A stretch of 64,000 nucleotides of DNA from an uncultured Gammaproteobacteria bacterium. Its GTDB lineage: Bacteria; Patescibacteriota; Microgenomatia; Woykebacterales; RBG-16-39-9b. How positions within the stretch are numbered: the stretch's first letter is position 1; each line of letters opens with the position of its first letter. This document shows, one piece after another, positions 1 through 64,000 of this stretch. The position numbers and the translations under genes are program-made. The notes beneath the pieces are model-generated. The model was not told the DNA's origin, made no database searches, and worked only from the letters and a program-made list of their open reading frames with translations. The DNA lies in NCBI GenBank assembly GCA_964367355.1, contig CAYIWY010000006.1, forward strand, positions 15,968 through 79,967, given 5' to 3'.

Positions 1-159
1 CTTTTTGAAAAAGATGGGGTTCCTATTGCAAACCAAGTGCAAGATTTGCTCATCACTGACGGAACAGCCTCTCGAAATTACAGAATTAACTTTTCTGCTT
101 CAGGTTTAGTTTGTGAAGAAAAAGCTAGTATAAGTCCAAGTGTTTGTGCAGCTCCTTAA
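1..159 (+). CDS. 3' end (C-terminal about 52 aa) of an unidentified CDS entering the window
   Basis: Open frame 1 runs from the window edge to TAA at 157-159; no recognisable motif. Confidence 0.3.
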   Translation, partial: LFEKDGVPIANQVQDLLITDGTASRNYRINFSASGLVCEEKASISPSVCAAP

Positions 160-168
160 AGATCTTTC

Positions 169-1950
169 TTATGACTTAAGGTGTTTAAACTGTGCTTTAT
201 ACATCTGCTCAATTTCTTTAACCGTCGTCGCATCCTCAGCTCTTTTGGAACTGCCCCGGAATGAAACTAATCTTGGAAAACGCAGTGCGTACCCGGGCTC
301 ATCATCTTTCTTTCCAGCCGTATGTAAAGGGCTGCGGGTGATCTCATCGGCAAATATTTCCAAAACAATTTCCGGTTCAACCCAAACTGAAGGCGTTATT
401 AAAGAGTTAACCCGGGCGCTCTTGTGGTCAAGTTTATTTTTGTCAGCCATTTCTTTTACTTTCCGCCACTCATCGTCTGTCAGACCAGTCCCGATTCTGC
501 TAATTGACTCGAAAGTATCTTCCTTATCGTTGTAAACCCCGACCAAAAGTCCACCCACGCCAAAATTAGTCCGTTTTCCGGTGCCAAAAATGTAACCGAG
601 CACAACACAGTCAACCGTATCGGAAAGTTCTCCGCCAATCATCCGTTTGAACTTGATCCAGTTAAAATTTCGCGCACCGGCTTGATAGGGTGAATCTAAT
701 TTCTTAATCATCACCCCTTCCAACCCTTCGGTTATCGCCTCTTCAAATTGTGTCGTTAGGTCACCCGCACTGTGGGCAATCTTACCGATTGCTTCCATAA
801 CCGTAACCGAATCATCCCGAATAATATCTTTTAGCTTCCTTCTACGTTCTTCGTATGAGAGCTTGGTAATATCTTTTCCGTTTAAATAAAGCAAATCAAA
901 ACAAAACAGTTTCAAAGGCATTTTTTCAGCTGCTTCTGCCACTCCATACTTACGACGGCGCTTAGTGGTTTCCTGAAATGGCAAGAACTCACCAGTTACT
1001 GGATTATAAGCAATCGCTTCTCCCTCCAAAATTACACTTTTAGCCTCAATTTCTTCCTTAGAACCTTGAACTAGGTCTGGAAAAGAATTGGTAAAGTCTT
1101 CGAGATTTCGGGAAAAAATCCGGATTTTGTCACCATCAATGTGCACTTGGCAACGAAAACCATCAAATTTTGGCTCGACCGCAAAACTGTCACCCATTCT
1201 TTTAACAACTGCTTCTGCATCAGGCAAACGTTCTGCCAAGGCGGGACGCATTGGTTTACCAACTTGAAGTTCCACCTGATCAATCGCTTTTATTCCTTTC
1301 TCCCAAAAAACCTTGGCGACAAATCCAAGGTCGCTGGTTTTGTTGTAGGCTTCTTCGAGATTTTTACGCAAACTTTTATCTTTAACTTTGGCGGTTGACA
1401 GCGCGTCTAAAACTGTCGGATCACCAATTCCAAGCCTAGTCAACCCGAGCGGCACGCGTACTAAATGTTTGGCACCAGCGGGATTAACTTTTTTTAAAAT
1501 GTCAGCAAACTGGGAGATTTTCTTCTCCACTGAACCTTCACCGTTAGTTTGAGCAATTTTTAATAAAACTTCATGAACATCACTGACCGATACATCTGAA
1601 TTCTTAACTTTTGCGTCAGCAAATGCTGCGCTTCCAGGCGCATGTTTTAATTCTGAGTTCAATTTCTGAGCGGCTAACCCCTGGTCTCCGGTTTTCTCGG
1701 CCAGTTTAGCCACTTTCTCCCGATCGATAACGTAGGCTAAGGCTATCGCTTGTTCAACTGTTTTTTCGGCCATACCAATCTCAGTTGAATCAAAAAAAGG
1801 CACGACCCTTCCTTGAATTAAGTAACAAATTTTATCAATCTCGTTGGCATCTGAATTAACAAAAACTTCTGATAGTATTTGTATCAGTTCGTTACGTTTT
1901 GTTTCGGATTCAAGTTTTTCAAAATAATCGGCTAGCTTTGAGAATTTCAT
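169..1950 (-). CDS. ATP-dependent DNA ligase
   Basis: 593 aa; adenylation motif I KxDG (EPKFDGFRCQVH); ligase-like OB-fold tail; clean ATG start MKFSKLADYF. Confidence 0.85.
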   Translation of the reverse strand: MKFSKLADYFEKLESETKRNELIQILSEVFVNSDANEIDKICYLIQGRVVPFFDSTEIGMAEKTVEQAIALAYVIDREKVAKLAEKTGDQGLAAQKLNSELKHAPGSAAFADAKVKNSDVSVSDVHEVLLKIAQTNGEGSVEKKISQFADILKKVNPAGAKHLVRVPLGLTRLGIGDPTVLDALSTAKVKDKSLRKNLEEAYNKTSDLGFVAKVFWEKGIKAIDQVELQVGKPMRPALAERLPDAEAVVKRMGDSFAVEPKFDGFRCQVHIDGDKIRIFSRNLEDFTNSFPDLVQGSKEEIEAKSVILEGEAIAYNPVTGEFLPFQETTKRRRKYGVAEAAEKMPLKLFCFDLLYLNGKDITKLSYEERRRKLKDIIRDDSVTVMEAIGKIAHSAGDLTTQFEEAITEGLEGVMIKKLDSPYQAGARNFNWIKFKRMIGGELSDTVDCVVLGYIFGTGKRTNFGVGGLLVGVYNDKEDTFESISRIGTGLTDDEWRKVKEMADKNKLDHKSARVNSLITPSVWVEPEIVLEIFADEITRSPLHTAGKKDDEPGYALRFPRLVSFRGSSKRAEDATTVKEIEQMYKAQFKHLKS

Positions 1951-2200
1951 ATTAGGTTCATTTCAACTGTTCTTAAATATAACTTTATAGATCAATTAAT
2001 AGTAATGTAATCTTTCTTCTAGGCTTATTATACTCCAATAAGATTTTCTTTTCTAAAACCAAAGGTAGGACTTTACTTTTGCGAAAGCAATTGATTCCGA
2101 TACTTTTACGAAGCAAATGAAAGGTACTCCTTTACAGAAAGTCGTTTTTCGTATAGATTCATTGAAATTTAGACTCGATTACATCTACAATTAACTTGTT

Positions 2201-4213
2201 ATGAGTTTGCCCAATTTATCTGTCACTGCAATCAACTTTAGGGAGGTTTTTTTAGTACCTAAAGTTTTTAAATTAAATTACCTCAAAAAACATCATGTTC
2301 TTTTTGCAGTTGAGATTGTTACTCTGAGCTTGGCTGGCTTAGCACTTGCAGTTATTGTACTTTCTGTAATTGGTGAACTTGCCTCGAAACCTGAGATTGT
2401 AAACGTGTATCCGGCAAATATAGAAAATAAAGCTGCAGTGAGTGAACCAATCACAGTCAACTTCAACCATCCAGTTAACCAAAATTCCTTAAAAGCCGAA
2501 ATTACCCCTACAGTTGAGGGTAACTGGGTTTTTTCTCAAGGCAATGGAGTTTTTTTTGAAAAAAAATTAGTGTTTGAACCAGACGTAACACTACAACCAG
2601 ACACAACTTATTCCGTTAGCTTAATAAATATCCAACCAGTTTCAGGTTTGGTTAATCCATACAACTATTCTTTTAGCTTTCGCACTAAAAAACTACCAGG
2701 AATCAGTTCTGACCAAAAATTATTGATTGGGCCGAATGACAACGTCGTCATAAACCTTGACACGGCCAATGATCATATGGCTGATTTTAGCTTTAGTTTT
2801 TCACCAACAGTTGATTTTAGTCAAAATCTTAGCCAAGACAATAAACAATACATCCTTACCCCCTCGTCTCCTTTGAAACAAGGTTCAAATTACCAACTTA
2901 CAATCGTAAAAACGGCCGTTAGTTACAACCTTAAAACTAATAAGCGGATCGAAAGAGCGTCTGTCGTATATGATTTAAAAACTAAAAAAGTGGTTGAGGG
3001 CGTCCAACCTTCTCCGGAAAAATCATTAAACTTTCTTACTTTATCTCAACCCACAATTCTCTCTGTGTCTTCCAAAGGAGATGCTGCATCGACTGGTCCA
3101 ATTACAATCAACTTTGATAAAGAAATGGATAAGTACTCAGTTGCAAGTTTACTGAGCATTAATCCAAAAGTGGACTACACCTTAAACTGGGCTGATGGCA
3201 AAACTTTGACACTCTCCCCAAATAAAACCTTGCCCTTTGGTACTAATTATCAATTAACTTTCACAAAAGGAACTAAAGCCACAGACAGTACATTCTTTGA
3301 AAATGATTTTGTTAACCAATTTACAACTATTGGTAATGTAAAGGTAAGCCAATTCACCCCTTCAAATGGTTCAAAAACTGCTGCAATCGGGTCAAAAATT
3401 TACACTACTTTTAATCAAACTGTTGATAAACAAAGCGCCCAAAGCAATTTTACAATTTCCCCAACAATTTCCGGATCTTTTAGCTGGAACCAGAATATGA
3501 TGATTTTCACACCCACATCTCCCTTTCCCTACAGCACAACTTACAACGTAACTATAAAAAGTGGGGTTAAAAGTTTGACCGCGCTTGATTCAATAACTGA
3601 ATTTAAAACAACCTTCACAACCGCAAGTCTTTATGAGGTGGTTAAGTTGACCGTACCGATTGTTAAACAAAAATACTCTCTCTCCTGTGAGTTTGCCAAT
3701 ATGAAAATGGCTCTCGCTTACAAAGGCGTTAATAAATCTGAAGATGAGCTGATTGCAGAAACACCATTCGACAACACGCCCCATTCAGGTGACATTTGGG
3801 GTGACCCTGCTCTGGGATTTGTCGGAAATTACAACGGCACTTACTTTGGTGATGGTTACGGTGCTTACTATCCAGTAATAGTTAATGAGATTTCAAAATA
3901 CCGACCAGCAGAGGCCCATGTTGGTTGGAACGTTGCTTCTTTACTTGCCGAAGTTAAAGCCGGCAACCCAGTAATTATTTGGTCTTGTCTAGTTTGTCAC
4001 AACCCTCGTTACTGGAATACTCCAGACAGCCGCCAAATTTATGCTTACGAGTATTACCACATGATGACAGTCGTGGGCTACACCGGAACAGTCGACAACC
4101 CCCAATCGATTGTCTTGAACGATTCTTATTCTGGCCGACAAATCAGTTACTCAAAAAGCCAATTTTCATCCCGTTGGTCAATTATGAACAATACTGCTGT
4201 TGTGGTTAAATAA
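2201..4213 (+). CDS. Membrane-anchored surface protein with repeated Ig-like (SbsA-like) domains and a C-terminal peptidase C39-like (papain-fold) domain
   Basis: N-terminal TM (VLFAVEIVTLSLAGLALAVIVLSV); repeated about 100-aa beta-rich modules; C-terminal QKYSLSCEFANMKMALAYKG ... YHMMTVVGYTG Cys/His pair typical of Peptidase_C39_2. Confidence 0.6.
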   Translation: MSLPNLSVTAINFREVFLVPKVFKLNYLKKHHVLFAVEIVTLSLAGLALAVIVLSVIGELASKPEIVNVYPANIENKAAVSEPITVNFNHPVNQNSLKAEITPTVEGNWVFSQGNGVFFEKKLVFEPDVTLQPDTTYSVSLINIQPVSGLVNPYNYSFSFRTKKLPGISSDQKLLIGPNDNVVINLDTANDHMADFSFSFSPTVDFSQNLSQDNKQYILTPSSPLKQGSNYQLTIVKTAVSYNLKTNKRIERASVVYDLKTKKVVEGVQPSPEKSLNFLTLSQPTILSVSSKGDAASTGPITINFDKEMDKYSVASLLSINPKVDYTLNWADGKTLTLSPNKTLPFGTNYQLTFTKGTKATDSTFFENDFVNQFTTIGNVKVSQFTPSNGSKTAAIGSKIYTTFNQTVDKQSAQSNFTISPTISGSFSWNQNMMIFTPTSPFPYSTTYNVTIKSGVKSLTALDSITEFKTTFTTASLYEVVKLTVPIVKQKYSLSCEFANMKMALAYKGVNKSEDELIAETPFDNTPHSGDIWGDPALGFVGNYNGTYFGDGYGAYYPVIVNEISKYRPAEAHVGWNVASLLAEVKAGNPVIIWSCLVCHNPRYWNTPDSRQIYAYEYYHMMTVVGYTGTVDNPQSIVLNDSYSGRQISYSKSQFSSRWSIMNNTAVVVK

Positions 4214-4229
4214 AGAAACGGAAGAAAAA

Positions 4230-4262
4230 AACTGCGCTGTCTCATTTGAAACAACGCAGCTT
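4230..4262. terminator. Bidirectional hairpin between convergent genes
   Basis: AACTGCG ... CGCAGCT stem flanked by A-run upstream and T-run downstream. Confidence 0.4.
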
Positions 4263-4271
4263 TACTTCTCT

Positions 4272-5420
4272 CTACTTCACCGACTCTCCAATCCAATCTT
4301 GAACAGTCACGCCTGGGTGCTGATTAAGAGCCGAAACGAGACCTTGATTAATCTGATGAGCGATTAGAGGTCCTTCATAAATCGCTCCTGTCCAAACCTG
4401 AACCGCCGTTGCTCCGTTGAAAATCTTAGTTAGCGCATCAATTGCGTTAAAGATTCCACCGGCGGCAATGATAGTTAGCTTTCCCTGTGTATGCTGATAA
4501 ATGTACTTAACAATCGCTGTCGACATGACGGAAAGCGGACGTCCACTCAAACCACCAACTTCGTCCCGATTTTGGCTCATCAGTCCTACACGTCGGAAGG
4601 TTGTGTTAGTCGCGATAACCCCCTGAATGTCGCGAGCAGTGATAACATCAAGCACGTCGTCGAGTTGCTCCCAGGTCAGGTCTGGAGCAATCTTGACGAA
4701 AATAGGTTTGCCAGGGAAAAACCCCGCTCTTGCTTTCAACAACTCGTCGAGTAGGTTTGCGAACGCGTCTCGGTGCTGAAAATCACGCAGACCAGGTGTG
4801 TTGGGTGAACTTACATTGACAGCGATATACTGTCCACGACGCGCCAATTGCTTGGCAACGACAACGTAGTCAGCTACTGCTTGTCCCAAGTCCACACTAA
4901 TCTTGTTCGCACCGATACTTATACCTATTACAAAACTAGCCGGCATTTTCACTGACAGGTTTCTATCAACCACGGCAGCACCAGGACTGTTGAAACCCAT
5001 GCGGTTGATCAGTGCTCGATCTTCCTTTAACCGAAAAACTCTTGGCTTAGTGTTACCTATCTGGGCTACCGGCGGAACAGTCCCTTCTTCGACGTGACTG
5101 AACCCAAGTGAGTTCAACGCACGTGGTGCGAGACCGAACTTATCGAAACCGGCTGCCATACCAACCGGACTCCGCAACCAAAGGTCTGGAGCAATCTGTA
5201 CTCGCAGTCGCGGATCGGTTGGAATAAACAATCGCCCAACAAGTCTTGAAAACAGTGGGACTTGACCGTAAAGATGAGCGAGCCGTAAAGTTCGTTCATG
5301 AACAGTTTCTGCATCCAACCTAGACAGGAGTGGAAAGATAACTGACTTGTACACTAAATCAACCTCCCTACTTTGACGCCAAGAATTTCTCCCTAACGAC
5401 CCTCGGATTTTAAAGTGCAA
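4272..5420 (-). CDS. pyrD: Dihydroorotate dehydrogenase (quinone), class 2
   Basis: GFDKFG, NRMGFNSPG, IGANK motifs of class-2 DHODH; N-terminal membrane-association extension; true start may be slightly internal. Confidence 0.8.
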   Translation of the reverse strand: MHFKIRGSLGRNSWRQSREVDLVYKSVIFPLLSRLDAETVHERTLRLAHLYGQVPLFSRLVGRLFIPTDPRLRVQIAPDLWLRSPVGMAAGFDKFGLAPRALNSLGFSHVEEGTVPPVAQIGNTKPRVFRLKEDRALINRMGFNSPGAAVVDRNLSVKMPASFVIGISIGANKISVDLGQAVADYVVVAKQLARRGQYIAVNVSSPNTPGLRDFQHRDAFANLLDELLKARAGFFPGKPIFVKIAPDLTWEQLDDVLDVITARDIQGVIATNTTFRRVGLMSQNRDEVGGLSGRPLSVMSTAIVKYIYQHTQGKLTIIAAGGIFNAIDALTKIFNGATAVQVWTGAIYEGPLIAHQINQGLVSALNQHPGVTVQDWIGESVK

Positions 5421-5445
5421 AAAAAACTGCTCAAGGGGCAGTTAA
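5419..5445 (-). terminator. Rho-independent terminator downstream of the fic gene
   Basis: AACTGC-loop-GCAGTT stem followed by T-run on the minus strand. Confidence 0.4.
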
Positions 5446-5519
5446 CTACCGCAGTATAAACTGATGTTTGCAAAAAATGAAGTTGCTATTTCAAAACATA
5501 TCTCGGAAGATCATTTTGG

Positions 5520-6578
5520 CTACTTCAAAATGTAAACCGCAGCTTTAGTTGAACCACGTTTTTTGACAATTTTATTAACCATTAACCCTCTCAAATCCCG
5601 CAAGATAGTGTCATCAGAAACCATTGGAAATAATTCGCGAAAAATCGAATTATTTATTTGACTATTTTTATCTAAATACTCAATGATTTTAATTTGGCGG
5701 CTGTTTAAGGCAATTTGCCCTTGCTTCCCTTTCAGCCGGAGGTCGATTGAAAGTTTTTTAACTTTTTCTTTGATCCGGTTAATTTCAACTGATAATCCTT
5801 CGGTAAAGTATTCCAGCCAAGTTGTTAAATCTCGCTCTGACTCATCGACAATCAACTGATCAGAGGCGGACTGCAAAGCTTTGTAGTAACCGGCAATATC
5901 CTGATCGTAATATTCTTCCAAAGAAAAGAAGCGCTTCACATCGTAATCATCTTTAAAAAGACTCAAGGTTGCCACTGCCCTGGCGGTTCGACCATTGCCT
6001 TCAGTAAAAGGGTGGATGCGGACAATTTCGTATAAAGTAATTCCGGCTTTAAGAATCGGTGAAAGTTTCTTGGCTTCAGAGGAGTTTAACCAAGTTAAAA
6101 GATTTTCAACTTGAGTATTAATCTCGATTGGATCCGGTGGTGTGAAAGTAACTTGCCCAGTTTCAACTCCACGAACGACAACCTTAACCAACCGAAAACT
6201 ACCAACCTGGTCTTCGGGCACAAGTTTCTGAACTGTGAGTTTGTGAACCTGGAGAAGAGTTTCTTTGTCAATCTCGTCTTTGTTCTTACCTTCTTTATTA
6301 ATAAAATCAACAACGTTGCGGTAATTTAAGACTTCTTGAATATCTCTAGACCTAGCTTCGATTTGTTTACCTTCAATTACGTCTTTAGCTTCATCAAGTG
6401 TCAGGTCATTTCCTTCAATATGGGTTCCGTAATGAACTGCTCGAGTGAGCGCGTCTTCACGAAACTTTTCTTCCCAGACTGGAACTAGGGGTGAATTTTC
6501 GATAATCTCGCGCGCGGTTTCAATCTTGGCGACATTAGTTAAAATGGAATTTGTAATAACAAACTTTGGGTTGAACAT
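5520..6578 (-). CDS. Fic family protein (AMPylator/Doc-like) with C-terminal winged-helix region
   Basis: Canonical Fic motif HPFTEGNGRTARA. Confidence 0.85.
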   Translation of the reverse strand: MFNPKFVITNSILTNVAKIETAREIIENSPLVPVWEEKFREDALTRAVHYGTHIEGNDLTLDEAKDVIEGKQIEARSRDIQEVLNYRNVVDFINKEGKNKDEIDKETLLQVHKLTVQKLVPEDQVGSFRLVKVVVRGVETGQVTFTPPDPIEINTQVENLLTWLNSSEAKKLSPILKAGITLYEIVRIHPFTEGNGRTARAVATLSLFKDDYDVKRFFSLEEYYDQDIAGYYKALQSASDQLIVDESERDLTTWLEYFTEGLSVEINRIKEKVKKLSIDLRLKGKQGQIALNSRQIKIIEYLDKNSQINNSIFRELFPMVSDDTILRDLRGLMVNKIVKKRGSTKAAVYILK

Positions 6579-6695
6579 TGGAGTAATTATATCCCGCTAA
6601 AGCGTGATGTATTTTTCCTTAAGTCAAATTATAGCAGATAACCGCAGTATTACCGCAAAAAGAAAGACCGCCCCAGAAAAAATTTCTGAAACGGC

Positions 6696-6920
6696 CTAGC
6701 TACTCCTTTCTTTTACCCATTCACAACCAATGTGGCAAACGAGACAACGCCACCAATTCCTGTCAGCTGAAACTTTAGCCATGGCACCGTGATTTGAACA
6801 AGTCGGATATTCACGGCTGTAAAAAATAGCTAAACCAAACTCACCAAAGTCACCTTTAGGGTGAGTCATCGGAAGTTCCGTTAACCGCTCGCTCCGTACC
6901 CAAGTTGCTTGCCAGTCCAT
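6696..6920 (-). CDS. Small Cys/His-rich hypothetical protein (possible zinc ribbon)
   Basis: 74 aa; YPTCSNHG ... WWRCLVCHIGCEW; sits at the edge of a GC-rich islet. Confidence 0.35.
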   Translation of the reverse strand: MDWQATWVRSERLTELPMTHPKGDFGEFGLAIFYSREYPTCSNHGAMAKVSADRNWWRCLVCHIGCEWVKERSS

Positions 6921-7048
6921 CTCTCCTCCTTCTCTTACCTGGCTGGTAAGTTTGGTTATATTTTAACACAAGCGTGCAAACAACTCTTATAAGACATTGT
7001 TAAATATTATTTACAATTTAATTTCACTTGGCTATAAGTCTCTAAAAC

Positions 7049-7082
7049 TTGACAAGTAATCTTATAGTTGTATACTGCTCTT
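7049..7082 (+). promoter_or_regulatory. Sigma-70-like promoter for the 7267 gene
   Basis: TTGACA - 16 nt - TATACT. Confidence 0.5.
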
Positions 7083-7266
7083 CAAGAAATCCAAAATGAG
7101 GATTAGGAATCAGCTGATTCCGAAAAAGGAAGGGCGGCTCGGGAGGTGTCTATAGATCGTCTAAGGTAGCCCCAAAGGATGCGCGAGGGCAAAATAATCT
7201 CGTCCAGATTTTGGGCAAAGACTTTAGCCGTCGAAGGGACACGACGTGTAAATCAAGGGAAAAACA

Positions 7267-8163
7267 ATGAGATCTCGTCTAATCATCTTTGTGTTCGCAA
7301 TGTTCGCAGTGTTCGCCATTGCGTCCACTTCTGTCGGGCAAGGAAAATCCACAGACCAGCAAGAGAAGTTTGTGGCTACCGAACCGCTTTCGGATCAGGT
7401 TCAGGTGCTTGTAAGCATTGTCGCCGAAAACGACAGCAACCCGATTCTCGTTAGTTCGAACAAGCGTAAGCAACGCGAAGCGACCTGCGAAAACCCTGAA
7501 GTCATGACAACCCTGGCGGTGTCTGAGGAAGAGCGAGATGCTTCTATCGAAGAGGCGACACAACGTCTTCCCCACGATGTTACTCCGGAAGAAGTTGAGG
7601 AAGTCAAGGCTGCGGCTCCGGCCCAAGAATTCACTCGTCAGGTCTACGTCGACAACGCTGAGGCTATCGGCGACCCACCCGACCCGAATCAGGATCAGGA
7701 TGGAAAGAAGTTCGAAGCGTGGGTTGAGAAGGTGAAGAAGGCTGGATGCAACACCCAGGCTGTTCCCTCAACGGGGGGACGACTTGCTTCACCGGCGGCC
7801 CAATACTTCACTTCCGGGTGGAAGTCGTGCACAAACTCCACCTGGACTACCAATTCGGTTGGTGCCACGCTGGTCAAACTGACTCAGACTTCGCAGTGGT
7901 ACGTTGACTCCCGCGGTGTGCCCTACTACCCGTCGCGCTCCTTCTACTCTTACGCAGGGTGGGGTTGGGACGAAAAAGGTGCCCCCCAAGGCCAAACCGG
8001 AGTGGTTACGATCTGGTATGGAAGTCCGCTTCAGTACTACAACTGGACTGGGCAGAACTTCCACTTTTCGCGTTTCGGGATCGAGCTGTTCACGAAGTAC
8101 CTCAGGGTAGATCAGTACTTTGGTTATCAAGGAAGGTGTGGTATTTTCCCATGGCGGCCATGA
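7267..8163 (+). CDS. Secreted hypothetical protein (signal peptide; Trp/Tyr-rich C-terminal region), GC-rich
   Basis: MRSRLIIFVFAMFAVFAIASTSVGQG signal peptide; coding GC about 52% against about 38% surroundings; no recognisable catalytic motif. Confidence 0.6.
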   Translation: MRSRLIIFVFAMFAVFAIASTSVGQGKSTDQQEKFVATEPLSDQVQVLVSIVAENDSNPILVSSNKRKQREATCENPEVMTTLAVSEEERDASIEEATQRLPHDVTPEEVEEVKAAAPAQEFTRQVYVDNAEAIGDPPDPNQDQDGKKFEAWVEKVKKAGCNTQAVPSTGGRLASPAAQYFTSGWKSCTNSTWTTNSVGATLVKLTQTSQWYVDSRGVPYYPSRSFYSYAGWGWDEKGAPQGQTGVVTIWYGSPLQYYNWTGQNFHFSRFGIELFTKYLRVDQYFGYQGRCGIFPWRP

Positions 8164-8315
8164 TGTCGAACAACTGGAAGAAGTTGATCGTACTCATCGT
8201 ATTCGTGGTTCTGCTTATTGCGGCTTGGTTCATTTGGGCACGACCAGCTGAAGACCACCGCGACGGCAACGAAGGCAGCAGCATCGTCCTCTATTCCACA
8301 ACCTTGAGGACATGA
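8151..8315 (+). CDS. Small single-TM protein overlapping the end of the secreted-protein gene
   Basis: ATG at 8151; MAAMMSNNWKKLIVLIVFVVLLIAAWFIWARP... Confidence 0.35.
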   Translation: MAAMMSNNWKKLIVLIVFVVLLIAAWFIWARPAEDHRDGNEGSSIVLYSTTLRT

Positions 8316-8415
8316 CACGAGAGAGAGACTCGTTACAAAAAACCGAGTCTGTAGCAACAATCTGGCGTGGGATTCAAAATAAACTCCGCCAGGATCAGGT
8401 TCGGTAAGATAGTTT

Positions 8416-8459
8416 GGGCGGGTACTTGTCAGCAATGACTCTTACCCGCCTCTTTTTTT
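8416..8459 (+). terminator. Rho-independent terminator
   Basis: GGGCGGGTA ... TACCCGCC stem followed by TCTTTTTTT. Confidence 0.6.
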
Positions 8460-8827
8460 GTCCACACATCTCTTTTGTGGATAAAAATATTTACCGCACT
8501 TTTACCGCAACAACTAAATTATTTATTTTTCTAATAAAGTTAGTACACTTTTTCAGTACAACTCAATTAATGTCCTTTAAATTGGGCGACTTGAACCTAA
8601 ATTTTGACTTTCTCCTCTAACCAATCTCTATAAGTCTAGTTTTAATTTGCGCTTTTAAGTCCTAGAGTAATTTGCCTATGGGTTAGATGGTGCGTTTTTA
8701 GGTTGCTTTAGGGTCGGAGTTAATTTTAATTAGTGAATTTCTAAGGCTAGAAAACGCCTTGCGGACTTCTAAAGGCTCTAAAAAGAAAAGACCAGCGAGA
8801 ACAACAGTTCCACTGGTCTTTGAATTA

Positions 8828-9295
8828 CTAAGAAGCTCTCTTGGCTGGCTTTAGCATTCCTGCTTGCTTGTCAACTTCCTGGATTAACTCCAAGACAACC
8901 CTTCCCAAATCATCTTCGCTGACTTTTGTTTGCTTTACTTCTCGGTAATGGGCTTTATCACCTGCCGTAACAGTTAACTCCCAACCATCCATATAGGGAC
9001 GGGTCATAGCCGAAACTCGACAAAGTCTGGTGTAATCGTGGCTTTGACTAAGAACAACTTCAAAACTAAAAGCCGCCAACCAAAGCTTATAACCGCCCAC
9101 ATCTTTAGGTCTTACCACCAAATTGTCTTCTGTGTGATGGATCTCAACGAAAACTCCAAGTGGCTTAAGGCCTTCGTAGATCTCGCTGATAACCGAGCAT
9201 GCGATTTCACAGGAACGCCGAACCGAATCCAGGTCTTCCTCCAGAATCTCGATTGGATCGGTTATTCTACTCCCTAAAGGCAGATTAATTTTCAT
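8828..9295 (-). CDS. Hypothetical protein (155 aa), moderately GC-rich, divergent from clpB
   Basis: ORF with a hairpin terminator downstream (8788-8822); no recognisable motif. Confidence 0.5.
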   Translation of the reverse strand: MKINLPLGSRITDPIEILEEDLDSVRRSCEIACSVISEIYEGLKPLGVFVEIHHTEDNLVVRPKDVGGYKLWLAAFSFEVVLSQSHDYTRLCRVSAMTRPYMDGWELTVTAGDKAHYREVKQTKVSEDDLGRVVLELIQEVDKQAGMLKPAKRAS

Positions 9296-9362
9296 TCGTC
9301 TCTCCTTTTCTTTCCTGAATGTTTATTCTGGATACACCTTACTCCTACAAATGTCAAATTAG

Positions 9363-9389
9363 TTAGCAGTTAGGACTTGCAAGTGCTAG
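9363..9389. promoter_or_regulatory. CIRCE-like inverted repeat (HrcA-operator-like) overlapping the clpB promoter
   Basis: TTAGCAGTT-N9-AAGTGCTAG versus CIRCE TTAGCACTC-N9-GAGTGCTAA; 7 of 9 arm matches, exact 9-nt spacer. Confidence 0.4.
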
Positions 9390-9422
9390 GAATTTGTGAT
9401 AAATTAGGCGTGATGGAAATGC

Positions 9423-11548
9423 GATACGAACCGCCAATTGAAAAGAAACCGCTTGAGGCTTATGGCCGAAACCTGACTGCTCTCGCTAAAGAAGGTAAAC
9501 TCGATCCGGTCATTGGCCGCGATGACGAGATTCGCCGTATAATGCAGGTGTTAAGCCGCCGCACAAAAAATAATCCCGTTTTGATCGGAGAAGCCGGGGT
9601 TGGTAAAACCGCGATTGTTGAAGGTTTAGCCCAAAGAATTGTCGCTGGTGATGTTCCCGACACCCTTAAAAACCGTGAGATCTTTCAACTTGATATCGCC
9701 TCACTTCTCGCCGGAGCTGCGTTCCGCGGCGAATTTGAAGAACGACTAAAAGCTGTTCTCAAAGAAATTACCGAAACCGGAAAATATATTTTGTTTATTG
9801 ATGAACTTCATCTAGTTGTTGGCGCTGGCAAGGCTGAAGGTGCAGTCGATGCGGCTAACATTCTCAAACCAGCTTTGGCTCGTGGCGAACTTCATACTGT
9901 TGGTGCCACAACTCTCAAAGAATACCGCGAATACATTGAAAAAGACCCAGCCTTGGAACGAAGGTTTCAACCAGTTTTAGTTGAAGAACCTTCGATCGAA
10001 GATACAGTCGCCATTTTGCGTGGAATTAAAGAAAAATACGAGGTCCATCATGGGATCAGAATAACTGACAGTGCACTCGTAGCTGCAGCGCAACTCTCCA
10101 GCCGTTATATTTCTGGTCGCTTACTTCCAGACAAAGCCGTTGATTTAGTCGATGAGGCAACCGCCAGCCTAAAAATGGAGGTTGAAAGTATGCCCACTGA
10201 ACTTGACCAAATGAAACGCCGTTTAATCCAACTCGAGATTGAGAAGGAAGCTTTGAAAAAAGAAAAAGATCCGGTTTCAAAAGAACGTTTAACTAAGCTC
10301 GAGGCGGAAATTAAAGAGCTTAAATCAAAGTCGGACGTACTTGAGAAAAACTGGCGCGCTGAAAAAGATGTTATTACTGGCCTGAGAGCCAAGTCAGTTG
10401 AACTTGAAAGAAGTAAAGTCCAGTTGGAACAAGCTGAACGCGAAGCTGAACTAAATAAAGCAGCTGAACTTAAATATGGTAGGATTCCCAACCTCGAAAA
10501 GGAAGTTACAAGTTTAAATAAAAAGCTCAAGGAAGTTTCCAAAGATGGCCAGATCTTGCGTGAGGAAGTCACCCCTGACGATATTGCCAGTGTTGTTTCA
10601 CGCTGGACCGGAATTCCAGTTAACCGACTTTTAGAGTCAGAAGCCGCTAAACTCGCTCATTTGGAGGATGAGATCCACAATCGCATGATTGACCAGGATA
10701 AAGCTATAAGAGCCGTAGCGAACGCTATAAGGCGTCACAGAGCCGGAATTTCCGAGGAAACAAGACCGATTGGCTCATTCATGTTTCTTGGACCGACTGG
10801 TGTTGGTAAAACTGAACTAGCGCGCTCCTTAGCTGAGTTTATGTTCAACGATGAGAAATCAATGGTGCGGATTGATATGAGTGAATACATGGAGGCCCAC
10901 GCGGTGGCGCGGTTGATCGGTGCTCCTCCGGGTTATATCGGTTACGAGGAAGGTGGCCAACTAACTGAGGCTGTAAGACGTAAACCTTATTCGGTCGTAC
11001 TCTTTGATGAAATTGAAAAAGCCCACAGTGATATGTTCAATACTCTACTTCAAGTTCTTGACGACGGCCGGTTGACTGACGGTCGCGGCCGTACGGTCGA
11101 TTTTCGCAACACGATCATAATTATGACCAGTAATTTAGGCAGCGATATTATCCAAAAATACGCTGGAAAAACTCCGGCGATTATGCAAGAAGAGTTGCTT
11201 GGTCTAGTTCGCAAAAGTTTTCGACCGGAATTCCTCAACCGCCTTGACGAGATAGTTGTTTTTGAACCGCTCGGTGAAAAAGAAATTGCCCAGATTACCA
11301 AACTTCAAGTTGCCCGCGTTGTTAAACGCTTGCAAGACCAAGGCATTGACCTACAAGTGAGTAAAGAAGTCGAAGAAAAAATTGCCAAAGAAGGTTTTGA
11401 TCCGGTTTATGGCGCTCGGCCAATCAAACGTGCGATTCAAGATTTGATCCTCGACGAACTATCTTTGGAAATTGTGGAAGGCAAAATTAAAAAAGGTGAC
11501 AAAGTCTCTACCAAACTCCAGTCTGGTAAAATTGTTTTTGAAAAATAA
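9423..11548 (+). CDS. clpB: ClpB-type AAA+ disaggregase lacking the N-terminal domain
   Basis: Two AAA+ modules (GEAGVGKT and GPTGVGKT Walker A); long coiled-coil middle domain; sequence begins at the D1 linker ([29 protein letters not shown]); ATG at 9423 preferred over the TTG at 9377. Confidence 0.85.
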
Positions 11549-11611
11549 ACCTCCGAGGGTTGAAAACCCTTCAGTTTCTTCTCTAGGTTTTTTCCTCTCT
11601 TCACTTCCTCA

Positions 11612-11629
11612 GTGGACTCTAGAGTCCAC
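11612..11629. terminator. Perfect 18-bp palindrome downstream of clpB
   Basis: GTGGACTCTAGAGTCCAC followed by GGTTTTCG. Confidence 0.35.
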
Positions 11630-11655
11630 GGTTTTCGTGAAGTCGGAAATAAAAA

Positions 11656-11680
11656 CCGCTCCTTTAAATAAAAGGAGCGG
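11656..11680 (-). terminator. Hairpin terminator for the minus-strand small gene
   Basis: CCGCTCCTT-TAAATAA-AAGGAGCGG with T-run on the minus strand. Confidence 0.4.
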
Positions 11681-11688
11681 GTTAACTG

Positions 11689-11940
11689 CTACAACCAAGA
11701 AGGTTTTTCTCCCCTCTCACCTGTGTTAAAAAAACTCCGGGAAGACTCACCGTACCACCAAGTGCAACTTACGTTAGTACAAGACCAAAAACGAACCTTG
11801 CTGCAACTTGGAGAGCAAAAGCATTCTTCTCCATGTTCTATCCAACCAGGACAGTCCCAATTCATTTCTACCAACGAACCGCACCGGGGACAAACTTCCG
11901 CTTTCTCTGTTTCTGCCGAAACAGCAGCTTGATCTACCAT
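11689..11940 (-). CDS. Small Cys-rich protein (zinc-ribbon-like), GC-rich
   Basis: MVDQAAV... CPRCGSLVEMNWDCPGWIEHGEECFCSPSCS; GGAGG RBS before the ATG. Confidence 0.35.
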   Translation of the reverse strand: MVDQAAVSAETEKAEVCPRCGSLVEMNWDCPGWIEHGEECFCSPSCSKVRFWSCTNVSCTWWYGESSRSFFNTGERGEKPSWL

Positions 11941-12064
11941 CACTCTCCTCCTTGAGAAAATTTTGATTCTAACTTGCTTCAAGTTACAAACGCGCATGGT
12001 GTGATCGCAGCGATTATAACATACAAGAAAAAGGCTGAAATTTCTTCCAGCCTTTTTTGACCAA

Positions 12065-12361
12065 CTAATCCTGTCTCTTTCTTTGAAAGTGCTTCTTCAC
12101 TTGCCAAAGAGTAAATATCGCCCCCGATATTACCGCAACCCTGATATACCAAGCTGCTGCCTCATGCGAAATAGCCTGGCGGCTATAGTCGCGAGCGATT
12201 TGCATCAGTTGCTCGGCTCTTCTCGGATCTGGATCGTTTTCCAGAATCCTTTCCGTGTTATGTTCATCCTCCTCCAGTAAAGCTGCTTCTTCTGGATCTA
12301 AAAGAACCTCTGTATCCCTACGAAAACGGTGGTGCAGGAATTCGTCTGGGTGGTGAATCAC
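12065..12361 (-). CDS. Hypothetical acidic protein with C-terminal TM (tail-anchored), GC-rich
   Basis: 98 aa; acidic N-terminal region; C-terminal AAAWYIRVAVISGAIFTLWQV. Confidence 0.4.
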   Translation of the reverse strand: MIHHPDEFLHHRFRRDTEVLLDPEEAALLEEDEHNTERILENDPDPRRAEQLMQIARDYSRQAISHEAAAWYIRVAVISGAIFTLWQVKKHFQRKRQD

Positions 12362-12374
12362 CTACAACTCCTCC

Positions 12375-12701
12375 TTAAGCTACCTTCAACAGAATCAATC
12401 GTCTTGGCTTGGTGCTGAGAAACTTAACCGGCGCACTGCGCAGGTCAACACCACGTTTGCGCAATCGTGCAAACAGACGGTGTAAATCTTTGCCATAACC
12501 AGCCAGTTTTTGATCCCTGACAACCACCCATCTATCCGGGTATTTCAAAGTCCACTCAGCTCGGTGAGAGTCAAGAAAGATACAATCTGCCCGAAAACGA
12601 CTCATACTTTCGTCCATTTCCTTGATCTGCTGTGGTGTCAAGGTCAATGGCTCAATTTTGGCCCTGACTTGATCAGGTCTGTACCTACTAATCTTAGTCA
12701 A
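12375..12701 (-). CDS. Hypothetical protein, possibly DUF5678-like small domain, GC-rich
   Basis: 108 aa; W...YPDRWVVVRDQKLAGYGKDL resembles the small beta-rich DUF5678 pattern; weak. Confidence 0.35.
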   Translation of the reverse strand: MTKISRYRPDQVRAKIEPLTLTPQQIKEMDESMSRFRADCIFLDSHRAEWTLKYPDRWVVVRDQKLAGYGKDLHRLFARLRKRGVDLRSAPVKFLSTKPRRLILLKVA

Positions 12702-12760
12702 GAGATCTCCTCCTCGAACTACACAGCTTTGTTATTAATTTTCTTGTACTACTAGGAAAT

Positions 12761-13573
12761 TTAATTGTCAATAGAGGCGGCTTTGACAAGATTCGTCATT
12801 AGCATGGCGACGGTCATCGGACCAACCCCACCGGGAACTGGTGTAATCAATGAAGCTTTTTTGGAAACATTTTCAAAATCAACATCGCCAACCAGTTTTC
12901 CAGTTTCAGGATCGCGATTCATACCAATATCAATTACAACCACGTCTTTTTTAACCATATTGGCAGTAACCAGCTTTGGTTGGCCAACGGCCGAAATTAC
13001 AATATCGCCTTTTTGAACCAAAGAATCGATTGGTTTTGGAGTTTGGGAATGGATTTGGATAATTTCAGCTCCTGCTTCTTCCAACATTGTCTTCAACGGC
13101 GCGCCGACAAGCTTACTTCGGCCTAAAACAATAGCAGTTTTTCCTTTGATTGGAACTTGGTATTCTTCGAGAATTTTCATTACACCACTTGGAGTGGCTG
13201 GTTTAAATAACGAATTTTCCGTTAAACCATCGACATCTTTCGCTGGTGAAATTAATTCAATCAATTTATCGCTCTGCAAATGCACTGGAAGAGGCAACTG
13301 AACAATTATTCCGCTCACTTGTTTGTTTGCATTTAAATTCTCAATTTTAGTCTCAACCTCTTTTTGGGCAGTATTTTCAGGGAAATTGATTAATTCAACT
13401 TTAGCGCCGATTGTTTCAGCCGCCAAAAGTTTTTGCCTAATATAGCGCTCCGACGCCTCGTTATCCCCAACCTGAATAATCGCCAAACAAGGTTTTAGGT
13501 TCTCCTTTTCAATTTTAGCTTTAAGTTCGAAAAGAATCTTATCCCTTAAAGCTTTACCGTCAACTAGCTTCAT
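12761..13573 (-). CDS. folD: Bifunctional methylenetetrahydrofolate dehydrogenase/cyclohydrolase
   Basis: GGVGPMTVAMLMTNLV and GRSKLVGAPL motifs; 270 aa. Confidence 0.9.
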   Translation of the reverse strand: MKLVDGKALRDKILFELKAKIEKENLKPCLAIIQVGDNEASERYIRQKLLAAETIGAKVELINFPENTAQKEVETKIENLNANKQVSGIIVQLPLPVHLQSDKLIELISPAKDVDGLTENSLFKPATPSGVMKILEEYQVPIKGKTAIVLGRSKLVGAPLKTMLEEAGAEIIQIHSQTPKPIDSLVQKGDIVISAVGQPKLVTANMVKKDVVVIDIGMNRDPETGKLVGDVDFENVSKKASLITPVPGGVGPMTVAMLMTNLVKAASIDN

Positions 13574-14000
13574 TTGATTTAACCCTTTTATAACTATTCA
13601 TTAAGTCTTCAATCATTTCTGTATTTCGCCGAAAAAGTAGAGGACCAAAAACCTTCTCAAGCAGCTTATTTCCAAAATTAAACGTAAGTTCAATCTTAAC
13701 TCTAGTTTGGGGTCGTAGATCCTCAAAGGTTATTTTTTGTTCAATTATAATAAATGGAACTTCTATTAAATAAAGCAGTTCTTTCTGCAGTGAAATTTTT
13801 ACAATTTTATGCCTGATTTTTAGTGGTAAATAAAGTATTGTTGTCCAATCGTACCAATAATTACCCTCTTCAAACGATCCTTCGGGAATTGCCCGATTGC
13901 AAAATTTAATATAATCCGGATAATTTTCAACCTCGGTAAATAATTTCCAGGTTCTTTCCAGTTGAAAATCTACTATCGATTCAAATTCGAGTCTTCTCAT
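13560..14000 (-). CDS. SRPBCC (START/polyketide-cyclase-like) family protein
   Basis: 146 aa; pattern typical of Polyketide_cyc2/RatA-like proteins; weak. Confidence 0.45.
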   Translation of the reverse strand: MRRLEFESIVDFQLERTWKLFTEVENYPDYIKFCNRAIPEGSFEEGNYWYDWTTILYLPLKIRHKIVKISLQKELLYLIEVPFIIIEQKITFEDLRPQTRVKIELTFNFGNKLLEKVFGPLLFRRNTEMIEDLMNSYKRVKSNEAS

Positions 14001-15246
14001 TTAATTCGTTTAGCCTTCTATTTAGTTCCTTGATGTACCTAAATAAACCAATAAACTTTTTGACTCCGTTCTGAACCCGGCTTGTAATTCTTGGTTCTTT
14101 TTTCCTAATCATGATTGCTTCTTGATAAACATTTTCAAGTTTTCTGATTAAATCCTCCTGCTTAAAAATCTCTCTTACCAACTTAGCTGAATTTTTTCCA
14201 AATACTTCTCTTTTTTTCGTATCTAGAATTAGATTCAAAACCTTACTAGCAAATAATTTTGGTTTTTCCGAAACCGCGTAACCATTGAAATCATCTTTTA
14301 TCACCCCATTAAAAGCTTCATCTTGCACTAAAACCAGTGGTAAGCCGCAAGAAGCAGCTTCAGGAACTACCATGCCTTGGGTTTCTGTTGTCGAGGCAAA
14401 CACAAAGATATCAGCATCCGAGTAAGCCTTCGGCATAAATTTTGTATCGATATAGCCGGGAAAATAAACTCGTGATTCCAAACCTAAATTTTTTACCAAG
14501 TACTTTAGTTTCTCTTCCTCTTGTCCTTCCCCAGCTATTACAAGTACAGAACTTAAGTCTTTTTTGGAAACTTCGTAGAAACTTTTAACCAGAAAGTCGA
14601 TGTTTTTTTCTTCCCCTAAACGGGAGGCTGTGAGCAAAATAATGTTTGCCTCACCAATACCTAATAGTTTCCGCAAATAACCTTTCTTTGTTTTAACAAA
14701 ACGTTCAAGATTTACTGGATTCGGTACTACAACTACTTTTTTACTGACTCCATACTTTACCAGTATTTTTTTCATCTTAATGCTCGGAACAATTACAATA
14801 TCGCTAATGTTGCAGATAAACCGGCTGCCGTTTTTGGCTATCGGAGAAGTAATCATCTTGCTTTTAATAAAGAAGTAATGGGTATATTTCTCCAGATAAG
14901 TGTGATAAGTCAAAACGAACGGATACCCTTTTGTCAGGGCGATCTGGTAACCAACCAAACTCAAAAACCCCCCACCGTGTCCGTGGATAACGTCAAATTT
15001 CATGTTTAAAATTTTTCTAAATTGCGGGGTGGGAATTGGTAATTTTTGTTCGGGTTCAGAATTGATTATTCTGATCGAACTTAGACGGATGATGTTTTTT
15101 TCGCTGTCTTTGTAACCGGCTATCTTTGGAGCAAACACATAAACCTCGTGACCTTTTTTTTCAAGCTCCTTTTTGGCAAAAACTAAGCTAATTGAGACTC
15201 CGTTTAAATGTGGAAGGTATGTTTCTGTGAAAAAAGCAATTTTCAT
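13981..15246 (-). CDS. Glycosyltransferase family 4
   Basis: GT-B C-terminal signature E...GMVVPEAASCGLPLV. Confidence 0.8.
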   Translation of the reverse strand: MKIAFFTETYLPHLNGVSISLVFAKKELEKKGHEVYVFAPKIAGYKDSEKNIIRLSSIRIINSEPEQKLPIPTPQFRKILNMKFDVIHGHGGGFLSLVGYQIALTKGYPFVLTYHTYLEKYTHYFFIKSKMITSPIAKNGSRFICNISDIVIVPSIKMKKILVKYGVSKKVVVVPNPVNLERFVKTKKGYLRKLLGIGEANIILLTASRLGEEKNIDFLVKSFYEVSKKDLSSVLVIAGEGQEEEKLKYLVKNLGLESRVYFPGYIDTKFMPKAYSDADIFVFASTTETQGMVVPEAASCGLPLVLVQDEAFNGVIKDDFNGYAVSEKPKLFASKVLNLILDTKKREVFGKNSAKLVREIFKQEDLIRKLENVYQEAIMIRKKEPRITSRVQNGVKKFIGLFRYIKELNRRLNELNEKTRI

Positions 15247-15959
15247 CTATAAACCTCAAGATCAACTTTTGGAGGCCTTCGAAACCAAACAGTATTAAAA
15301 TAACCGACCCCGTATTTCCAAAAGGCCTTAATTCTACCCTTCTCCCAGCGTCTGGTCGATGTGAGTACCCAAATATCTTTTCTCAAAATAACCTTTCCGT
15401 ACTTTTTTAACCTAAGGCCAAGATCAACATCAGGACTCATTTCAAACCGAATATCTAACCCACCGATCTGTTTAAAAAAACTCTTTCGAAAGGCAAGGTT
15501 TGGACCGGTTAAATGGGGCTTCCCAATGGAAAAATTGAAAGAAAGAAATAAATTATACAGAAAAGCAAGAAATTTTGTCCGAAACTTTGAGCTTGTTTCC
15601 GGTCTTATCTCACCAGTCAACGCGGCTAATTTCTCGTCTTCAAAAGCTTGTGCGATTTTTTTAACCCAGTCATCTGAAACTTTCGTGTCGGCATCAGTTA
15701 CAGCAATAACTTCATTTGTCGCTGAAAAAACCCCTTTATTTAAAGTAAAAACATAACCTTGTTTTTCTTCACGAACAACTTTTGCCCCAACTTTTAAAGC
15801 AATACTGGCGGTATTATCAGTTGAGTTATTATCAACAACAACGATCTCATAGTTTTCTTTTGGATAGTTTTGATTCTGAAGAGCTTTGAGGGTCGGCTCG
15901 ATATAAGCTTCTTCATTAAATGCTGGTATTACGACTGAAACATGAATATTTTTTCCCAT
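15243..15959 (-). CDS. Glycosyltransferase family 2
   Basis: VSVVIPAFNEE ... VVVDNNSTDNT ... DADT (DXD). Confidence 0.8.
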   Translation of the reverse strand: MGKNIHVSVVIPAFNEEAYIEPTLKALQNQNYPKENYEIVVVDNNSTDNTASIALKVGAKVVREEKQGYVFTLNKGVFSATNEVIAVTDADTKVSDDWVKKIAQAFEDEKLAALTGEIRPETSSKFRTKFLAFLYNLFLSFNFSIGKPHLTGPNLAFRKSFFKQIGGLDIRFEMSPDVDLGLRLKKYGKVILRKDIWVLTSTRRWEKGRIKAFWKYGVGYFNTVWFRRPPKVDLEVYR

Positions 15960-15960
15960 A

Positions 15961-17307
15961 CTAGAGACTCCAAGTCTTTTCTTTTACTCCGTTTAAAATA
16001 AGATCTACCACCTCCACTCCTTGCATTGTCGTGTGGTCTGTATTACTAATTTCGTATTTCCAAGCTCCAAAACGTCCCCGGGAATAGACCCTCCTTTTTA
16101 ATAATTCGCTCTGGACTTTATTAAGAATACCATCCCGCTCTAAAGAAGGAGTTGGGTAACCGTAAGGAACATCGAGTGACCAGGTGCTGACAATCTTTTC
16201 TCGCGATTCGATTAGTTTTGTGTTCAACATCCCTTTGATTGTTTCTTCAATTATAGTCTCTTTTTCGATTTTTTTGCTTGTTGAATAAGAAATTTCCGCC
16301 ATCAAAGACCAGTGTCCTTTCGGAACATTATTTGGTGAATAATTTGAAAAAACTGTTACCCGATAAAACGGGCAGTTACTTTCTGGAAAATACATCCAGC
16401 ATTTTGTTTTGAGTTTTTTTGGAACAGAGCCTTTCAAACCAATGCCGACGATCACATCTCCGGAGTGCTTCAGGTTTTTAACCGCAGTATGCATTGGCTT
16501 TGGCAAATCCGATTTCCAAATAAATTGGTCAAGTGGCATTGAACTAATTAAATGGTCGTAACTGTCTTTGGAACCGTCAATAAAAGTTATTTCTTTCTTG
16601 GTCGTATCGATTTTTTCAACCTTTTCATTTAAGCTCAAATTTCCCTTTATCCTCTCGCCGACTCTCAGGGCAATATCACCAATCCCGTTATTAAGTGGGA
16701 ATTTGAACTTATTGTTCGGTCCCCAACCAAACTCATCTTTTTCTAAAATAATATTTTCCAGAACTTTGCTGATATTTACCAGACTGACTCTTTCTCCAAC
16801 CCAGTTTGTACTCATTGTTTCCAAGGGAAACGCCCAGACTTTCTTGTTGTAAGGCACCATGAAATACTTCATTATTCCTTTCCCAAGTATCGACTGGTTT
16901 AGCTGTAGAAAATTCTTTGGTTTTTTCTTAGGATCGTAGTTTTGTGTGGCTTCAACCAATCCTTCAACACATTCCAAAATAACTTTTTTTGGTAAATAAC
17001 GGATATTATTTTGAAACGGATAGGGAACAAACCGATCTTGCAGCCAAACCCAAGCCTCCCGAACCAGTTCGGTGTATTGACCTTCAAGAACTTTTTCCAA
17101 ATAATCGTCGAAATATTTGTAATGGGAAAAAAGAACGTGACCACCAACGTCCCAAGTAAAACCATCTTTTTTAAAACTGGCAGCCAAGCCTCCTGGAAAA
17201 GCTTCTTTTTCGTAAAGGTGCCAATTATCATATCCAAGCTCATTTAAACGATAAGCCGCTCCTAAACCTGTAGGACCGGCACCAATTATCAAAATTCTTT
17301 TGCTCAT
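15961..17307 (-). CDS. FAD/NAD(P)-binding oxidoreductase, UDP-galactopyranose mutase-like
   Basis: ILIIGAGPTGLGAAYRL Rossmann motif; GGHVLF motif; 448 aa. Confidence 0.55.
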   Translation of the reverse strand: MSKRILIIGAGPTGLGAAYRLNELGYDNWHLYEKEAFPGGLAASFKKDGFTWDVGGHVLFSHYKYFDDYLEKVLEGQYTELVREAWVWLQDRFVPYPFQNNIRYLPKKVILECVEGLVEATQNYDPKKKPKNFLQLNQSILGKGIMKYFMVPYNKKVWAFPLETMSTNWVGERVSLVNISKVLENIILEKDEFGWGPNNKFKFPLNNGIGDIALRVGERIKGNLSLNEKVEKIDTTKKEITFIDGSKDSYDHLISSMPLDQFIWKSDLPKPMHTAVKNLKHSGDVIVGIGLKGSVPKKLKTKCWMYFPESNCPFYRVTVFSNYSPNNVPKGHWSLMAEISYSTSKKIEKETIIEETIKGMLNTKLIESREKIVSTWSLDVPYGYPTPSLERDGILNKVQSELLKRRVYSRGRFGAWKYEISNTDHTTMQGVEVVDLILNGVKEKTWSL

Positions 17308-17309
17308 TT

Positions 17310-17906
17310 TTAATTAAGTTTTACTTCCGCAACAATCGACTCCCCCAGTTCATAGGTTTTGGTTTGCCCAAAGTTACTCAAGAGTTTTTTCAACTCTGTT
17401 TCGGAAAAAGTCCACTGCGCCATTGTTTCAAAATCGTTTATACCATCATAATCGCCAAGAAGCTTGAAGAAGTAGCGGTTGTAGCCGACAAAACTGGAAA
17501 TTTTGCCTTTTTTGTGTTTAGGTTCGCAGATAATAATAGTTTTTGAGACCTTTTTTGCTTTGGCTAGAAGTTTTTTATGGTTTGGCAGAATATGATGCAA
17601 GACGTCTGAGATGACGACTGTATCGACTTGAGGAAAATCAACTTCAAATAAGTTTCCGTGGGTCACTTCCAAACCTTTTTTTTGACAATGTTCAGCGAAT
17701 CTTTTATTAGCTTCAATTCCGAAATAACTACAGCTATCATCGAGGTATTTAGTCAAAACACCACTTCCACAACCAAGGTCGAGAACCTTTTTTCTTTTTC
17801 CTATTAAATCGGCCATTAAATTGTAGCGTTTTGAAAAGTTATTCCGATGAACGAGGGACAAAACTTTTTCGTAAACGACTGGGTTTTTATAAAGAAGACT
17901 ACTCAT
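17310..17906 (-). CDS. Class I SAM-dependent methyltransferase
   Basis: VLDLGCGSGVLT motif I. Confidence 0.75.
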   Translation of the reverse strand: MSSLLYKNPVVYEKVLSLVHRNNFSKRYNLMADLIGKRKKVLDLGCGSGVLTKYLDDSCSYFGIEANKRFAEHCQKKGLEVTHGNLFEVDFPQVDTVVISDVLHHILPNHKKLLAKAKKVSKTIIICEPKHKKGKISSFVGYNRYFFKLLGDYDGINDFETMAQWTFSETELKKLLSNFGQTKTYELGESIVAEVKLN

Positions 17907-17991
17907 AAATTCGTATTACATCTTGCTCCTGCAATTCTTGCGAGTTACTTTTTTATCTGACACTTTGGCCTGCCCGCCATTAACCGGTTTG

Positions 17992-18810
17992 TTAAAGCCG
18001 TTGGCAGCTCGGGCAAAAGTGTGTTCCCCGTCCACCTACCCTTATCTTTTTTACTATAGTACCACAACGTAAACAAGGGTTACCTTCTTGGCGAAAAACG
18101 TTGAGGTTTTTGGCATGATTACCCTCTTTCCCATAAATATCGAGATAATCGTCGATACTGGTGCCTCGATCGGTGATTCCTTGGTCAAGAGCTTTGATAA
18201 TTCCTTGGTAAAGATCTTCTACTCGCTTAGCGTCAACTCTATTGCCGGCAGTTTCCGGATGAATCTTTGCGTACCAAAGTGCTTCATCTGCGTAGATATT
18301 GCCGACTCCAGCAATCTTTTTCTGGTCCATAATTAAGGTCTTTGTTGCTCGAGACGATTTCTCCAAAACTTTTTTAACAACGTCCAGTGTATAGTCTTTG
18401 GTAAACGGCTCTGGTCCAAATTCATCAGTAATTTTTTTCAAATCAGTTGAATTTTCAATTAACTTAACGTAACCAAACTTTCTTACCTCGCTAAAACGCA
18501 GTTCCCGTCCGTCCTCAAATTTGAAAGTTACGTGGGTAAAACGATCTTCTGGATCTGTTTGTTTGCGGATAAACAGTCGGCCGGAAAGTTTGAGGTGAAT
18601 TCCGATTGTACCGTCATTCTCAATTCCGAGTAACAACAATTTTCCAATCCGACCTGCCGAAACAAAATGGCGGCCAATTATTTTTTCAACTGCCTCTGCG
18701 TTAGGTTGCAACATTTTTGGAACGTCGTACCAAAGGTCAACAATTTTGTGACCAACAATTTCTTTTTCTAAATCCCTTCGAATTGTCTCAACCTCAGGAA
18801 GTTCTGGCAT
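17992..18810 (-). CDS. mutM: Formamidopyrimidine-DNA glycosylase (Fpg/Nei family)
   Basis: N-terminal MPELPEVE; C-terminal zinc finger CLRCG...CPSCQ. Confidence 0.85.
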   Translation of the reverse strand: MPELPEVETIRRDLEKEIVGHKIVDLWYDVPKMLQPNAEAVEKIIGRHFVSAGRIGKLLLLGIENDGTIGIHLKLSGRLFIRKQTDPEDRFTHVTFKFEDGRELRFSEVRKFGYVKLIENSTDLKKITDEFGPEPFTKDYTLDVVKKVLEKSSRATKTLIMDQKKIAGVGNIYADEALWYAKIHPETAGNRVDAKRVEDLYQGIIKALDQGITDRGTSIDDYLDIYGKEGNHAKNLNVFRQEGNPCLRCGTIVKKIRVGGRGTHFCPSCQRL

Positions 18811-18836
18811 GATTCCAGTATTTTAGCAGAAATAAG

Positions 18837-19670
18837 TTAAAAAAGTGATAACTGCGCTTCTCTCTGGCAGCTTTTGCAGTAATGGGTTCGTCTGCCGCCA
18901 ATTTCCGTATATTCGATCGCAGTTTTACAAGTCGGACACGGCTTGCCGGTTTTTCCATAAACTTGCAAGTAATTTTGGTTGGTTCCAGGGTTCCCGAGTA
19001 AATCTCTATACGAATCAATCGTGGTACCTCGATGTTTAATACTTGAGGTTAAAACTTCTTTTATTGAATCTAATAAATTTTGAGCTTCCTCTTCAGTAAC
19101 CAATTTTGGTGCTCGGAAAGGGTTTATTTTCGCCAGAAACAAAGCTTCATCAGCATAAATATTCCCCACTCCAGCAATAGTTTTTTGGTTAACAATGGTT
19201 TCTTTAATCGTTTTCTTGTCGCTTCGATTTATTGATAAATTGAAACGTTCAGCTTTGATTTCAAACGGCTCTGGTCCTAGGTTCTTTTCAACTTCTTTGG
19301 AATCGTGAACAATAAAAGCCTCGGCTGCGCCGTTGCGGTCACAAAAACGAACTTGCCTTCCATCATCAAGATTTAAAACAAATCTTGTAAACTCGTCAGC
19401 TCGAGCGTCTTTACCTCGCAGCAGAAGTTGGCCGGTTAGTTTCAGATGGATAATTAAACTGTTGCCGTTAGAAAGTTCAATAATTAAGTATTTTGCCCGA
19501 CGAACCGCCCGCTCGATCTTTTTTCCAGTCAACATTTGGTCAAGGTCTTGACGAGATTTAATCCGCAGATTTTCACCTAAAGAAGTAATTTTGGCCTCAT
19601 CTATTCGTCTGCCAACTAAACGCTGGTTGATATCGTTGACAATTGTGGTGACTTCAGGAAGTTCTGGCAT
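18837..19670 (-). CDS. Second Fpg/Nei-family DNA glycosylase (paralog)
   Basis: MPELPEVTT N-terminus; C-terminal CPTCK...CKSCQ zinc finger. Confidence 0.85.
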   Translation of the reverse strand: MPELPEVTTIVNDINQRLVGRRIDEAKITSLGENLRIKSRQDLDQMLTGKKIERAVRRAKYLIIELSNGNSLIIHLKLTGQLLLRGKDARADEFTRFVLNLDDGRQVRFCDRNGAAEAFIVHDSKEVEKNLGPEPFEIKAERFNLSINRSDKKTIKETIVNQKTIAGVGNIYADEALFLAKINPFRAPKLVTEEEAQNLLDSIKEVLTSSIKHRGTTIDSYRDLLGNPGTNQNYLQVYGKTGKPCPTCKTAIEYTEIGGRRTHYCKSCQREAQLSLF

Positions 19671-19732
19671 AACGGGAATATTTTAACAGAAGAAAAAGTT
19701 TGAGGCGAAAACACAGATTGTGGTTTCGCCTC

Positions 19733-19936
19733 TTAGTTAGCTGGCTCTGTTGTCATAACAATCTGCCCCGGACAGTGGTCGCAGCGAAACTTTGCCTGCC
19801 GAAACAATTGTAGGGGAAGAGTTACCGGAACGAATTCGCATTTACACTGATCACAGTATGCAGAGAGAATACGAATTCGAGCTTCACTACTTTCGATTGG
19901 TTCTCCTCTTTCGTTTTCCGAATCAATGCTGTCCAA
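19733..19936 (-). CDS. Small Cys-rich protein (zinc-ribbon-like), GC-rich islet
   Basis: 67 aa; CDQCKC ... CDHCPGQ. Confidence 0.35.
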   Translation of the reverse strand: MDSIDSENERGEPIESSEARIRILSAYCDQCKCEFVPVTLPLQLFRQAKFRCDHCPGQIVMTTEPAN

Positions 19937-20370
19937 TATGGACTCTCCTTTCTATCTCCTACCTCAGAAAACCTCGTTTGAGATTTCCTCAGGAAGAGAG
20001 GCGAGAGAGTGTTTGAAGTTCTCTCGCCTCTACTTCGGTTGTTGGTGCTACGGCCAAGGTTTCTCAGGAGCGAGAACAACGTAATCGTTCGCGTCCGGGT
20101 CGAGAAAGTCCCTGATCCCGCTGAAGCACTGTATGTCGTCGTAAAGGCCTTCGTCTGAACTCCAGCCAACTTACTTCACCTTTCTCCTGAACAAACAGGA
20201 ACTAAACAACCGAATTGGAAATATTTTAGCATAAATTAAGTTAAAAGTCAATACTATAAGATATATCTTGCGTTCTTTCGAACTTAGGACGCGCTCGTAA
20301 TTATTCGAATTCCGAACAAAAATCTACGATCGTGGAATTTTGTTCTACTTATAAACGCTTGGCTGAAAGC

Positions 20371-20427
20371 TGTCATCTCGAACCCTAGGTGAGAGATCTC
20401 TCCTTGTCAGAACTCGTCGAGATGACA
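20371..20427. repeat. Nested palindromic element, copy A
   Basis: Outer arms TGTCATCTCGA/TCGAGATGACA enclosing the perfect 12-nt palindrome GAGAGATCTCTC; near-identical architecture at 51552-51607. Confidence 0.6.
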
Positions 20428-20495
20428 AAAAGATTCCGTGATAAATGACTTGGTAGTTTGACATCAGATTTAGATATAAGAGATACTGGAAACAC

Positions 20496-21326
20496 GTGCA
20501 GCGATTTTTTAGTTTGCTAAAAATCAACTCCGCTGCTGCCCTTATCCTCTCTGCCACATTTTTAGGACTTTTTGCCAAACCGGCTCGCGCTGACACGACT
20601 GGTTTTTTGAGCTTAATTAATTCCTACCGACAGCAAAACGGGGTTGGAACGCTGAGTGAAGATCAGAGTTTAACTAACTCTGCCTGCTGGTTGGCAGCAG
20701 ATTTGGATATCAACGGCTTTAGCCACACAGATTCATTGGGTCGGGATATGTCAAAAAGGCTAGCTGATTTTGGAGTTAATGTATTCGGTATCGGTGAGAA
20801 TATTTTCTATACCACTTCTGGTTCTTCTGCTAACTATGCGTTTGATGCTTGGAAAAATTCTCTTGGACACAATACCAATATGCTGGGTGGTTCCTATACT
20901 CGAATTGGTATTGGTAGGATCAATGTCTCTGGCCGCTGGTACTGGACCACTGACTTTGCTGGTGGGACAGCAAGTACATTAAATAGTCAATGTGGTTCGA
21001 CAACAAAACCTACTCCAACTCCACCGGTTGTGAAAAAAACAATTCCTACTCCAATCCCAGCGCCAATAGTAGTTCAAACTCCGCCAACCGAAGTTGTAGT
21101 CGCAACACCATCAGCCTTGGAACCAAATTTAGTTATAGCCACAAAATCAGCTTCAATTTCAGCTAAAGTTGTGAAGTTTGAAAATAATCAACCAAAAGAA
21201 CCTGCAATAAAAAGTTTGGTTAAAGGTTCATTCTTAACAATCAGTTTCGTGGGTTATTTAATTCTTTTTGGATTTATTATTTGGCAATTATTTCATCATT
21301 TCCGCTTGCCAATAACAGAACCTTAG
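20496..21326 (+). CDS. Secreted CAP (SCP/PR-1-like) domain protein with Pro/Thr-rich linker and C-terminal TM anchor
   Basis: GTG start; signal peptide; CAP motifs GHNTNML and WYWTTDFAGG; C-terminal hydrophobic segment. Confidence 0.7.
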   Translation: MQRFFSLLKINSAAALILSATFLGLFAKPARADTTGFLSLINSYRQQNGVGTLSEDQSLTNSACWLAADLDINGFSHTDSLGRDMSKRLADFGVNVFGIGENIFYTTSGSSANYAFDAWKNSLGHNTNMLGGSYTRIGIGRINVSGRWYWTTDFAGGTASTLNSQCGSTTKPTPTPPVVKKTIPTPIPAPIVVQTPPTEVVVATPSALEPNLVIATKSASISAKVVKFENNQPKEPAIKSLVKGSFLTISFVGYLILFGFIIWQLFHHFRLPITEP

Positions 21327-21566
21327 TAAGGAGTTAACTACCTGTATACGAGTATATTGGTGCTTTAATCTATTGATAAATTGAAACATAAAAATGAAAT
21401 GGAAAAAGAAAAACGACCTCTTTCGAAGTCGTATCTCTTCTTAAATTAACCTTTCTTAAGATTAACTTGAGTGAGGGGTGATCGAGCATTCGAGTTCAGA
21501 TTGAACAAGAATGTCGACGGAACCAATCGGTGTCTTTTTGAGACAGCGATCCCTCACCACTTTGTC

Positions 21567-21998
21567 TTACGACGAAGCGATGGGTTCCGGATTTTCCTGA
21601 TGCCAAAGGTCGGCGACCTCGGTGACGTACAGGCTGATGATTCGTGAAAGTTTCCTTTCAGCGTCTCGCCAGTCCAACACCTTGTCGTCGAACTTCACAC
21701 GGAGAGTCTGCGGATCGATGGTGACGTAGATGTCACGACCAACCCTCGTGTGCTCGCCGTACTCACTGCAGTCGAGGACGCGTCCGTCGTGAAACGAATT
21801 CGCCTTCGATGCGAGATCAACAAGCCCGATCCAAAGATCCAGCTCGGTGATTTGTTCCTGGCTTAGCACGACCACCTCCTTCGAACAGAGTACGAATTCA
21901 TTTGATTCACACTCTTTCTTAAGAAAACCAGCTTCCTGATTTGCTTGAGAGAGACTTCGGGTCGTGGCAAATGTTTTACATTCGCTCGCCGAAGTCAT
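21567..21998 (-). CDS. Hypothetical protein, GC-rich islet
   Basis: 143 aa ORF in a roughly 52-55% GC segment; no motif. Confidence 0.35.
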   Translation of the reverse strand: MTSASECKTFATTRSLSQANQEAGFLKKECESNEFVLCSKEVVVLSQEQITELDLWIGLVDLASKANSFHDGRVLDCSEYGEHTRVGRDIYVTIDPQTLRVKFDDKVLDWRDAERKLSRIISLYVTEVADLWHQENPEPIASS

Positions 21999-22028
21999 GC
22001 TCTTCTATTCAGTTGTCCAGGATGGAAA

Positions 22029-22235
22029 CTAGGAGTACCGAGAGGAGGGTGTCCAGGGCTCGGGTTCGGGATCTTGCGGATAAAAACCCCCATCGTCCAC
22101 GTCCCGCGAATCTCCCGATGTGTCCTCCAAGTCGTCCTCGTCTTCCCTATGGCGTTCATCGTACTCAGCATAGGCGGCTTCCGCCTCTGCGTCGTACCAC
22201 TTCGCCAACATTGACCCTAACCATGCGACTAACAT
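22029..22235 (-). CDS. Small highly acidic hypothetical protein, GC-rich islet
   Basis: 68 aa, Asp/Glu-rich; could be spurious. Confidence 0.25.
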   Translation of the reverse strand: MLVAWLGSMLAKWYDAEAEAAYAEYDERHREDEDDLEDTSGDSRDVDDGGFYPQDPEPEPWTPSSRYS

Positions 22236-22569
22236 TTCGTCCTCCTTGGACTGAAATCTGAATTCAAAGAGCTGAAAGGGTGCAAACTTGAGGCTTGTAC
22301 CCTTCCTTAAGACAACCAGCTCAAGGCTGATCTGCTTAAGGTACTTAAAAAGGCATCTGGTAACTAGAGAGAATATTAGCTTCTTGGTTAGATTCCAAGT
22401 AGCAGGCTGAGTAGATTCAATCCAGTTACTAAATGCCTTGCAATTTCTTAGTAACTATATTTAATTGTTAATACGTATAGTATAGCATACTTTTACGTGT
22501 TTGTCAAGTGCTATAGGTTAATGTCGTAATTACTCAATAGCTTTGCAACACTTTTAGACAAACAAAGTG

Positions 22570-23510
22570 GTAGGTGCCAGACTTAGGTTAGTTACAACAT
22601 TAAGAAAGGACACCTACCATGAATTACATTAGCAACCCTTATGCCCCTAAGGCAAGGAAGGAAGCAACTAATTGGGTGAAGAAAGGTTTGAATATTTCGG
22701 TTGTAGCCAGAATGTATGGGGTTAATAGAACGACTCTGTGGCGCTGGCTAAGAAAAGCTTCGAAACACTCTCGAGAGTTCATACCCACCTTACCCTCCCG
22801 ACCAAAATCTCATCCTAACCAAGTACAGGAGGAAACAATTAGAAGGTTAGTGGAACTGAGAGCCAAACTAGGCAGATGTGCACCGGTACTACACGCTCAC
22901 CTAAACTTAGAGGGGTATAAGATTAGCCTTTCTAGTGTTGGGAGAATACTGAAGAGAAAAGGCTTGACCAGAAAGAAGAAAAGAGCCAAATACTACGTTG
23001 CCTTGCCAAGACCACTTGCAGATTGTCCTGGAGCCTTGGTACAAGTGGATACCATTCACTTTGTTAAGACTAACGGCAGCCGGTTTTATGTGTACTCTTT
23101 GATAGATACCTACTCAAGGTTAGCTTACGCTGAGTACCACCCCAAGCTGAGACAGACAATAAGCCTTAAAGTTATTCAAAATGCCCAGAAGAGCTTTGGT
23201 TTTAAGTTTAGTACTGTGCAGACCGATAATGGACCAGAGTTTAAAGACTATCTGAATATAAGTTTAAGGAGAAATAAAGTCTTGCTGAGACACTCAAGAG
23301 TCAGGAAACCCAATGATAATGCTCATGTGGAGAGGTTTAATAGGACTATTCAGGAAGAGTGTTTTCAAGGCAGATTGCCTAACCAAAGAACCGCCTCTAG
23401 GCAAATAGAAGAATATTTAATATATTACAACCAAGAAAGACTACACCTAAGTCTGGGGCTGCAAACACCGACCCAATATGTTGCAAAGGTCCTGAACTAA
23501 TTACGAATGT
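22570..23510 (+). mobile_element. IS481-family insertion sequence (approximate ends)
   Basis: Single rve-type DDE transposase; terminal GCCAGAC (22575-22581) and GTCTGGC (23509-23515) form short inverted ends. Confidence 0.5.
22619..23500 (+). CDS. IS481-family DDE transposase (integrase core domain)
   Basis: N-terminal HTH; VQVDTIHF ... LIDTYSR ... TDNGPEF ... HVERFNRTIQEE. Confidence 0.85.
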   Translation: MNYISNPYAPKARKEATNWVKKGLNISVVARMYGVNRTTLWRWLRKASKHSREFIPTLPSRPKSHPNQVQEETIRRLVELRAKLGRCAPVLHAHLNLEGYKISLSSVGRILKRKGLTRKKKRAKYYVALPRPLADCPGALVQVDTIHFVKTNGSRFYVYSLIDTYSRLAYAEYHPKLRQTISLKVIQNAQKSFGFKFSTVQTDNGPEFKDYLNISLRRNKVLLRHSRVRKPNDNAHVERFNRTIQEECFQGRLPNQRTASRQIEEYLIYYNQERLHLSLGLQTPTQYVAKVLN

Positions 23511-23512
23511 CT

Positions 23513-23537
23513 GGCTCTGGTCGAGTATGTTGAAACT
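23513..23537. repeat. About 26-bp imperfect direct repeat, copy 1
   Basis: GGCTC-TGGTCGAGTATGTTGAAACT matches 25107-25135 (GGCTCGTTCTGGTCAAGTATGTTGGAACT). Confidence 0.55.
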
Positions 23538-23669
23538 TTTTACCTAGCAACCAAAGTAGAAATAGAACGATCAGAGTTTAAAGGATGCGTTTAGGAGAAA
23601 GTAGCCTAGACTTTTACAACTATCTAGTTAACAATATAGAAAGTTATTTATAAATCAAGTCTCCAACGC

Positions 23670-24974
23670 TTATTGATTAGTCTTTTCGTGACTTATTTTC
23701 CTTGGCCATAGTAAGTTGCCATTGACGTCATAGATTGGCAAGCAGCTTGATAGATTTTTTTGATAAACATGCATCATTTGATAGGCAATTTCTTCTGCCC
23801 ATTTAGAATATTGTTCTGGAAACTTGCTTGGATTAATTTTTTCTATTGTTTGTAAATCGTTAGCAACCATATCTCTTTCCTCTTGGGTAAGCCAGCCGAT
23901 TTGGTCGCGCTGCTTTTTCATATCTTCTAAAAATCGCTGTTGTTTATCAAGATTATCTTGGTCGATGCCATCCCCGCCTTTATATAAAATGATCCCTCTA
24001 AAAAATCTCGGTGCTACACGGGGTCTTAAGATATAACCATATGATGGAGTCCCTTCTGCATCAGGTTGTTCCGCATATTCCAAACGATTTAGGGTTAACC
24101 GGGGATAAAGCCATTGTAAAAGCTCTTTCTCATGTTTATCTTCTTTATCATCATCACTATTTATTTCATCGTCGCCTGGGTCTATTAACCAACCGTTTTC
24201 GTCTTCTACATAATTATCTGGTTCACTATATTTTTTGGCTTCTCCCTCGTGTAGCCTAGCTACGTCAAAAATTATGATTAATCCGTCGTGAATATTTGAG
24301 CGGCCTCCTCTTAGGTAACTTGAATCGGCGATTTTTTTTATTCCCTGCTCACCAATTATGTTAAAGTAGACGAAGGTTTGTGAAGGATCTTCTTTCATTT
24401 CTTTTTTCCATTGTGCAATAACGTCTTGTTTATCGGTACTTTTATTAATGGTACGCCTGGGCCCGACTTCGCCATGTCCTAGCAATCCGGTTTCCAGAAC
24501 AGAGTCGAGTGTTTTGGAGATTGTTAGTTTCGTAAATGCAGTTCCAGGGGTATTGATATCTCTAACTTTCCCCATTACTTTTTCTAGATCAAGTTGCGGT
24601 AATTCTGCAAGTGGGCTTTGCTGTGAAATATCTTCTGTGTCGATGTTGGCTTCCGCCAACAGTTTAGTGTTTAATGCTACTTCTGATCTGTTTGCAACAA
24701 TATCAGAGGATTGTTCGGAATGAGTGGTTTCGGTATCCCTAACCACTGTTAGCTGATCTCTTAACGCGTCTATCCGAGCTTCATCTACTTGTCTTCTTTC
24801 TTCAATTTCTTCTGGAGTTACTCCTTTAGGTGGAGGTACCGACGCTGGAACTTGATCTACTTGAGGTTTTTCTTTTGATTCGTCTTTCTTGAGTGGATCG
24901 TCTGATCCTAATTTTTCGCCTGAAATTTCATCTGGAGTTGGAGTAAAATCTTCTGCCATAAACAAACTATACAA
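23670..24974 (-). CDS. Hypothetical acidic protein (434 aa), cargo between the direct repeats
   Basis: Long ORF with no recognisable motif; Asp/Glu-rich. Confidence 0.55.
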   Translation of the reverse strand: MYSLFMAEDFTPTPDEISGEKLGSDDPLKKDESKEKPQVDQVPASVPPPKGVTPEEIEERRQVDEARIDALRDQLTVVRDTETTHSEQSSDIVANRSEVALNTKLLAEANIDTEDISQQSPLAELPQLDLEKVMGKVRDINTPGTAFTKLTISKTLDSVLETGLLGHGEVGPRRTINKSTDKQDVIAQWKKEMKEDPSQTFVYFNIIGEQGIKKIADSSYLRGGRSNIHDGLIIIFDVARLHEGEAKKYSEPDNYVEDENGWLIDPGDDEINSDDDKEDKHEKELLQWLYPRLTLNRLEYAEQPDAEGTPSYGYILRPRVAPRFFRGIILYKGGDGIDQDNLDKQQRFLEDMKKQRDQIGWLTQEERDMVANDLQTIEKINPSKFPEQYSKWAEEIAYQMMHVYQKNLSSCLPIYDVNGNLLWPRKISHEKTNQ

Positions 24975-25106
24975 TTAACTACTGCACAAGAAAAGATTTG
25001 ATTGCTTTATCAGGAGAGTAATAAATGAGGCTAACAAAAATAGTGTCAGAACTTAAAAAGCACTATTATAACAAGGTGAGTTGTTAATTTTAACGATCAA
25101 ACAATT

Positions 25107-25135
25107 GGCTCGTTCTGGTCAAGTATGTTGGAACT
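25107..25135. repeat. About 26-bp imperfect direct repeat, copy 2, abutting the polA stop codon
   Basis: See copy 1. Confidence 0.55.
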
Positions 25136-25136
25136 A

Positions 25137-27270
25137 TTAGAGGGGTTTCATCTGGCCCCAGTTTTGGCCGATTTTGGATTCAATAATCACTGGTACATCG
25201 AGTTTGAAAGTCTTCTCCATGGTTTCTTTGATTATTGGATAAATTTTGTCAACTTCTTTATCGGGCGTTTCAAAAACCAGCTCATCGTGAACTTGGAGAA
25301 TCATTTTTGTTTGGTAATCTTTAAGTTGACTGTCGAGACGAATCATCGCCGCTTTGATAATGTCAGCTGCTGTTCCCTGGACTGGCGCGTTGATTGCCAT
25401 CCGCTCCCCGGCGGCACGAAGATGATGATTGCCTTGCTTAAGTTCAATTAAATAACGGCGAAACCCACCGAGAGTTTCGACATAACCTTTAGCGTAAGCA
25501 TCGGTTAAAGTATTTTCGAGCCAAATCTTGACTCCGGAAAATTCTTCAAAGTAGCGGTCGATGATTTGTTTGGCAGTATCGTGATCAATTTTAAGTTGTT
25601 TGGCCAAACCAAAGGGAGAAATTCCGTACATAATTCCAAAATTGACAACTTTGGCGATGCGCCGATCGTCTTTAGTTACGTCTTCTGGCTTTTTATCTAA
25701 AATTTCCGCGGCAGTGCGAGTGTGAATATCTTCACCTTTTTGAAAAATTTCTGTCAAGGCTTTGTCCCCTGAGAGATGGGCCATGACTCGAAGTTCAATT
25801 TGGTTGTAATCAGCGGAAATTAATTTACTTCCAGCTGGCGCAATAAAAGCATTGCGCACCTTGATTCCCCACTCACCTTTGACGGGAATATTTTGCAAAT
25901 TGGGATTGGTGGAAGAAAGTCGGCCGGTTTTCGTCGCATCGGTGTGATAACTGGTGTGCAAACGGTTGTTAATATCAAGCAACGGTGGCAAAGCGTCAAC
26001 ATAGGTTGATTTAAGTTTAAAAAGTTCGCGATAAGATAAGAGCATCTCAATTGCAGGATGGGCGCCGGTTAACTCGATCAAAGTTTGTTCGCCAGTGCTA
26101 GCGTGTTCCTTACCCTTCTTGAAAGGAGTCAATCCAAGTTCATCAAAAAGTACGACTGAAAGTTGTTTTGGCGAATTAAGGTTGAACTCGTGGCCGATAC
26201 TTTTATAAATGTCTTTTTCTAGACCAACTATTTTTTTATCAATTTCTTTAGCCAGTTTTTCTAAATAATTTTTATCAACTAAAACGCCGCAGTTCTCCAT
26301 TTCGCGCAAAACTTTATCAAGTTCGCCCCTTTCCTGTTTGACTGGTTCGATTTGTTCTTGGCTGCCGAAAAGTTCGGTTTGATCTTCATGAATCGTAATT
26401 TTTTTATCATTAAGTTCAACATTTGGCAAACGCTTGATCAGACTCTTAAATTCCAGTTCCTCAAAAAGGTTGATCGCCTTCTGGTGATCGTAATCTGAAA
26501 GAATACATTTATTCAAATCGAGTCGGATCGGTGCGGCCGTATCAATCGTCGCTAGTTCTTTACTCATTTTGGCACTTTCAGCATCTTCCGCCAGCTTTTT
26601 ACTAATTTTTTCTGGAATTTTATCAAGGTTTTTGTAAATTTCTTCCACACTTCCAAACTCTTGAATTAGTTTGGTTGCCGTCACTTCGCCGATACCAGAT
26701 ACCCCTGGGATATTGTCAGAAGCATCACCGACTAAAGCTTTAAAATCAATCAGTTGAATCGGTTTAAAGCCGTACTTCTCTTCAAATTTTTTGCCGTCAT
26801 AAATATGAATATCACTCAAGCTTTTGCCCGGCATGTACGTCTTTATGTGGGTGTTAACCAGTTGCAGAGCATCACGATCACCAGTGACAATATCAACTTC
26901 GAGATCAACAGCTTGACGAGCTAAGGTGCCAATAATGTCATCAGCCTCGTAACCTTCCAAAACAAAGATTGGAATATTAAGTGCGTCAACAACTTCTTTA
27001 ATTCGTGGAAGTTGCTGGTGCATTTCTTCCGGCGCGGCAATGCGATGGGCTTTGTAAGCCGTGTACTGGGTATGGCGGAAAGTCGGGGCTTTTGTATCAA
27101 AGGCAACAACGGCATACTCTGGCTTGATATCATTTAAAACTCGCAGCAGCATTGAGGTAAAACCAAAGACCGCGTTCACTAGTTCCCCTTTTGAAGTTGT
27201 CAACGGCGGCATAGCGTGAAAGGCCCGGTGAAAGAGCGCGTGCCCATCGACAAGGACTAGTTTAGACATA
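25137..27270 (-). CDS. polA: DNA polymerase I, short form (5'-3' exonuclease plus polymerase, reduced 3'-5' exonuclease region)
   Basis: N-terminal LVLVDGHALFHRAFHA; polymerase motifs RRIAKVVNFGIMYG and QVHDELVFE; ATG MSKLVLV at 27270 preferred over the TTG at 27284. Confidence 0.9.
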
Positions 27271-27322
27271 ACTCTTTCTATCAAAAAAGTTTTTTCTCAT
27301 TCGAGTGGAATTTTACCTTAGT

Positions 27323-27354
27323 TTGACTCTTTTTGTAAACGAAAGTAATATAAT
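27323..27354 (+). promoter_or_regulatory. Sigma-70-like promoter for the B12-binding-domain gene
   Basis: TTGACT - 17 nt - TAATAT; GGAGA RBS before the TTG start. Confidence 0.45.
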
Positions 27355-27375
27355 TTCACAGGAAAGGAGAATACC

Positions 27376-27798
27376 TTGGTAACTCGAACCTTCACTCGGC
27401 CAATTAAGGTTGTTACGGCTGTCATGGGCTTGGATGGTCATGATCGAGGTGTCAAAGTAGCCACCCACGCTTTTGGAGACGCGGGTATGGAGACTATTTA
27501 TTTAGGAATTCGCCAAACCGCAGTTCAGGTTGCTGAAGCAGTTTTGCAGGAAGACGCCGATATTGTCGGTTTGAGCGTTCACTCCGGTAATTTTGAGATC
27601 CTTAAGCGTCTCGTCAGGGAACTAAAAATTCGCGAGGTTAATCTCGATGAGGTGCTTCTTTTAGTTGGCGGTGTCATTCCGGAAAGAGAAATTGCCGAAC
27701 TGAAAAACGCAGGCTACAACTACGTTTTTGGCCCAGGGAGTTCAACTGGAGAAATGGTTCACGTTATTAAGGAGTGGGCAAAAACACACCCAAGATAA
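27376..27798 (+). CDS. Stand-alone cobalamin (B12)-binding domain protein (mutase small-subunit-like)
   Basis: DxHxxG motif (LDGHDRGVKV) and downstream Rossmann-like GGVIP pattern of B12-binding domains; 140 aa. Confidence 0.7.
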   Translation: MVTRTFTRPIKVVTAVMGLDGHDRGVKVATHAFGDAGMETIYLGIRQTAVQVAEAVLQEDADIVGLSVHSGNFEILKRLVRELKIREVNLDEVLLLVGGVIPEREIAELKNAGYNYVFGPGSSTGEMVHVIKEWAKTHPR

Positions 27799-27853
27799 TA
27801 CTCAAGTTACTGCTCAACCCTGAAATTTAGGAATCTAAAGGTGTTTCTTAATC

Positions 27854-29725
27854 TTAAGAAGCACCTTTTTCTTTTGGAGAAATTGATTCTTTAACTTGGT
27901 GTAGAGCTTCGCCTTTACTCATTAAGTCTTCAAATTCGTCACCTTCGAGGGTTTCTTTTTTGATTAGTTCTGATGCTACCAAGTCCAACTTTTCTTTGTT
28001 TTCACGAAGAATTTTCTTGGCTAGTTCAAATTGTCTATCCATTATTTTCTTAACTTCTTCGTCAACTTTTGCAGCTAACTCTTCTGACAAGGCTCGACCC
28101 TCCCCAATCTCTTTAGCAATCCAAGGATTTTCACCTTGAGTTCCCATCGTCATTGGTCCCAGTGGACTCATACCAAATTTGGTCACCATATTTCGAGCAA
28201 TACTAGTTGCTCTCTCAATATCACTGGAGGCCCCAACTGTAAAATCAGAAAACTCAATTTCTTCAGCCGCTCGACCTCCTAAAAGGGAAGCTATGATTTC
28301 CAAGAGTCTGGTCTTAGTTTCATTGTACCGATCAAATGCTGGTGGTATCAACGTGTGACCACCGGTTGCCCCACGAGAGATGATTGAGATTCGATGAACC
28401 GGATCGGTGTGGGGTAATACTTTAGTAACAACTGCATGTCCAGCTTCATGATAGGCAGTAATCCGCTTCTCTTCGTCGCTAGTCATTCGTTTTCTTTGGG
28501 GACCGAGTTGAACTTTTGTCGCTGCTTCTTCGAGCGCTTCATTGTCGATTGCTTTTTTGTTTACACGAGCAGCTAAAATAGCGGCTTCGTTTAACATATT
28601 GGCAAGATCGGCCCCAGAAAAACCAACTGTCCGACGGGCAATTTTATCAAGATCAACTTCAGTGGACATCGGCTTGCCTTTGGAATGAATATCAATAACT
28701 GCTCGGCGCCCGGTAATATCGGGTAAGTCCAAAGAAACCCTGCGGTCAAAACGGCCCGGCCGAACCAAAGCAGGGTCAAGCATATCGGGTCGGTTGGTTG
28801 CGGCCATAACAATCACGTTTGCATTGGCTTCAAAACCATCCATTTCCACCAAAATTTGGTTTAAGGTTTGCTCACGCTCGTCGTGTCCGCCGCCAATTCC
28901 CAAACCACGCTGTCTCCCGATGGAATCAATTTCATCAATAAAAATTATTGAAGGAGCAACTTTCTTGGCATTATCAAATAAATCCCGCACACGAGACGCC
29001 CCGACTCCAACCAACATCTCCATAAACTCGGATCCGGCAATTGAAACAAAAGGAACATTAGCTTCACCGGCAACTGCTCTAGCAAGTAATGTCTTTCCAA
29101 CTCCGGAAGGACCAACTAACAAAACTCCTTTGGGAATTTTTGCTCCCAATGCCCGAAACTTTTCTGGGGTCTTAAGAAACTGAACCACCTCTTCCAGTTC
29201 AATTTTAGCTTCATCGACACCAGCAACATCAGAAAACTTTACAACCGTTTTATCTTTGGTAAAGGTTTTAGCTCGGCTGCGGGAAAAAGATAACAAACTG
29301 TCACCTTGCCCTTTTGCCTGACGGAAAAAGAAATAAAAAATCCCGACCAGTAGTATTATTGGCAAAAACAGATTCAAAAGTCCGAAAATTGTCTTACTTG
29401 CGGAATTATCTTTTACAGTTACTGTTGTCCCTCCGGTTTTGATGTTGTTTTGGCTTAAAATCTCAAAAAAACTTTTACCTTCTTCTTTAGTTGCTTTTTG
29501 TTCTTTACCGTCGTTGAGTTTGACGTAGATCGTATCACCGTCAACTGTTACTTCTTTAGCTTTACCATCATTGATTGTTTTTAAAACTTCAGAAAGCGAT
29601 TTATTTTGACCACTATATTTTGGGGCTGAAAAACCAAAAACAAGAAACGCCGCGGCAAGAATTATCAATAGATAAAATCCTAATGATTTAAAAAAACTCT
29701 TTTGCTCCTTTTTTTGTGGTTTCAT
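27854..29725 (-). CDS. ftsH: ATP-dependent zinc metalloprotease FtsH
   Basis: Two N-terminal TMs; AAA Walker A GPSGVGKT; zinc site HEAGHAV. Confidence 0.9.
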
Positions 29726-29855
29726 GGGTTGAATATTTCCTGGGCAGAAACGAACTTAAATATAACTGAGCGATTACTTTCAGTTTCTGAATGCAAGAGC
29801 GACGTAATCGAAAGCGATTATACCATGTGCTTAAAGCTGGGGGCAACGGATCACT

Positions 29856-30206
29856 TTAACGTACTAAAGTCCCAGGATTTACTTCTTGATTAGGCTCAAG
29901 CAAAATTGCATGGCCTTCAACATCTGCAGCTAGTATCATTCCTTGGCTTTCCAAACCCATGATCTGCCGTGATTCAAGATTTGTAATAAACACAAAACTC
30001 TTGTCTACCAGAGATTCTGAATCATAGTCGTTGGCAATACCAGAAACTATTTGTCGCCTTCCCAGTCCTGAGCTCGTCGAAGGATCTCCGAAATCTACTT
30101 CTAACTTTAAAAGTTTGTCAGATTTCTCTATTTTTTCTGCCGCTACAATTTTTCCAATCTTAATTTCAATTTTTTTAAAGTCTTCAAAAGAAATTTTATC
30201 TATCAT
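29856..30206 (-). CDS. tRNA-binding domain protein (CsaA/EMAP/MetG-C-like)
   Basis: KIEIKIGKIVAAEKIEKSDKLLKLEVDFGD motif. Confidence 0.75.
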   Translation of the reverse strand: MIDKISFEDFKKIEIKIGKIVAAEKIEKSDKLLKLEVDFGDPSTSSGLGRRQIVSGIANDYDSESLVDKSFVFITNLESRQIMGLESQGMILAADVEGHAILLEPNQEVNPGTLVR

Positions 30207-30208
30207 AT

Positions 30209-31198
30209 TTAAGATAACGATTTATAAACAGCACTCTCAAAAATGTCACCAACAATTTCCTCAACTATATCCTGAGAGGTAAAAACCCCCTCCATATTAC
30301 CATTGTCATTAACCACAATACCCAAGGAGCTGCCTTTGAACTTGGATTGAGTAACAACTGTGTCTATCCTGGTGTGTTCATTGACAAAGAAGGTTGGGCG
30401 CATTATTTCTTTAAGTTTAGTTTGTAATTTTTCTGCCTTTATCACCCTCAAAACATCAATTACATCTAGTAAACCAATAATCTTTTCCTGTCTCTCTTCA
30501 TACAAAGGATAGCGATCAAAGGGAGAGTCGACTACACTATCGAGAAATTGCTCGACGGTTAGTTCAGAGTCAAAAGTAATTACCTGGGCTCTTGGGGTCA
30601 TTATTTGTTTAACAGTTATCGTTTCAAAATCTAAAACCGAATGCAAGCGTTCGCTAGCTTCTTTATCCAAAAGACCTTCTTCCCTACCCAGACTAATAAC
30701 CGAACGGATTTCTGCTTCAGTAAATGTAGTTTTTTTGTCACCGGTTAATTTATTGACAATCCTAGTGATTCCTTCCAGACCTACGACCACGGGAAAAAGT
30801 AAAAATTCAAGAATTTGCATTGGTTTAGCCATTATCAAAGCGAGGTTTTCAGCGTTTTGGATTGCAAAACTCTTTGGGACTATATCTGTAAAAACTAAGA
30901 CCAGAAGGGTTACGACCCCGGTTGCAATACCAATACCTTCATTTCCGAAAGCTTTAATTGCAATTGCAGTAAAAAAAGCCGCTGTAAAAGTATTGGTTAA
31001 ATTACTTCCAATGAGAATCGTTATTAATAACTTGTGTGGCCTAGACTTTAGTGCTAAAAGTGTGCTTGCCCCTCTTTTATTTTCGGCAACAAACGAACGG
31101 ATCCGACTTTTGCTGAGTGAAAACATTGAAGTTTCACTAGCAGAAAAAACTGCTGAGAAAGCTAAAAGTATTATTAGTAAACTAAAATCAAAAATCAT
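30209..31198 (-). CDS. HlyC/CorC (CNNM) family transporter with CBS domains
   Basis: DUF21 TM domain followed by a CBS pair; 329 aa. Confidence 0.8.
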   Translation of the reverse strand: MIFDFSLLIILLAFSAVFSASETSMFSLSKSRIRSFVAENKRGASTLLALKSRPHKLLITILIGSNLTNTFTAAFFTAIAIKAFGNEGIGIATGVVTLLVLVFTDIVPKSFAIQNAENLALIMAKPMQILEFLLFPVVVGLEGITRIVNKLTGDKKTTFTEAEIRSVISLGREEGLLDKEASERLHSVLDFETITVKQIMTPRAQVITFDSELTVEQFLDSVVDSPFDRYPLYEERQEKIIGLLDVIDVLRVIKAEKLQTKLKEIMRPTFFVNEHTRIDTVVTQSKFKGSSLGIVVNDNGNMEGVFTSQDIVEEIVGDIFESAVYKSLS

Positions 31199-31379
31199 GG
31201 GATAGTTTAATTATTGAATATTTTGATGGAAATTAACATAGATGCAAATTAAATATTACTATTTGGTGGCTGTGGTTGGAGGCAGATGCTTCGCATCCAA
31301 TCCCGCTTAAAGCGGGACCGAACCAACGACCAACGGCTTACAATTGTAAATTGCAGAGAACGAAGTGAATCTACAACTG

Positions 31380-31454
31380 TGGTGGCTGGGGTGAGATTCG
31401 AACTCACAACCGTAGCCTTATGAAGACTCTGCTCCGCCATTGAGCTACCCAGCC
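31380..31454 (-). tRNA. tRNA-Met(CAU), elongator-type (or the tRNA-Ile2 lysidine substrate)
   Basis: Manual fold: G1-C72, D-arm GCTC/GAGC, anticodon loop UUCAUAA, T-arm GUGAG-UUCGAAU-CUCAC, encoded CCA. Confidence 0.8.
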
Positions 31455-31491
31455 AAAGTGGGCAAATTATATCAGAGGTAGATAAAACGCA

Positions 31492-31518
31492 CAAATCCGT
31501 CTTTTAGAGACGGATTTG
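31492..31518. terminator. Perfect 11-bp-stem hairpin between the two tRNA genes
   Basis: CAAATCCGTCT-TTTAG-AGACGGATTTG. Confidence 0.45.
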
Positions 31519-31521
31519 CCT

Positions 31522-31596
31522 TGGTTGCGGGTGCCGGACTCGAACCGGCTTAAGGAAGATTATGAGCCTTCCGGGATTCCATACCCCCCACCCGCG
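31522..31596 (-). tRNA. Initiator tRNA-fMet(CAU)
   Basis: 5' CGCGGGU and 3' ACCCGCA-A-CCA give the C1xA72 mismatch diagnostic of bacterial initiator tRNA; loop CUCAUAA; T-arm GCCGG-UUCGAGU-CCGGC. Confidence 0.8.
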
Positions 31597-31717
31597 ACGT
31601 TTTAGTTGCCCGATTCTAACATAGGCTTGAACTTAAGTCAATTTATGCACTTCTTTAGCGTTGACTTTTCAAGCTACTTGGCAGTAACATTTAACCAGCA
31701 TTAATTTTCAAGCTGCC

Positions 31718-32188
31718 ATGGACTTAATCAAAGAATTAAAAATAGCAATCAAAAACCCCCTTAACTTTAAAAATTTACTGATTATTTTTTTCCACATTTT
31801 TTTAGTCTTGATAGTTGGTTTATCAATGTTAGTTCTGGTGAAATTTTTCTTTCTTGGCAGTTCAGCTAGAACAGCTTGTACAACCCCAAAAACAACCAGT
31901 GTAAAAAGCTCAGTAACCTCAGTTAAAAATGTAGTTTACAAAATAAATTTCTCTGGAAATGAGAAGTGCTTTATGCAATCTTGGTTTACCTGGGCAAACG
32001 ACAATAAAGACTTATCTCTCTGGGTTTATGACCCAAGTGGTAATGTCAGTATTATTGATTCAACTAAAACACAACCAAACTTAAACTATTTTTCAAACTC
32101 ACCCTTAATCAAGGGTGATTGGAGATTGATAGTAAAAACAACAAGCAAAACCAAAGTTTACTACAGTGGTGAAATCGCGATCAGATAA
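31718..32188 (+). CDS. Hypothetical membrane-anchored protein
   Basis: N-terminal TM; beta-rich C-terminus. Confidence 0.5.
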   Translation: MDLIKELKIAIKNPLNFKNLLIIFFHIFLVLIVGLSMLVLVKFFFLGSSARTACTTPKTTSVKSSVTSVKNVVYKINFSGNEKCFMQSWFTWANDNKDLSLWVYDPSGNVSIIDSTKTQPNLNYFSNSPLIKGDWRLIVKTTSKTKVYYSGEIAIR

Positions 32189-32191
32189 ACT

Positions 32192-32956
32192 ATGCTAGAA
32201 CTAATAAAAAAAACAATCGAGCCCCCTTACAATGCTCGGGATTTATACTCAATTTTTGCTGCATTATTTATTATGTTACTCGTACCGTTAACTGTTCTTG
32301 AGTCTACAAAAGCTCAAGATGACCGTACTTCTGCAGCAACGCTGCCAATACAAAAATTAAACCAAGATATAAATGTCGACATAACCTCACCACGAAATAA
32401 TGATCTTGTAAAAGGCTCTGTTGATGTGTCAGTTGAAGCTAGCAACACAAAGGACAATATTTCTAGTATCAGCCTCTACCTAAACAAAAAACTGCTAGCA
32501 ATTGTGAAAAACCCTTCCCCAACCAATGTTTTTGCAACAAGAGTTACAATTGACACGACAAAAGAAAAAAACGGCATACAATCTTTAATTGCATACGGTT
32601 ACAACAGTGTTGGCGAACAAAATAGATCAAGTAGTGTCTCAATCAATCTTGTGAATTTGGATACTACTTTGCCTTCTGTTAGCTTTAGTAATTTAAAAGA
32701 TGGTGATTATTTAAGTAATACAAGTTTTTTTGTTAAGGTTATTGCTAACGATGAGACTGCAATTTCTTCAATCTCAATTTACTTGGACAAGACACTTTTG
32801 AGACAATTCTCCAAAATTCCTTATGAAACATTTATCGATCTAAGTAAAACTACCCCAGGGAATCATGTACTTAGTGCCAAGGCTATTGACTTTGCTGGTA
32901 ATGAAAGTACCGTTAATGTTGAGTTCTATAAAGGTGTAAAAAAGATTACAAATTAA
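32192..32956 (+). CDS. Hypothetical surface protein with two Ig-like repeats
   Basis: N-terminal TM; internal repeats SSISLYLNKKLL and SSISIYLDKTLL. Confidence 0.5.
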   Translation: MLELIKKTIEPPYNARDLYSIFAALFIMLLVPLTVLESTKAQDDRTSAATLPIQKLNQDINVDITSPRNNDLVKGSVDVSVEASNTKDNISSISLYLNKKLLAIVKNPSPTNVFATRVTIDTTKEKNGIQSLIAYGYNSVGEQNRSSSVSINLVNLDTTLPSVSFSNLKDGDYLSNTSFFVKVIANDETAISSISIYLDKTLLRQFSKIPYETFIDLSKTTPGNHVLSAKAIDFAGNESTVNVEFYKGVKKITN

Positions 32957-33311
32957 TTTTTAGTAACTCTAGCCACTTGGTAAAATTTGATTTTTCTTTT
33001 TGGATTGAACTAGCCTCATTTGAATTAAGATCCCCGTCTTGTAATACAATTATAGTTTCCCCTTGCTTCCCATAACCCAATTTATCCCTTGCTTCCTTTT
33101 CCAAAGAAAACTCTGATTGTTTTAGGCTTACCTTTTGAGTTAGTTCTTGATTTTTTATTTTTAAAGATTTCAAATCATTTTGATTACTATTAATTTCTTT
33201 TAGTTTTTTGTAAGAGTCGTAGCTGCCTCGAGCAAGGTTTGAGATGGTAACTATGAGAATAATTATTACACCAATCGAAAGCAGTTTCCTCATAGTTAAA
33301 TTATACATCAT
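32946..33311 (-). CDS. Septum formation initiator (FtsB/DivIC-like)
   Basis: TM, coiled coil, then EKEARDKLGYGKQGE matching the DivIC/FtsB C-terminal motif. Confidence 0.6.
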   Translation of the reverse strand: MMYNLTMRKLLSIGVIIILIVTISNLARGSYDSYKKLKEINSNQNDLKSLKIKNQELTQKVSLKQSEFSLEKEARDKLGYGKQGETIIVLQDGDLNSNEASSIQKEKSNFTKWLELLKINL

Positions 33312-33416
33312 TCGTCTTTGGCTATTTTTGGGATAATAAGCTAGTTTTTAAACGTCCCATAGTCTCTTGACAGATGTTGAAACTCCTGTTAAACTAAGAA
33401 ATAGTTAAAGCTCACT

Positions 33417-34289
33417 ATGATTAAAATTAAAGATGCCCACTCAAAATTTGTAGATCATCTCAAGTCTCAAGGTCGCTCCAGTGCGACTGTTTTAGCATAT
33501 GGAAAAGATATTGAACAGCTCGCTACCTTTCTTGAAGAACTAAAAAAGAGCCACGTCCACGAAGTTGGTACTAAAGATCTACAAGCTTTTATGGCTAAGT
33601 TGGTTAAAGAAGGCTACACCCCAAAAAGTGTTTCCCGAAAAACAAACTCAACTAAAACTTTTTTCCGGTTTCTAAAGGTTAATGAAATTATCACCGACGA
33701 TCCAGCTACACTTCTTGAACACCCTAAATTTGAGATGAAACCGCCAAGGATTCTTTCCAAGATGGAGTATCGCGCTCTCCGCGACGCTGCAAGAAGTGAT
33801 ACTCGACTCTCAGCAATTATTGAGCTACTTCTGCAAACCGGAATTAGGATCGGTGAGCTGGCTAAGCTAAGACTTCCTGATGTAAAGTTTGGCGAAAACT
33901 CACGGGCCGGAGAACTTCATGTTCCAGCTGGAGAAAGCTACCCAGACAGAAACGTTCCTTTGAATAAAGCCTGTGAGACTTCTTTGAAGAAGTATCTGGA
34001 TATCCGTCCGCAAACTAAAGACGATACTCTTTTTATTACGAAAACTGGCCGTCCGCTACTCGTTAGAAATATCAGAACAGCAATTGACCGTTATTTCCGC
34101 CTCGCCGGAATTAAGGGAGCCAAGGTAAACGACTTGCGCCACACTTTTGTCGCTCATCACTTAATGAGTGGTACGTCTTTGGTATTGGTAAGTAAGCTTG
34201 CCGGTCACAAGCGCTTGGCTACAACTGAAAAGTATCTCAACTTGATTCAAAGCCGGTTGGATGAACCAGTTAAGCTAGAAGAGCTGTAA
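33417..34289 (+). CDS. Tyrosine recombinase (XerC/XerD-like, phage integrase family)
   Basis: C-terminal catalytic residues R...HxxR...Y (LRHTFVAHHLMSG ... TTEKYLNL). Confidence 0.8.
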   Translation: MIKIKDAHSKFVDHLKSQGRSSATVLAYGKDIEQLATFLEELKKSHVHEVGTKDLQAFMAKLVKEGYTPKSVSRKTNSTKTFFRFLKVNEIITDDPATLLEHPKFEMKPPRILSKMEYRALRDAARSDTRLSAIIELLLQTGIRIGELAKLRLPDVKFGENSRAGELHVPAGESYPDRNVPLNKACETSLKKYLDIRPQTKDDTLFITKTGRPLLVRNIRTAIDRYFRLAGIKGAKVNDLRHTFVAHHLMSGTSLVLVSKLAGHKRLATTEKYLNLIQSRLDEPVKLEEL

Positions 34290-35035
34290 GGCCTTCGAAA
34301 CGGTATTAATTTCCAAATTGTTTGCGCTTCAGCACTCTCCATTCTCCTAAGTAAAAAGATAAACATCGTTACCAAAAAAACTAGTTCCAAAATTATCCCG
34401 ACCAAACCTCCTAAAAGGAATAGATTAAAAGTTGCGTGAGTTAACATAGCTGCAAACAAACCTTTGAAAAAAACGCCCTTCTCCCCGGTAAACTTCTCTT
34501 TTCCAAGAAAATAACCAGATATCCCAGTTGCTGTCGCGTGAAGCAGAGTTGTCGCCAAGAATCGTAAAACAAATACTACAACTAGCATACCTACTCCTTT
34601 TTCCAAAGCATCAAAAAAATAAAATAAATTTTCGAGAGTTGCAAAACCGAGTGCTGCACTTACCCCTAAAACAGCCCCATCAACCACCTGGTTAAACTTG
34701 GGATCTTTATAAGCAAAAATTTTGACTGCGAAAATTTTGATTATTTCTTCGATAAAGGCTAGGAGTATGGTTAAGACGACGACAATAATCGCTAAATCCG
34801 AACTTAATGTTTTCACTTTTTCGAGGTTGAAAAAGGTTGTTCTAATATGATCTGGAAGTGGTAGGATCACTACCAAATTAATAATTATCGCAACAACAGC
34901 GCTTAGTCCACCAAAAATAAAAATTTTTGTGATAAGTCTTTTTGGGATTGGATCAAATTTTTCCTCATGTAAAAAAACAACAAACCAGAAAATTGTGGGT
35001 AAAAAAGCTAAAAAAAGTAAGATAAGCAGCGTCAT
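34247..35035 (-). CDS. PrsW-family intramembrane metalloprotease-like protein
   Basis: Polytopic; EEIIK (EExxK), FxxxH and HATFN motifs of PrsW/CPBP. Confidence 0.6.
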   Translation of the reverse strand: MTLLILLFLAFLPTIFWFVVFLHEEKFDPIPKRLITKIFIFGGLSAVVAIIINLVVILPLPDHIRTTFFNLEKVKTLSSDLAIIVVVLTILLAFIEEIIKIFAVKIFAYKDPKFNQVVDGAVLGVSAALGFATLENLFYFFDALEKGVGMLVVVFVLRFLATTLLHATATGISGYFLGKEKFTGEKGVFFKGLFAAMLTHATFNLFLLGGLVGIILELVFLVTMFIFLLRRMESAEAQTIWKLIPFRRPYSSSSLTGSSNRL

Positions 35036-35104
35036 TGATATCTAATGATATTCGGATTATTTCTTGATTGTCAATGAAAATTTAGACAAAAAGTTTTTTG
35101 GATT

Positions 35105-35506
35105 TTAGTTGTACCCACCAAGATTATCGGTTTTTGCTAAGGCTAAACTTAAGCTACTGATAGTTTTACCGTCAATATTGATATTTATCTGATAATTACC
35201 GGCTTCCGGAAAGGTTGTATTGATTAACTCAATAATGAAGTTAAAATTCTTCTTACCCTCATTTATGGGTAGGTTTACATCTCTTTCCTGTGTCTCTTGT
35301 AGGATCGACCGGCTATTTTTTTCCGAGACAATATCAATTGCTAGTTTAAACTTCTCTTTTGAAGCTGCGACGCTACCAACCAATGTAAATTTCTGATGGC
35401 TAACCGGAAAACTTCCTGCATTTATTGTCTCAAAAACACCAATTATATTGACCTTACGGTCAATTGATAAAAAAGCGCTATCACAGAGTAATGCGTAGAG
35501 TAGTTT
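35105..35506 (-). CDS. Hypothetical protein
   Basis: ORF; likely start MKLLYAL at 35506. Confidence 0.45.
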   Translation of the reverse strand, partial: KLLYALLCDSAFLSIDRKVNIIGVFETINAGSFPVSHQKFTLVGSVAASKEKFKLAIDIVSEKNSRSILQETQERDVNLPINEGKKNFNFIIELINTTFPEAGNYQININIDGKTISSLSLALAKTDNLGGYN

Positions 35507-35517
35507 CATGGTTTTTT

Positions 35518-35556
35518 GTGGACACACTTGGATTTGAACCAAGGACCCCTAATTAG
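35518..35556 (-). pseudogene. 3' half of a tRNA (anticodon-stem 3' strand, T-arm, acceptor 3' strand) with no contiguous 5' half
   Basis: AGGGGTCCTTGGTTCAAATCCAAGTGTGTCCAC; T-arm identical to the adjacent tRNA-Ile; acceptor TGTGTCC complements GGACACA at 35711-35717. Confidence 0.5.
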
Positions 35557-35591
35557 TGAGAACCTACAGTAATCAAGTCAATTAAGACCTT

Positions 35592-35667
35592 TGGTGGGCC
35601 AGCTTGGATTTGAACCAAGGACCCCTACTTTATAAGAGTAGTGCTCTAACCGCTGAGCTACTGGCCC
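35592..35667 (-). tRNA. tRNA-Ile(UAU)
   Basis: Manual fold: acceptor GGGCCAG/CUGGCCC, D-arm GCUC-AGCGGUUA-GAGC, anticodon stem CUACU/AGUAG, loop CUUAUAA (anticodon UAU), T-arm CUUGG-UUCAAAU-CCAAG, discriminator A plus CCA; Ile-type body. Confidence 0.8.
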
Positions 35668-35688
35668 TTTTGCCAGTTCTCAGTAAAA

Positions 35689-35717
35689 TAGTGCTCTAAC
35701 CACTGAGCTATGTGTCC
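35689..35717 (-). pseudogene. 5' half of a tRNA (acceptor 5' strand plus D-arm) with no contiguous 3' half
   Basis: GGACACATAGCTCAGTGGTTAGAGCAC; pairs with the 3' half at 35518-35556. Confidence 0.5.
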
Positions 35718-36058
35718 AAATTAAAGGGATTTTATCACAGTCAGATTTCAAAGTCTCTCAATAAAAGAGGGACTCCACAGTTCGAGGGTTAACCGTGGAG
35801 CTCAATAGAAATGACCAAATTACCCTTTGGAAAGTAGCGTGCCAGATCAATGGTGTGGTCGTTGGTCTAACCCATCTTTCACCACTGCAAGCCCGTTACT
35901 ACCATTTGCCTTTGAAGGTATCCATAGTGGGTCTGGACTAAATTGTCTTTTCTTTTAGCAGAACAACCCTCATTGAAACACCACTTGTTCCGCAAGACAC
36001 TCTCTCCTTTAAGGCTCTGGTTTAATTATTTTAACACTGAGGTCAAACAAACAGACTT

Positions 36059-37036
36059 TTAGTTAGTAAATTCTTGGCAAAACATTTTGCCGTTGATCCC
36101 TCCGTCAATTACCCCTACTCCTAGAGTTCCAAATTCAGCTCGTAAAATATTTTCCCGATGGCCTGGGGAATTCATTAACCCTTGATGAGCTATAGGAACA
36201 CTTGGCGCATAAGCTAGATTCTCTCCAGCCGCTATGTAATCAATCAATGCTTCTTGAATCCTGTCAAAGGGGGACTTTCCCTCTATTGTGTAATGTGAAA
36301 AATAATTACGCTTAAACATATCGCTGCAATGAGCTCGGCCAACAGCGGCAAGAGCATTGCTAAATTTTAATTGGTTCAAACCAGAGGCCTTTCTCTCTTT
36401 GTTGACAAGGTCAAACATTTCTTTTTCTGACCCTGGGTCTTCATTTAAAACAATGTTCTCTGGTAAATTAAGTTCTTGAATATCCTCGCTAACTGAATTG
36501 GTTGGGGTAAGAACATAAACCAAATTTTTGTAAGGAACTCGATTTAAGATTTTCTCTATCCTCTGGATCTGAGAGATACCCCTACTGGCAACATTTTGAC
36601 CCCACCAGGACTCTTGTACTGGCGTACGCAGCCAGGATTTAACCGGTAGCACTAGAACCAACACCATTAGTACTGAGACTAAAAATAGACCGACTAAAAC
36701 TGATGGGATTACTCCAAGATATTTATCCACTTTGGCAATTGTTTTTGATTTTTTATAAAGTGGGGCTATTTTTGAGTAGAGAAAGGTTAATAAAAAGCTG
36801 AGTGTAAATTCCAAAAGAACAAGGCAGATAATAAAGCCAATGATTGGAGATATGTTTTCATTAAAATTAAATTTACTCTCTAAAAATCCCCCTAAATAAG
36901 GATAAAATACAGTGGAAAGTACAAAGGCAGCAATTGTTGCTAGTAAATTTAAAAGTCCGCCAACCAGACCAGTTCGATAGCCTTGCCAAATCAAGTAAGC
37001 AATAAAAACGACAATAAAAACATCAACAAAATTCAT
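36059..37036 (-). CDS. CvpA-family membrane domain fused to an extracytoplasmic CAP (SCP/PR-1) domain
   Basis: N-terminal MNFVDVFIVVFIAYLIWQGYRTG (CvpA-like, 4 TM); C-terminal GHRENIL and HYTQV-like CAP motifs. Confidence 0.7.
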   Translation of the reverse strand: MNFVDVFIVVFIAYLIWQGYRTGLVGGLLNLLATIAAFVLSTVFYPYLGGFLESKFNFNENISPIIGFIICLVLLEFTLSFLLTFLYSKIAPLYKKSKTIAKVDKYLGVIPSVLVGLFLVSVLMVLVLVLPVKSWLRTPVQESWWGQNVASRGISQIQRIEKILNRVPYKNLVYVLTPTNSVSEDIQELNLPENIVLNEDPGSEKEMFDLVNKERKASGLNQLKFSNALAAVGRAHCSDMFKRNYFSHYTIEGKSPFDRIQEALIDYIAAGENLAYAPSVPIAHQGLMNSPGHRENILRAEFGTLGVGVIDGGINGKMFCQEFTN

Positions 37037-37042
37037 AATTTA

Positions 37043-37339
37043 TTAAATTCCAATTTCTGCTCTAGCTTCTGGATTAATTTTTGACAAATCCCAGACAGGA
37101 TCGAAAGTTAGCCTTAAAGTTAATTTGCCCAAGTTTTCAATCGAACCCACTGTGTCATTAATTTCTTTATTTATTATCCCACCCAAGGGACAGCCTGGAA
37201 ATGTCAAAGTCATTAAAATATCAACGTCATTTTTTTTAACCGAGATATTATAAATAAGACCAAGGTCAACAATATTTATTCCGAGTTCCGGGTCAAGTAC
37301 TTCTCGCAATTTATTTTCAACAAGTTTTTTGGTGACCAT
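37043..37339 (-). CDS. DUF59/MIP18-family Fe-S assembly protein (SufT-like)
   Basis: 98 aa; VDLGLIY ... TLTFPGCP motif. Confidence 0.7.
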   Translation of the reverse strand: MVTKKLVENKLREVLDPELGINIVDLGLIYNISVKKNDVDILMTLTFPGCPLGGIINKEINDTVGSIENLGKLTLRLTFDPVWDLSKINPEARAEIGI

Positions 37340-37387
37340 TGGACAATAATTTTAGCTGATTTTAAAGAAAAGGAAAACGTTGAAAAA

Positions 37388-37774
37388 CTAAGAGGCACCT
37401 TCGAAGAATTTCTTAACCTCATCAACTACTTGTGATGGGGTGTAGGAAACTTTCAGTAAATAACCATCCGCTCCAAGCTCAAAACCTTCTTTAATGATCG
37501 TTTCTTCTCCAAGGTTGGTTAAAAGTAGTACAGGAATTTTTTTAGTCAGCTCGTTCTCTTTCAAGGCTCGGAGAACTTCAATTCCGCTCATCTTGGGAAG
37601 CATAATATCAAGCAGCATAATATCAGGTTGTTCCTCACCAGCTTTAAGGAGACCCTCTTCCCCATCTTGGGCAACGACAACAGTGTAACCGTTGTTCAAA
37701 AATTCGTGACGATAAATCTCTCTTACGGAGTCCTCGTCGTCAACGACTAAAATTTTCTTAACTTTATCTGCCAT
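37388..37774 (-). CDS. Stand-alone response-regulator receiver (CheY-like) protein
   Basis: KILVVDDE, phospho-acceptor Asp in LLDIMLP, conserved T and K; no output domain. Confidence 0.85.
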   Translation of the reverse strand: MADKVKKILVVDDEDSVREIYRHEFLNNGYTVVVAQDGEEGLLKAGEEQPDIMLLDIMLPKMSGIEVLRALKENELTKKIPVLLLTNLGEETIIKEGFELGADGYLLKVSYTPSQVVDEVKKFFEGAS

Positions 37775-37806
37775 TAGTAATTATGGTATCTCGAAACAGG
37801 TTTCGT

Positions 37807-37866
37807 GTCAACCGCTTCGCGTTTCGCAATTGAAGACAATAGTCAACCGCTTCGCGTTTCGCAATT
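37807..37866. promoter_or_regulatory. Perfect 25-bp tandem direct repeat (period 35 bp) upstream of the receiver gene
   Basis: GTCAACCGCTTCGCGTTTCGCAATT at 37807-37831 and 37842-37866; preceded by a small hairpin CGAAAC-AG-GTTTCG. Confidence 0.7.
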
Positions 37867-37871
37867 TAAAA

Positions 37872-38639
37872 TCAAACATGTAGAACTTGAAGCGTAAGGA
37901 AAACTGTAATTATTCCAATCACAAAAAATATAGCTTGATGCCACTTCCTGTCTTTTAAGTAGACATGTTGCAACTCCGGAATAATATCTGAAGCAGCAAT
38001 ATAGATAAACATACCACCGGTGAAGGCAAGAATCAAACCTAAATAGGGCTCTATCAGATCTGCTACAAATAAAGTCACAATTGCTCCAAGCAGAGCTGCT
38101 AAACCAGACAAAATATTGAAAATAATTGCTTTTTTGGCTCCAATATCGCTTTTGAGTAAAATTGTAAAATCAGAAATTTCCTGAGGAATTTCGTGAGCAG
38201 CAACTGCGAGAGATGTGACTATTCCCAAAGGAATACTTACCAAGAAACTTGAGGCGATTACAAACCCATCAATAAAGTTGTGAAACCCATCTCCAAACAA
38301 AATTAAATTTACTACTGCCTTCCTTCGAGAGCCTTCAAGGTTTTGGGCATCGTTATGGGGATGAAAATTTATCAAAATCCTTTCTAAAAAGAAAAACATA
38401 ACCAGACCAAGCAAGGCTGCAATAAAAATGTTTGGGTTTGAATTTGATTCAGCTTGAGCCTCTGGCAAAAGATCGAGAAAAGCAGTGGCTAAAAGAACAC
38501 CAGCAGCGAAAGACAATAGATGAACACTATTTTCTCCTTCCCAAAGTTTTTTCCATAAAAGAATAAACCCCCCTGCTAGAGAAAGGATGCTTCCAAAAAA
38601 GGTAAAAATTAAAACATATAATACAATTTCAAGATTCAT
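37872..38639 (-). CDS. ZIP-family divalent metal transporter (ZupT-like)
   Basis: HNFIDGFVIA and HEIPQEISDF motifs. Confidence 0.8.
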   Translation of the reverse strand: MNLEIVLYVLIFTFFGSILSLAGGFILLWKKLWEGENSVHLLSFAAGVLLATAFLDLLPEAQAESNSNPNIFIAALLGLVMFFFLERILINFHPHNDAQNLEGSRRKAVVNLILFGDGFHNFIDGFVIASSFLVSIPLGIVTSLAVAAHEIPQEISDFTILLKSDIGAKKAIIFNILSGLAALLGAIVTLFVADLIEPYLGLILAFTGGMFIYIAASDIIPELQHVYLKDRKWHQAIFFVIGIITVFLTLQVLHV

Positions 38640-38832
38640 AAATTCTGCTTTTTAGATTTAAAATAACTTTGGATTATCATCTAAGTCTGCTAGTTCTGTC
38701 AATAGTATAGCCGTTTTTTAATTCCAACGCCAAACAATTAGGATTAATAAACTTCGTTTAATTACGTTGAATAAAATGAGGGCCGCCTCTTAGATCATTC
38801 GATCCCAAGAAACGGCCCTCTTTACCTAAGTC

Positions 38833-39597
38833 TTAATTCCTGTATGGGACGTAGACAAAAGTAACGACTAACATTCCCCCCAAAGCAACTGCCAGAACCA
38901 AATCAAGGGCGATTTTGACTTTCGTGCCATTGCTGATGCCGTTGACTGTCTCTGGTCCGGTTCCGGTCTGCGGCAAAACGATTTTCGGTGTTGCAATCGG
39001 AACAACGTGAGTCGTCGTGATCGCAACCACCCGAGTCGAAGTAGCACTCGGCGGTACTGTTGTTGACGTTGCACTCGACGGAACCGACGTGCTTGTCGGT
39101 GTCGTCGGGGTACTGGTCACTGTCGGTGTTACCGGCGTTGACGTCTTCGTCGGCGTGTTTGTCACCGTTGCCGTAACAGTTGCCGTCGATGTAGAAGTTG
39201 GCGTTGGCGGCTTCGTGCAGGGCTTAAAGCTGTCACTTTTTTCTGGTGTTGCGGTTTGTTCAACTCGAATTGAATTGATACCTCCACGCGCGTTGGAAAT
39301 ATCCAACGGCCCGAAGGAAACCATGCCACCCTCTTTACCGGCAACAACTGTTATCTTCTGACGACTTCCAGGTATTTCTACCCAGAAACCTTCACTCGGG
39401 CGATGATCGGTGACATAAATGTCAAAGCTCCCTGCAACGGGAACCCCGATTTCACCGACCACACGACCGTTTTCATCGCATTCGGCGTGAATACTCCAAG
39501 CATAAGCTGGAGTAACTGAAATTGCACCCCAAACCGTGACCAAAGATAGGGCCAAGAGCGGGGTGACTAGGACAAGCCTAATCCATGACCTTTTCAC
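38833..39597 (-). CDS. Secreted Thr/Pro-rich surface protein with LPXTG-type sorting signal
   Basis: Signal peptide; TPTxT repeats; LPQTG then hydrophobic segment and charged tail. Confidence 0.55.
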   Translation of the reverse strand: MKRSWIRLVLVTPLLALSLVTVWGAISVTPAYAWSIHAECDENGRVVGEIGVPVAGSFDIYVTDHRPSEGFWVEIPGSRQKITVVAGKEGGMVSFGPLDISNARGGINSIRVEQTATPEKSDSFKPCTKPPTPTSTSTATVTATVTNTPTKTSTPVTPTVTSTPTTPTSTSVPSSATSTTVPPSATSTRVVAITTTHVVPIATPKIVLPQTGTGPETVNGISNGTKVKIALDLVLAVALGGMLVVTFVYVPYRN

Positions 39598-39728
39598 TTC
39601 TTTCCTCCTCTACTTTTTCGTTGCTAACCATTTTGGTTAACTAAGTGTGGAAAAGCATAGCAGGTTTGAAGCTATTTGTCAACTACTATAAGACTTTCTT
39701 GAGAGATTAATTAAGAAAGTCTTGCGCT

Positions 39729-40346
39729 TTGTTATGCAAAGCTAAAGTTCTTATTTATTTTATTTGTAATGGGTATGATAATATTTTAGATGTGAACAGA
39801 AACAAAAACTTTAACTGGAATTCAATCAGAAACTTATTTTTACTAATAATTTTGGTAATTCTGCTAGTACCGTTGTTAATGATTGGTTATTTTGCCTACA
39901 ATTACCACAATCTTCCCGGAAAAAACAAAGCTCAACCAAACCCAACCAACAAACAACTGGCAAACGGCCAGACTTCTGGTTCACAAAATGAAAACCAAAG
40001 CTCAACCCCACCAACAGCGAAAATTATCCTTACTAATTCCGATCCAAACCAACCTGCATTAACCTCAGATTCTCCCGAGAATCAAACTCCTCCATCACCT
40101 CCGCCCAGTGATCCTAACCCACCACCAACACCGCCACCCCCACCCTCGCCACCCTGCCCTAAAGAATTTATTGGTACTGTAGTCTCCATTTCCGGAAATC
40201 AAGTCACTTTCAGCTACGGTGATTCACAAAGTGTAGCTATTCTGCTAACAAAAACTTCACCGGGTACTTTACCACCTGGTACCGTAGCTCATGTTCACGC
40301 AAAATTACAAAATAATGTTTGTGTAGAAGATGAGATAGAGCTTTAG
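39729..40346 (+). CDS. Membrane-anchored Pro-rich hypothetical protein
   Basis: TM then PPSPPPSDPNPPPTPPPPPSPP; start codon uncertain. Confidence 0.45.
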   Translation: MLCKAKVLIYFICNGYDNILDVNRNKNFNWNSIRNLFLLIILVILLVPLLMIGYFAYNYHNLPGKNKAQPNPTNKQLANGQTSGSQNENQSSTPPTAKIILTNSDPNQPALTSDSPENQTPPSPPPSDPNPPPTPPPPPSPPCPKEFIGTVVSISGNQVTFSYGDSQSVAILLTKTSPGTLPPGTVAHVHAKLQNNVCVEDEIEL

Positions 40347-40351
40347 CAGAT

Positions 40352-41581
40352 TTAATTTATTACCGAAGAAAGATTGAAAGAGAGATCAGCTAAGTTAACC
40401 TTGAAAGAGGTTATTTTAGTTTTATCCTTTATTAGTTTAGTTATCGCATTTCTGTCAACTGGAAGGTTTATTAGACTCGCCCCAACAATTGTTTCTTCCC
40501 GAATTAAGAGCCGTCCAAGCTTTTTATCAGCTAGGCTGCCGCGTTCAATTAGTTCGGTGTTCTCATCAACCATCGGGTCCCCAAGGAAAGAAAAGTTGCT
40601 ATCAAATATATTTATTGAGTACATACTTGTTGTCTCGAAGACTTCTCTTTGCCCAACCATATTTAACCCTGCAGCTCGACCTTGGGAAGAAGCGTTGGCC
40701 CAATTACCTAAAGAATGGGTGCGCTTAAAAACTACATCGTAAAATTCCGCCACATCACCTGCTGCCCAAACACCGGGAGCAGTAGTTTCTAAATACTCAT
40801 TTGTTAAAACACCTTTATTTAAGTTTATTCCGGAATCTTTTAAATACTCAATATCCAAATGAATTCCAATCCCGACTCCGGCAATATCAGCTTTAATTAT
40901 TGAACCAGTATTCACTTTGATCCCTTCCAGTTTTGCCTCACCGACGAACTCGACTGCTTGAGTTTCAGTTAATATTTGCACTCCATTATCAATCAAAAGT
41001 TGTGACAAAAGTTTTCCGGAGTTCTCCCCGACAACTGGTTCCCAAAAAGATTTCTCGCGAATAATTGCTGTTGTTTTAAGGCCGTTTTTAATAAAACTCT
41101 GGGCAAACTCAATCCCAATAAAACCGCCGCCCAAGACAACGGCTTCCTTACTACGAGCCATTATTTCTTTAATTTTTTTTGCGTCTTCCAGGGTTCTCAT
41201 ATAAACAACTTCCGGGAAGTTGCCCCCAGGGGTTGGCAATTTATTTACTTTACCTCCGGTTGCGATTAGTAGTTTTTCGTAATTAAAAGTTTGGTTATCG
41301 CTAGTTGTCACCAGCTTACTTTGTACATCAACTTTAACAACTCTGAGGTTTGTCAAAAATTGGATATTTTTTTGTTGGTAATTTTCCGGTGTGCGAACAA
41401 ATAAACTTTCGAGGGTGTTCTCGTTTCTGAGAAAATGTGGGACAAGTACCCGAGAATAAAGCCGGTCAGCTTCTTCGGTAATAATTGTTATTGTTGCATT
41501 TTGGTTTTTAGAGCGGATTTCTTCAGCTGCAGTTGTGCCGGCTATTCCTCCACCAATGATTAGAAAATCAACTTTAGTCAT
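40352..41581 (-). CDS. FAD-dependent pyridine nucleotide-disulfide oxidoreductase family (ferredoxin/rubredoxin reductase or NADH oxidase-like)
   Basis: DFLIIGGGIAGTTAA (FAD) and AVVLGGGFIGIEFA (NAD(P)) Rossmann motifs; 409 aa. Confidence 0.8.
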   Translation of the reverse strand: MTKVDFLIIGGGIAGTTAAEEIRSKNQNATITIITEEADRLYSRVLVPHFLRNENTLESLFVRTPENYQQKNIQFLTNLRVVKVDVQSKLVTTSDNQTFNYEKLLIATGGKVNKLPTPGGNFPEVVYMRTLEDAKKIKEIMARSKEAVVLGGGFIGIEFAQSFIKNGLKTTAIIREKSFWEPVVGENSGKLLSQLLIDNGVQILTETQAVEFVGEAKLEGIKVNTGSIIKADIAGVGIGIHLDIEYLKDSGINLNKGVLTNEYLETTAPGVWAAGDVAEFYDVVFKRTHSLGNWANASSQGRAAGLNMVGQREVFETTSMYSINIFDSNFSFLGDPMVDENTELIERGSLADKKLGRLLIREETIVGASLINLPVDRNAITKLIKDKTKITSFKVNLADLSFNLSSVIN

Positions 41582-41797
41582 TTATGGGTAAACTTGCTTT
41601 CCAGTCGGGTCGGTTAATATAATTGCTGCCACTGGACAGGTTTGAGCTGCTTCTTTGAGAGCATCGTCACTATCAACACCCTGGGCTATTACGACCGATT
41701 TACTCTCCGTATCCAATTGAAACGTTTTGGGAGCTAATCGAACACAATCACCAGATCCAATACAGAGATTACGATCAACTTTAGCAGTAAAGGGCAT
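41582..41797 (-). CDS. Small single-cluster ferredoxin
   Basis: 71 aa; CIGSGDC ... CP Cys ligands; paralog at 52679-52888. Confidence 0.7.
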   Translation of the reverse strand: MPFTAKVDRNLCIGSGDCVRLAPKTFQLDTESKSVVIAQGVDSDDALKEAAQTCPVAAIILTDPTGKQVYP

Positions 41798-41798
41798 G

Positions 41799-42701
41799 TT
41801 ATTTTTTCTCCTTAAAAAAATTATACCATTTTTTTGTTGGTTTTTCTGAAAGGGTGTTTGCCTGTGTACTGTTTACGGAAACCTTAGCGTCACTATCCTT
41901 GGAAATATCATCAACGATTTTCATTATGACCTCAGGTGATGGCTTGCTGGGAAAATCCAGTTTAATATCATAGCTTTTAGCGCTTGGGTCCAACTTTTCT
42001 TCTGGTTTTGACTTTAAACCAACTCGCTTACGGTAAACCTTAAACAACCGATAAACTATACCAAAAATTGCAAGGGCTAAGAAAGAAAAGTATAGCGTTC
42101 GAAACAACGGTTTCGTACTATCTCCACCCCCAAAAAAAGCGTGATAAACAATTAAAAACAGGGCCAAGTAGTTTATAATGTGCAACGGGCGCCACCATTT
42201 TTTACCAGTTACTCCAGGAACATGTGTAATTAAAGTATTAAAAGCAATTGTAATTAAAGCAATAAGTCCGGCAAATAATATGTTACTGGTTGCAGTCCAA
42301 GCTATGTTTGTCGGCAATAAACTGGCGATTTTAAAGTTAATTCCAAGACGGTTTTGATACAGTAGGTAGATAACAAAGTGTGAGATTGCCATACCGACAC
42401 CAACAGAAGAGGTCCATTTGGTATGGACTTCCCAAAATGAGGCGTTCTTGTAAAGAACGATTAGGAAACCTCGCAAGGCTCCGAGCACCATCGTAATACC
42501 GATCAAAACAAAAGCAAGAATTCCGGTTAACCTCAAGAAAAAAAGATAAATTGTTGCCTTGGTCAAAATTTCTGTCGCTTTTGTGGATCCGGAAATAAGT
42601 AAGAAAAAGGCATAAAACAAAGAGATAAGTGCAAAGATAACCAGAGTGAGAAAAAATGTTCCAATTGCAATGAGAGCAGCTTTTTTTATCATAGTTGACA
42701 A
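41799..42701 (-). CDS. Ferric-reductase-like transmembrane domain protein (putative bis-heme b)
   Basis: Six predicted TMs; His pairs H-x14-H in TM3 and H-x12-H in TM5 (PLHIINYLALFLIVYH); 80-aa hydrophilic tail. Confidence 0.5.
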   Translation of the reverse strand: MSTMIKKAALIAIGTFFLTLVIFALISLFYAFFLLISGSTKATEILTKATIYLFFLRLTGILAFVLIGITMVLGALRGFLIVLYKNASFWEVHTKWTSSVGVGMAISHFVIYLLYQNRLGINFKIASLLPTNIAWTATSNILFAGLIALITIAFNTLITHVPGVTGKKWWRPLHIINYLALFLIVYHAFFGGGDSTKPLFRTLYFSFLALAIFGIVYRLFKVYRKRVGLKSKPEEKLDPSAKSYDIKLDFPSKPSPEVIMKIVDDISKDSDAKVSVNSTQANTLSEKPTKKWYNFFKEKK

Positions 42702-43345
42702 GTTGGGTCAGTTGGCGCTGGCAGTGTGTAAATATAAAGAGCAATTCTTTGCCAGCAACCTAGGCCTGCGTGTTTACTTAAATAAATATTTGTCATGTTT
42801 GTTGGGGCAGATAATGTCCCGCACTGAAAACTACTACTCTTGTGAGTATGTTTTTTCCCGGAGGTTTGATCGTTAACGGACACATTGACGGCAGATTGCA
42901 TATTGTAGAGATACCCATTTACGGTGATAAAACAGCCTGACGGTGCTGGAGGCGGGGTTGCTGGCGGTGGTGTAGCTGGTGGCGGACTGCTCGATGGTGG
43001 TGAACTTGCTGGTGGGTTTTGAGTGGTTCCGCTCGATGCGGGTGGGTTTGTAGTGGAACTATTGGCAGCATTATTTGCCGGAGGATTTTGGGTGTTTTCA
43101 GTCGTCGAGGAGTTTGGGGTAGTACTTGTAGCATTGGGGTTACTAGTGTTTGAATTAACCATAGTCAAGTTTCCGGTTTTGAAGGTTGTACTTCCAATAG
43201 AAACTTTATAAACACTGTCGGCAACATAGGTAAACGTAAGAGTGACTGTGATAGATAGACAGGTTAAAAATATTGCCTCAATTAACCAACCTTTAAGAAA
43301 AAATGCTTTTACTTTTTGAAAAAATGCTCTTATTTTAGTAATCAC
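42689..43345 (-). CDS. Membrane-anchored Ser/Thr/Pro-rich hypothetical protein
   Basis: N-terminal TM; low-complexity PPATPPPATPPPA linker; Cys-containing C-terminal region. Confidence 0.4.
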   Translation of the reverse strand: MITKIRAFFQKVKAFFLKGWLIEAIFLTCLSITVTLTFTYVADSVYKVSIGSTTFKTGNLTMVNSNTSNPNATSTTPNSSTTENTQNPPANNAANSSTTNPPASSGTTQNPPASSPPSSSPPPATPPPATPPPAPSGCFITVNGYLYNMQSAVNVSVNDQTSGKKHTHKSSSFQCGTLSAPTNMTNIYLSKHAGLGCWQRIALYIYTLPAPTDPTCQL

Positions 43346-43839
43346 TACTTATCCTTTGGCAAAACTCCGAAAAAAAGTATTATCGTAAAGCTATCTGTTT
43401 TGTAAGGTGTTGGATAGTATTCGAGTTCCGCATATTGCTGACCCTTGTGATAATGTGCAACCCAAAATTTATCGCGGATTGGTTCTCCGACTAGTGTTTC
43501 CTGAGAAAAACCCTTTAATTTAAACTCTTTATCATAAAAGGCGAAGATCTCTCTAGAAATCGGGGTTGTACTAATCGCTATTGATTTTTGGCCAACCGCT
43601 AAAACCAAACGTTCTTTTTCTGTTTTCTCATCAAGTAGCACACTAACTTGTTCGTAGTTTGGTTTAGCCCAGTCTAACCCTGGAAACTGTTTTAAAGATA
43701 AGAGCGCTGCTTGTACTTGTTTCGCAGGTGGGTTTTGGGCCTCATACACTAAAAGCGGTAAAGTTCCCAGCAAGAAACTTAGGATTATTATCCCAATCAT
43801 CGTACCCTTCTTAAGATGCTTCGGTTTATACTTTCTCAT
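43345..43839 (-). CDS. Hypothetical membrane-anchored protein
   Basis: N-terminal TM; 164 aa. Confidence 0.4.
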   Translation of the reverse strand: MRKYKPKHLKKGTMIGIIILSFLLGTLPLLVYEAQNPPAKQVQAALLSLKQFPGLDWAKPNYEQVSVLLDEKTEKERLVLAVGQKSIAISTTPISREIFAFYDKEFKLKGFSQETLVGEPIRDKFWVAHYHKGQQYAELEYYPTPYKTDSFTIILFFGVLPKDK

Positions 43840-43844
43840 TAAAA

Positions 43845-44249
43845 TTAGTCCCCTAAAATACCCACAATTGGATACTTTTCTTTTATTATATCTCCCCCGA
43901 AGATTTTTAGCTGAGTTGTTGCATCCCTAGCTACAAGATAATGATAAGGTTTACCCTCCCCGTAGTACTGCTCTTTACCCGCAGTCACATCATAAACTAA
44001 ACAATCCAAACCAATATAAATGGTTGGGTCTTGCAATCCATTATGACTGAGTAGCTCTTCTTTAGAAATAGTTGGTAACTTAGCTAACATGGCTGAATTG
44101 GTGACCTCCTTGATAATCGCTTTGCACTCTGGCGGTGGTGAATAAAACCAGAAATAATAAATAACACCGGAAAAAACTATAAGAAACAAGATAATTATAC
44201 TGGTCGATCTGAATCTTGATTGTTTATTGAAAATTCTGACAGAAATCAT
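43845..44249 (-). CDS. Membrane-anchored cytochrome b5-like / MAPR-like heme-binding domain protein
   Basis: N-terminal TM; LVYDVTAGKEQYYGEGKPYHYLVARDATTQL resembles the b5/MAPR core (VYDVT ... FYGPGGPY ... AGRDAS). Confidence 0.5.
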   Translation of the reverse strand: MISVRIFNKQSRFRSTSIIILFLIVFSGVIYYFWFYSPPPECKAIIKEVTNSAMLAKLPTISKEELLSHNGLQDPTIYIGLDCLVYDVTAGKEQYYGEGKPYHYLVARDATTQLKIFGGDIIKEKYPIVGILGD

Positions 44250-44659
44250 TATTCTTCCGTCACCTCGAGGCTAGAAGGTGTAGTAAAAATTTCAAATGAA
44301 ACTCTTAGACTCAAAGCCAACAATATCACTAAATGAGCGAAAAACGATAGAACCAGAAAGTAGATCACACTGACCAAGTTCTCATCAATCCTCAATTTTG
44401 ATAAAAGATAGGCAAAAACCATTGTTGAAGCAACCCGCAGAAATAAAATTAACTTTTTTTCTCTGAGGAATTCTCGCCAAGGAGTTCTGTGAGAATAAAC
44501 AACAGCGAAATACACGTGAGTTAGGAAGAGAGCTACGAGATAAAGTTTCGTTAGGATAGCTGGCTTGTAGACCAGTATGGGGATGAGCAAAACTGAAGCT
44601 ATTACTAAAAGCAGAAGTTTTTTCCAAAATAATTCTTTATCAATTAACACCACTTTCAT
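44249..44659 (-). CDS. Small polytopic membrane protein
   Basis: Four hydrophobic segments. Confidence 0.4.
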   Translation of the reverse strand: MKVVLIDKELFWKKLLLLVIASVLLIPILVYKPAILTKLYLVALFLTHVYFAVVYSHRTPWREFLREKKLILFLRVASTMVFAYLLSKLRIDENLVSVIYFLVLSFFAHLVILLALSLRVSFEIFTTPSSLEVTEE

Positions 44660-44728
44660 ATGGGTATTTTAACTCCGTACACTAATTAGAGCAACCAAGG
44701 GCACTTGTTTTAGCATTAGTGAAACGAG

Positions 44729-45097
44729 TTAAAGCTGAGCCAGGGTTTTCTTTAAAACTTCAAGAGAAAGTAATGCACATTTTAAACGGGCGGGTCCGGG
44801 TTGAATTCCTATCAATCCCAACAAATCCTGTTTCTTAATGTTTTCGACAAACGAGAGTTTTTGTCCTTGTATTTTTTCCGCCAAGAAAGATGCTGAGACT
44901 TGGGAAATAGCACAACCATTTCCTGAATAGACTGCTTGTTCAATAACTCCATTTTTAACTGATAGTTGAAGTAATACTTCATCACCACAAAGTGGGTTTA
45001 CTAACCGGGCTTCCAAATCTGGTCGGTCAAGAACCCCTTGGTTAACTGGGTTGGATAAGCGTTCTAATAGAACTTCTCTGTATAATCTATCACTCAT
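44729..45097 (-). CDS. sufU: SufU (NifU/IscU-like sulfur-transfer protein)
   Basis: NPLCGDEV and GNGCAIS motifs; start moved to MSDRLY. Confidence 0.8.
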   Translation of the reverse strand: MSDRLYREVLLERLSNPVNQGVLDRPDLEARLVNPLCGDEVLLQLSVKNGVIEQAVYSGNGCAISQVSASFLAEKIQGQKLSFVENIKKQDLLGLIGIQPGPARLKCALLSLEVLKKTLAQL

Positions 45098-45290
45098 AGA
45101 TATCACTTTCTCGCCGTTGCGAGCATGCGTTAAGAAGAAATTAAACAAAGCGACCTAGCTCAAATTACTTTGTTTGAGTCCGCTGCTCTTGCGGACGAGT
45201 TTAGTAATTTTGCTTGAGCGACTTTAATTTCTTTAGCAGCGCAAGCCAGGCGAAAGTTTTGGTGTTACCTTTCTGAAAAGGTAACAGAAA

Positions 45291-46553
45291 CTAATTAATC
45301 TTAAAAGTTTTCTTGGCTTTTTCTATTGCAGGTAAGAGTTTATCAATTTCTGCTTTAGTATTGTAGAGATGGAAACTTACTCTGGCAGCAGCATTTATTC
45401 CAAGAACCCCCATCAAAGGTTGGGCACAGTGATGGCCGCTACGAATGGCAATACCTTCCCCATCTAAAATGGAAGCCAAATCATGAGGGTGAATTACCAC
45501 CTCACCTTTTTTGTCAACAATATTAAAGGAGATAACTCCCGAGCGTCTTTCCAATTTTTCAGGCCCATAGATCTCAACCCCTGGGGTTGATTTCAATTGG
45601 TCGATGGCGTATTTCGTCAAATCTGCTTCGTGCTCGCGCACTCTTTTCATACCAACTTTAGCTAAGTAATCACAAGCAGAGGCAAGTCCAATTGCACCAG
45701 CCACATTTGGAGTTCCCGCCTCAAATTTCCAAGGAATATAGTTGTAAGAAGCTTTCGCAAAACTTACTTCCAGTATCATATCTCCTCCACCCAAAAACGG
45801 TGGCATTTCTTCAAGCAATTCTTTCTTGGCCCAAAGAACCCCAATGCCGGTCGGTCCCAGCATCTTGTGTCCAGTAAAAACATAAAAGTCACAACCTAAA
45901 GTCTGTACCGAAACCGGCAGATGCGGTACCGCCTGCGCGCCATCAATTAAAACTTTTATTTTTGGATTGTAGGTTTTAATTTGCTCGATTATTTCTTTCA
46001 CCGGGTTAATGGTTCCCAAAACATTGGAAACATGAGTTAAGGCAACTAGTTTAGTTTTGGCAGTTAAATACGTTTTTAGTTCGTTATTCTTGATTCGTAA
46101 TTCACCACGTTCATCAATCGGGATAAATTTAAGTTTTACACCAACTTCCTGAGCTAACATTTGCCACGGAACTAAATTAGAATGATGCTCCATTTCGGTC
46201 AAAAGAATCTCATCGCCGGATTTCAGATTTGCTCGACCCCAGCTGTAAGCAACTAGGTTAATTGCCTCGGTGGCGTTACGGGTAAAAACAATCTGGCGTT
46301 TATCACCACCGTTGATAAAATCCGCCACAGTCTTTCGTGCACTCTCATACATTTCCGTCGCCTCTTCGGAAAGTTTGTGCACTCCCCGATGGACATTGGC
46401 GTTGTGGTTTTCGTAGTAATCGGCAATCGCAGCAATTACCTGCTTTGGTTTTTGACTGGTAGCTGCATTGTCAAAATAAACCAAATCGTGGTTGTAAATT
46501 TTCCGTTTCAGAATTGGAAAATCACTACGAATTTTTTCAATGTTTTCTAGCAT
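45291..46553 (-). CDS. sufS: Cysteine desulfurase SufS (class V aminotransferase)
   Basis: PLP-Lys region TGHKMLGPTGIG; active-site loop RSGHHCAQP. Confidence 0.9.
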   Translation of the reverse strand: MLENIEKIRSDFPILKRKIYNHDLVYFDNAATSQKPKQVIAAIADYYENHNANVHRGVHKLSEEATEMYESARKTVADFINGGDKRQIVFTRNATEAINLVAYSWGRANLKSGDEILLTEMEHHSNLVPWQMLAQEVGVKLKFIPIDERGELRIKNNELKTYLTAKTKLVALTHVSNVLGTINPVKEIIEQIKTYNPKIKVLIDGAQAVPHLPVSVQTLGCDFYVFTGHKMLGPTGIGVLWAKKELLEEMPPFLGGGDMILEVSFAKASYNYIPWKFEAGTPNVAGAIGLASACDYLAKVGMKRVREHEADLTKYAIDQLKSTPGVEIYGPEKLERRSGVISFNIVDKKGEVVIHPHDLASILDGEGIAIRSGHHCAQPLMGVLGINAAARVSFHLYNTKAEIDKLLPAIEKAKKTFKIN

Positions 46554-46597
46554 AGTAGATGGGTATTTTAAACCTAAAGCAAAGGAAAGTAAAATTA

Positions 46598-47245
46598 TTA
46601 CTTATTTGGTTGATGTATTACTAAGTTGTTATTCCAAAAATTGATATCACTATTCCACGCCAAAGCAAAACTCCAATAGGGATCTGACGGAGTAAATTTC
46701 TTATCAACCGATGCGTCACCTTCAAATAACGGGCTTACCAAAGCAAATGTTTGACCATCAGATGCATAATTGTAGTTTGCTTCGGGTAAAGTGATGTCAT
46801 TGAATAGTGGGTCTGATGGTATTTTGAATCGATCTCCATTTGCAAGATAAATATTATCAGGTAAATTAGAATATACTTTTCCTGCAGAATCTCTATAATC
46901 GCAAGTATTTTGCATTCCTGGGTTAGCTACAAAAGAAGTATTGTTAGTCCCTCCTAAAAGGCATGTTAATTGATCTTGCGGACTCCGACCACCAGACTGG
47001 AAAAGTATTCCCGCTGGTACGTGGAATGTACTTGGATAAAAACCATGATCGGCATGAAAATCTTCTAATGCTGCGGCAATTTTGTTCAAGTCAGTTTGTC
47101 TCTGAGCATTTCTAGCATTCCTGTTGACTGTTGTATAAGAAACAGCACCGATTGTTATCAGAACAACTATGATCGCGACAACGATTAACAATTCAATTAA
47201 CGTGAATCCAACTTGGAATTTTTTTGATTTGAGCAGTTTTTTCAT
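46598..47245 (-). CDS. Type IV pilin / pseudopilin-like protein
   Basis: Prepilin N-methylation motif KGFTLIELLIVVAIIVV. Confidence 0.75.
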   Translation of the reverse strand: MKKLLKSKKFQVGFTLIELLIVVAIIVVLITIGAVSYTTVNRNARNAQRQTDLNKIAAALEDFHADHGFYPSTFHVPAGILFQSGGRSPQDQLTCLLGGTNNTSFVANPGMQNTCDYRDSAGKVYSNLPDNIYLANGDRFKIPSDPLFNDITLPEANYNYASDGQTFALVSPLFEGDASVDKKFTPSDPYWSFALAWNSDINFWNNNLVIHQPNK

Positions 47246-47329
47246 CTACTTCTAATTGTAGTTATTTCCAAAACGATATGCAACAAAGCCATTAACAGTT
47301 TTAAACATATAAATATTTTTCTTTTAAAA

Positions 47330-48262
47330 CTAACTGGCGGTATGAATGTATTTTATACCAATTGCATATACCCCACCTTTAGCGATTCTGTCTGGGTAAT
47401 CTGCAAAAGCATTTAGGGTGTCTTTGGCCTCCGACGCGGATTTACTATATGGATAAATTTCAAGGAAATTTTCTGACTGGAGTAAACTTTCAAGTGATGG
47501 GTAATGATGAATAAAACCAACTTCAATAAATTTTGCGTGCCCCATTTTTGAACTAATAAATTTTATTATTTCTCCTACTTTAAGCACCTCTAAGTTATGA
47601 CCAGCTAATGAAGCACGAACCACTATCTTTATCATTTCCTTATCTAAAAATTCAAATGTTTTTTCTTCTAAGTACATCGACCAGACTCTTTTTCCACCAA
47701 CAATTCCATAAATATCCCAAACATGTTTTGAAAATGGCGAAAACTCGACGACGACTTCAGGAAAATCTTTAAACGATTTAAATCTGATATCAGGGTAGTT
47801 TGTTTCATTGATTGTTAATTCCCGAACGCTCCACTGCTCACCAAGTGAAACTGTTTCGGAATTAACAGCAGGCATCTGCACAATCCTTCCTTGAATCCGA
47901 AAAACCGGTGAGCGTCTATCCAGATCGTACTTATTATTACCGCTATTCCGGTATTTTTGTTCCAGTACAACTTTTTCCCATTCTAAAAGTTCTCTATGTA
48001 CTAATTTTTCTTTAAAAGCTCCCTCAACAAAACTTTCGGACTCTTCCAGTTCGCCTTGTTTTTTAACTCCCCATCTAAATTTCAAGTACGCTAAAAAAGA
48101 AATAACCAAGAAACCAGCTAAAGCCAGGGTATATTCATTAAAAACTAATCGAGAAACAATATCTTGTGTTTCTGGAACGCTAATTGCTAAAAATAGCAGT
48201 AAAGCTACAATAGCTATGAAAGAAATTGAAAATATCAGCAAACCCTTTGGATTAAGCTTCAT
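47330..48262 (-). CDS. Hypothetical membrane protein, paralog A
   Basis: Two N-terminal TMs; shared RSPVFRIQGR and ...SP..KHVWDIY motifs with the next gene. Confidence 0.5.
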   Translation of the reverse strand: MKLNPKGLLIFSISFIAIVALLLFLAISVPETQDIVSRLVFNEYTLALAGFLVISFLAYLKFRWGVKKQGELEESESFVEGAFKEKLVHRELLEWEKVVLEQKYRNSGNNKYDLDRRSPVFRIQGRIVQMPAVNSETVSLGEQWSVRELTINETNYPDIRFKSFKDFPEVVVEFSPFSKHVWDIYGIVGGKRVWSMYLEEKTFEFLDKEMIKIVVRASLAGHNLEVLKVGEIIKFISSKMGHAKFIEVGFIHHYPSLESLLQSENFLEIYPYSKSASEAKDTLNAFADYPDRIAKGGVYAIGIKYIHTAS

Positions 48263-48298
48263 TATTTAAATTTTAAACTTTTTGGAAAGAAAACTAAA

Positions 48299-49012
48299 CT
48301 AAATATCCTCTGCCTTGTATATTTTCCAAACGTGTTTGGTCCGTGGACTATACTCAACTACTACCTCATCGCCTTCTTGAATGGAATCAAAGATTTTTCT
48401 CACCTCATCGTTATTAAATTGGCTGGAAAATATTATATTTCTGACTGTGATGTAATAATAAAATGGTTGATCTCCTTTTTTTCCATCCGTAGCTTTTTGC
48501 GCTCTTCCTTGAATTCCAAACACTGGTGAACGTAAATCTAAATAACTTGGTCGTTCTCTTAAAGAAATTTGGATGATCCACGCTTGAAGTGGGATAACAA
48601 GTGGCCCAAAAAACAGTATTAAAGATTCCTGCAAGTTAAGTGGGTTGGTATCTATGAGTTCTTTGATAATTGGAGGCAAAGTTATCATCAAAAATACGTC
48701 TATTACAAGGAGAAAAGGAATTATAGCCCAGGGAAAGTTTTTAAACCTTGAAAAGTTTCTGGATAATTTTGTAAGCTCTCTACTTTCTGCTTCAGTTAAA
48801 TCTCTTAAAATCCTAGCCTCTTCAATACCACCCTCTTGTAAAGTTTCAATTCTTTCCTCTTTTACAATTTCTTTAGACCTTATAACTTTTTTGGCAATAT
48901 AAATTATAACTAATATTGGAACAGTAACAGCAAAAAGAGGAATGATAAGAAAGATAATTACTAATAAGACTAAGGCAAAGATACCTTCAATGTTCGCTAA
49001 TAAACCATCCAT
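48299..49012 (-). CDS. Hypothetical membrane protein, paralog B
   Basis: RSPVFGIQGR ... VVVEYSPRTKHVWKIY shared with paralog A. Confidence 0.5.
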   Translation of the reverse strand: MDGLLANIEGIFALVLLVIIFLIIPLFAVTVPILVIIYIAKKVIRSKEIVKEERIETLQEGGIEEARILRDLTEAESRELTKLSRNFSRFKNFPWAIIPFLLVIDVFLMITLPPIIKELIDTNPLNLQESLILFFGPLVIPLQAWIIQISLRERPSYLDLRSPVFGIQGRAQKATDGKKGDQPFYYYITVRNIIFSSQFNNDEVRKIFDSIQEGDEVVVEYSPRTKHVWKIYKAEDI

Positions 49013-49015
49013 ACT

Positions 49016-49591
49016 CTAGATTTTAAACTTTTTGGAGAGAAAAGTGTTAAGGGTCTCTTGTTCTTTGGCCGGAAGCAGACCCAAAACACTGTGGAAGTAA
49101 CCCTGCACTATCAGTCTTTTTGACTCTATCTGACCTATTCCTTTACTCGTTAAATAAAAGAGTTGTTCGCTGTCAACTGGTCCAACAGTTGAAGCATGTC
49201 CCGCTTTAACTTCATTTTCATCGATCTCAAGGGAAGGAATTGCCTCGGCCTTGGCTTGTTTCGAAAGCAGTAGAGCGTCTTCGCGGAAGTAAGTGTTGGT
49301 GTTTTTCGCACCTTTTTTGATTTTTACTAACCCGTAAAAGTTACCAACAGCTTGGTCAGTCAAAACTGACTTTATTAAAGTATCCGAAAAAGTATCTTCA
49401 CCAACATGATAGATATTAATATTCAGTTTTACTTGATCAGAATTTGCCAAAAACAAAGCTCCGAGAATAGTAAGTCTCGATCCTCTACCCACAAGAGCTG
49501 CATTGACATTAATTTCCTCTGAACCTCCTGTCCAAACTAAAGGTAATATTTTTTCTTGATTTTCTTTTAAATTTAAATTAATGTTTTTCAT
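49016..49591 (-). CDS. sufD: SufD-like Fe-S assembly protein, short (C-terminal beta-helix region only)
   Basis: 191 aa; C-terminal AGHASTVGPVDSEQLFYL matches the SufB/SufD family. Confidence 0.65.
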   Translation of the reverse strand: MKNINLNLKENQEKILPLVWTGGSEEINVNAALVGRGSRLTILGALFLANSDQVKLNINIYHVGEDTFSDTLIKSVLTDQAVGNFYGLVKIKKGAKNTNTYFREDALLLSKQAKAEAIPSLEIDENEVKAGHASTVGPVDSEQLFYLTSKGIGQIESKRLIVQGYFHSVLGLLPAKEQETLNTFLSKKFKI

Positions 49592-50129
49592 TTAGGAACT
49601 TTTTTAATTTTTTCAAGGCTTCTTTTCGAGTGGAAACTTGATTTTTCTCTTCAGGAAGCATTTCTGCATAGGTTTTTTCAAAACCATCGGGTTGGAAAAT
49701 ACGATCCCATTCCCAACCATATTCACCTCTTTGCTCTTTTGTAATTGATCCTTTTGTGGTTGCTGAGAATACTTTTGCCCCTGATTCATCACAGTAACCA
49801 ATCGAAATTTTGACTTCTGCGGTTCTATTTTTTTCTCTATCCAACATATTTAAAAAACCATCTACACCAACAGTCTCTTTTGTAAACCAAACAATTAGCG
49901 CTCCTGGCAAACCTTGCCAGGCCACAATAGATAGAGAGGAATCCTCTACAATCAAAGGCTTTTTTAATCGCGCGTAAGCATCTTCAGCTTTTTTCAAAGC
50001 CACTTTATCTGAATCAAGTTCTTGGATTTCATGAATGTCCAGGTCCCTTGAATCAAGTACCATTCCAAGAATCTGGCCAAATTCTCGAACTTTATTTTGA
50101 TTACCAGTAACAAGAATTAAGTCTTTCAT
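49578..50129 (-). CDS. rdgB: Non-canonical purine NTP pyrophosphatase (RdgB/Ham1)
   Basis: LVTGNQNKVREF motif; 183 aa. Confidence 0.85.
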   Translation of the reverse strand: MKDLILVTGNQNKVREFGQILGMVLDSRDLDIHEIQELDSDKVALKKAEDAYARLKKPLIVEDSSLSIVAWQGLPGALIVWFTKETVGVDGFLNMLDREKNRTAEVKISIGYCDESGAKVFSATTKGSITKEQRGEYGWEWDRIFQPDGFEKTYAEMLPEEKNQVSTRKEALKKLKKFLNEKH

Positions 50130-51557
50130 TTAACCTACTGCTCCGATCATCTCAAGTTGAATCAAACGATTCAGTTCAAGAGCATATTCAAGTGGAAGTT
50201 CCTTAACGATTGGCTCAATGAATCCGTTGACGATCATTGAAGTTGCATCGTTCTCACTCATCCCCCGGCTCATTAAGTAAAAGAGTTGATCCTCACCGAT
50301 TTTGGAAACACTGGCTTCATGGCCAATATTGACATCTTCTTCATCAATTTGCATGGTTGGATAAGTATCACTGCGGGAATTGCCGTCAAGAATTAGAGCG
50401 TCGCAGCGAACGTTAGCTTTGACACCAGAGGCTCCTTTAATCACTTTCAACATTCCCCGGTAAGAAGTCCGACCACCGTCTTTGGAAATGGATTTGGAAA
50501 TAATTTGCGAACTAGTATCGGGCGCTAAGTGAATTGCTTTACCGCCAGCGTCTTGATGTTGGCCTTTACCTGCAAAAGCAACTGACAAGATTTCTCCCCG
50601 AGCGCCACGACCACGCAAGTAAACACTTGGATATTTCATCGTAATTTTTGAGCCGATGTTGCCGTCGACCCATTCCATAACCGCGTTTTCATCAACAAAG
50701 GCTCTTTTAGTGACTAGATTGTAAACATTATTGGACCAGTTTTGGATCGTGGTGTAGCGGAAGCGGGCGTTCTTTTTAACAAAAATTTCCACGACCGCCG
50801 CGTGGAGTGAATCAGTCGTATAAATCGGCGCGGTGCAACCTTCAACATAATGCGCCTGCGCTCCTTCATCAATAATGATTAAAGTCCGCTCAAATTGGCC
50901 CATGTTGGCCGCATTGATACGGAAGTAGGCCTGCAAGGGAACATCAACTTTAACTCCAGGCGGGACGTAAATAAAACTCCCACCGGACCAAACTGCAGAA
51001 TTTAAAGCAGCTAACTTATTGTCAGCTGGTGGAATTGCTTTGGCAAAATATTCTTTAAAAAACTCTGGGTATTTTTGTAATGCTGAATCAGTATCGAGAA
51101 AAATTACCCCCTTTTTCTCCCACTCTTTTTTGATCGAGTGGTAGATTACTTCACTGTCGTACTGAGCACCAACTCCAGCCAAAAGCTTTTTTTCAGCTTC
51201 GGGAATTCCAATCTTGTCATAAGTATCACGAATTTCTTCCGGTAAATCTTCCCAGGTTTTGCTCTGCTTCTCAGTTGGCTTAATATAATAATAAATATCG
51301 TCGTAATTAATGGTTGAAAGGTCAGCACCCCAAGTTGGTTGCTTTTTTGCTTCAAAAATCTTCAAGGCCTTCAATCGAAAATCCAGCATCCACTCCGGTT
51401 CGCTCTTGTGAGCGGAGATTTCCTGGACAACACTCTCATCTAAACCTTTTTTCGATTTAAAAAAAGAAATATCTTTTTTTGCGAACCCGTACTTTTCGCG
51501 GTATGTTTGATTAATTTCAACCTGTGCAACTTTTGGCATATTGTTTTCATTTGTCAT
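50130..51557 (-). CDS. sufB: Fe-S cluster assembly protein SufB
   Basis: 475 aa from [10 protein letters not shown]; SufB family throughout; the longer ORF to 51608 would read through the palindromic element. Confidence 0.9.
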
Positions 51558-51607
51558 CTCGAACGTCAGTGAGAGATCTCTCGTCACCAGCGCTCCTCGA
51601 GATGACA
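51552..51607. repeat. Nested palindromic element, copy B, between the sufC stop and sufB start
   Basis: TGTCATCTCGA ... GAGAGATCTCTC ... TCGAGATGACA; first arm overlaps the sufB ATG, last arm overlaps the sufC TAA. Confidence 0.6.
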
Positions 51608-52330
51608 TTACATCTGAGCGTAACCAGTACTTTCAATCTCTTCAGCTAGTTTATAGTCCCCGCTTTTGACAATCTTGCCGTCAACCAGGATGTGGACAAA
51701 GTCTGGCTTGACGTACTTCAAAATTCGCTGGTAATGGGTGATTAACAAAATCCCAATCTCAGATCCGGCAACATTACTAATGCCTTTTGAAACGGTTTTG
51801 AGTGCGTCAACATCCAGTCCGGAATCAGTTTCGTCGAGAATCGCGTATTTTGGCTTTAAAATGGAGAGTTGCAAAATTTCTGCCTTCTTCTTCTCTCCTC
51901 CGGAAAAGCCATCATTAATACTTCGAGTTAAGAACTTTTCGTCCATTTTTAGATTTTTCATTTCCTTTTTTACTATTTTTTGAAACTCAAGGGCTGACAC
52001 TTGTTGACTCTCGAGATTTTTGTTAGCGGATCGAAGTAGGTTGAAGACAGAAACCCCAGGTACAGCCACCGGGTACTGCATTGCTAAAAACAAACCGAGT
52101 TTAGCTCGTTTGTCTGGAGTTATTAAATTAATGTTTCTACCGTCAAGAAGTATTTTCCCGGCAGTTATTTTGTAGCGCGGATGCCCCATTAACGCTAATG
52201 ACAAAGAGGATTTCCCCGAACCGTTCGGTCCCATGACGGCGTGAACCTCACCTTTATTTATTTTAAGGTTAACGCCTTTAAGGATTTCTTTGTTGTCAGT
52301 CGAAACGTGGAGGTTTTTAATTTCCAACAT
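51608..52330 (-). CDS. sufC: Fe-S cluster assembly ATPase SufC
   Basis: Walker [10 protein letters not shown]; ABC signature; start at MLEIKNLHV. Confidence 0.9.
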
Positions 52331-52402
52331 ATAGTAAACAAGAATACAAGAGAAACAAGTTTTAGGCAAACTCTTCTGGATTGGTAACAAAAAGAATGTA
52401 GT

Positions 52403-52624
52403 TCATTTTTGTTTTCCTTTATTCAACCATTCGAGAAACCACTTTACAATCATTATCAAAACAAATACCCAGCTAAAATAATAAGCAAACAATACATACG
52501 TTCCTAAGATAAGTAAATCAATTGTAACTTTTTGAAGTTCATGTGGGAATAGAAGTTCATAAAGAATAGAAGTTGTTGAAAAAAGTAAATAAATTATCAA
52601 TAAGGCGAAGATTAGTTTTTTCAT
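52403..52624 (-). CDS. Small two-TM membrane protein
   Basis: 73 aa hydrophobic ORF. Confidence 0.35.
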   Translation of the reverse strand: MKKLIFALLIIYLLFSTTSILYELLFPHELQKVTIDLLILGTYVLFAYYFSWVFVLIMIVKWFLEWLNKGKQK

Positions 52625-52678
52625 TAATTTTTTATCACCTCTAAACTTCTTTTTGTTACAAAGGTTGATAAATATTGT

Positions 52679-52888
52679 TTAAGGAAAGATTTGTTTACCA
52701 TTTTCGTCTTCGAGAATAATCGCTAAAACCGGACAGCTTTTAGCAGCGTCAATAATTCTGTCATCTGGTGCTCCGTTTGGATCCTTAACCACAGCTTTTA
52801 GCTCGCTATCCAACTCGAAAACCTCTGGAGCAATGACACTGCAAGTTCCAGCACCAATACAAAGATTTCTATCAATTTTTACTTTCAT
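52679..52888 (-). CDS. Small single-cluster ferredoxin (paralog of 41582-41797)
   Basis: 69 aa; near-identical Cys spacing and length to the first ferredoxin. Confidence 0.7.
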   Translation of the reverse strand: MKVKIDRNLCIGAGTCSVIAPEVFELDSELKAVVKDPNGAPDDRIIDAAKSCPVLAIILEDENGKQIFP

Positions 52889-52921
52889 TCTCTTCCTTTT
52901 GATGAATGCAACATTCTGATT

Positions 52922-53845
52922 TTACCTTTCACGTAAAGCCTTTCGTAAAACCTTGCCTTGTCTGTATAAAACTGCAAGAGCTTGTTTTAACCAAACTTGA
53001 ATTTGTCTTTGATGATAAACGACAAAGTAAGCAATACTAGCATAAATAATCCCAGCAATAACATCAATGACATAGTGTTCTCCCAAATAAACAACCGAGA
53101 TCCAAACTAATACGGGGTAAATAAGGAAAGTATAACCAACCTTCTTATTAAAGCTTCTCAGTGCCAAAAAAGCCAACCAAGGGTAGGCTGAGTGCAAGCT
53201 TGGCATAGCCGCTACTTGATTTGGGTTGAGCTGGTGGTAAATTGTCGATAAATCCCAACCCCAGCCAATCTGAGAAATAACAATGTCAATTATTTTTTTG
53301 ATCTCGATTAGATGAGCGTTCTGAGCGGCATACCAAGGTGGGGCTGCGGGATAAAATAAAAAAGTGATAAATCCTGAAAACGATAGGAAAAGGAGAGCAA
53401 TTACAAATTTCCAATAAGACTTTTTGTCCTTTATCCATAAATAAAACGCAACAACTAAAGGCAGTGGAAAATGAAGAAAATCAATAATTACAGCGGCAAT
53501 ATCCCAAGGTGCAATCTGGGCTGGATTGAAAAAGATTTTTTGCAGTTCAACGCCAGGTAAAAAACCAAAGAGTGACTGTTCCAGATTCACTAATTCGGCA
53601 ATATGCACCTTAAAACCAGCTGTATCAACAAAACCACGCAGCATCTCATAGCTAAGCAATAAAGCGATGAAGGGTACCCAGTCTCTTAAAAAACTTTTGG
53701 TCCGACCAATTATCACTGCCCCGAAAAGTAGGATAACAAAAAACCGGTCTGGGGTAATCGAAATATTGCGGCTCAACATAAAAAATACAATCGAGAGCAA
53801 ATACCCGATTAATAAAATATTGATGATTTTATTACGCTCAAACAT
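52922..53845 (-). CDS. PAP2-superfamily integral membrane protein (Aur1/Ipt1-like inositol phosphotransferase-like)
   Basis: PSLHSAYPW (PSGH-like) and HYVIDV motifs; polytopic. Confidence 0.55.
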   Translation of the reverse strand: MFERNKIINILLIGYLLSIVFFMLSRNISITPDRFFVILLFGAVIIGRTKSFLRDWVPFIALLLSYEMLRGFVDTAGFKVHIAELVNLEQSLFGFLPGVELQKIFFNPAQIAPWDIAAVIIDFLHFPLPLVVAFYLWIKDKKSYWKFVIALLFLSFSGFITFLFYPAAPPWYAAQNAHLIEIKKIIDIVISQIGWGWDLSTIYHQLNPNQVAAMPSLHSAYPWLAFLALRSFNKKVGYTFLIYPVLVWISVVYLGEHYVIDVIAGIIYASIAYFVVYHQRQIQVWLKQALAVLYRQGKVLRKALRER

Positions 53846-53892
53846 TTAATTATCTTATTAAAGGCAAGCTATTTTATTTTTGGCAAAAGAAA

Positions 53893-54699
53893 TTACCAAG
53901 TTCCAAATTTCTGTAAATATTCTTCAAGAATCAGACCTGCGTTAACCATTGTTTGGGCATTATTAACGCCAATATAGCGAAAGTGCCAGGGTTCATAACT
54001 ATAACCTGTCACTGTTTCTTTTCCAGCAGGATAACTAATAACAAACCCATATTTATAAGAATTGCCCTCTAACCACATCCCCTCTGGGGTCTTACCAAAA
54101 CTATCGCTAAAAGTTGATTTTCCGACTGCCCCAATATCAACCGCAGTACCTAATTGATGTTGACTGAAACCAGGCTTGGCACTAAAACTCTCAGCGTTTT
54201 TTAGTCCAGCTGAAGCAACCCACCCATTAAAAACACTTACCTGGTCTTGGTAGGAGCGATAGGCTGAAACAATTGTCAGATCAAGCCCTTCGCTTTTTGC
54301 CGCAGCAAGCATTTGTAGTAACTTATCAGCTGTTTCAACTCGCAATTTTGCACCGGTAAAACCCGAGATATCAACTAAATCAGCTGGGGCATAACTTGAT
54401 GGAAGTCGAATCTTTTTATTAATCAAAACTAGCAAATTATCCCCTTTATCTGTGGTGACAATGGTGATGGGTAGAACAACTTTGGCTCCCAAAATCTGAT
54501 CTTTGATACTAACAGCCGCGACACTGGCTTCTGGTTTAGTAAATTTACGATTATTTAAAGTAGTCGTCACTTCTGGTTTTAACTGACCGTAAATTCCAGC
54601 TTTACCAAGGGGCCAATTAACAATGTAGAAATACCCTCCAAAAATTGCTAGGATTAAAACTACAACCGGAATCAAAATTAAAATAATCTTTTTACTCAT
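53893..54699 (-). CDS. Peptidase M15 (VanY-like D,D-carboxypeptidase)
   Basis: SAYRSYQDQ ... SQHQLGTAVDI ... EPWHFRY zinc-site motifs; N-terminal TM. Confidence 0.75.
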   Translation of the reverse strand: MSKKIILILIPVVVLILAIFGGYFYIVNWPLGKAGIYGQLKPEVTTTLNNRKFTKPEASVAAVSIKDQILGAKVVLPITIVTTDKGDNLLVLINKKIRLPSSYAPADLVDISGFTGAKLRVETADKLLQMLAAAKSEGLDLTIVSAYRSYQDQVSVFNGWVASAGLKNAESFSAKPGFSQHQLGTAVDIGAVGKSTFSDSFGKTPEGMWLEGNSYKYGFVISYPAGKETVTGYSYEPWHFRYIGVNNAQTMVNAGLILEEYLQKFGTW

Positions 54700-56657
54700 T
54701 TCTTACTCTTTTTAAGTAATTTGGCTACAAACAACAATAATAGGCTTACAAAACTTACGCTACCAGCTAAATATTGGTACCAAAGTATTTCATATTTGAA
54801 AGCAATTTGGCCACTTGCCACAACTGTCATAAAATTTGGGCTGGTTTGGTAAATCTTAATCGGCTTACCGTTTTGATATGCCCTCCAATTTGGAGAGTAG
54901 GAGAATTTTACTAAAATTGGCTGCTTTAATTTTGAGTTTGAGTTCAGAGTAAAACTGCTCCAATTTTTATTATGCCGAGTTACAGTAATTTCTACAGAGT
55001 CGGCTGTTCGCTGAGGTAGTGCTTTCTCGTTCTTATTGATCTTAATTAATAACTCATTTAAAGCTCCTTTTTCTACCCACCACTCCCGGACCCTAGAGCT
55101 CCAGTTTGCTTTTATTGAAGTTAATTTGTATTTTGGGACTTCAGCTAGATTTTGTTCTTCTCTCGCGATAACAAAAAGGTCTAAACTGTTGTTTCTTGAT
55201 TGTTTAAAAAAGTTTGTGTAGAGAAGCCCTTCGACCCCAAATAAATCGAGGGCAGTTTTTAATCGACCTGTATCGATTGTTTTTTCTTCAATCAGGTTTG
55301 TCTTCGCCCTGGAATAATCTTCGGGAGAAAAGCTACGAATCAAAGAGCCGATAAACGGCCCATTTTGGTTCGCGTCAGAAAACAAACCATAAGCCCAGGG
55401 GGAATTCTTTGTAATCTGAAGTTTAGTTTGTGCTGAATAAATAAAAGGGTAGACCCTATTTCGACTAAAGGTTTCAAGAAACCGACCTGTTATTTTGTCG
55501 GGATTTAAGATCTTGGTTTGATCTTTGGCAACTAAAACCGGGGATCTAAGTACAAAGATCAAAAATCCGGCGATTATCGGGGCAAAGGCTAAAAAGTACA
55601 ATCTTGATTTCACTTTTCCAAGATTGGTGTATAACCAGGTCACGGGAAAATAACTAACTAAAACGGCAGTTAAAATAAACTCGTAGATCTGAAGACGGTA
55701 GAGATGGAAATTGTAAATTCGGTCAAATATGTAGGTGCCGGTTAGTAGTTTCTCGACAAAATAATCAGTGGCAGTAAGTAAACTTAAAAGAATCACGCAA
55801 AAAGCAATTATCTGGACCGACTCCCTCTTTTTCTTTGATCGATAGAGAAAAATCGTCAAGGCAACTAATAAACAAGCAATATTCGGCAACCCAAGAGAGC
55901 TTAGGTGGACACTGGAACTTATTTGCCCACTTTGTAAAATAAACGGCAGCCACCAGAACGCTGTCAGCAAAATAACACTAGTAAAGTGTAACAAATAATC
56001 TTTTATTGGTTTTCTGCCAACTACTTCTTTTGCTAACACCGAGATTAAAAAAATAATTGCGAAAAAACCAGCCACAAGATGAGTTAATACAACTAAAACC
56101 AGAAATAGTGTCGGCCAAAAGAGCCCAATCTTTCTTAGACGCAGTAAACTTCCAAGATAGGCAAAAACGAGTGGTGTGGAAACAAAACTTGGCAATAAAC
56201 CAACCTGAAAAAGTGCCTTCAAATCCGCGCCGAGGTAACCGGGTAGAAGAATTAACAGTAAAATCAGCAAACCAGAGACCAAAATTCTTTCTCGAATATC
56301 TTTGAAAATCGAAGCTATAAAATAATAAATGGCTGGTGGTAAAGTTAGAAGGGAAAGAGAAACAACTATTTTGGCTGCAATCTCTAGCTCAAAGAAAAAA
56401 TTTAAACTAGCCACTAGATAATGAAACAATGGTGGGTAGAATCTGCCTTGATCAAAACCAAGTAAGCTCAAAAAGTTCCAACCAGTGAAATGGGGCCAAA
56501 GATAGTTTTTCAAATACCAAGCCAAACCCACATGTCCTGAAGCATCATAAACAGCCAAACCATCGCGGGTAACATAAACGTAGACAAAGTAGGTGAAGGG
56601 TAAAATTAAAAACCCAACTAAGATAAGTTCCCAGTGCTTTTTAATTTGTGAAATCAT
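54696..56657 (-). CDS. Large polytopic membrane protein, possible GT-C-type glycosyltransferase
   Basis: 653 aa, more than 12 TMs, then a soluble C-terminal domain; no firm motif. Confidence 0.45.
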   Translation of the reverse strand: MISQIKKHWELILVGFLILPFTYFVYVYVTRDGLAVYDASGHVGLAWYLKNYLWPHFTGWNFLSLLGFDQGRFYPPLFHYLVASLNFFFELEIAAKIVVSLSLLTLPPAIYYFIASIFKDIRERILVSGLLILLLILLPGYLGADLKALFQVGLLPSFVSTPLVFAYLGSLLRLRKIGLFWPTLFLVLVVLTHLVAGFFAIIFLISVLAKEVVGRKPIKDYLLHFTSVILLTAFWWLPFILQSGQISSSVHLSSLGLPNIACLLVALTIFLYRSKKKRESVQIIAFCVILLSLLTATDYFVEKLLTGTYIFDRIYNFHLYRLQIYEFILTAVLVSYFPVTWLYTNLGKVKSRLYFLAFAPIIAGFLIFVLRSPVLVAKDQTKILNPDKITGRFLETFSRNRVYPFIYSAQTKLQITKNSPWAYGLFSDANQNGPFIGSLIRSFSPEDYSRAKTNLIEEKTIDTGRLKTALDLFGVEGLLYTNFFKQSRNNSLDLFVIAREEQNLAEVPKYKLTSIKANWSSRVREWWVEKGALNELLIKINKNEKALPQRTADSVEITVTRHNKNWSSFTLNSNSKLKQPILVKFSYSPNWRAYQNGKPIKIYQTSPNFMTVVASGQIAFKYEILWYQYLAGSVSFVSLLLLFVAKLLKKSKK

Positions 56658-57691
56658 ATTTTCAGTCTTTTTAACAAGCCTCTTGCCTGCTCGATAGTTG
56701 TCCCAAGATAGTAGGCTTTATTCAGAACTAAATCATAAGGTTTTTGGTAATAAACCTTCTTCCCTCCAAAACTTCTCTTGAATTCAGTGACCCCAGCCCA
56801 GGTATCGTTTGGATTATTATCTTTCGCTACTCCCCAAAAATCATACTTTGAAAAACCAGATTTTTTGGCATCTTCAATAATTTTCCATTGCATTAGGTAA
56901 GGCGCTCGCAGTTTCGGACTTTTCGAACTACTGGCAGCATGCAGGTACGTGACAGTATCGCCAAAGTAAATTACAATTGCGCAAGCTAGTATGTCTTGTC
57001 CAAACTCTTCTGGTTCATAAGCTAAAAACAATTTAGCCCTACTGCTGTTTTTAAAGGCAAGATACTGTTCTTTGTAGTAATCTTTATTTCTATAAAGATT
57101 GAAGTTATGGCGAATGGCAGTTTCCGAAAGTAATTTATTGAACAAGACAATATCGCTTTCATCTTCACTAAGAGTGACTCTGACACCTTTCCGTTCAACC
57201 CAACCAATATTGTAACGGGTTGAGTCACTCAAGTTACTTCTTAACTCCTCGAGTGATTTGGTTAGATCCAAAGTTAAGCTACAAGCTGGCTGAGTAAAGA
57301 GCGGTGCTTGTCTAAAACCAAGTTCAGTTAACAAAGCTTGGTTCTTCTCGATAAGTGTTCTTGGGTCAAATCGGATAAAACTCGCCTTTTCTGACTTTGC
57401 AATATTTAATATAGCCTCGACTAGGCTTTTTAAGTCTTCTCCCCAGTTATTGATAATCGGACCACCCGGAATGTAAAAAAACTCACCAAGTCGAGTTTTT
57501 AGTTGGAGTATCTGACAAAAACTGTTTATTTTCCCGTTCGTTTTTATCCCTAAACGAAAAACTTTGTTACCAATTTTTTGGTGAAACTGACCAAACTCAA
57601 ATGCCTGCAAAAAACTTGCTCCTGACATTTCCGGAAGTGAGTTGTTCCACATCTGTTGGTTTTCGATTTCTTCCCAGACAACTTTGCTCAT
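56654..57691 (-). CDS. FemAB-family peptidyltransferase (peptidoglycan interpeptide bridge formation-like)
   Basis: Tandem GNAT-like fold pattern typical of FemX/FemAB; 345 aa. Confidence 0.6.
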   Translation of the reverse strand: MSKVVWEEIENQQMWNNSLPEMSGASFLQAFEFGQFHQKIGNKVFRLGIKTNGKINSFCQILQLKTRLGEFFYIPGGPIINNWGEDLKSLVEAILNIAKSEKASFIRFDPRTLIEKNQALLTELGFRQAPLFTQPACSLTLDLTKSLEELRSNLSDSTRYNIGWVERKGVRVTLSEDESDIVLFNKLLSETAIRHNFNLYRNKDYYKEQYLAFKNSSRAKLFLAYEPEEFGQDILACAIVIYFGDTVTYLHAASSSKSPKLRAPYLMQWKIIEDAKKSGFSKYDFWGVAKDNNPNDTWAGVTEFKRSFGGKKVYYQKPYDLVLNKAYYLGTTIEQARGLLKRLKI

Positions 57692-58632
57692 AAATTTTGG
57701 GTTCCGGCTTTTATTTCTGAAAGCAGTTCTTCTTTATTTATTTTCGCCAGTCCAACATACTTGTCTGCTGCTCCATAATAAACAAAAAAATTATCTCCTA
57801 CCTCAAGAGTTGCACAGGTAAAAACTACGTTTGGTGTTAACCCAATCTTTTCATAATCTGTTTCTGGTTCAAATATAGGCTGTTCTCCACGATAAATTAC
57901 TTTTTCGGGATTATTTAAATCAAGAATTAGTACTCCCAAACGGTAGACATGCTCCTTATCGACCCCATGATAAAAAATTAACCAACCGTAAGGTGTTTTG
58001 ATCGGTACACCACCATTTCCAACCCTTTCACTATCCCAAAAATTTTCTCTCGGGCTAAGGACAATTTTTTCCGTCTCCCATTTGACCATATCATCAGAAT
58101 AGCTTAGATAAACATTTGGATAAATTCGATGCATCAAAACAAATTTCTCATTTATTTTTTCCGGAAAAAGAACACCATCTTTTGTACCACGATCAAATAA
58201 AACGCCCTTTTTTTCAAAATTCTTAAAATCTTTTGTTGAGATAATGGACGGTCGAGTTCTCCAAGGAGCTGGGCGCAAACGCGATGGTGGGAGATCATTA
58301 CTTTTAGACTCTGCTTCATAGACTGATACCGCAGTGTAAACAATATAGTAAGTATCCTCGATTTTAGTGATACGTGGATCTTCTATCCCCAACCTTTCGT
58401 AGGGATTTTCTAAATCCCCCTCGAGTATCGCGTTGTCAAAACGTTGGAATTTTTGCCCATCGTTGCTCAGAGCAACACCGAAGCGCGAAATATTGTCTCC
58501 ACCGATTGCCCGATACAAAAGTACTATTTGATTATTGAAAATTGCCGCAGCGGGATTGAAGGTTGCTTGTATCTCCCACCAATTTGAAGTTGGGCTTAAG
58601 ATTGGGTTACCTGGAAAACGGATTAGTTTCAT
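57688..58632 (-). CDS. GH130 / DUF377-like beta-propeller glycosidase or phosphorylase
   Basis: MKLIRFPGNPIL ... ATFNPAA ... GIEDPRI motifs. Confidence 0.6.
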   Translation of the reverse strand: MKLIRFPGNPILSPTSNWWEIQATFNPAAAIFNNQIVLLYRAIGGDNISRFGVALSNDGQKFQRFDNAILEGDLENPYERLGIEDPRITKIEDTYYIVYTAVSVYEAESKSNDLPPSRLRPAPWRTRPSIISTKDFKNFEKKGVLFDRGTKDGVLFPEKINEKFVLMHRIYPNVYLSYSDDMVKWETEKIVLSPRENFWDSERVGNGGVPIKTPYGWLIFYHGVDKEHVYRLGVLILDLNNPEKVIYRGEQPIFEPETDYEKIGLTPNVVFTCATLEVGDNFFVYYGAADKYVGLAKINKEELLSEIKAGTQNL

Positions 58633-58705
58633 TGCACTAAGTATACTAAAACCCTTCTTTGGTGGACACTCACTAAAAAATATTGTTAGAATTTAGTAAC
58701 CGCCC

Positions 58706-60658
58706 ATGCGTTTTCTAAAAGAAGGCTACCACAAAACCAAACATCATCATAAAAACCTTCTACTGCTGGTTTTAACCTCGCTTTTAACACCTCTACTTGT
58801 TTTTGGAATTTACTCTCTTTTTCCGCCAAAAGTAAATGCTTCTTTAACCAATCCGCTGCAATCTCTAGATAAACCGTTTTCAGCGGAAGTTTGGGGAATT
58901 TTGGACAAATCATCAATCTCTTTTGAAACTGATCCTAATATACCCGTGACGGTAAAAATGAAATCAACAAACTTCCCCCTAAAAACTTTAGTTGAGTTCG
59001 AACCTAAGGACTTATTAGCACCAAATACAAGCTACACCTTAAAATTTAGTGTTGAGAATTGGTTTGGGTTAAAGTCAAAAAAGACATTAATCAGAACTAC
59101 ATCTTCTGCGCCAAAAGTCACAAAAGTTTCACCAGACAGCGGCAGTATCGATCTTAATTCACAGACAACTCTTATCTTCCAATTAAACCAGGTCTTGAAC
59201 AAGGGTCAGTTTGAGTTAAAAACGCAACCAGAAGCAGTTTTTGAGACCACTCATAGTAAAAATCGTATCTTAGCCAGACCAAAAACTGATCTGAAACAAG
59301 GTCAAAAATATACTTACACGCTTTTTTTGACAAGCAAAGTGTTTGACGACATTAACCTTTTTGAAGGTGAGTTAACTACCCTCTCACCCCTGGAAATTAC
59401 TTCTTTGGAACCAGCAGATCAAGCTGAGGTGGTTTTGAAAAACCAAGTTATTAAAGTTTCCTTCAATAAGGGCGTTGATAAGCTTTCTTTTGAAAAGGGC
59501 TTTACGCTCGAGCCCCCAACTCCCCTCACTCTCGAATGGGTTGATGAGAAATCAGTGATTATTAAACCTGAAAGTTTACTAATTTCGGCAACTAAGTACT
59601 CCTTAATTTTAAAAGACACTATCAGCGCGCTTGATAAATCGCATTTAGCTATTCCTGTGAACAATACTTTTACTACCGCCGGACCTGTAAGAGTAGTTAG
59701 TTTTTCCCCAACCGGAGCATACCCTTATTTAAATACAAATATTGTTGTAAATTTTGACCAACCGGTCGATGAACTTTCAGCGAAGGCGCATTTCTCAATT
59801 CAGCCGGAGACTACTGGTAACTTTAGTTTAAGTGGTAATCAAATAGTATTTAAACCGAAAAGTTTAGCTGCTCTTACAGAGTATAAAATTATTCTTTCTC
59901 CAGGAATAGTCAGTCTGGGCGGTGAGAATAGTACTGAAACCTTTACCAATGTTTTCACGACCACAAGTGAACAAACTAAAGTAATTGGTTATTCAGTTCA
60001 AGGAAAGCCTATTACTGCTTCGTATTTTGGTATTGGTCCAAAGAAAATACTTTTGATTGGAGCAATGCACGGATCAGAATCAAACACCGGGAAAATGCTG
60101 ACCAACTGGGTCGGTTATTTACGAGCTAACCAAGGACAAATTGCAAAGGATAGAACTTTTATTATCGTTCCTTATGCCAATCCTGATGGAACTAGCAAAA
60201 ATCAGCGCTTCAACGCTCATGGGGTTGACCTTAATCGTAATTGGGATACTCCAGAGTGGCAAAGTTTAACTTATCTTCAAAACACTTCTTACCCAAACGG
60301 TGGTGGTTCAGCGCCTTTTTCCGAACCAGAAACTCAAGCTTTACGTAATTTAATACTGTCCGAAAACCCAAGTCGAATAGTTTCCTACCACGCTGCTGCC
60401 AATATGGTTATTGGCGACGGGATCGCCGATAGTTTCGGAGATTGGTATGCAGCACAAACAGGCTATAACAGAGTTAAGGGTGATGTACAGGAAGATCCCA
60501 ATATGAGCGCTTTGGGCTATATTATTACCGGGACATTTGAGGACTGGGTAACGGCTCGTGGTTTGGTTACTTTGGTAATTGAATTCGTTTCGCAAACTCA
60601 AAATGAATACAACCGCAATTTACCTGCGCTTAAAGGCTTACTCAATTATTCAATCTAG
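58706..60658 (+). CDS. Membrane-anchored surface protein with Ig-like repeats and a C-terminal M14 zinc-carboxypeptidase (murein peptide amidase-like) domain
   Basis: N-terminal TM; repeated SbsA-like modules; ILLIGAMHGSESNTG ... ANPDG ... GVDLNRNW ... SYHAAAN zinc and catalytic motifs. Confidence 0.7.
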   Translation: MRFLKEGYHKTKHHHKNLLLLVLTSLLTPLLVFGIYSLFPPKVNASLTNPLQSLDKPFSAEVWGILDKSSISFETDPNIPVTVKMKSTNFPLKTLVEFEPKDLLAPNTSYTLKFSVENWFGLKSKKTLIRTTSSAPKVTKVSPDSGSIDLNSQTTLIFQLNQVLNKGQFELKTQPEAVFETTHSKNRILARPKTDLKQGQKYTYTLFLTSKVFDDINLFEGELTTLSPLEITSLEPADQAEVVLKNQVIKVSFNKGVDKLSFEKGFTLEPPTPLTLEWVDEKSVIIKPESLLISATKYSLILKDTISALDKSHLAIPVNNTFTTAGPVRVVSFSPTGAYPYLNTNIVVNFDQPVDELSAKAHFSIQPETTGNFSLSGNQIVFKPKSLAALTEYKIILSPGIVSLGGENSTETFTNVFTTTSEQTKVIGYSVQGKPITASYFGIGPKKILLIGAMHGSESNTGKMLTNWVGYLRANQGQIAKDRTFIIVPYANPDGTSKNQRFNAHGVDLNRNWDTPEWQSLTYLQNTSYPNGGGSAPFSEPETQALRNLILSENPSRIVSYHAAANMVIGDGIADSFGDWYAAQTGYNRVKGDVQEDPNMSALGYIITGTFEDWVTARGLVTLVIEFVSQTQNEYNRNLPALKGLLNYSI

Positions 60659-60661
60659 TAA

Positions 60662-60994
60662 TTAGAAAGCTGCTGCAGAAGAATCAATTTGGTTTAAGTC
60701 GTTTTGGAAACTATCAAGATCAGCTGAATCTATCTCAGAACTTACAGTATCTAAGTCTGAAGTCTTAGTGATATCTGTCACCTGCTTTGTCTGACTAGTA
60801 GTCGTCACCGGGGTTTCTGCTTGTTGCTGTGGAAAGGCAGCAACGAAAACCCCTGCGATAATTACTGCGCCTACTATCAATGCCCCAATTGCGAGCATGA
60901 GATTGCGATTACCGCCTGCAGGTTTTACAACCGCTCCTGTTACCTGAGGTTGAGTTTCAATATTTGGCGTTTGTTCTACTTGCTGTTCGTCCAT
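60662..60994 (-). CDS. Small membrane-anchored hypothetical protein
   Basis: Central TM; Thr/Ser/Asp-rich tail. Confidence 0.4.
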   Translation of the reverse strand: MDEQQVEQTPNIETQPQVTGAVVKPAGGNRNLMLAIGALIVGAVIIAGVFVAAFPQQQAETPVTTTSQTKQVTDITKTSDLDTVSSEIDSADLDSFQNDLNQIDSSAAAF

Positions 60995-60996
60995 AG

Positions 60997-61677
60997 TTAA
61001 TCAATTTCTGCCGAAGAAGAGGCTTCTTTCTTCTCTTCGACAGCGTTTTTAATTGCTTTAATAAAATTCTTGAGTGAAGTGCGGTAGTCTTTCATTGCTA
61101 GGTGAACATTTTTTAACTCTGTTTTCACGGTTTCAAGTTGACTTTTTGGACTGTCTGACGCACAGTCAAATGCAGCGATATCACTCTTTAAAGTCGTTAG
61201 TAAACCTTGGACCTCACTTTTTTGTGTTTCAATATCAGCTTTTAAGGCTGCGTAGTTTTCAACAACTACACCTTTGGGAACAAGTTTGGTTGTGTAAAAA
61301 TTATCTACTTTTGTAACTAAAACTCCAAAACGATTGAAGTGCTTCTCAATTCTCTCGGCAACTTTATTAGCACGGTTAGTGATGTTGCCTTTTCTTTTCT
61401 CACAAATTTTTAGTTTTTTCTCTTCCAGTTTCTCTTTTCTTTCAGCTGACCTAGATGCAATGCGCTCTTTTGTTTCTTTCTTTCGTTTTTCGATGTTGTC
61501 TCTAATTTCTTGACGTTTCTCCTCAATTTCCGCTCTTACCGACTCTTTTGAGTCATTAGAAGAAACCGAAGTCCCCGATGAATTATCATCACTACCTTCT
61601 TCAGCGTGTAAAACTAGGTTAATGGGGGTGAGAGCAAGAAAAAGAGTAACAAAAAATACTAGGAACAGTTTTTTCAT
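60997..61677 (-). CDS. Secreted Lys/Glu-rich coiled-coil protein
   Basis: Signal peptide; charged heptad-like repeats. Confidence 0.45.
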   Translation of the reverse strand: MKKLFLVFFVTLFLALTPINLVLHAEEGSDDNSSGTSVSSNDSKESVRAEIEEKRQEIRDNIEKRKKETKERIASRSAERKEKLEEKKLKICEKRKGNITNRANKVAERIEKHFNRFGVLVTKVDNFYTTKLVPKGVVVENYAALKADIETQKSEVQGLLTTLKSDIAAFDCASDSPKSQLETVKTELKNVHLAMKDYRTSLKNFIKAIKNAVEEKKEASSSAEID

Positions 61678-61756
61678 ATTTTGTTAATATTAGTAAAAGT
61701 TACAATATATGTCAAGTCAACGATACTATTTTTGCTTTGAAAAAGCTTGGTTAAGT

Positions 61757-62050
61757 TCACTTGTTTGTAATTATTTTTCCCGAAATTTTTTCAATATTTA
61801 CTTCTCCAAAAGTCCGCGAGTCCAAACTATCTGACCTATTATCCCCCATCAAACTAACTGACTTACCATTTATTTTAGCAACGCGTTTAATCAATTCTTT
61901 ACCATCTTGCTCAAAGATTACAATATCGCCTACCCTTATCTTATTAATAAGATAAGGCCAGTTGTTGACCCAAACAACTTGACCGTTCTTTAAAGTTGGT
62001 TCCATGCTGTGACCGGAAATCTTGTAGCGCGAAAATGGAGTTAATTTCAC
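61757..62050 (-). CDS. sodX: Minimal S26-family signal-peptidase-like protease, proposed NiSOD maturation peptidase SodX
   Basis: SGHSMEPT (SxSMxPT Ser box) and GDNRSDSLDSR boxes; 97 aa, no TM; 4-nt overlap with sodN. Confidence 0.7.
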   Translation of the reverse strand: MKLTPFSRYKISGHSMEPTLKNGQVVWVNNWPYLINKIRVGDIVIFEQDGKELIKRVAKINGKSVSLMGDNRSDSLDSRTFGEVNIEKISGKIITNK

Positions 62051-62472
62051 TTTTTAGCAGTCGCTTTTACTTTGGAAAATATCTCGGCTATTTGGTCAAC
62101 CTGATCACGAAGATCTTTGGCAGCTTCGGCATTAACTTCCCTTTTGTTGGTCGAACAAAGTTTGGTTGTTTTCCAGACTAAATCATGAAGATTTGGAAAA
62201 TCAGCCAAATTTTCCTCTTTGAAGAAATCTGTCCAAAGAATTAATATTTGACGTTTACAAGCTTCCGCATGTTCTTCTTTAACAGAAACCATTCGGGTAA
62301 AGTTATTGCGGTCTTGAGGCGTTGGCTTAGTGGGAATAGCTAAGATTTTCTCGACCATCTTTTCAACGGTCTCCGCTGCTACCTTGGCTGTGTTAGTTTC
62401 ATAAATTCCACAAGGAATATCGCAGTGGGCATAGGCTTCTTTAATTGGAAAAATTAAATCAAGTATTTTCAT
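62047..62472 (-). CDS. sodN: Nickel-containing superoxide dismutase precursor
   Basis: Propeptide MKILDLIFPIKEAYA followed by Ni-hook HCDIPCGIYE (canonical HCDLPCGVYDP); about 127-aa mature protein. Confidence 0.85.
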   Translation of the reverse strand: MKILDLIFPIKEAYAHCDIPCGIYETNTAKVAAETVEKMVEKILAIPTKPTPQDRNNFTRMVSVKEEHAEACKRQILILWTDFFKEENLADFPNLHDLVWKTTKLCSTNKREVNAEAAKDLRDQVDQIAEIFSKVKATAKK

Positions 62473-62525
62473 AACCTGTAACCGTAGTTTAGCAAACAAA
62501 AAGAGTAAGGTAAATGATTGTTTAA

Positions 62526-62554
62526 TTGACACTTGTAATATTCCAGCCTACAAT
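62526..62554 (+). promoter_or_regulatory. Sigma-70-like promoter for the SPFH gene
   Basis: TTGACA - 17 nt - TACAAT. Confidence 0.5.
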
Positions 62555-62561
62555 ATTATTA

Positions 62562-63437
62562 ATGGAAACCCAACTGCCAATACCCAATACTTCTGGTATT
62601 TCTGAAAAGCTCAGAAGTATCTTCTCAGGTAAGCTCATTCTCAAACTTCTACTAGCTATCTTTATCATCTACCTATTAAGATCAACGTTTGTTTTTGTTC
62701 CAGCTGGACACGTTGGGGTAAAATACGACCGCGGCAGTGGGGTGCTCAACAGTACTTTAAAAGAAGGCTTGAATCTTTCAATTCCGTATTGGCAAACAGT
62801 CACTCTATTTGACGCCAGACTTCAAGAATATACCATGAGTGTAGTTCCGGATGAAGGGGCTCTTCTCCGCGACGATTCTCTTGATGCGCCAACAAGCGAC
62901 GGTCAACAAGTAACAATCGATGCAACGGTTCTGTTTAGGGTTAACCCGGATAAAGTTCACGAGATATTTAAATCAATTGGTCCAGATTATGTTGATAAGA
63001 TAATTCGACCAACTTCAAGAAGCCAGATTCGTATGGTTATTAGCCGCTACAGTGCCACTGCAATTTATTCAGAAAAACGTCAGGAAGCAGAAAGGGTTAT
63101 GACCACAGAGATCTCAGAACTACTCGAACCCAAAAATATCTTGATTGATAAAGTTCTTCTCAGAGCAGTTTATTTCTCCCCTGAATACTCTAACTCTATA
63201 GAACAAAAAGTAATTGCAGAACAAAAAGTCAAGCAAGCAGAGTTTGAGGTCAAAGAGGCAACCCAAAGGGCCCAGGCAAAAATTGCTGAAGCCGAAGGTC
63301 TTGCCAAAGCCCAAGCACTTCAAAAAGCCAATTTAACTTCGGAATTTATTCAACTTGAAGCAATCAAAAAATGGAATGGTGTTATGCCAACAGTCACTAG
63401 TGGCAATCCGTTTATCAATATCCCTCTAAATAAGTAG
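62562..63437 (+). CDS. SPFH/band-7 (prohibitin/HflC-like) membrane protein
   Basis: N-terminal TM; SPFH core and C-terminal coiled coil AEQKVKQAEFE... Confidence 0.8.
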   Translation: METQLPIPNTSGISEKLRSIFSGKLILKLLLAIFIIYLLRSTFVFVPAGHVGVKYDRGSGVLNSTLKEGLNLSIPYWQTVTLFDARLQEYTMSVVPDEGALLRDDSLDAPTSDGQQVTIDATVLFRVNPDKVHEIFKSIGPDYVDKIIRPTSRSQIRMVISRYSATAIYSEKRQEAERVMTTEISELLEPKNILIDKVLLRAVYFSPEYSNSIEQKVIAEQKVKQAEFEVKEATQRAQAKIAEAEGLAKAQALQKANLTSEFIQLEAIKKWNGVMPTVTSGNPFINIPLNK

Positions 63438-63513
63438 TTTTTAGATTCCTAAAATACTTTAAATAGCAATGGCTATTCTAGCTGTCCCCCTAATTATGTT
63501 AAATTGTTCCTAA

Positions 63514-64000
63514 GTGATTTTACTAGAAAAAAGCTATTGGGAAGTTAAAACAACTAAAAAGAAGGGGGAGGGTCTTTTTGCCAAAAAAAATCTTCAACCT
63601 GGAATTGTAATTGGTGATTACCTTGGAAAGGTTCTGCGCACTAGTGAAGTTGATATTACAGGTGAAAAAGAAAGTTTTTATCTAATGTACTATCATGATC
63701 AGGCTTCAATTTATCCTGATTTAACAAAACCGGGAATTCATCTTCTCAACCATTCTTGCGAACCTAATTGTGCTTTCTTTACCTACCAAGGTCATATTTT
63801 ATTTTTCACTCTCCGCCATATTTTTCTTGGAGAAGAATTAACCGTTGCCTATATGCTCAGTCCAAAAGACAGTTTCTGTGAACCTTGCAATCATATTTGT
63901 AAATGTGAGAGTAAGTTTTGCAGCCGGTCAATGCATCTTCCCCAAGATAGTTATGTAAATTGGCGCTATTTTCAAGAAACACAAAATCAAAAAACAAAAA
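63514..64000 (+). CDS. SET-domain protein (putative lysine methyltransferase), 3'-truncated by the window edge
   Basis: GTG start; NHSCEPNC and ELTVAY SET motifs; post-SET Cys cluster CEPCNHICKCESKFC. Confidence 0.6.
   Translation, partial: MILLEKSYWEVKTTKKKGEGLFAKKNLQPGIVIGDYLGKVLRTSEVDITGEKESFYLMYYHDQASIYPDLTKPGIHLLNHSCEPNCAFFTYQGHILFFTLRHIFLGEELTVAYMLSPKDSFCEPCNHICKCESKFCSRSMHLPQDSYVNWRYFQETQNQKTK

What the first reader, a model, noticed from the sequence alone, without database searches (positions are those of the whole stretch)
35515..35720. Intact tRNA-Ile(UAU) nested between complementary 5' and 3' halves of a second tRNA
On the minus strand the order is: 5' half of a tRNA (GGACACA-UA-GCUC-AGUGGUUA-GAGCAC), then 23 nt, then a complete canonical tRNA-Ile(UAU), then 36 nt, then a 3' half (AGGGGUC-CUUGG-UUCAAAU-CCAAG-UGUGUCC-A-C). 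The two halves are mutually complementary at the acceptor (GGACACA/UGUGUCC). Their D- and T-arms are nearly identical to the intact tRNA-Ile. The sequences flanking the insert can pair (UGAGAAC with GUUCUCA), extending a plausible anticodon stem (CUAUU/AUUAG). So a second Ile-like tRNA gene appears to be interrupted in its anticodon region by about 135 nt that includes a whole tRNA gene. Possible explanations are an unusual intron-like or permuted arrangement, a gene-conversion or duplication accident, or the scar of a site-specific integration into a tRNA; a tyrosine recombinase gene lies 1.2 kb away.
Basis: seen in the sequence. Interest (0 to 1): 0.7.

Follow-up and report, generated by a model that had tools for sequence, protein, structure and literature searches.

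The report
tRNA gene nested inside tRNA gene
A working isoleucine tRNA gene sits inside the broken anticodon loop of an older copy of the same gene, and relatives show that such small tRNA-carrying inserts have hit this one gene again and again in these tiny bacteria (CPR/Patescibacteria), stacking up to three layers deep.

Summary
On the minus strand, a 5' tRNA half (35717-35691) and a 3' half (35553-35519) with perfectly complementary acceptor strands flank an intact tRNA-Ile(UAU) at 35667-35592. Independent assemblies reproduce the arrangement.

It is not an accident unique to this genome. In relatives (Candidatus Woykebacteria-like CPR), at least 13 of 25 syntenic loci show the same nest. 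One pattern scan of metagenomes returned 75 more stretches, some with two or three layers. The break always falls in the anticodon loop, centred on the palindrome TTA|TAA. A sister species has the uninterrupted gene (L011) where another has a 163-bp insert flanked by a TTATAA repeat (L012). L195 and L260 each add one more layer to the two-layer states of L015 and L259. None of 73 other tRNAs in the same DNA shows own-type fragments beside it.

Best reading: a DNA-level, site-specific insertion of a small non-coding unit that carries its own tRNA-Ile(UAU). The inner gene works. In this window the outer one is a decaying scar, with a destroyed anticodon loop and no CCA. The enzyme is unknown. 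A conserved Xer-like tyrosine recombinase gene is linked to many nests.

An intron, split or permuted tRNA is not supported. I found no earlier description of this.

The parts
35729..35737 (-). Promoter-like extended -10 (TGATAAAAT) in front of the outer 5' half. It is the likely start of the transcript that carries the whole nest.
   Evidence: Read from the sequence. The consensus scan did not call it because there is no good -35. Relatives have TGnTATAAT at the same place in front of the outermost 5' half. The 23 nt before the inner gene leave no room for a promoter of its own. Promoter function is inferred.
35691..35717 (-). Outer tRNA-Ile 5' half: acceptor strand GGACACA, D-arm and position 26-27.
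   Evidence: nhmmer, model positions 1-30. It pairs 7 of 7 with 35526-35520.
35683..35690 (-). Decayed remains of the outer anticodon stem and loop (TATTTTAC, derived from something like TACTCTTA), ending at the insertion point.
   Evidence: Comparison with the inner gene and with clean junctions in relatives (CTTA|, CTTATA|).
35668..35682 (-). Left flank of the insert: helix strand TGAGAAC (P1, 5' side) plus an 8-nt leader.
   Evidence: Pairs with 35563-35557. Homologous flank in L089, L257, L259, L260, L020.
35592..35667 (-). Intact inner tRNA-Ile(UAU) with encoded CCA: the working gene.
   Evidence: ARAGORN. Rfam 74.7 bits. Identical or near-identical gene in L010, L019, L020, L089, L093.
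35564..35591 (-). Conserved trailer: small hairpin AGGTC-TTAATT-GACTT, then GATTACTGTAG.
   Evidence: Present after the inner gene in most Woykebacteria-type loci. The hairpin stem varies by paired changes. GTAG repeats positions 40-43 of the anticodon stem. Function unknown.
35557..35563 (-). Right flank of the insert: helix strand GTTCTCA (P1, 3' side).
35519..35556 (-). Outer tRNA-Ile 3' half: junction remnant CTA, 3' anticodon-stem strand ATTAG, variable loop, T-arm, acceptor strand TGTGTCC and discriminator A. No CCA follows.
   Evidence: nhmmer, model positions 31-73.
33417..34289 (+). Xer-like tyrosine recombinase gene linked to the locus. It is a candidate, not a proven, agent of insertion.
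   Evidence: Pfam Phage_integrase plus SAM-like N-terminal domain. NCBIfam XerC/XerD/XerA about 160 bits, below cutoffs; integron integrase 72 bits. A homologue lies within 3 kb of the nest in 27 of 75 metagenome loci.

Best explanation
The feature is the scar of a DNA-level, site-specific insertion.

What happened (shown by comparison with relatives): a small non-coding unit of about 135 bp landed in the anticodon loop of the resident tRNA-Ile(UAU) gene, at the centre of the palindrome TTA|TAA. The unit consists of a short leader, a complete tRNA-Ile(UAU) gene with CCA, a conserved trailer, and two flanks that pair with each other.

Why the insert carries a tRNA (inferred): the target is probably the only decoder of AUA. 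If so, only inserts that bring a working copy can survive.

How the locus works now (inferred): the inner gene has taken over. It is transcribed from the old gene's promoter as part of a structured precursor. In that precursor the leader-trailer helix and the old acceptor stem close the molecule, and RNase P and 3' processing release the inner tRNA.

State of the outer gene (shown): in this window the outer halves are dead as a tRNA. The anticodon stem-loop is mutated, the CCA is lost, and a junction hairpin present in relatives is deleted. Their D- and T-arms are kept similar to the inner gene, probably by gene conversion.

How general it is (shown): the process is recurrent and serial in CPR bacteria. 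Each new insert hits the currently active gene, so older copies become outer shells. Hairpins without a tRNA pile up at the dead junctions.

The enzyme (inferred, low confidence, about 0.3): the conserved Xer-like tyrosine recombinase gene linked to the locus, acting on folded hairpin sites much as integron or CTX-phage integration does. A homing-like repair copied from a nested allele is an alternative DNA-level route.
For: 1. Anatomy and reproducibility in the window.

2. Recurrence. A tRNA-Ile(TAT) gene lies downstream of cvpA in 25 relatives. At least 13 have 5' half / intact gene / 3' half, and 18 have at least one flanking fragment. The pattern scan found 75 further stretches in metagenomes. 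Their layouts, writing 5 for a 5' half, F for a full gene and 3 for a 3' half: 5F3 x23, 5F x19, plus 55F3, 5F33 and 5F333.

3. Empty versus filled site. The L011 tRNA and its flanks align with the outer halves of L012 (80/104 on the left, 94/133 on the right). L012 has a 163-bp insert flanked by a TTATAA repeat.

4. Serial insertion. L195 equals the L015 state (outer GGGCGCG-type allele, inner GGGCACA) plus a new gene inside the GGGCACA copy. L260 equals the L259 state plus one more layer.

5. The halves belong together. 23 of 26 non-redundant nests have 7 of 7 acceptor pairs, against 8% for halves paired across loci. The inner allele differs from the outer in 23 of 26.

6. Mobility. The insert family with flank TAGCGAACTTTGACAAAGCT sits in at least four different resident alleles. 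The GGATCGG family sits in at least five.

7. Fixed position. What remains of CTTATAA on the 5' and 3' sides is 4+3, 5+4, 6+5 or 7+6 nt. That gives duplications of 0, 2, 4 or 6 nt, symmetric about position 35|36.

8. Specificity. 0 of 73 other tRNAs in the same 1.07 Mb have fragments of their own type beside them.

9. Decay of outer copies: L009, L018, L020, L021, L093, L259, and the outermost layers of L195 and L260.

10. Gene conversion between layers: L194 vs L207. In the window and in L089, the outer copy follows the inner copy at stem positions 28 and 42.

11. The leader-trailer helix is present in every unit with a different sequence in each. Mean duplex energy is -28.9 vs -21.2 kcal/mol for shuffles.

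12. Recombinase linkage.
Against: - No enzyme has been shown to act here.
- The ends of the inserts are not conserved in sequence. They do not resemble the anticodon arm in the way classical attP core sites resemble attB.
- The flanking duplication varies from 0 to 6 nt. A single transposase or recombinase would not obviously give that.
- The recombinase is a generic Xer-type enzyme beside a cell-division gene (DivIC). It is also present next to un-nested loci, so the linkage may only be old gene order. Some nests with more than 3 kb of flank lack it.
- The outer acceptor stem is unchanged between the window and L089 although their junction sequences diverged. L259 differs from them by two compensated pairs. 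This hints at some remaining constraint on the outer helix. However, recent exchange of this block between lineages and independent insertions cannot be excluded.
- There are no RNA data.
- The metagenome set was selected by a pattern that requires an intact outer D-arm, so it favours young nests.
Confidence: 0.78

Rival explanations
1. Functional nested gene. The outer tRNA is still used. The 135-nt insert acts as an intron that also delivers a tRNA, or the two halves stay paired after the inner tRNA is cut out and act as a split tRNA or tRNA-like RNA.
For: The halves co-fold into a cloverleaf with one long arm. In the window the acceptor, D- and T-arm nucleotides are all intact. The acceptor stem is unchanged in L089 and changed by compensated pairs in L259. 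Some inserts interrupt CTTA|TAA with no duplication, as an intron would. An earlier review is cited as listing small structured introns in CPR tRNA genes. Group I introns at position 35/36 exist in Patescibacteria (PMC13011429).
Against: In the window the anticodon loop is gone (TTAC...CTA) and the stem has a mismatch. There is no CCA, although the other tRNAs here encode it. There is no group I signal. The junction is a 4x3 internal loop, not a bulge-helix-bulge. No bacterial protein-based tRNA splicing is known (established knowledge). Most junctions duplicate loop bases, which splicing does not explain. Outer copies decay, are truncated or are mismatched in most relatives.
Confidence: 0.05
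2. Local accident without a mobile unit. Replication slippage, template switching at the palindromic anticodon arm, or unequal gene conversion between tandem copies produced the nest inside each genome.
For: Some nests have identical inner and outer genes (L212, L208, L184, L187, L219). Some loci show plain tandem repeats of a 5' half plus spacer (L184, L208, L222). Gene conversion between layers does occur (L194 vs L207).
Against: The inner allele differs from the outer in 23 of 26 nests. The same insert flanks occur in several unrelated resident alleles. L011 vs L012 shows a foreign 163-bp unit. The window's inner gene equals that of L010, L019, L020 and L093, while its outer acceptor resembles the L013/L015 allele.
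Confidence: 0.1
3. RNA-mediated origin. A tRNA-Ile cut in its anticodon loop, for example by an anticodon nuclease, was re-ligated around a whole pre-tRNA whose ends are held together by the leader-trailer helix. The chimera was then copied into DNA and recombined into the gene.
For: Inserts begin and end at the strands of a helix that uses G-U pairs and also exists in un-nested units. Some inserts end in a terminator-like hairpin (L212). One class has no duplication. The target is a single phosphodiester in the anticodon loop.
Against: No reverse transcriptase gene was seen among the neighbours that were checked. The symmetric 2, 4 and 6-nt duplications and the hairpin arrays separated by palindromic cores look like DNA-level events. 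The number of independent events seems too high for such a multi-step route.
Confidence: 0.07

Closest known systems
Integrative elements (prophages, genomic islands) that target tRNA genes with tyrosine integrases, including the class that crosses over in the anticodon loop (Reiter 1989; Williams 2002; from my own knowledge)
   Same: The target is a tRNA gene, at the symmetric anticodon stem-loop. The gene's function is preserved after insertion. Leftover tRNA fragments mark old events. A tyrosine recombinase gene is nearby.
   Different: Known elements are kilobases long and encode their own integrase. They restore the gene by carrying only its 3' part, which leaves one displaced 3' fragment. 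Here the insert is 135-250 bp with no coding capacity and carries a complete replacement gene. It leaves both a 5' and a 3' half around it, and it stacks concentrically.
Integron gene cassettes (attI x attC recombination by IntI)
   Same: Small promoter-less units are inserted serially at one site and expressed from a resident promoter. Each unit ends in a hairpin whose sequence varies while its shape is kept. Short core repeats sit at every boundary, with an inverse core at the start of the hairpin (here TATA cores). Arrays of 'empty' hairpin units occur (L216, L219, L221).
   Different: The core is TATA/TTATAA, not GTTRRRY. The recombinase is Xer-like and scores far below the integron-integrase model, and it is not always adjacent. 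Units nest inside one another instead of lying side by side. The cargo is always the same tRNA.
Elements that exploit Xer recombinases (IMEX, e.g. CTX phage integrating as a folded single strand at dif)
   Same: A non-autonomous element would use a housekeeping Xer-type recombinase. It would have a folded hairpin attachment site and an AT-rich central region.
   Different: No dif site has been identified. The window shows no GC-skew switch at the locus, so it is not an obvious terminus. No phage or plasmid carrier was found.
Disrupted archaeal tRNA genes: intron-containing, split and permuted tRNAs, and the model that mobile elements created them (PMC3293823; PMC3218864; PMC4390854)
   Same: A tRNA gene is broken at the anticodon region. 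The flanking sequences pair and bring the halves together. Fragments are left by the integration of a mobile element.
   Different: Those organisms have a splicing endonuclease and ligase that rebuild the tRNA. Here the organism is bacterial, there is no bulge-helix-bulge, and the outer gene decays. The interrupting DNA is itself a copy of the same tRNA.
Group I introns in Patescibacteria tRNA genes, some at position 35/36 (PMC13011429)
   Same: Same phylum, same kind of host gene, and the same position in the anticodon (35|36) as the centre of these insertions.
   Different: There is no ribozyme: the insert is too small and has no Rfam group I signal. The insert carries a tRNA, and loop bases are duplicated at most junctions.

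Membership tests
Canonical bacterial tRNA (inner gene) | Cloverleaf with the conserved D and T loop nucleotides, a 7-nt anticodon loop and a score above the Rfam threshold | tested here: met
   ARAGORN tRNA-Ile(tat). RF00005 74.7 bits against a gathering score of 29.
Canonical or intron-containing tRNA (outer gene) | Detectable as one gene with an intron in the anticodon loop, giving a normal 7-nt loop after removal | tested here: not met
   ARAGORN with introns of up to 300 nt does not call it, even at lowered thresholds. The remaining loop bases are TTAC...CTA, with a U-U mismatch in the stem.
Group I intron in a tRNA gene | Ribozyme core matching Rfam RF00028; typical length over 200 nt | tested here: not met
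   No such match at E up to 1 in 35450-36120. The insert is 135 nt, of which 76 are the tRNA.
Archaeal-type spliced or split tRNA | Bulge-helix-bulge at the exon-intron junctions | tested here: not met
   The predicted junction is a 4x3 or mismatched internal loop between the anticodon stem and the flank helix.
Archaeal-type spliced or split tRNA | Splicing endonuclease and ligase encoded in the genome | not testable with these tools
   Only a 64-kb window of the genome is available. The neighbouring genes are bacterial (FtsH, PrsW, CvpA).
Permuted tRNA gene | The 3' half is encoded upstream of the 5' half | tested here: not met
   The order is 5' half, insert, 3' half.
tRNA-targeting integrative element | Insertion within a tRNA gene at a fixed sublocation, seen as empty and filled alleles | tested here: met
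   L011 (empty) vs L012 (filled). The break is always in the anticodon loop.
tRNA-targeting integrative element | The element encodes its own integrase and carries a copy of the tRNA 3' part as attP | tested here: not met
   Inserts are 135-250 bp without an ORF and carry a whole tRNA. The recombinase gene lies outside the insert, among chromosomal genes.
Integron | IntI-type integrase with its specific extra segment | tested here: not met
   NCBIfam integron-integrase model 72 bits against a cutoff of 265. The Xer models score about 160 bits.
Integron | Cassettes ending in attC hairpins with GTTRRRY / RYYYAAC cores | tested here: not met
   Hairpins are present, but the cores are TATA-type: GATATATC, GCTATAG, TATAA.
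Xer-exploiting element (IMEX) | Integration at the chromosomal dif site near the replication terminus | tested here: inconclusive
   GC skew keeps one sign across most of the window, with no switch at 35.5 kb. The dif site of these organisms is unknown.
MITE or other transposon | Conserved terminal inverted repeats and a target duplication of fixed length; copies dispersed in the genome | tested here: not met
   The flank helices differ in sequence between families. The duplication is 0, 2, 4 or 6 nt. The core motif is 11-fold enriched near tRNA-Ile and shows no hairpins elsewhere.

The most novel reading that the evidence does not exclude
CPR bacteria may have a locus-specific cassette system that works like an integron but targets an essential gene. 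The palindromic anticodon loop (TTATAA) of tRNA-Ile(UAU) would serve as the attachment site. Promoter-less hairpin-ended cassettes, each with a replacement tRNA-Ile(UAU), would be inserted there by a host Xer-like recombinase acting on folded DNA. The active gene would thus be swapped again and again between lineages. The cassettes might be purely selfish and 'addictive', or the swapping might help escape nucleases that attack this tRNA.
Probability: 0.3. Interest if true: 0.9.

Novelty: new variant of a known kind. Interest (0 to 1): 0.74.

Why it matters
Insertion into tRNA genes is a classic theme. A miniature insert with no coding capacity that replaces the whole gene it destroys, and does so repeatedly to give concentric gene shells, has not been described as far as I could find (six literature searches). 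If the reading holds, four things follow.

1. It shows a new way for a selfish or exchangeable unit to become impossible to lose, because losing it kills the only AUA decoder.

2. It gives a readable fossil record of successive tRNA allele replacement and horizontal exchange in organisms that cannot be cultured.

3. It warns annotators that tRNA halves in CPR genomes are not necessarily introns or split genes.

4. It offers a bacterial, DNA-level parallel to the proposed origin of split and intron-bearing archaeal tRNAs through mobile elements.

If the linked Xer-like enzyme proves to be the agent, it would be a structure-guided recombination system of practical interest.

Tried and rejected
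- ARAGORN with introns of up to 300 nt and lowered thresholds gave only a spurious opposite-strand call.
- Rfam at the gathering and E-value thresholds gave nothing but the tRNA itself. Weak YrlA and other hits were far below their cutoffs.
- Assembly artefact was rejected by independent assemblies.
- A phage or plasmid carrier was looked for in three scans of the viral contig collection. The nested D-arm pattern gave only tandem tRNAs. The Ile anticodon-arm 28-mer gave 0 hits. The conserved junction hairpin gave 0 hits.
- Classical attP logic was checked: the insert ends do not resemble the anticodon-stem arms.
- The idea that the tRNA is the chromosomal dif site is not supported by GC skew in the window.
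- A dispersed REP- or MITE-like hairpin family was rejected, because the core motif is confined to these loci.
- I first argued that the conserved outer halves in the window and L089 prove selection. I weakened this after finding that the block is 95% identical to L257 while the adjacent gene is 70% identical, and after finding gene conversion between layers.
- A plain MAFFT alignment of L011 and L012 misaligned the inner gene with the empty allele. It was redone piecewise.
- Duplex-energy statistics for the flank helix are only moderately strong (median z -1.8), because long sequences give shuffles many options. The per-locus folds are clearer.
Full report
**1. What is in the window**

The minus strand between 35717 and 35519 reads as follows:
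- a tRNA 5' half, GGACACA TA GCTC AGTGGTTA GAGC A C;
- 23 nt;
- a complete tRNA-Ile(UAU) with encoded CCA at 35667-35592;
- a trailer;
- a tRNA 3' half, ATTAG GGGTC CTTGG TTCAAAT CCAAG TGTGTCC A.

ARAGORN and Rfam call only the inner gene (74.7 bits). ARAGORN with introns allowed does not call an outer gene.

A profile built from tRNA-Ile(UAU) genes of relatives recognises the 5' half (model 1-30) and the 3' half (model 31-73), with E-values of 9e-6 and 6e-8. The two acceptor strands pair 7 of 7. The D-arm differs from the inner gene at one base, and the variable loop and T-arm are identical to it.

The insert flanks TGAGAAC and GTTCTCA pair. With the inner tRNA removed, the halves co-fold as a cloverleaf with one long irregular arm.

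Contigs assembled independently from other samples show the same arrangement.

**2. Whose genome**

The neighbouring genes are bacterial: FtsH, a CNNM/CBS transporter, PrsW, a CvpA-CAP fusion, a ZIP transporter and a tyrosine recombinase. The closest named homologues of the CvpA-CAP protein come from Candidatus Woykebacteria and other Patescibacteria.

**3. Relatives**

I fetched loci through the CvpA-CAP protein, from GTDB species representatives and from the contigs that encode its closest homologues. A tRNA-Ile(UAU) gene lies next to cvpA in 25 of them.

- At least 13 have the same layout of 5' half, intact gene and 3' half.
- 18 have at least one flanking fragment.
- 7 have none.

In every case the break lies in the anticodon loop.

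One pattern scan of JGI metagenomes asked for two Ile-type D-arms closer together than two whole genes could be, with the second followed by CTTATAA. It returned 75 stretches. Writing 5 for a 5' half, F for a full gene and 3 for a 3' half, their layouts are 5F3 (23), 5F (19), and multilayer forms such as 55F3, 5F33 and 5F333.

In 26 non-redundant nests the two outer halves have 7 of 7 acceptor pairs in 23 cases. The figure is 8% when halves from different loci are combined. The inner gene has a different acceptor stem from the outer in 23 of 26.

None of 73 other tRNA genes in the same 1.07 Mb has fragments of its own type beside it.

**4. It is an insertion into DNA**

L011 and L012 are sister loci. 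The L011 tRNA, its leader and its trailer align with the outer halves and flanks of L012 (80/104 and 94/133). L012 has in addition 163 bp inside the anticodon loop. These carry a different tRNA-Ile allele (GGATCGG) and are flanked by a direct repeat of TTATAA.

The same insert families occur in several different resident alleles:
- The family with left flank TAGCGAACTTTGACAAAGCT is found in at least four.
- The GGATCGG family, with the conserved end GCAAGATnnwTTCTTGCGAATATAA, is found in at least five.

**5. It is serial**

L015 has an outer GGGCGCG-type gene and an inner GGGCACA gene. L195 has the same two with the same junction, plus a further GGATCGG gene inside the anticodon loop of the GGGCACA copy. 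L259 and L260 show the same step.

So each new unit enters the gene that is active at the time, and the previous gene becomes a shell.

Deeper shells are more damaged. Their D-arms are deleted, their stems are mismatched, hairpins are inserted in their T-loops, or one half is missing (L009, L018, L020, L021, L093, L259, and the outer layers of L195 and L260).

**6. Anatomy of a layer**

The 5' side keeps a prefix of the loop CTTATAA and the 3' side keeps a suffix. The observed combinations are 4+3, 5+4, 6+5 (the commonest) and 7+6 nt. These correspond to duplications of 0, 2, 4 or 6 nt, symmetric about the centre TTA|TAA between positions 35 and 36.

The insert starts with one strand of a helix and ends with the other. 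The sequence of this helix differs in every family. Mean duplex energy is -28.9 kcal/mol, against -21.2 for shuffles.

Many inserts then have GATATAT(C), a second hairpin, and (C)TATAA before the old 3' half. Some loci have several such hairpins in a row, separated by the palindromic cores GATATATC and GCTATAG (L216, L219, L221). GATATATC is 11-fold enriched within 500 nt of these genes, and its copies elsewhere are not flanked by hairpins.

**7. State of the window's copy**

The window belongs to the family whose flank helix is CTGAGAAC/GTTCTCAG, also seen in L089, L257, L259, L260 and, more distantly, L020 and L256.

- Its outer anticodon region has mutated. CACTATTTTAC stands where the window's own inner gene has CACTACTCTTA.
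- The 3' junction reads CTAATTAG.
- The second hairpin seen in L020 and L256 is missing.
- No CCA follows the outer discriminator, although the other tRNAs in the window encode CCA.

The outer gene therefore cannot decode.

A promoter-like TGATAAAAT lies just upstream of the outer 5' half, where relatives have TGnTATAAT. The 23 nt before the inner gene leave no room for another promoter. From this I infer that the inner tRNA is made from the old promoter and is cut out of a precursor closed by the flank helix and the old acceptor stem.

**8. Why the scar still looks so tidy**

Within each genome the outer copy follows the inner one. At stem positions 28 and 42 the window has T and A in both copies, and L089 has C and G in both. 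L194 and L207 are the same locus, except that part of the relic 3' half in L207 carries the inner gene's sequence. Gene conversion thus keeps the shared arms alike.

The acceptor strands cannot be converted in this way, yet they are identical in the window and L089. L259 differs from them by two compensated pairs. This may mean that the outer helix is still useful in the precursor.

The argument is weak, however, because this block moves between lineages. The 340 nt upstream of the nest are 95% identical between the window and L257, while the adjacent cvpA is only 70% identical.

**9. Mechanism**

Shown:
- insertion at DNA level;
- at one position;
- of units that carry the same tRNA;
- repeatedly;
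- only at this tRNA, within the sampled DNA.

Inferred:
- Only inserts with a working gene can survive in an essential gene.
- Hairpins without a tRNA accumulate at the dead junctions.

The enzyme is unknown. The recombinase 1.2 kb away is Xer-like: XerC/XerD/XerA models score about 160 bits, below their cutoffs, and the integron integrase model scores 72 bits. A homologue of 45-84% identity lies within 3 kb of the nest in 27 of 75 metagenome loci, sometimes only 50-120 nt away. It is the neighbour most often shared across lineages, followed by DivIC in 13 loci.

The layout resembles an integron cassette array with a different core. That layout is a core repeat, then cargo, then an inverse core, a hairpin of variable sequence, and a core repeat.

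Against this candidate:
- The enzyme looks like a housekeeping protein.
- It is also present at un-nested loci.
- It is absent from some well-flanked nests.
- The insert ends do not look like binding sites related to the anticodon arm.
- The window shows no GC-skew switch that would mark a dif site.

A homing-like repair copied from a nested allele is an alternative DNA-level route. An RNA-ligation and reverse-transcription route is less likely.

**10. Comparison with what is known**

The nest works like integration into a tRNA gene. It fails the defining features of:
- a classical integrative element, because the insert has no integrase and carries a whole gene rather than the 3' part;
- an integron, a group I intron, an archaeal spliced or split tRNA, a permuted tRNA, and a MITE (see the membership table).

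Group I introns at position 35/36 have been described in Patescibacteria tRNA-Asn and tRNA-Asp (PMC13011429). This is the same position, but those are ribozymes.

Archaeal work proposed that mobile elements break tRNA genes (PMC3293823). tRNA fragments left by integration are known to mislead annotation (PMC9897764).

[quoted passage not shown] I could not read it, and it may touch on these hairpins. My literature searches found no description of a tRNA gene nested in a tRNA gene.

**11. Verdict**

- In this window the outer gene is a relic.
- The wider phenomenon is a serial, target-specific replacement of tRNA-Ile(UAU) by tiny tRNA-carrying inserts in CPR bacteria. It appears to be new as a variant of tRNA-targeted integration, and its enzyme and purpose remain open.

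Noticed in passing
window 35718-36058 (minus strand): The 340-nt non-coding block between cvpA and the nest is 95% identical to L257, while the adjacent cvpA is only 70% identical. It has a promoter-like TGTTAAAAT and a terminator-like hairpin (35801-35772). It has no Rfam match, no convincing ORF and a fold z-score of only -1.1. L089 and L093 lack it. It is either a small RNA gene or a recently exchanged block.
   Followed up: partly
window 31522-31596 (minus strand): A second tRNA-Met(CAT) is called by ARAGORN but does not reach the Rfam gathering score. It has a C1-A72 mismatch like an initiator tRNA and an odd D-arm (GGGGGGTATGGAATCCCGG).
   Followed up: no
window 35564-35591 and the same position in L009-L021, L089, L093, L094: The conserved trailer after the inner tRNA is a small hairpin followed by GAT(T/C)Annn. 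It then repeats positions 40-43 of that tRNA's own anticodon stem in 18 of 27 units, against 10% for mismatched pairs. The window and L094, whose stem is AGTAG, both have GTAG. The purpose is unknown.
   Followed up: partly
L186, L260, L195, L205 (relic 3' halves): GC-rich hairpins (e.g. CCTGCCCGCC...GGCAGGCGGGG) are inserted in the T-loop of relic 3' halves. They resemble the flank helices (CCCGCCTGCC/GGCGGGCAGG) of one insert class, which suggests a hairpin unit that enters tRNA loops.
   Followed up: partly
L216 2050-2895, L219 300-1250, L221 1-700: Arrays of short hairpins are separated by the palindromic cores GATATATC, GCTATAG(C) and CTATAA. They lie between tRNA layers and, in L221, also upstream of the 5' half.
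   Followed up: partly
L222 about 3560-3800: Four tandem copies of a 41-nt unit, each consisting of a 5' half plus a complete anticodon hairpin, precede a tRNA-Ile(UAU). This is a slippage-type repeat, different from the nests.
   Followed up: no
L194 vs L207: These are the same locus from two samples. In L207, part of the relic 3' half has been replaced by the inner gene's sequence, which is direct evidence of gene conversion between layers.
   Followed up: partly
L002, L003, L007, L008 (Logan contigs of the window's own species): In two samples the contigs break inside the inner T-arm. This suggests co-existing variants of this locus in those communities.
   Followed up: no
L114, L149, L176 (viral contigs): These viral contigs carry tandem tRNA-like units that seem to lack an anticodon arm (D-arm followed directly by a T-arm). 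ARAGORN does not call them.
   Followed up: no
window 32946-34289 and L189-L256: The order tRNA-Ile(UAU), Xer-like recombinase, DivIC is kept across CPR lineages whose recombinases are only 45-60% identical. The other neighbours (CvpA, DUF6941) are restricted to the Woykebacteria-like group.
   Followed up: partly

Follow-up and report, generated by a model that had tools for sequence, protein, structure and literature searches.

A putative transmembrane electron-export module built around a divergent NOX/FRE-type membrane protein in an ultra-small groundwater bacterium

Main finding

We propose that an operon in the window (the whole stretch of 64,000 nucleotides analysed here, from contig CAYIWY010000006.1) encodes a transmembrane electron-export module that would carry electrons from NAD(P)H to the cell surface, most likely for the reduction of metals ahead of their uptake, a reading to which we assign a probability of about 0.6. 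Ultra-small groundwater bacteria are thought to have no respiratory chains and to lack most cofactor synthesis, and how they acquire iron and heme and handle reducing power is largely unknown. For such an organism the locus names all the parts of a candidate transmembrane electron path, each of them open to testing.

Organization of the locus

An earlier note on this DNA described an operon of three genes, for a membrane protein, a ferredoxin and a reductase. The co-directional core of that description holds, but its extent does not: the functional unit is larger, with at least six co-directional genes running from 44249 to 40352. The features are as follows.

40352..41581, minus strand: FAD/NAD(P)H ferredoxin reductase of the putidaredoxin-reductase/BphA4 type, 409 aa
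41582..41797, minus strand: single-cluster ferredoxin (Fer4_13/Fer4_15), 71 aa
41799..42692, minus strand: divergent, predicted bis-heme membrane protein with a ferric-reductase domain (FRD; NOX/FRE type), 297 aa
42423-42425, 42378-42380, 42180-42182 and 42141-42143, minus strand: codons of FRD histidines H93, H108, H174 and H187, in that order
42689..43345, minus strand: anchored, predicted extracytoplasmic Cys4-His2 protein, 218 aa, a partner gene kept in relatives
42692-42946, within the preceding gene: C-terminal 85-aa Cys4-His2 domain (the A3 domain)
43345..43839, minus strand: p160, an anchored, predicted extracytoplasmic protein of about 160 aa, a partner gene kept in relatives
43845..44249, minus strand: membrane-anchored MAPR-like cytochrome b5 domain protein (Pfam Cyt-b5), probable cytb5MY type, 134 aa
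44249..44659, minus strand: four-TM protein, 136 aa; the stop of its gene overlaps the start of the MAPR-like gene
52922-53845: PAP2 protein (PAP2_3, E 4.5e-29), adjoining a ferredoxin paralogue

The three minus-strand reading frames lie where the earlier note had put them, at 42701-41799 (300 aa when read from a TTG), 41797-41582 and 41581-40352, and the tight coupling that it saw among them is borne out at the junctions: the stop of the Cys4-His2 gene and the start of the FRD gene overlap as ATGA, FRD is followed by ferredoxin as TAA-C-ATG (a 1-nt gap), and ferredoxin by reductase as TAA-ATG (a 0-nt gap). The FRD gene itself stands as described apart from its start: gene callers and homologues agree on the ATG at 42692 (297 aa), a likelier start than the TTG at 42701. 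A promoter scan returned sites no more commonly than in shuffled sequence, and a terminator scan returned about twice as many as in shuffled sequence, mostly inside genes; the operon boundaries are accordingly drawn from gene spacing alone. The four-TM gene occurs in the window and in L016 and is absent from L001 and L014. Its product has no family match, and because the gene is confined to the lineage of the window, it is doubtful whether it belongs to the module.

A divergent bis-heme ferric-reductase domain protein

The membrane protein carries the two histidine pairs reported in the earlier note, H93-x14-H108 and H174-x12-H187. That note had let its heme assignment depend on the conservation of these residues in homologues, and all four are invariant in an alignment of 14 homologues spanning 37-100% identity and are present in 21/21 family members found; H160, by comparison with the family alignment, is not conserved. 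The AF2 model, of moderate confidence (pLDDT 67.5), shows six long helices with the histidine pairs on helices 3 and 5, in agreement with the six-TM layout claimed before and with the six-TM fold of the heme-binding core.

Family searches with the protein alone are nearly silent. Ferric_reduct (PF01794) gives no match in Pfam even at E 0.1; the sole Pfam match is to DUF4079, sub-threshold at E 0.035, and Pfam and NCBIfam together return only this and a four-helix protein, both sub-threshold. No other family in the two collections claims the protein, so the assignment to an unrelated family that would have told against the earlier reading did not appear. The relationship becomes visible through the family as a whole. 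A profile of the FRD family finds 164 proteins at E ≤ 1e-3, and five of eight sampled distant matches pass the PF01794 gathering score. When the FRD family alignment (A1) was compared with that of the distant relatives (A2) by hhalign, the two matched over 217 columns with a probability of 99.8% (E 3.8e-29), with all four FRD histidines aligned to four invariant histidines of A2. Across all proteins compared, the FRD family included, 84/165 have histidine at each of the four columns. The spacing on TM3 is x14 in 21/21 family members and in P0028, a fusion of FRD and FNR with the same x14/x12 pattern, versus x13 in 61 distant relatives, while the x12 on TM5 is that of the relatives; the canonical FRD spacing being x13 on TM3 and x12-13 on TM5, the x14 seen here corresponds to a one-residue insertion. 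The nearest PF01794-positive relative is P0022, whose contig ends at the gene.

As judged by these sequence comparisons, the membrane protein is a demonstrable homologue of bona fide members of the FRD superfamily, of the bis-heme type, and it would bind two b hemes and transfer electrons across the membrane. Its C-terminal 75 residues are unconserved and modelled by AF2 with low confidence, and Pfam finds no FAD or NAD domain in the protein. Thus it is not a NOX proper, in that the fused C-terminal FAD/NADPH dehydrogenase is absent and the dehydrogenase function lies on separate genes. A one-heme protein of the MsrQ or STEAP type is ruled out by the four invariant histidines.

Cytoplasmic donors

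The ferredoxin is of the soluble single-cluster kind, as had been noted, matching Fer4_13 (E 1.2e-13; 51.9 bits against a cut-off of 24.5) and Fer4_15 (E 2e-11) in Pfam, with a solved CYP51-ferredoxin fusion (6mcw) among its matches. Its motif reads C12-x2-S15-x2-C18...C54-P, and alignment to the ferredoxins of T. maritima and P. furiosus places a serine at the second cysteine position. Since the protein has only three cysteines, its cluster is probably of the [3Fe-4S] type.

The description of the third gene product as a two-Rossmann FAD/NAD(P)H oxidoreductase also holds (Pyr_redox_2, E 1.3e-55); a Reductase_C match is weak and stays below the Pfam cut-off (E 7.8e-4). In the PDB the protein is matched best by putidaredoxin reductase (1q1r, E 2e-41, residues 6-390), and its best NCBIfam matches are ferredoxin-NAD+ reductases that stay below the equivalog cut-offs, so that no specific enzyme name applies. 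From its sequence we class it as a ferredoxin-NAD(P)+ reductase of the putidaredoxin-reductase/BphA4 type. The protein contains no cysteine at all, which rules out a disulfide reductase.

A ferredoxin paralogue lies at 52679-52888 beside the PAP2 protein, as stated before, although at 51% identity it is not near-identical. This second ferredoxin adjoins sufC.

Outward-facing partners

Three membrane-anchored proteins are encoded upstream of FRD. Each has a single N-terminal TM preceded by four K/R and no D/E, and because of the positive-inside rule we predict an N-in/C-out topology, that is, partners that face outward.

The cytochrome b5/MAPR-like gene mentioned in the earlier note exists, but instead of lying 1.3 kb downstream it lies 1.1 kb upstream in the direction of transcription, in the same gene string as FRD, ferredoxin and reductase. 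Its product scores 25.7 bits against Pfam Cyt-b5 (cut-off 23.7), and its best PDB matches are PGRMC1 (4x8y, E 1.2e-5), an Arabidopsis MAPR and the archaeal cytb5M 6nzx. Its YYGEGKPY segment (Y96...Y102) falls opposite FYGPEGPY of PGRMC1 in the alignment, and we take Y96 and Y102 to be the counterparts of PGRMC1 Y107 and Y113, of which Y113 is the heme ligand in PGRMC1. The HPGG motif is absent. By these sequence features the protein is of the cytb5MY type, in which a tyrosine heme ligand would take the place of the HPGG and HS histidines.

The Cys4-His2 protein consists of the N-terminal TM, a Pro/Thr-rich linker and the C-terminal Cys4-His2 domain, whose residues C138, H168, C175, H192, C197 and C216 are invariant in alignments A3 and A4, the latter of 19 sequences. 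The domain has no significant match in Pfam or the PDB, homologue searches with single-sequence and alignment queries gave no match, and a single-sequence AF2 model (pLDDT 41.7) yielded no usable fold. The top PDB profile matches, though non-significant, are cytochrome b5 domains (3ks0, E 0.68; 3lf5, E 1.8), and hhalign against the MAPR-like alignment gives a probability of 0.2%; a cytochrome b5 fold is at this stage a lead. In clade B, a group of relatives described below, secreted dockerin/discoidin proteins have this same domain at their C-terminus. The other partner, p160, has no conserved cysteine or histidine and no family or PDB match, a match to RnfG at E 1.8 being treated as noise, and it is duplicated in the clade-B loci; its alignment (A5) comprises 12 sequences. 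Paralogues of either family, Cys4-His2 or p160, are absent from the window.

Conserved order and donor replacement in relatives

Ferredoxin and reductase follow FRD directly in every clade-A locus, despite differing flanks, so that the three-gene order holds up in related genomes as the earlier note had expected. These loci are the window with L016 and L017, L001 with L002, L014 with L015, L012, L013 and the distant L018; L012, at 49% identity and with different flanks, keeps the order unchanged. A scan of GTDB representative genomes yielded one locus, a duplicate of L001, and a metagenome scan added four. On the upstream side, the Cys4-His2 gene directly precedes FRD, and p160 also lies upstream, in all relatives with enough flank, and in most relatives the MAPR-like gene stands ahead of these two. 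In the six loci of clade B, ferredoxin and reductase are replaced by a Fre-like flavoprotein with FAD_binding_6 and NAD_binding_1 domains (FNR). That the donor is swapped for another NAD(P)H flavoprotein argues that the neighbours truly feed FRD.

The genomic surroundings vary more widely. The window module sits between sufS-sufU and ZIP/FeS_assembly_P, a setting common only to close relatives (71-74% identity). As L012 and clade B lack it, the Suf/ZIP neighbourhood may be lineage-specific. L018 has ChdC, HemB, HemE and ferrochelatase nearby, its module being co-directional with these heme-synthesis genes, and L005 has a copper ATPase, CsoR and a cupredoxin. These varied flanks (Suf and ZIP, heme synthesis, copper) suggest surface metal reduction. 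In the window a lone response-regulator receiver is encoded at 37388-37774, on the downstream side of the reductase gene and some 2.6 kb from it, with no kinase seen.

Proposed electron path and its alternatives

From these observations we infer a path in its cofactor content, direction of flow, contact between ferredoxin and heme, and terminal acceptor. NAD(P)H would reduce the FAD of the putidaredoxin-reductase-type flavoprotein, which would pass electrons to the small [3Fe-4S]-type ferredoxin; the ferredoxin would dock at the cytoplasmic face of the divergent NOX/FRE-type FRD protein, within which electrons would move from an inner heme (H93/H174) to an outer heme (H108/H187). The outer heme would then deliver them to something held by the three outward-facing partners, the Tyr-ligand MAPR-like cytochrome b5, p160 and the Cys4-His2 protein. 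The purpose would be the surface reduction of Fe(III) to Fe(II) for uptake, or possibly of heme iron or Cu(II), and in this genome the reduced metal may supply the neighbouring ZIP transporter and the Suf system for Fe-S assembly.

The same parts could be arranged for other ends. The module might dump electrons, as a NOX-like or extracellular-electron-transfer outlet that regenerates NAD(P)+ in a cell with no respiratory chain or that produces or uses up reactive oxygen at the surface, the surface proteins relaying the electrons to O2, host quinones or minerals. We consider this unlikely: nothing points to an O2 site, a Tyr-ligated MAPR-type heme is a poor outer-sphere electron carrier, and the neighbourhoods (Suf/ZIP, heme synthesis, copper) point to metal-cofactor supply and not to redox balance. 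Heme itself might be the cargo: heme scavenged outside the cell would be bound by the MAPR-like protein and by the Cys4-His2 domain, and FRD would reduce this bound ferric heme, allowing its release and onward transfer. The Tyr heme-ligand positions of PGRMC1 are retained in the MAPR-like protein, the authors who described CPR cytb5MY speculate on tight binding of ferric heme and its release on reduction (10.1101/2021.11.17.468889), and the L018 module, being co-directional with heme-synthesis genes, is linked to heme metabolism. Yet L018 makes its own heme and still retains the module, the MAPR-like gene is not seen within the L018 sequence covered, and no heme transporter adjoins the module in any locus, so that heme trafficking strikes us as distinctly unlikely.

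A role in envelope maintenance like that of MsrPQ would have FRD power a repair or redox enzyme at the surface that p160, the Cys4-His2 protein or both make up, for example one that reduces oxidised envelope proteins. The layout does parallel that of MsrQ with its soluble cytoplasmic reductase and periplasmic partner, and the clade-B donor is Fre-like, of the same family as the donor of MsrQ; however, the partners include no molybdoenzyme or recognisable catalytic domain, and FRD has four histidines where MsrQ has two and a flavin site, and we hold such a role to be very improbable. It is harder still to believe that ferredoxin and reductase have nothing to do with the membrane protein and are mere neighbours serving the cytoplasm, for instance in Suf Fe-S assembly. 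The position of the module between sufS-sufU and ZIP/FeS_assembly_P, and the second ferredoxin beside sufC, would fit that view, but the pair stays joined to FRD in L012, L013 and L018, with no Suf genes nearby, the gene junctions are 0-1 nt, and in clade B a different NAD(P)H flavoprotein occupies their place.

Significance

The electron-export module, if it works as we propose, bears on several questions. The cytoplasmic donors that an earlier description of CPR ferric-reductase/MAPR-like clusters left open are now identified, and because the FRD family falls below threshold, many such clusters escape surveys based on Pfam. Two uncharacterised surface protein families are the likely business end of the system, and the MAPR-like partner touches the debate over whether the PGRMC/MAPR proteins of eukaryotes originated in prokaryotes. 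We know of no FRD system documented to receive electrons directly from a separate ferredoxin. In a broader and tentative reading, which we think rather unlikely as a whole, the operon would encode redox machinery dedicated to the cell surface, shared by ultra-small bacteria with a few lineages besides, in which FRD is fed directly by a free [3Fe-4S] ferredoxin and delivers to a previously undescribed Cys4-His2 family and a MAPR-like heme protein, with dockerin/discoidin fusions in some lineages placing the chemistry at contacts with host cells or minerals. If true, redox chemistry at the contact site would serve to harvest host iron or heme, or to discharge the reducing equivalents that a respiratory chain would otherwise take up.

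Comparison with known systems

The best structural matches of the FRD protein are NOX/FRE enzymes. With SpNOX (8qq7), csNOX5 (5o0t), yeast FRE1 and NOX2 it shares the six-TM FRD core with two histidines on TM3 and two on TM5, the x12 spacing on TM5 and, as predicted, two stacked b hemes and the passage of NAD(P)H-derived electrons across the membrane. It differs in its x14 on TM3 versus x13, in falling below the PF01794 threshold, and in the dehydrogenase, which is fused in those enzymes and replaced here by a separate flavoprotein with a putative [3Fe-4S]-type ferredoxin, or by an FNR-like protein in clade B.

The earlier note had counted MsrQ among systems that carry all parts in one protein, which is incorrect, as MsrQ depends on a separate reductase, Fre (PMC12525009). 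Indeed, MsrQ (YedZ) of E. coli is an FRD-superfamily protein with no dehydrogenase domain of its own that is fed by Fre and passes electrons to the extracytoplasmic MsrP, and it binds a single heme (H91/H164), with FMN occupying the inner site (PMC12525009). The module resembles MsrQ/Fre/MsrP in combining an FRD membrane protein devoid of a dehydrogenase domain with a soluble NAD(P)H flavoprotein from a gene of its own, Fre-like in clade B, and an outside partner. It departs from that system in its four invariant histidines as opposed to one heme and FMN, and in the ferredoxin interposed in the window's clade; no molybdopterin-enzyme domain occurs among the neighbours of the window module or of the relatives' loci examined.

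Closer in setting are the clusters of CPR bacteria that combine cytb5MY, pFre, CBLA, CBLB and a two-component system (10.1101/2021.11.17.468889), and a WWE3 parts list of ferric-reductase-like, cytochrome b5 and ferredoxin-oxidoreductase-like proteins (PMC3812714). Common to these and to our locus is a Tyr-ligand MAPR-like cytochrome b5 together with a ferric-reductase-like protein and anchored proteins in small-genome groundwater bacteria. The cytb5MY/pFre clusters, however, are defined by a PF01794-positive pFre whereas the FRD here is PF01794-negative; they include a two-component system whereas the window has the lone receiver and no full system adjacent; and the study names no cytoplasmic donor, the word 'ferredoxin' occurring zero times in its text (10.1101/2021.11.17.468889). 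Hence a split module of this kind is not as unusual as the earlier note suggested, given that the MsrQ and Fre split and the CPR clusters of ferric-reductase-like and cytochrome b5 proteins had already been described.

The donor pair has its own parallels in P450 and Rieske-oxygenase chains, such as putidaredoxin reductase with putidaredoxin or actinobacterial FdR with a 3Fe-4S ferredoxin, which use the same reductase family (1q1r) and a small Fer4_13/Fer4_15 ferredoxin with a CxxXxxC...CP motif. Unlike those chains, the operon contains no P450 or oxygenase, and the position of the acceptor is taken by the membrane FRD gene. Fe-S centres that are joined to FRD proteins and transfer electrons are in turn familiar from FRD-FNR-Fer2 and Rieske fusions (PMC3591440); there the [2Fe-2S] or Rieske domains are fused, whereas the present locus pairs a free-standing ferredoxin, probably of the [3Fe-4S] type, with a flavoprotein of the glutathione-reductase fold.

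Gene organization of the module

The best-supported reading of the module is a split electron-transfer chain of the NOX/FRE type. The earlier note had proposed a split NADPH-oxidase/ferric-reductase, and that proposal fits the protein families and their folds, the conserved ligands, the coupling of the genes and an exchange of electron donors. The three minus-strand open reading frames that it named were all found, tightly coupled, but the unit extends at least three genes further upstream.

Genes of the module in the window, with one domain
43845-44249, minus: MAPR-like cytochrome b5 (Pfam Cyt-b5)
43345-43839, minus: p160, an anchored protein, 164 aa (ORF call)
42689-43345, minus: Cys4-His2 protein, anchored, 218 aa (ORF call)
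42692-42946, minus: Cys4-His2 domain of that protein (conserved Cys/His)
42701-41799, minus: ferric-reductase-domain membrane protein (FRD), 300 aa (ORF call)
41797-41582, minus: ferredoxin, 71 aa (ORF call)
41581-40352, minus: flavoprotein (reductase), 409 aa (ORF call)

The FRD/ferredoxin junction reads TAA-C-ATG and the ferredoxin/reductase junction TAA-ATG, while the three upstream genes, on the same strand, are spaced by -4 to +5 nt. The gene preceding FRD ends in an ATGA overlap with the ATG at 42692. Because public gene calls and all homologues begin FRD at this ATG (297 aa), the TTG start at 42701 is probably three codons too long. The cytochrome b5 that had been placed downstream of the operon lies upstream of it, preceded by a lineage-specific 136-aa TM protein and, before that, by sufU and sufS. 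Contigs of a 0.1-µm-filtered Hainich groundwater metagenome match the window.

Two proteins of surface type lie at the end of the operon. Locus L001 has an orthologue of the second at the equivalent place, and the counterpart position in L014 holds an unannotated 249-aa ORF on the FRD-gene strand. The linker, motif and C-terminal TM of the first suggest a sortase substrate.

38833-39597, minus: Thr/Pro-rich linker, LPQTG-like motif, C-terminal TM
39729-40346, plus, convergent: N-terminal TM, Pro-rich linker, conserved C-terminal domain

The membrane protein

The His pairs described earlier are present as H93-x14-H108 and H174-x12-H187, and an AF2 model of moderate confidence has the expected six long helices; helix 3 carries the first pair and helix 5 the second. 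All four His are invariant across the family, whereas H160 is not conserved. Because of these four His, FRD is assigned by sequence to the two-heme NOX/FRE type, with both hemes predicted; MsrQ and STEAP, in contrast, use one heme and a flavin (PMC12525009). The positive-inside rule would place the N-terminus and TM4-5 loop in the cytoplasm, so that H93/H174 would form the inner heme site and H108/H187 the outer one.

The HMM check suggested by the earlier note gave no direct Ferric_reduct match to FRD in Pfam, only a sub-threshold DUF4079. The family is tiny, with 16 matches among 5.8 billion proteins searched, none carrying a Pfam domain, and six below 1e-30 among 1.84 billion cluster representatives. 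Its profile also picks up 164 more distant proteins; of eight sampled, five pass the Ferric_reduct gathering score, and P0028, also among the eight, combines an FRD with FAD_binding_6 and NAD_binding_1 in a single fusion protein. The TM3 spacing is x14 in 21/21 family members and in P0028 and x13 in 61 distant relatives, with x12 in TM5 throughout. The sole GTDB-representative genome with the family (L004/L001, CAYHXX010000005.1) has surroundings resembling the window: small anchored proteins, Suf only and a type IV pilin.

Electron donors and their exchange

The ferredoxin is, as described, a single-cluster protein (Fer4_13/Fer4_15). Its cluster would be [3Fe-4S], since it has three Cys only and, aligned with Thermotoga ferredoxin, Ser15 takes the second cluster Cys position. 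The flavoprotein matches Pyr_redox_2 and, weakly, Reductase_C, and its best matches are putidaredoxin reductase (E 2e-41) and the ferredoxin-NAD+ reductases of oxygenase systems. This bears out the FAD/NAD(P)H oxidoreductase of the earlier note and identifies it, by family, as an NAD(P)H ferredoxin reductase. A disulfide reductase is ruled out by the absence of any Cys.

A second ferredoxin (CxxAxxC...CP) does lie beside a PAP2-like protein, although it is 51% identical to the operon ferredoxin rather than near-identical. On one side of it is a membrane protein of the PAP2_3 family and on the other a 73-aa TM protein (within 52403-53845, minus), and sufC-sufB-sufD follow directly downstream of the ferredoxin.

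Homologous loci, drawn from few independent lineages, fall into two clades. In clade A (FRD 49-100% identical to the window protein) the order p160, Cys4-His2 protein, FRD, ferredoxin, reductase recurs in window/L016/L017, L001/L002, L014/L015, L012, which has no Suf genes in its flanks, and the partial locus L013; the three-gene order is kept throughout, and the MAPR-like gene precedes p160 wherever the upstream flank is present. The distant member L018 (organism GC 55.6%) keeps the same five genes, with a CBS-pair protein inserted between FRD and ferredoxin. The six clade B loci (FRD 37-44% identical) retain the MAPR-like, p160, Cys4-His2 and FRD genes, with additional p160 paralogues. None of the six has a ferredoxin or Pyr_redox reductase; instead they encode a 95-aa protein with a CxxCxC motif, together with a flavoprotein of 244 aa whose domains are FAD_binding_6 and NAD_binding_1 and which resembles Fre and other FNR modules. 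Two unrelated donors, both predicted to be NAD(P)H-dependent one-electron donors, share one position beside the same FRD, and this is the strongest argument that the neighbours feed FRD.

The 95-aa protein is highly conserved, starts MCYNCDCGDP, has no family match and always lies between the FRD and FNR-like genes, on either strand. Possible functions are those of a metal-binding adaptor or of a regulator.

95-aa CxxCxC proteins
L005 8757-9044, plus
L006 8835-9122, minus
L007 8727-9014, minus
L008 6760-7047, minus
L010 3154-3441, minus

Extracytoplasmic partners

The MAPR-like protein, p160 and the Cys4-His2 protein each carry a single TM helix at the N-terminus, with four K/R and no D/E ahead of it, and their domains are accordingly predicted to face outward. 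The MAPR-like protein scores above the Cyt-b5 threshold, has PGRMC1, plant MAPR and archaeal cytb5M as best PDB matches, and retains two Tyr aligning with two Tyr of PGRMC1, which we take to be Y107 and Y113. Neither p160 nor the Cys4-His2 protein matches a Pfam, NCBIfam or PDB family, and the p160 alignment has no conserved Cys or His. The C-terminal domain of the Cys4-His2 protein (85 aa) has four invariant Cys, an invariant H192, a near-invariant H168 and invariant Tyr, Asn and Arg (motifs YN, Y, R, PxP-D-P-C); cytochrome b5 domains topped two separate PDB profile searches, both non-significant. In every locus with sufficient flanking DNA, FRD is preceded by an anchored protein that ends in this domain, as do secreted dockerin and dockerin-discoidin proteins of clade B. 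Public calls for L016 shorten the MAPR-like protein (1603-1848) to 81 aa and p160 (1893-2348) to 151 aa, losing the N-terminal anchors seen at window 43845-44249 and 43345-43839; homologues at other loci back the longer forms.

Cys4-His2 domain proteins at other loci
L005 5834-6424
L006 3775-4827, 5301-6332
L007 3850-4857, 5391-6419
L008 1707-2783, 3266-4345
L018 20-346, 1133-1804

Proposed electron path and acceptor

In the proposed chain, electrons would pass from NAD(P)H to the FAD of the reductase, to the [3Fe-4S] ferredoxin, to the inner and then the outer heme of FRD, and finally to the extracytoplasmic partners; flow direction, contacts and acceptor are what we infer. We favour metal reduction for assimilation as the acceptor role, because the varied neighbourhoods share a theme of cofactors needing reduced metal. 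Suf, ZIP and FeS_assembly_P genes neighbour the module in the window and close relatives, a link that is weak on its own as it is confined to these relatives; copper export and sensing genes lie beside the L005 module, and heme synthesis genes beside that of L018. The rivals are that the module dumps electrons or reduces oxygen, traffics heme, or performs MsrPQ-like maintenance, or that the ferredoxin and reductase serve Suf; we place metal reduction ahead of these.

L018 5026-8799, plus, after the module and co-directional: ChdC-family (Chlor_dismutase), HemB (ALAD), HemE (URO-D), ferrochelatase; steps of the coproporphyrin-dependent heme pathway

Other genes near the module

A dihydroorotate dehydrogenase in the window has the length usual for membrane-associated, quinone-dependent class 2 enzymes; membership of that class, if real, would be odd where quinones are thought absent. 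Several clade B loci (L006 1-2124, L007 1-1385, L008 868-1668) have Ku and LigD genes within a few kb of the module, and the window encodes a DNA ligase; this is probably coincidental.

4272-5420, minus: dihydroorotate dehydrogenase, 382 aa, ~78 residues ahead of the DHO_dh domain
169-1950, minus: ATP-dependent DNA ligase

Comparison with known systems

The earlier note held that NOX/FRE and MsrQ-like systems carry all parts in one protein. This does not hold for MsrQ, whose electrons are supplied by a flavin reductase, Fre, that is a separate protein, and split FRD systems are known (PMC12525009); the clade B donor likewise resembles Fre and is separate from the membrane FRD. FRD fusions with Fe-S modules have been catalogued (PMC3591440), and a CPR genome described in 2013 encodes a ferric-reductase-like membrane protein, a cytochrome b5 and a ferredoxin-oxidoreductase-like protein (PMC3812714). 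A 2021 preprint reported that MAPR-like genes with a Tyr ligand, specific to CPR, cluster with ferric-reductase genes of PF01794 and with two atypical cytochrome-b5-like proteins, that every one of these proteins is membrane-anchored, and that PF01794 is carried by 1427/7645 CPR genomes; it names no cytoplasmic donor (bioRxiv 10.1101/2021.11.17.468889). Against this background, what is new here is an FRD subfamily that is PF01794-negative and has the x14 spacing, the identification of its donors together with their exchange, two conserved partner families (p160 and the Cys4-His2 protein), and the fusion of the Cys4-His2 domain to adhesion-type modules.

Follow-up and report, generated by a model that had tools for sequence, protein, structure and literature searches.

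The pairing of sodN, the gene for nickel superoxide dismutase (NiSOD), with the protease gene sodX is textbook knowledge. In the cyanobacterial arrangement (Prochlorococcus/Synechococcus), a small S26 peptidase gene whose product has no membrane anchor immediately follows sodN and runs in the same direction, and in marine cyanobacteria a putative Ni permease gene, sodT, is linked to them. Propeptide removal, Ni ligation and Ni(II)/Ni(III) cycling were reportedly described by Barondeau, Wuerges and Eitinger, all in 2004. NiSOD is activated by SodX through cleavage of the preprotein, and cyanobacteria need the cognate peptidase to obtain active NiSOD (PMC8346466). In Patescibacteria, NiSOD was reported by Sutherland et al., who found the sequences nested among those of Chloroflexota and inferred at least three transfers of sodN from Chloroflexota (bioRxiv 10.1101/2021.01.12.426412). 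The words sodX and maturation have 0 occurrences in the same paper (bioRxiv 10.1101/2021.01.12.426412).

Here we describe a sodN-sodX locus in a 64 kb stretch of DNA (hereafter the window, meaning the whole stretch analyzed). The gene set of the window, with 66 Pfam-annotated open reading frames (ORFs), is CPR-like and includes ATP-dependent DNA ligase, DHODH, ClpB, FolD, PolA and FtsH, together with a SUF cluster, FemAB, VanY, GH130 and type IV pilin-like proteins. Rfam models run over the whole window returned tRNAs only. We consider it about 90% probable that the locus is a two-gene, probably co-translated unit in which a dedicated soluble S26 protease matures the NiSOD precursor. Direct support for this reading comes from the family assignment of SodN, its hook and cleavage-site pattern, the S26 fold and catalytic dyad of SodX, the missing membrane anchor and the conserved adjacency of the two genes.

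Results

SodN is a NiSOD precursor with an intact nickel hook

The initial annotation described a 141-aa NiSOD ORF with a 15-aa propeptide and an HCDIPCGIYE hook, and all of these are present on the minus strand where it had placed them (Table 1). Profile scores for SodN are well above the cutoffs, with 141.6 bits on Pfam PF09055 Sod_Ni (cutoff 25, E = 2.6e-41), a search that the initial annotation had proposed, and 144.9 bits on NCBIfam TIGR02753 sodN (cutoff 90, E = 1.9e-42). Streptomyces NiSODs are the only matches in a sequence search of the PDB (E about 1e-17). SodN residues 16-136 align to residues 1-115 of S. coelicolor NiSOD (1t6u), through the C-terminus (E = 7e-18); SodN His16 pairs with the first residue, His1, of the mature chain in the crystal, and HCDIPCGIY falls residue for residue on His1-Tyr9, which settles in its favor the alignment check suggested for the hook. 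The nearest named relatives are proteins from Daviesbacteria, Curtissbacteria and Microgenomates metagenome-assembled genomes (MAGs), annotated as “superoxide dismutase, Ni” (57-62% identity), a label that NCBI already gives to the Daviesbacteria proteins.

Table 1 Features of the sodN-sodX locus, in window coordinates.
Feature	Position	Strand	Basis or counterpart
sodN, NiSOD precursor, 141 aa, ATG start	62047..62472	minus	Sod_Ni and TIGR02753 profiles; 1t6u alignment
Propeptide MKILDLIFPIKEAYA, 15 aa, with Pro(-7), Ala(-3), Tyr(-2), Ala(-1)	62428..62472	minus	Homolog profile
Ni-hook HCDIPCGIY, mature residues 1-9 (SodN residues 16-24); ligands His1, Cys2, Cys6	62401..62427	minus	Direct sequence reading; His1-Tyr9 of 1t6u
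sodX-like gene, 97-aa soluble S26 Ser/Lys peptidase core, GTG start	61757..62050	minus	Peptidase_S26, TIGR02227, TIGR02754, AF2
GTGA overlap (4 bp), sodX GTG start over sodN TGA stop	62047..62050	minus	Sequence reading
Ser box GHSMEPT (in SGHSMEPT); nucleophile Ser15, codon 62006-62008	61994..62014	minus	GESMDPT of SpsB
General-base Lys55, within LIKRV	61886..61888	minus	Lys of SpsB YVKRV
GDNRSDSLDSR box, conserved C-terminal box of S26 peptidases	61814..61846	minus	GDNREVSKDSR of SpsB
Promoter-like TTGGCA-16-TAATAT, 5' of sodN, weak evidence	62553..62580	minus	Consensus scan, 9/12 matches
Second promoter-like site, between sodX end and next gene	61715-61687	minus	Consensus scan
ORFs within the locus, taken as antisense shadows of sodN and sodX	61761-61955; 61996-62181	plus	

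No variation is seen at hook positions H, C, P, C and Y across diverse members of the family (97/97 hook-bearing cluster representatives), and HCD[IV]PCG[IVM]Y is found in 120/120 of the best homologs from a collection of 5.8 billion proteins. The translated protein begins with MKILDLIFPIKEAYA and continues directly into HCDIPCGIYE. Within the propeptides of the best 120 homologs, position -1 is Ala in 120/120, position -3 is V/A/I in 119/120 and position -7 is Pro in 117/120; the pattern persists in 108 diverse representatives (-1 Ala in 106/108, -3 A/V in 104/108). At 15 aa and with a maximum hydropathy of 0.78, the leader is too short and too polar for a Sec signal. An Ala-x-Ala cleavage site is the preference of type I signal peptidases, and the -3/-1 pattern of the propeptide is therefore the one expected of cleavage by an S26 enzyme.

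The S. coelicolor and S. seoulensis NiSODs (1t6u, 1q0d) carry the same HCDxPCGxY hook straight after a propeptide whose last residue is Ala. Tyr9 is shared with the Streptomyces enzyme and the equivalent of Lys64 is conserved, while the equivalent of Tyr62 is Phe in the window protein; the family has Y/F and K/R at these two positions. Overall identity to Streptomyces NiSOD is only about 40-45%, and SodN has a 6-residue insertion after helix 1. By analogy with characterized members, SodN is predicted to bind nickel and to have SOD activity. It shows no difference in kind from the Patescibacteria and Chloroflexota NiSODs of Sutherland et al., and its nearest named relatives belong to the clade that these authors place among Chloroflexota sequences.

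Mechanical ORF calling extends sodN to 161 aa, with a GTG start at 62532, 20 codons upstream of the ATG at 62472. The 141-aa reading from the ATG is the one that agrees with the homologs, most of which have propeptides of 15-20 aa, and the initiator Met residues of two homologs (L001 and L003) align with the Met encoded at 62472 and not with the upstream GTG. Public assemblies contain an identical 141-aa SodN (P0001); the 161-aa SodN called on a 125-kb NCBI contig starts 20 codons too early. No Shine-Dalgarno-like sequence precedes any of the four candidate starts (sodN ATG and GTG, sodX GTG and ATG), which makes such a search uninformative here, and homolog conservation was used to choose between them. 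The promoter-like hexamers in Table 1 are matches to consensus only; the site that follows sodX suggests that sodN and sodX form a bicistronic unit. A search for regulator-type palindromes 5' of sodN gave trivial 9-nt repeats only.

SodX is a bare S26 catalytic core

The overlapping 97-aa gene without a transmembrane segment, with its SGHSMEPT and GDNRSDSLDSR boxes, was likewise confirmed. SodX scores 74.9 bits on Pfam Peptidase_S26 (E = 9.8e-21), the second of the proposed profile searches. It contains no transmembrane or hydrophobic segment (maximum 19-residue Kyte-Doolittle mean 0.56), and its Ser box starts at residue 13 with no N-terminal membrane anchor before it. Relatives of SodX are 93-107 aa long.

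The Ser/Lys dyad was also checked by alignment, as the initial annotation had asked, and Ser15 and Lys55 fall on the catalytic residues of S. aureus SpsB. The deposited sequence of SpsB 4wvg has Ala exactly where Ser15 of SodX aligns. Among 76 aligned relatives (A2), Ser15, Met16, Pro18, Gly69 and Asn71 are invariant, and conservation reaches at least 90% at Lys55, Arg56, Asp70, Ser75, Asp77 and Ser78; in a separate alignment (A1), Lys55 does not vary at all. An AF2 model built from the 76-sequence alignment has a mean pLDDT of 83.2. With this model, the best Foldseek match is SpsB 4wvh (TM 0.83, rmsd 2.2 Å), followed by SipA and then LexA/UmuD. A first model from a 15-sequence alignment (pLDDT 65.7) had a disordered Ser box and no Foldseek match at E <= 0.001, and was discarded.

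The fold, the Ser/Lys dyad and a GDNxxxSxDSR box are common to SodX, SpsB (4wvh) and LepB (1b12). In contrast to the two signal peptidases, SodX has neither the N-terminal anchor nor the extra domain between the Lys and GDN boxes, and its 97 aa compare with about 190 aa for SpsB and 324 aa for LepB. Together, the profile matches, the dyad, the fold and the missing anchor identify SodX as a bare S26 catalytic core. Unlike SpsB and LepB, it is presumably cytoplasmic and devoted to a single substrate.

Assignment of the protein to the SodX family is less direct. The curated model for NiSOD proteases, TIGR02754 (sod_Ni_protease), gives 52.7 bits, below its cutoff of 63.25, so formal family membership rests on architecture and synteny. 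Where they register on this model at all, the sodN-adjacent proteases from ten loci score 36.7-79.5 bits. Because they straddle the cutoff, we attribute the 52.7-bit score to limited sensitivity of the model and do not read it as counter-evidence. JGI names SodX relatives at 43-49% identity “nickel-type superoxide dismutase maturation protease.” The identification as SodX made in the initial annotation is thus upheld by architecture, by synteny and by this naming, and falls short on the curated cutoff.

On TIGR02227, the model for signal peptidase I, SodX scores 76.7 bits and exceeds the cutoff of 47. This score, set beside the missed TIGR02754 cutoff, favors the view that the 97-aa protein is the LepB/Sip-type general signal peptidase of the cell, or a paralog for secreted proteins, and lies beside sodN by chance. 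The match is, however, split into two separate stretches of the 162-position TIGR02227 model, whereas the TIGR02754 match spans positions 2-88 of 90, and a protein of this length without transmembrane anchor or extra beta-sheet domain is an ill fit to a secretory enzyme. Signal peptidase I places its active site outside the membrane by means of an N-terminal transmembrane anchor; a soluble, cytoplasmic SodX could not act on Sec substrates, which are presented on the membrane's outer side. Gene neighborhoods bear on the same question and are considered below.

The sodX start codon and public gene models

Public gene models of this contig (NCBI, 125 kb; Logan; ENA) give SodX as an 82-aa protein that begins at an internal ATG (62003-62005), directly after the codon of the catalytic Ser, and so leave that Ser out. 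Repeated assemblies of this contig exist, some from Logan runs and others from groundwater of Hainich well H52. If the 82-aa model were right, the gene would encode an inactive S26 remnant, and SodN would be processed in some other way or never. This start has in its favor that ATG is the canonical start codon while the 97-aa product requires GTG, that gene callers picked the Met after the Ser in this contig as well as in 37 of about 108 short SodX relatives, and that neither sodX start has an SD-like sequence.

Against it, the 15 residues before the internal Met are conserved as protein in orthologs of 53-71% identity, with the pattern MK[LVF][IT]PFSRYK[IV]xGHS, and residues 6-10 form a strand of the modeled fold (pLDDT 82-90). 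The nucleophile that the short model discards is invariant in the 76 sequences. Additionally, the 4-bp sodN/sodX overlap recurs in a relative (L028), where the product was called at 97 aa. A Ser-less remnant is hardly credible on this evidence, and since the upstream residues are both conserved and part of the fold, we regard the 97-aa model as the right one. Judged from the sequence of the junction, the GTGA overlap would couple translation of sodX to that of sodN.

The sodN-sodX pair is conserved in distant lineages

SodN relatives were sought in one genome per species, which yielded 20 loci. In 14/20, from Daviesbacteria, Curtissbacteria, Microgenomates, Peregrinibacteria, Elusimicrobiota and one Thermoplasmata archaeon, sodN is followed within about 160 bp by a small S26 gene of the same orientation. 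The remaining loci vary. Two, both actinobacterial, have a divergent protease gene upstream of sodN whose product bears a hydrophobic N-terminal extension, an arrangement that differs from the overlapping downstream gene seen here; one, from Aenigmatarchaeota, has an S26 gene 2.7 kb from sodN; at one the contig stops just past sodN; and one has no S26 gene within the 1.4 kb available. The architecture had been likened to that of both Streptomyces and cyanobacteria. The likeness holds for the gene order of cyanobacteria and does not extend to the two actinobacterial loci, with their divergent genes and hydrophobic extensions.

At the last of the 20 loci, from Dehalococcoidia (L017), the gene downstream of sodN encodes a 189-aa, full-length LepB-like protein with a hydrophobic N-terminus and 130.8 bits on TIGR02227. 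This locus adds to the case for a chance neighbor. Adjacency of the small protease gene to sodN is, on the other side, kept across very distant lineages, and together with the size and topology of SodX this leaves the general signal peptidase only a very slight chance of being the correct identification.

The pairing is also found in three further relatives (L027-L029). Four genes that flank the pair in the window, those for p226 (a 226-aa coiled-coil protein), p110 (a 110-aa membrane protein), an SPFH protein and an M14 peptidase, have no homolog beside sodN in 23 other loci. As none of these four is kept beside sodN, the two-gene pair is the unit.

A proposed route of NiSOD maturation

In the preferred reading, a dedicated protease acting on its neighbor's product, SodN would be synthesized as an inactive 141-aa precursor. 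SodX, soluble and 97 aa long, would bind the propeptide of SodN; it amounts to the bare catalytic core of a type I signal peptidase with a Ser15/Lys55 dyad, and its S1 and S3 pockets are expected to take Ala(-1) and Ala(-3). Cleavage by SodX would fall between Ala15 and His16. Ni(II) would then be wrapped by the freshly exposed amine of His1, the backbone amide of Cys2 and the thiolates of Cys2 and Cys6, with the His1 imidazole as axial ligand in the Ni(III) state, and Ni(II)/Ni(III) cycling would dismutate superoxide in the cytoplasm. Cleavage of SodN by SodX, nickel loading and activity of the enzyme in this organism are what we infer by analogy with the Streptomyces and Prochlorococcus systems (PMC8346466, PMC5722923).

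Second-sphere residues of His1

In Streptomyces NiSOD, Glu17 and Arg47 hydrogen-bond His1 (PMC5722923). The alignment places Ala and His, respectively, at these two positions in the window SodN. Position 17 is Ala in 120/120 close SodN homologs. Among the 97 representatives, positions 17 and 47 co-vary, with A/H in 39, E/R in 22 and minor combinations in the rest; A/H is thus the commonest state in this sample, whereas the solved NiSOD structures all have E/R. On these alignments, A/H at 17/47 is a clade-level trait that marks a subclade and is not specific to this locus, and family membership is unaffected. A more speculative proposal, which we consider possible but less likely than not, is that Ala17/His47 NiSODs are a mechanistically distinct, uncharacterized subclass in which the position and tuning of the axial His1 ligand may depend on other hydrogen bonds between subunits than those of the Streptomyces Glu17/Arg47 triad. 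The enzyme described here would then serve an ultra-small symbiont of groundwater that lacks a dedicated Ni importer and perhaps takes up Ni through a broad-range ZIP carrier.

Nickel supply, oxygen and the genomic context

The initial annotation took a NiSOD system to imply nickel acquisition. No Ni-specific transporter (NikABCDE, NiCoT or HupE/UreJ) is present among the 66 Pfam-annotated ORFs of the window or, from precomputed Pfam annotation, in the flanks of the three relatives L027-L029, and this expectation found no support there. Nor is anything comparable to the sodT of marine cyanobacteria linked to sodN in the window or in those flanks. The metal carriers found in these regions are ZIP, CNNM, Nramp, P-type ATPase and VIT1 only. 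Candidate importers are the ZIP protein at 37872-38639 of the window and an Nramp protein in L028, both broad-range divalent-metal carriers.

A NOX-like module elsewhere in the window had been offered as a sign of superoxide exposure. The flavoprotein in question (Pyr_redox_2; 40352-41581) has its full-length PDB matches among putidaredoxin, ferredoxin and rubredoxin reductases, while NADH oxidases match only its N-terminal 310 residues; the NOX identity is not established and was dropped. In L029, a block of sodN, sodX and SUF genes closes with a homolog of this flavoprotein, which links it to the neighborhood of the pair.

A contig identical to that of the window comes from Hainich groundwater well H52, which is anoxic, with 0 mg/L dissolved oxygen. 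As the well is anoxic, real superoxide exposure is something we infer rather than observe. These conditions are in line with an intact but physiologically idle pair, a horizontally acquired cassette carried by an anaerobic fermenter that has no dedicated Ni supply and makes little or no active NiSOD. The absence of Ni-specific transporters from the window and neighboring loci also fits this view, as does the published phylogeny, in which Patescibacteria obtained sodN from Chloroflexota by horizontal gene transfer (bioRxiv 10.1101/2021.01.12.426412).

Several observations nonetheless speak against idleness. Both proteins keep their essential residues, the hook in SodN and the catalytic residues in SodX, and purifying selection is evident across relatives of 50-75% identity. 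The GC content of the pair is the same as that of the surrounding genome. Gene order is shared with relatives (L027 and L029), which indicates vertical inheritance within the lineage. The ZIP and Nramp carriers offer candidate routes for the metal, and two Fpg/Nei glycosylases and the SUF system of the window are compatible with exposure to oxidative stress. On balance, we think it improbable that the pair is idle, and a working maturation unit remains the preferred reading.

Discussion

Since NiSOD in Patescibacteria has already been published, the pair in the window is one more routine example of an established system, and its importance beyond annotation is little. The annotation itself deserves some care. 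Public models that begin SodX after its catalytic Ser, and SodN 20 codons too early, will mislead surveys of functional sodX genes or predictions of NiSOD propeptides that build on them. Additionally, the curated SodX model misses the window protease and some other sodN-adjacent proteases. The Ala/His pair in place of Glu17/Arg47 is a reasonable target for bioinorganic study, as a property of a large clade.

For the organism, the pair is predicted to give a CPR/Microgenomates-type cell a compact superoxide defense that would be independent of iron and manganese. This fits the published evidence that Patescibacteria have acquired NiSOD and that many of them have SODs even in anoxic groundwater.

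Variable residues of the nickel superoxide dismutase

In Streptomyces nickel superoxide dismutase (NiSOD), His1 is partnered by Glu17 and Arg47, whereas the SodN precursor encoded in the window carries Ala and His at these sites. The two positions (17/47 in S. coelicolor numbering) co-vary across the NiSOD family, with Ala/His in 39 and Glu/Arg in 22 of 97 representatives. Among the solved NiSOD structures, none has the Ala/His state. Window SodN also contains two additional cysteines, Cys72 and Cys106, that are kept in most CPR-clade NiSODs and are absent from the Streptomyces enzyme; their co-occurrence across the loci compared is not strict.

Gene models and possibly divergent proteases

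Public models misplace the starts of both genes. SodX, the S26 Ser/Lys protease, is annotated as an 82-aa protein in the models of this contig (loci L021-L026), beginning at the Met that directly follows the catalytic Ser, and the same shortening is seen in 37 of approximately 108 short SodX relatives. The NCBI model of SodN is 161 aa long and starts 20 codons too early. The S26 genes beside sodN in two comparison loci, L006 (Curtissbacteria) and L008, encode KDKSMEP rather than GHSMEP, their GDN...DSR box is degenerate, and their products score below the cutoffs of both NCBIfam models (TIGR02754 for SodX and TIGR02227 for signal peptidase I). These genes may represent divergent or decaying SodX.

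A consensus scan placed the top promoter-like site of the region, TTGACA-17-TACAAT (11/12 matches), at 62526-62562 (+), within the 5'-terminal part of the SPFH ORF, which spans 303 aa when read from TTG 62526. The true SPFH start may instead be the ATG of METQLP at ~62562, with the gene nearly leaderless.

Table. Residues and sequence features of the window and comparison loci
Feature	Position	Strand	Remarks
Ala/His sites of window SodN	Ala32 and His68		mature 17 and 53; S. coelicolor 17 and 47
Extra Cys of window SodN	residues 72 and 106		AEACK and KLCS
KDKSMEP-type S26 gene, L006	5471-5899		adjoins sodN
KDKSMEP-type S26 gene, L008	4608-4937		adjoins sodN
298-aa putative secreted protein	7267-8163		no Pfam match
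155-aa ORF	8828-9295		no Pfam match
Fpg/Nei paralogs	17992-18810 and 18837-19670	both -	N-terminal, H2TH and zinc-finger domains in each
rve-type integrase/transposase	22619-23500	+	with HTH
tRNA genes	31380-31596 and 35592-35667	-	ARAGORN
XerC/D-like recombinase	33417-34289		adjoins DivIC
Cytochrome-b5-like domain protein (weak)	43845-44249	-	Pfam
Internal Met and catalytic Ser codons of SodX	62003-62008	-	Met codon is the start in public models
Extra 5' stretch of NCBI SodN model	62473-62532	-	

Other features of the window

Adjoining a Fic gene, the stretch at 6580-9300 has a GC content of 0.44-0.46 vs ~0.38 in much of the window; it holds many overlapping ORFs on both strands, all lacking a Pfam match, and may be a foreign island. 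The rve-type gene suggests an IS element. The pairing of XerC with DivIC also lies close to sodN in comparison locus L028. ARAGORN identified two tRNA-Met(CAT) genes in tandem, ~70 bp apart, only one of which exceeds the Rfam gathering score, and a tRNA-Ile with anticodon TAT. Two Fpg/Nei-family DNA glycosylase paralogs lie in tandem, a pair that is notable for a small genome and compatible with repair of oxidative base damage.

Suf and flavoprotein neighborhood

In comparison locus L029 (8001-16462), sodN-sodX is followed directly by SufC-SufB-SufD-NUDIX-SufS-SufU, a Pyr_redox_2/Reductase_C flavoprotein and VIT1. The window has the same gene order at 40352-52390 (-), but an insertion of ~9 kb separates SufC from sodX and encodes PAP2, VanY, a 653-aa membrane protein, FemAB, GH130, an M14 peptidase and two unknowns. 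The flavoprotein (409 aa; 40352-41581 (-)) had been labeled NOX-like in the initial annotation, a designation not borne out by its nearest relatives, which are putidaredoxin, ferredoxin and rubredoxin reductases. The region beyond it (41799-44659 (-)) comprises four ORFs with no Pfam match and one protein with a weak cytochrome-b5-like domain. Overall, the sodN-sodX-Suf-flavoprotein region looks like a loosely conserved neighborhood for oxidative stress and Fe-S functions.
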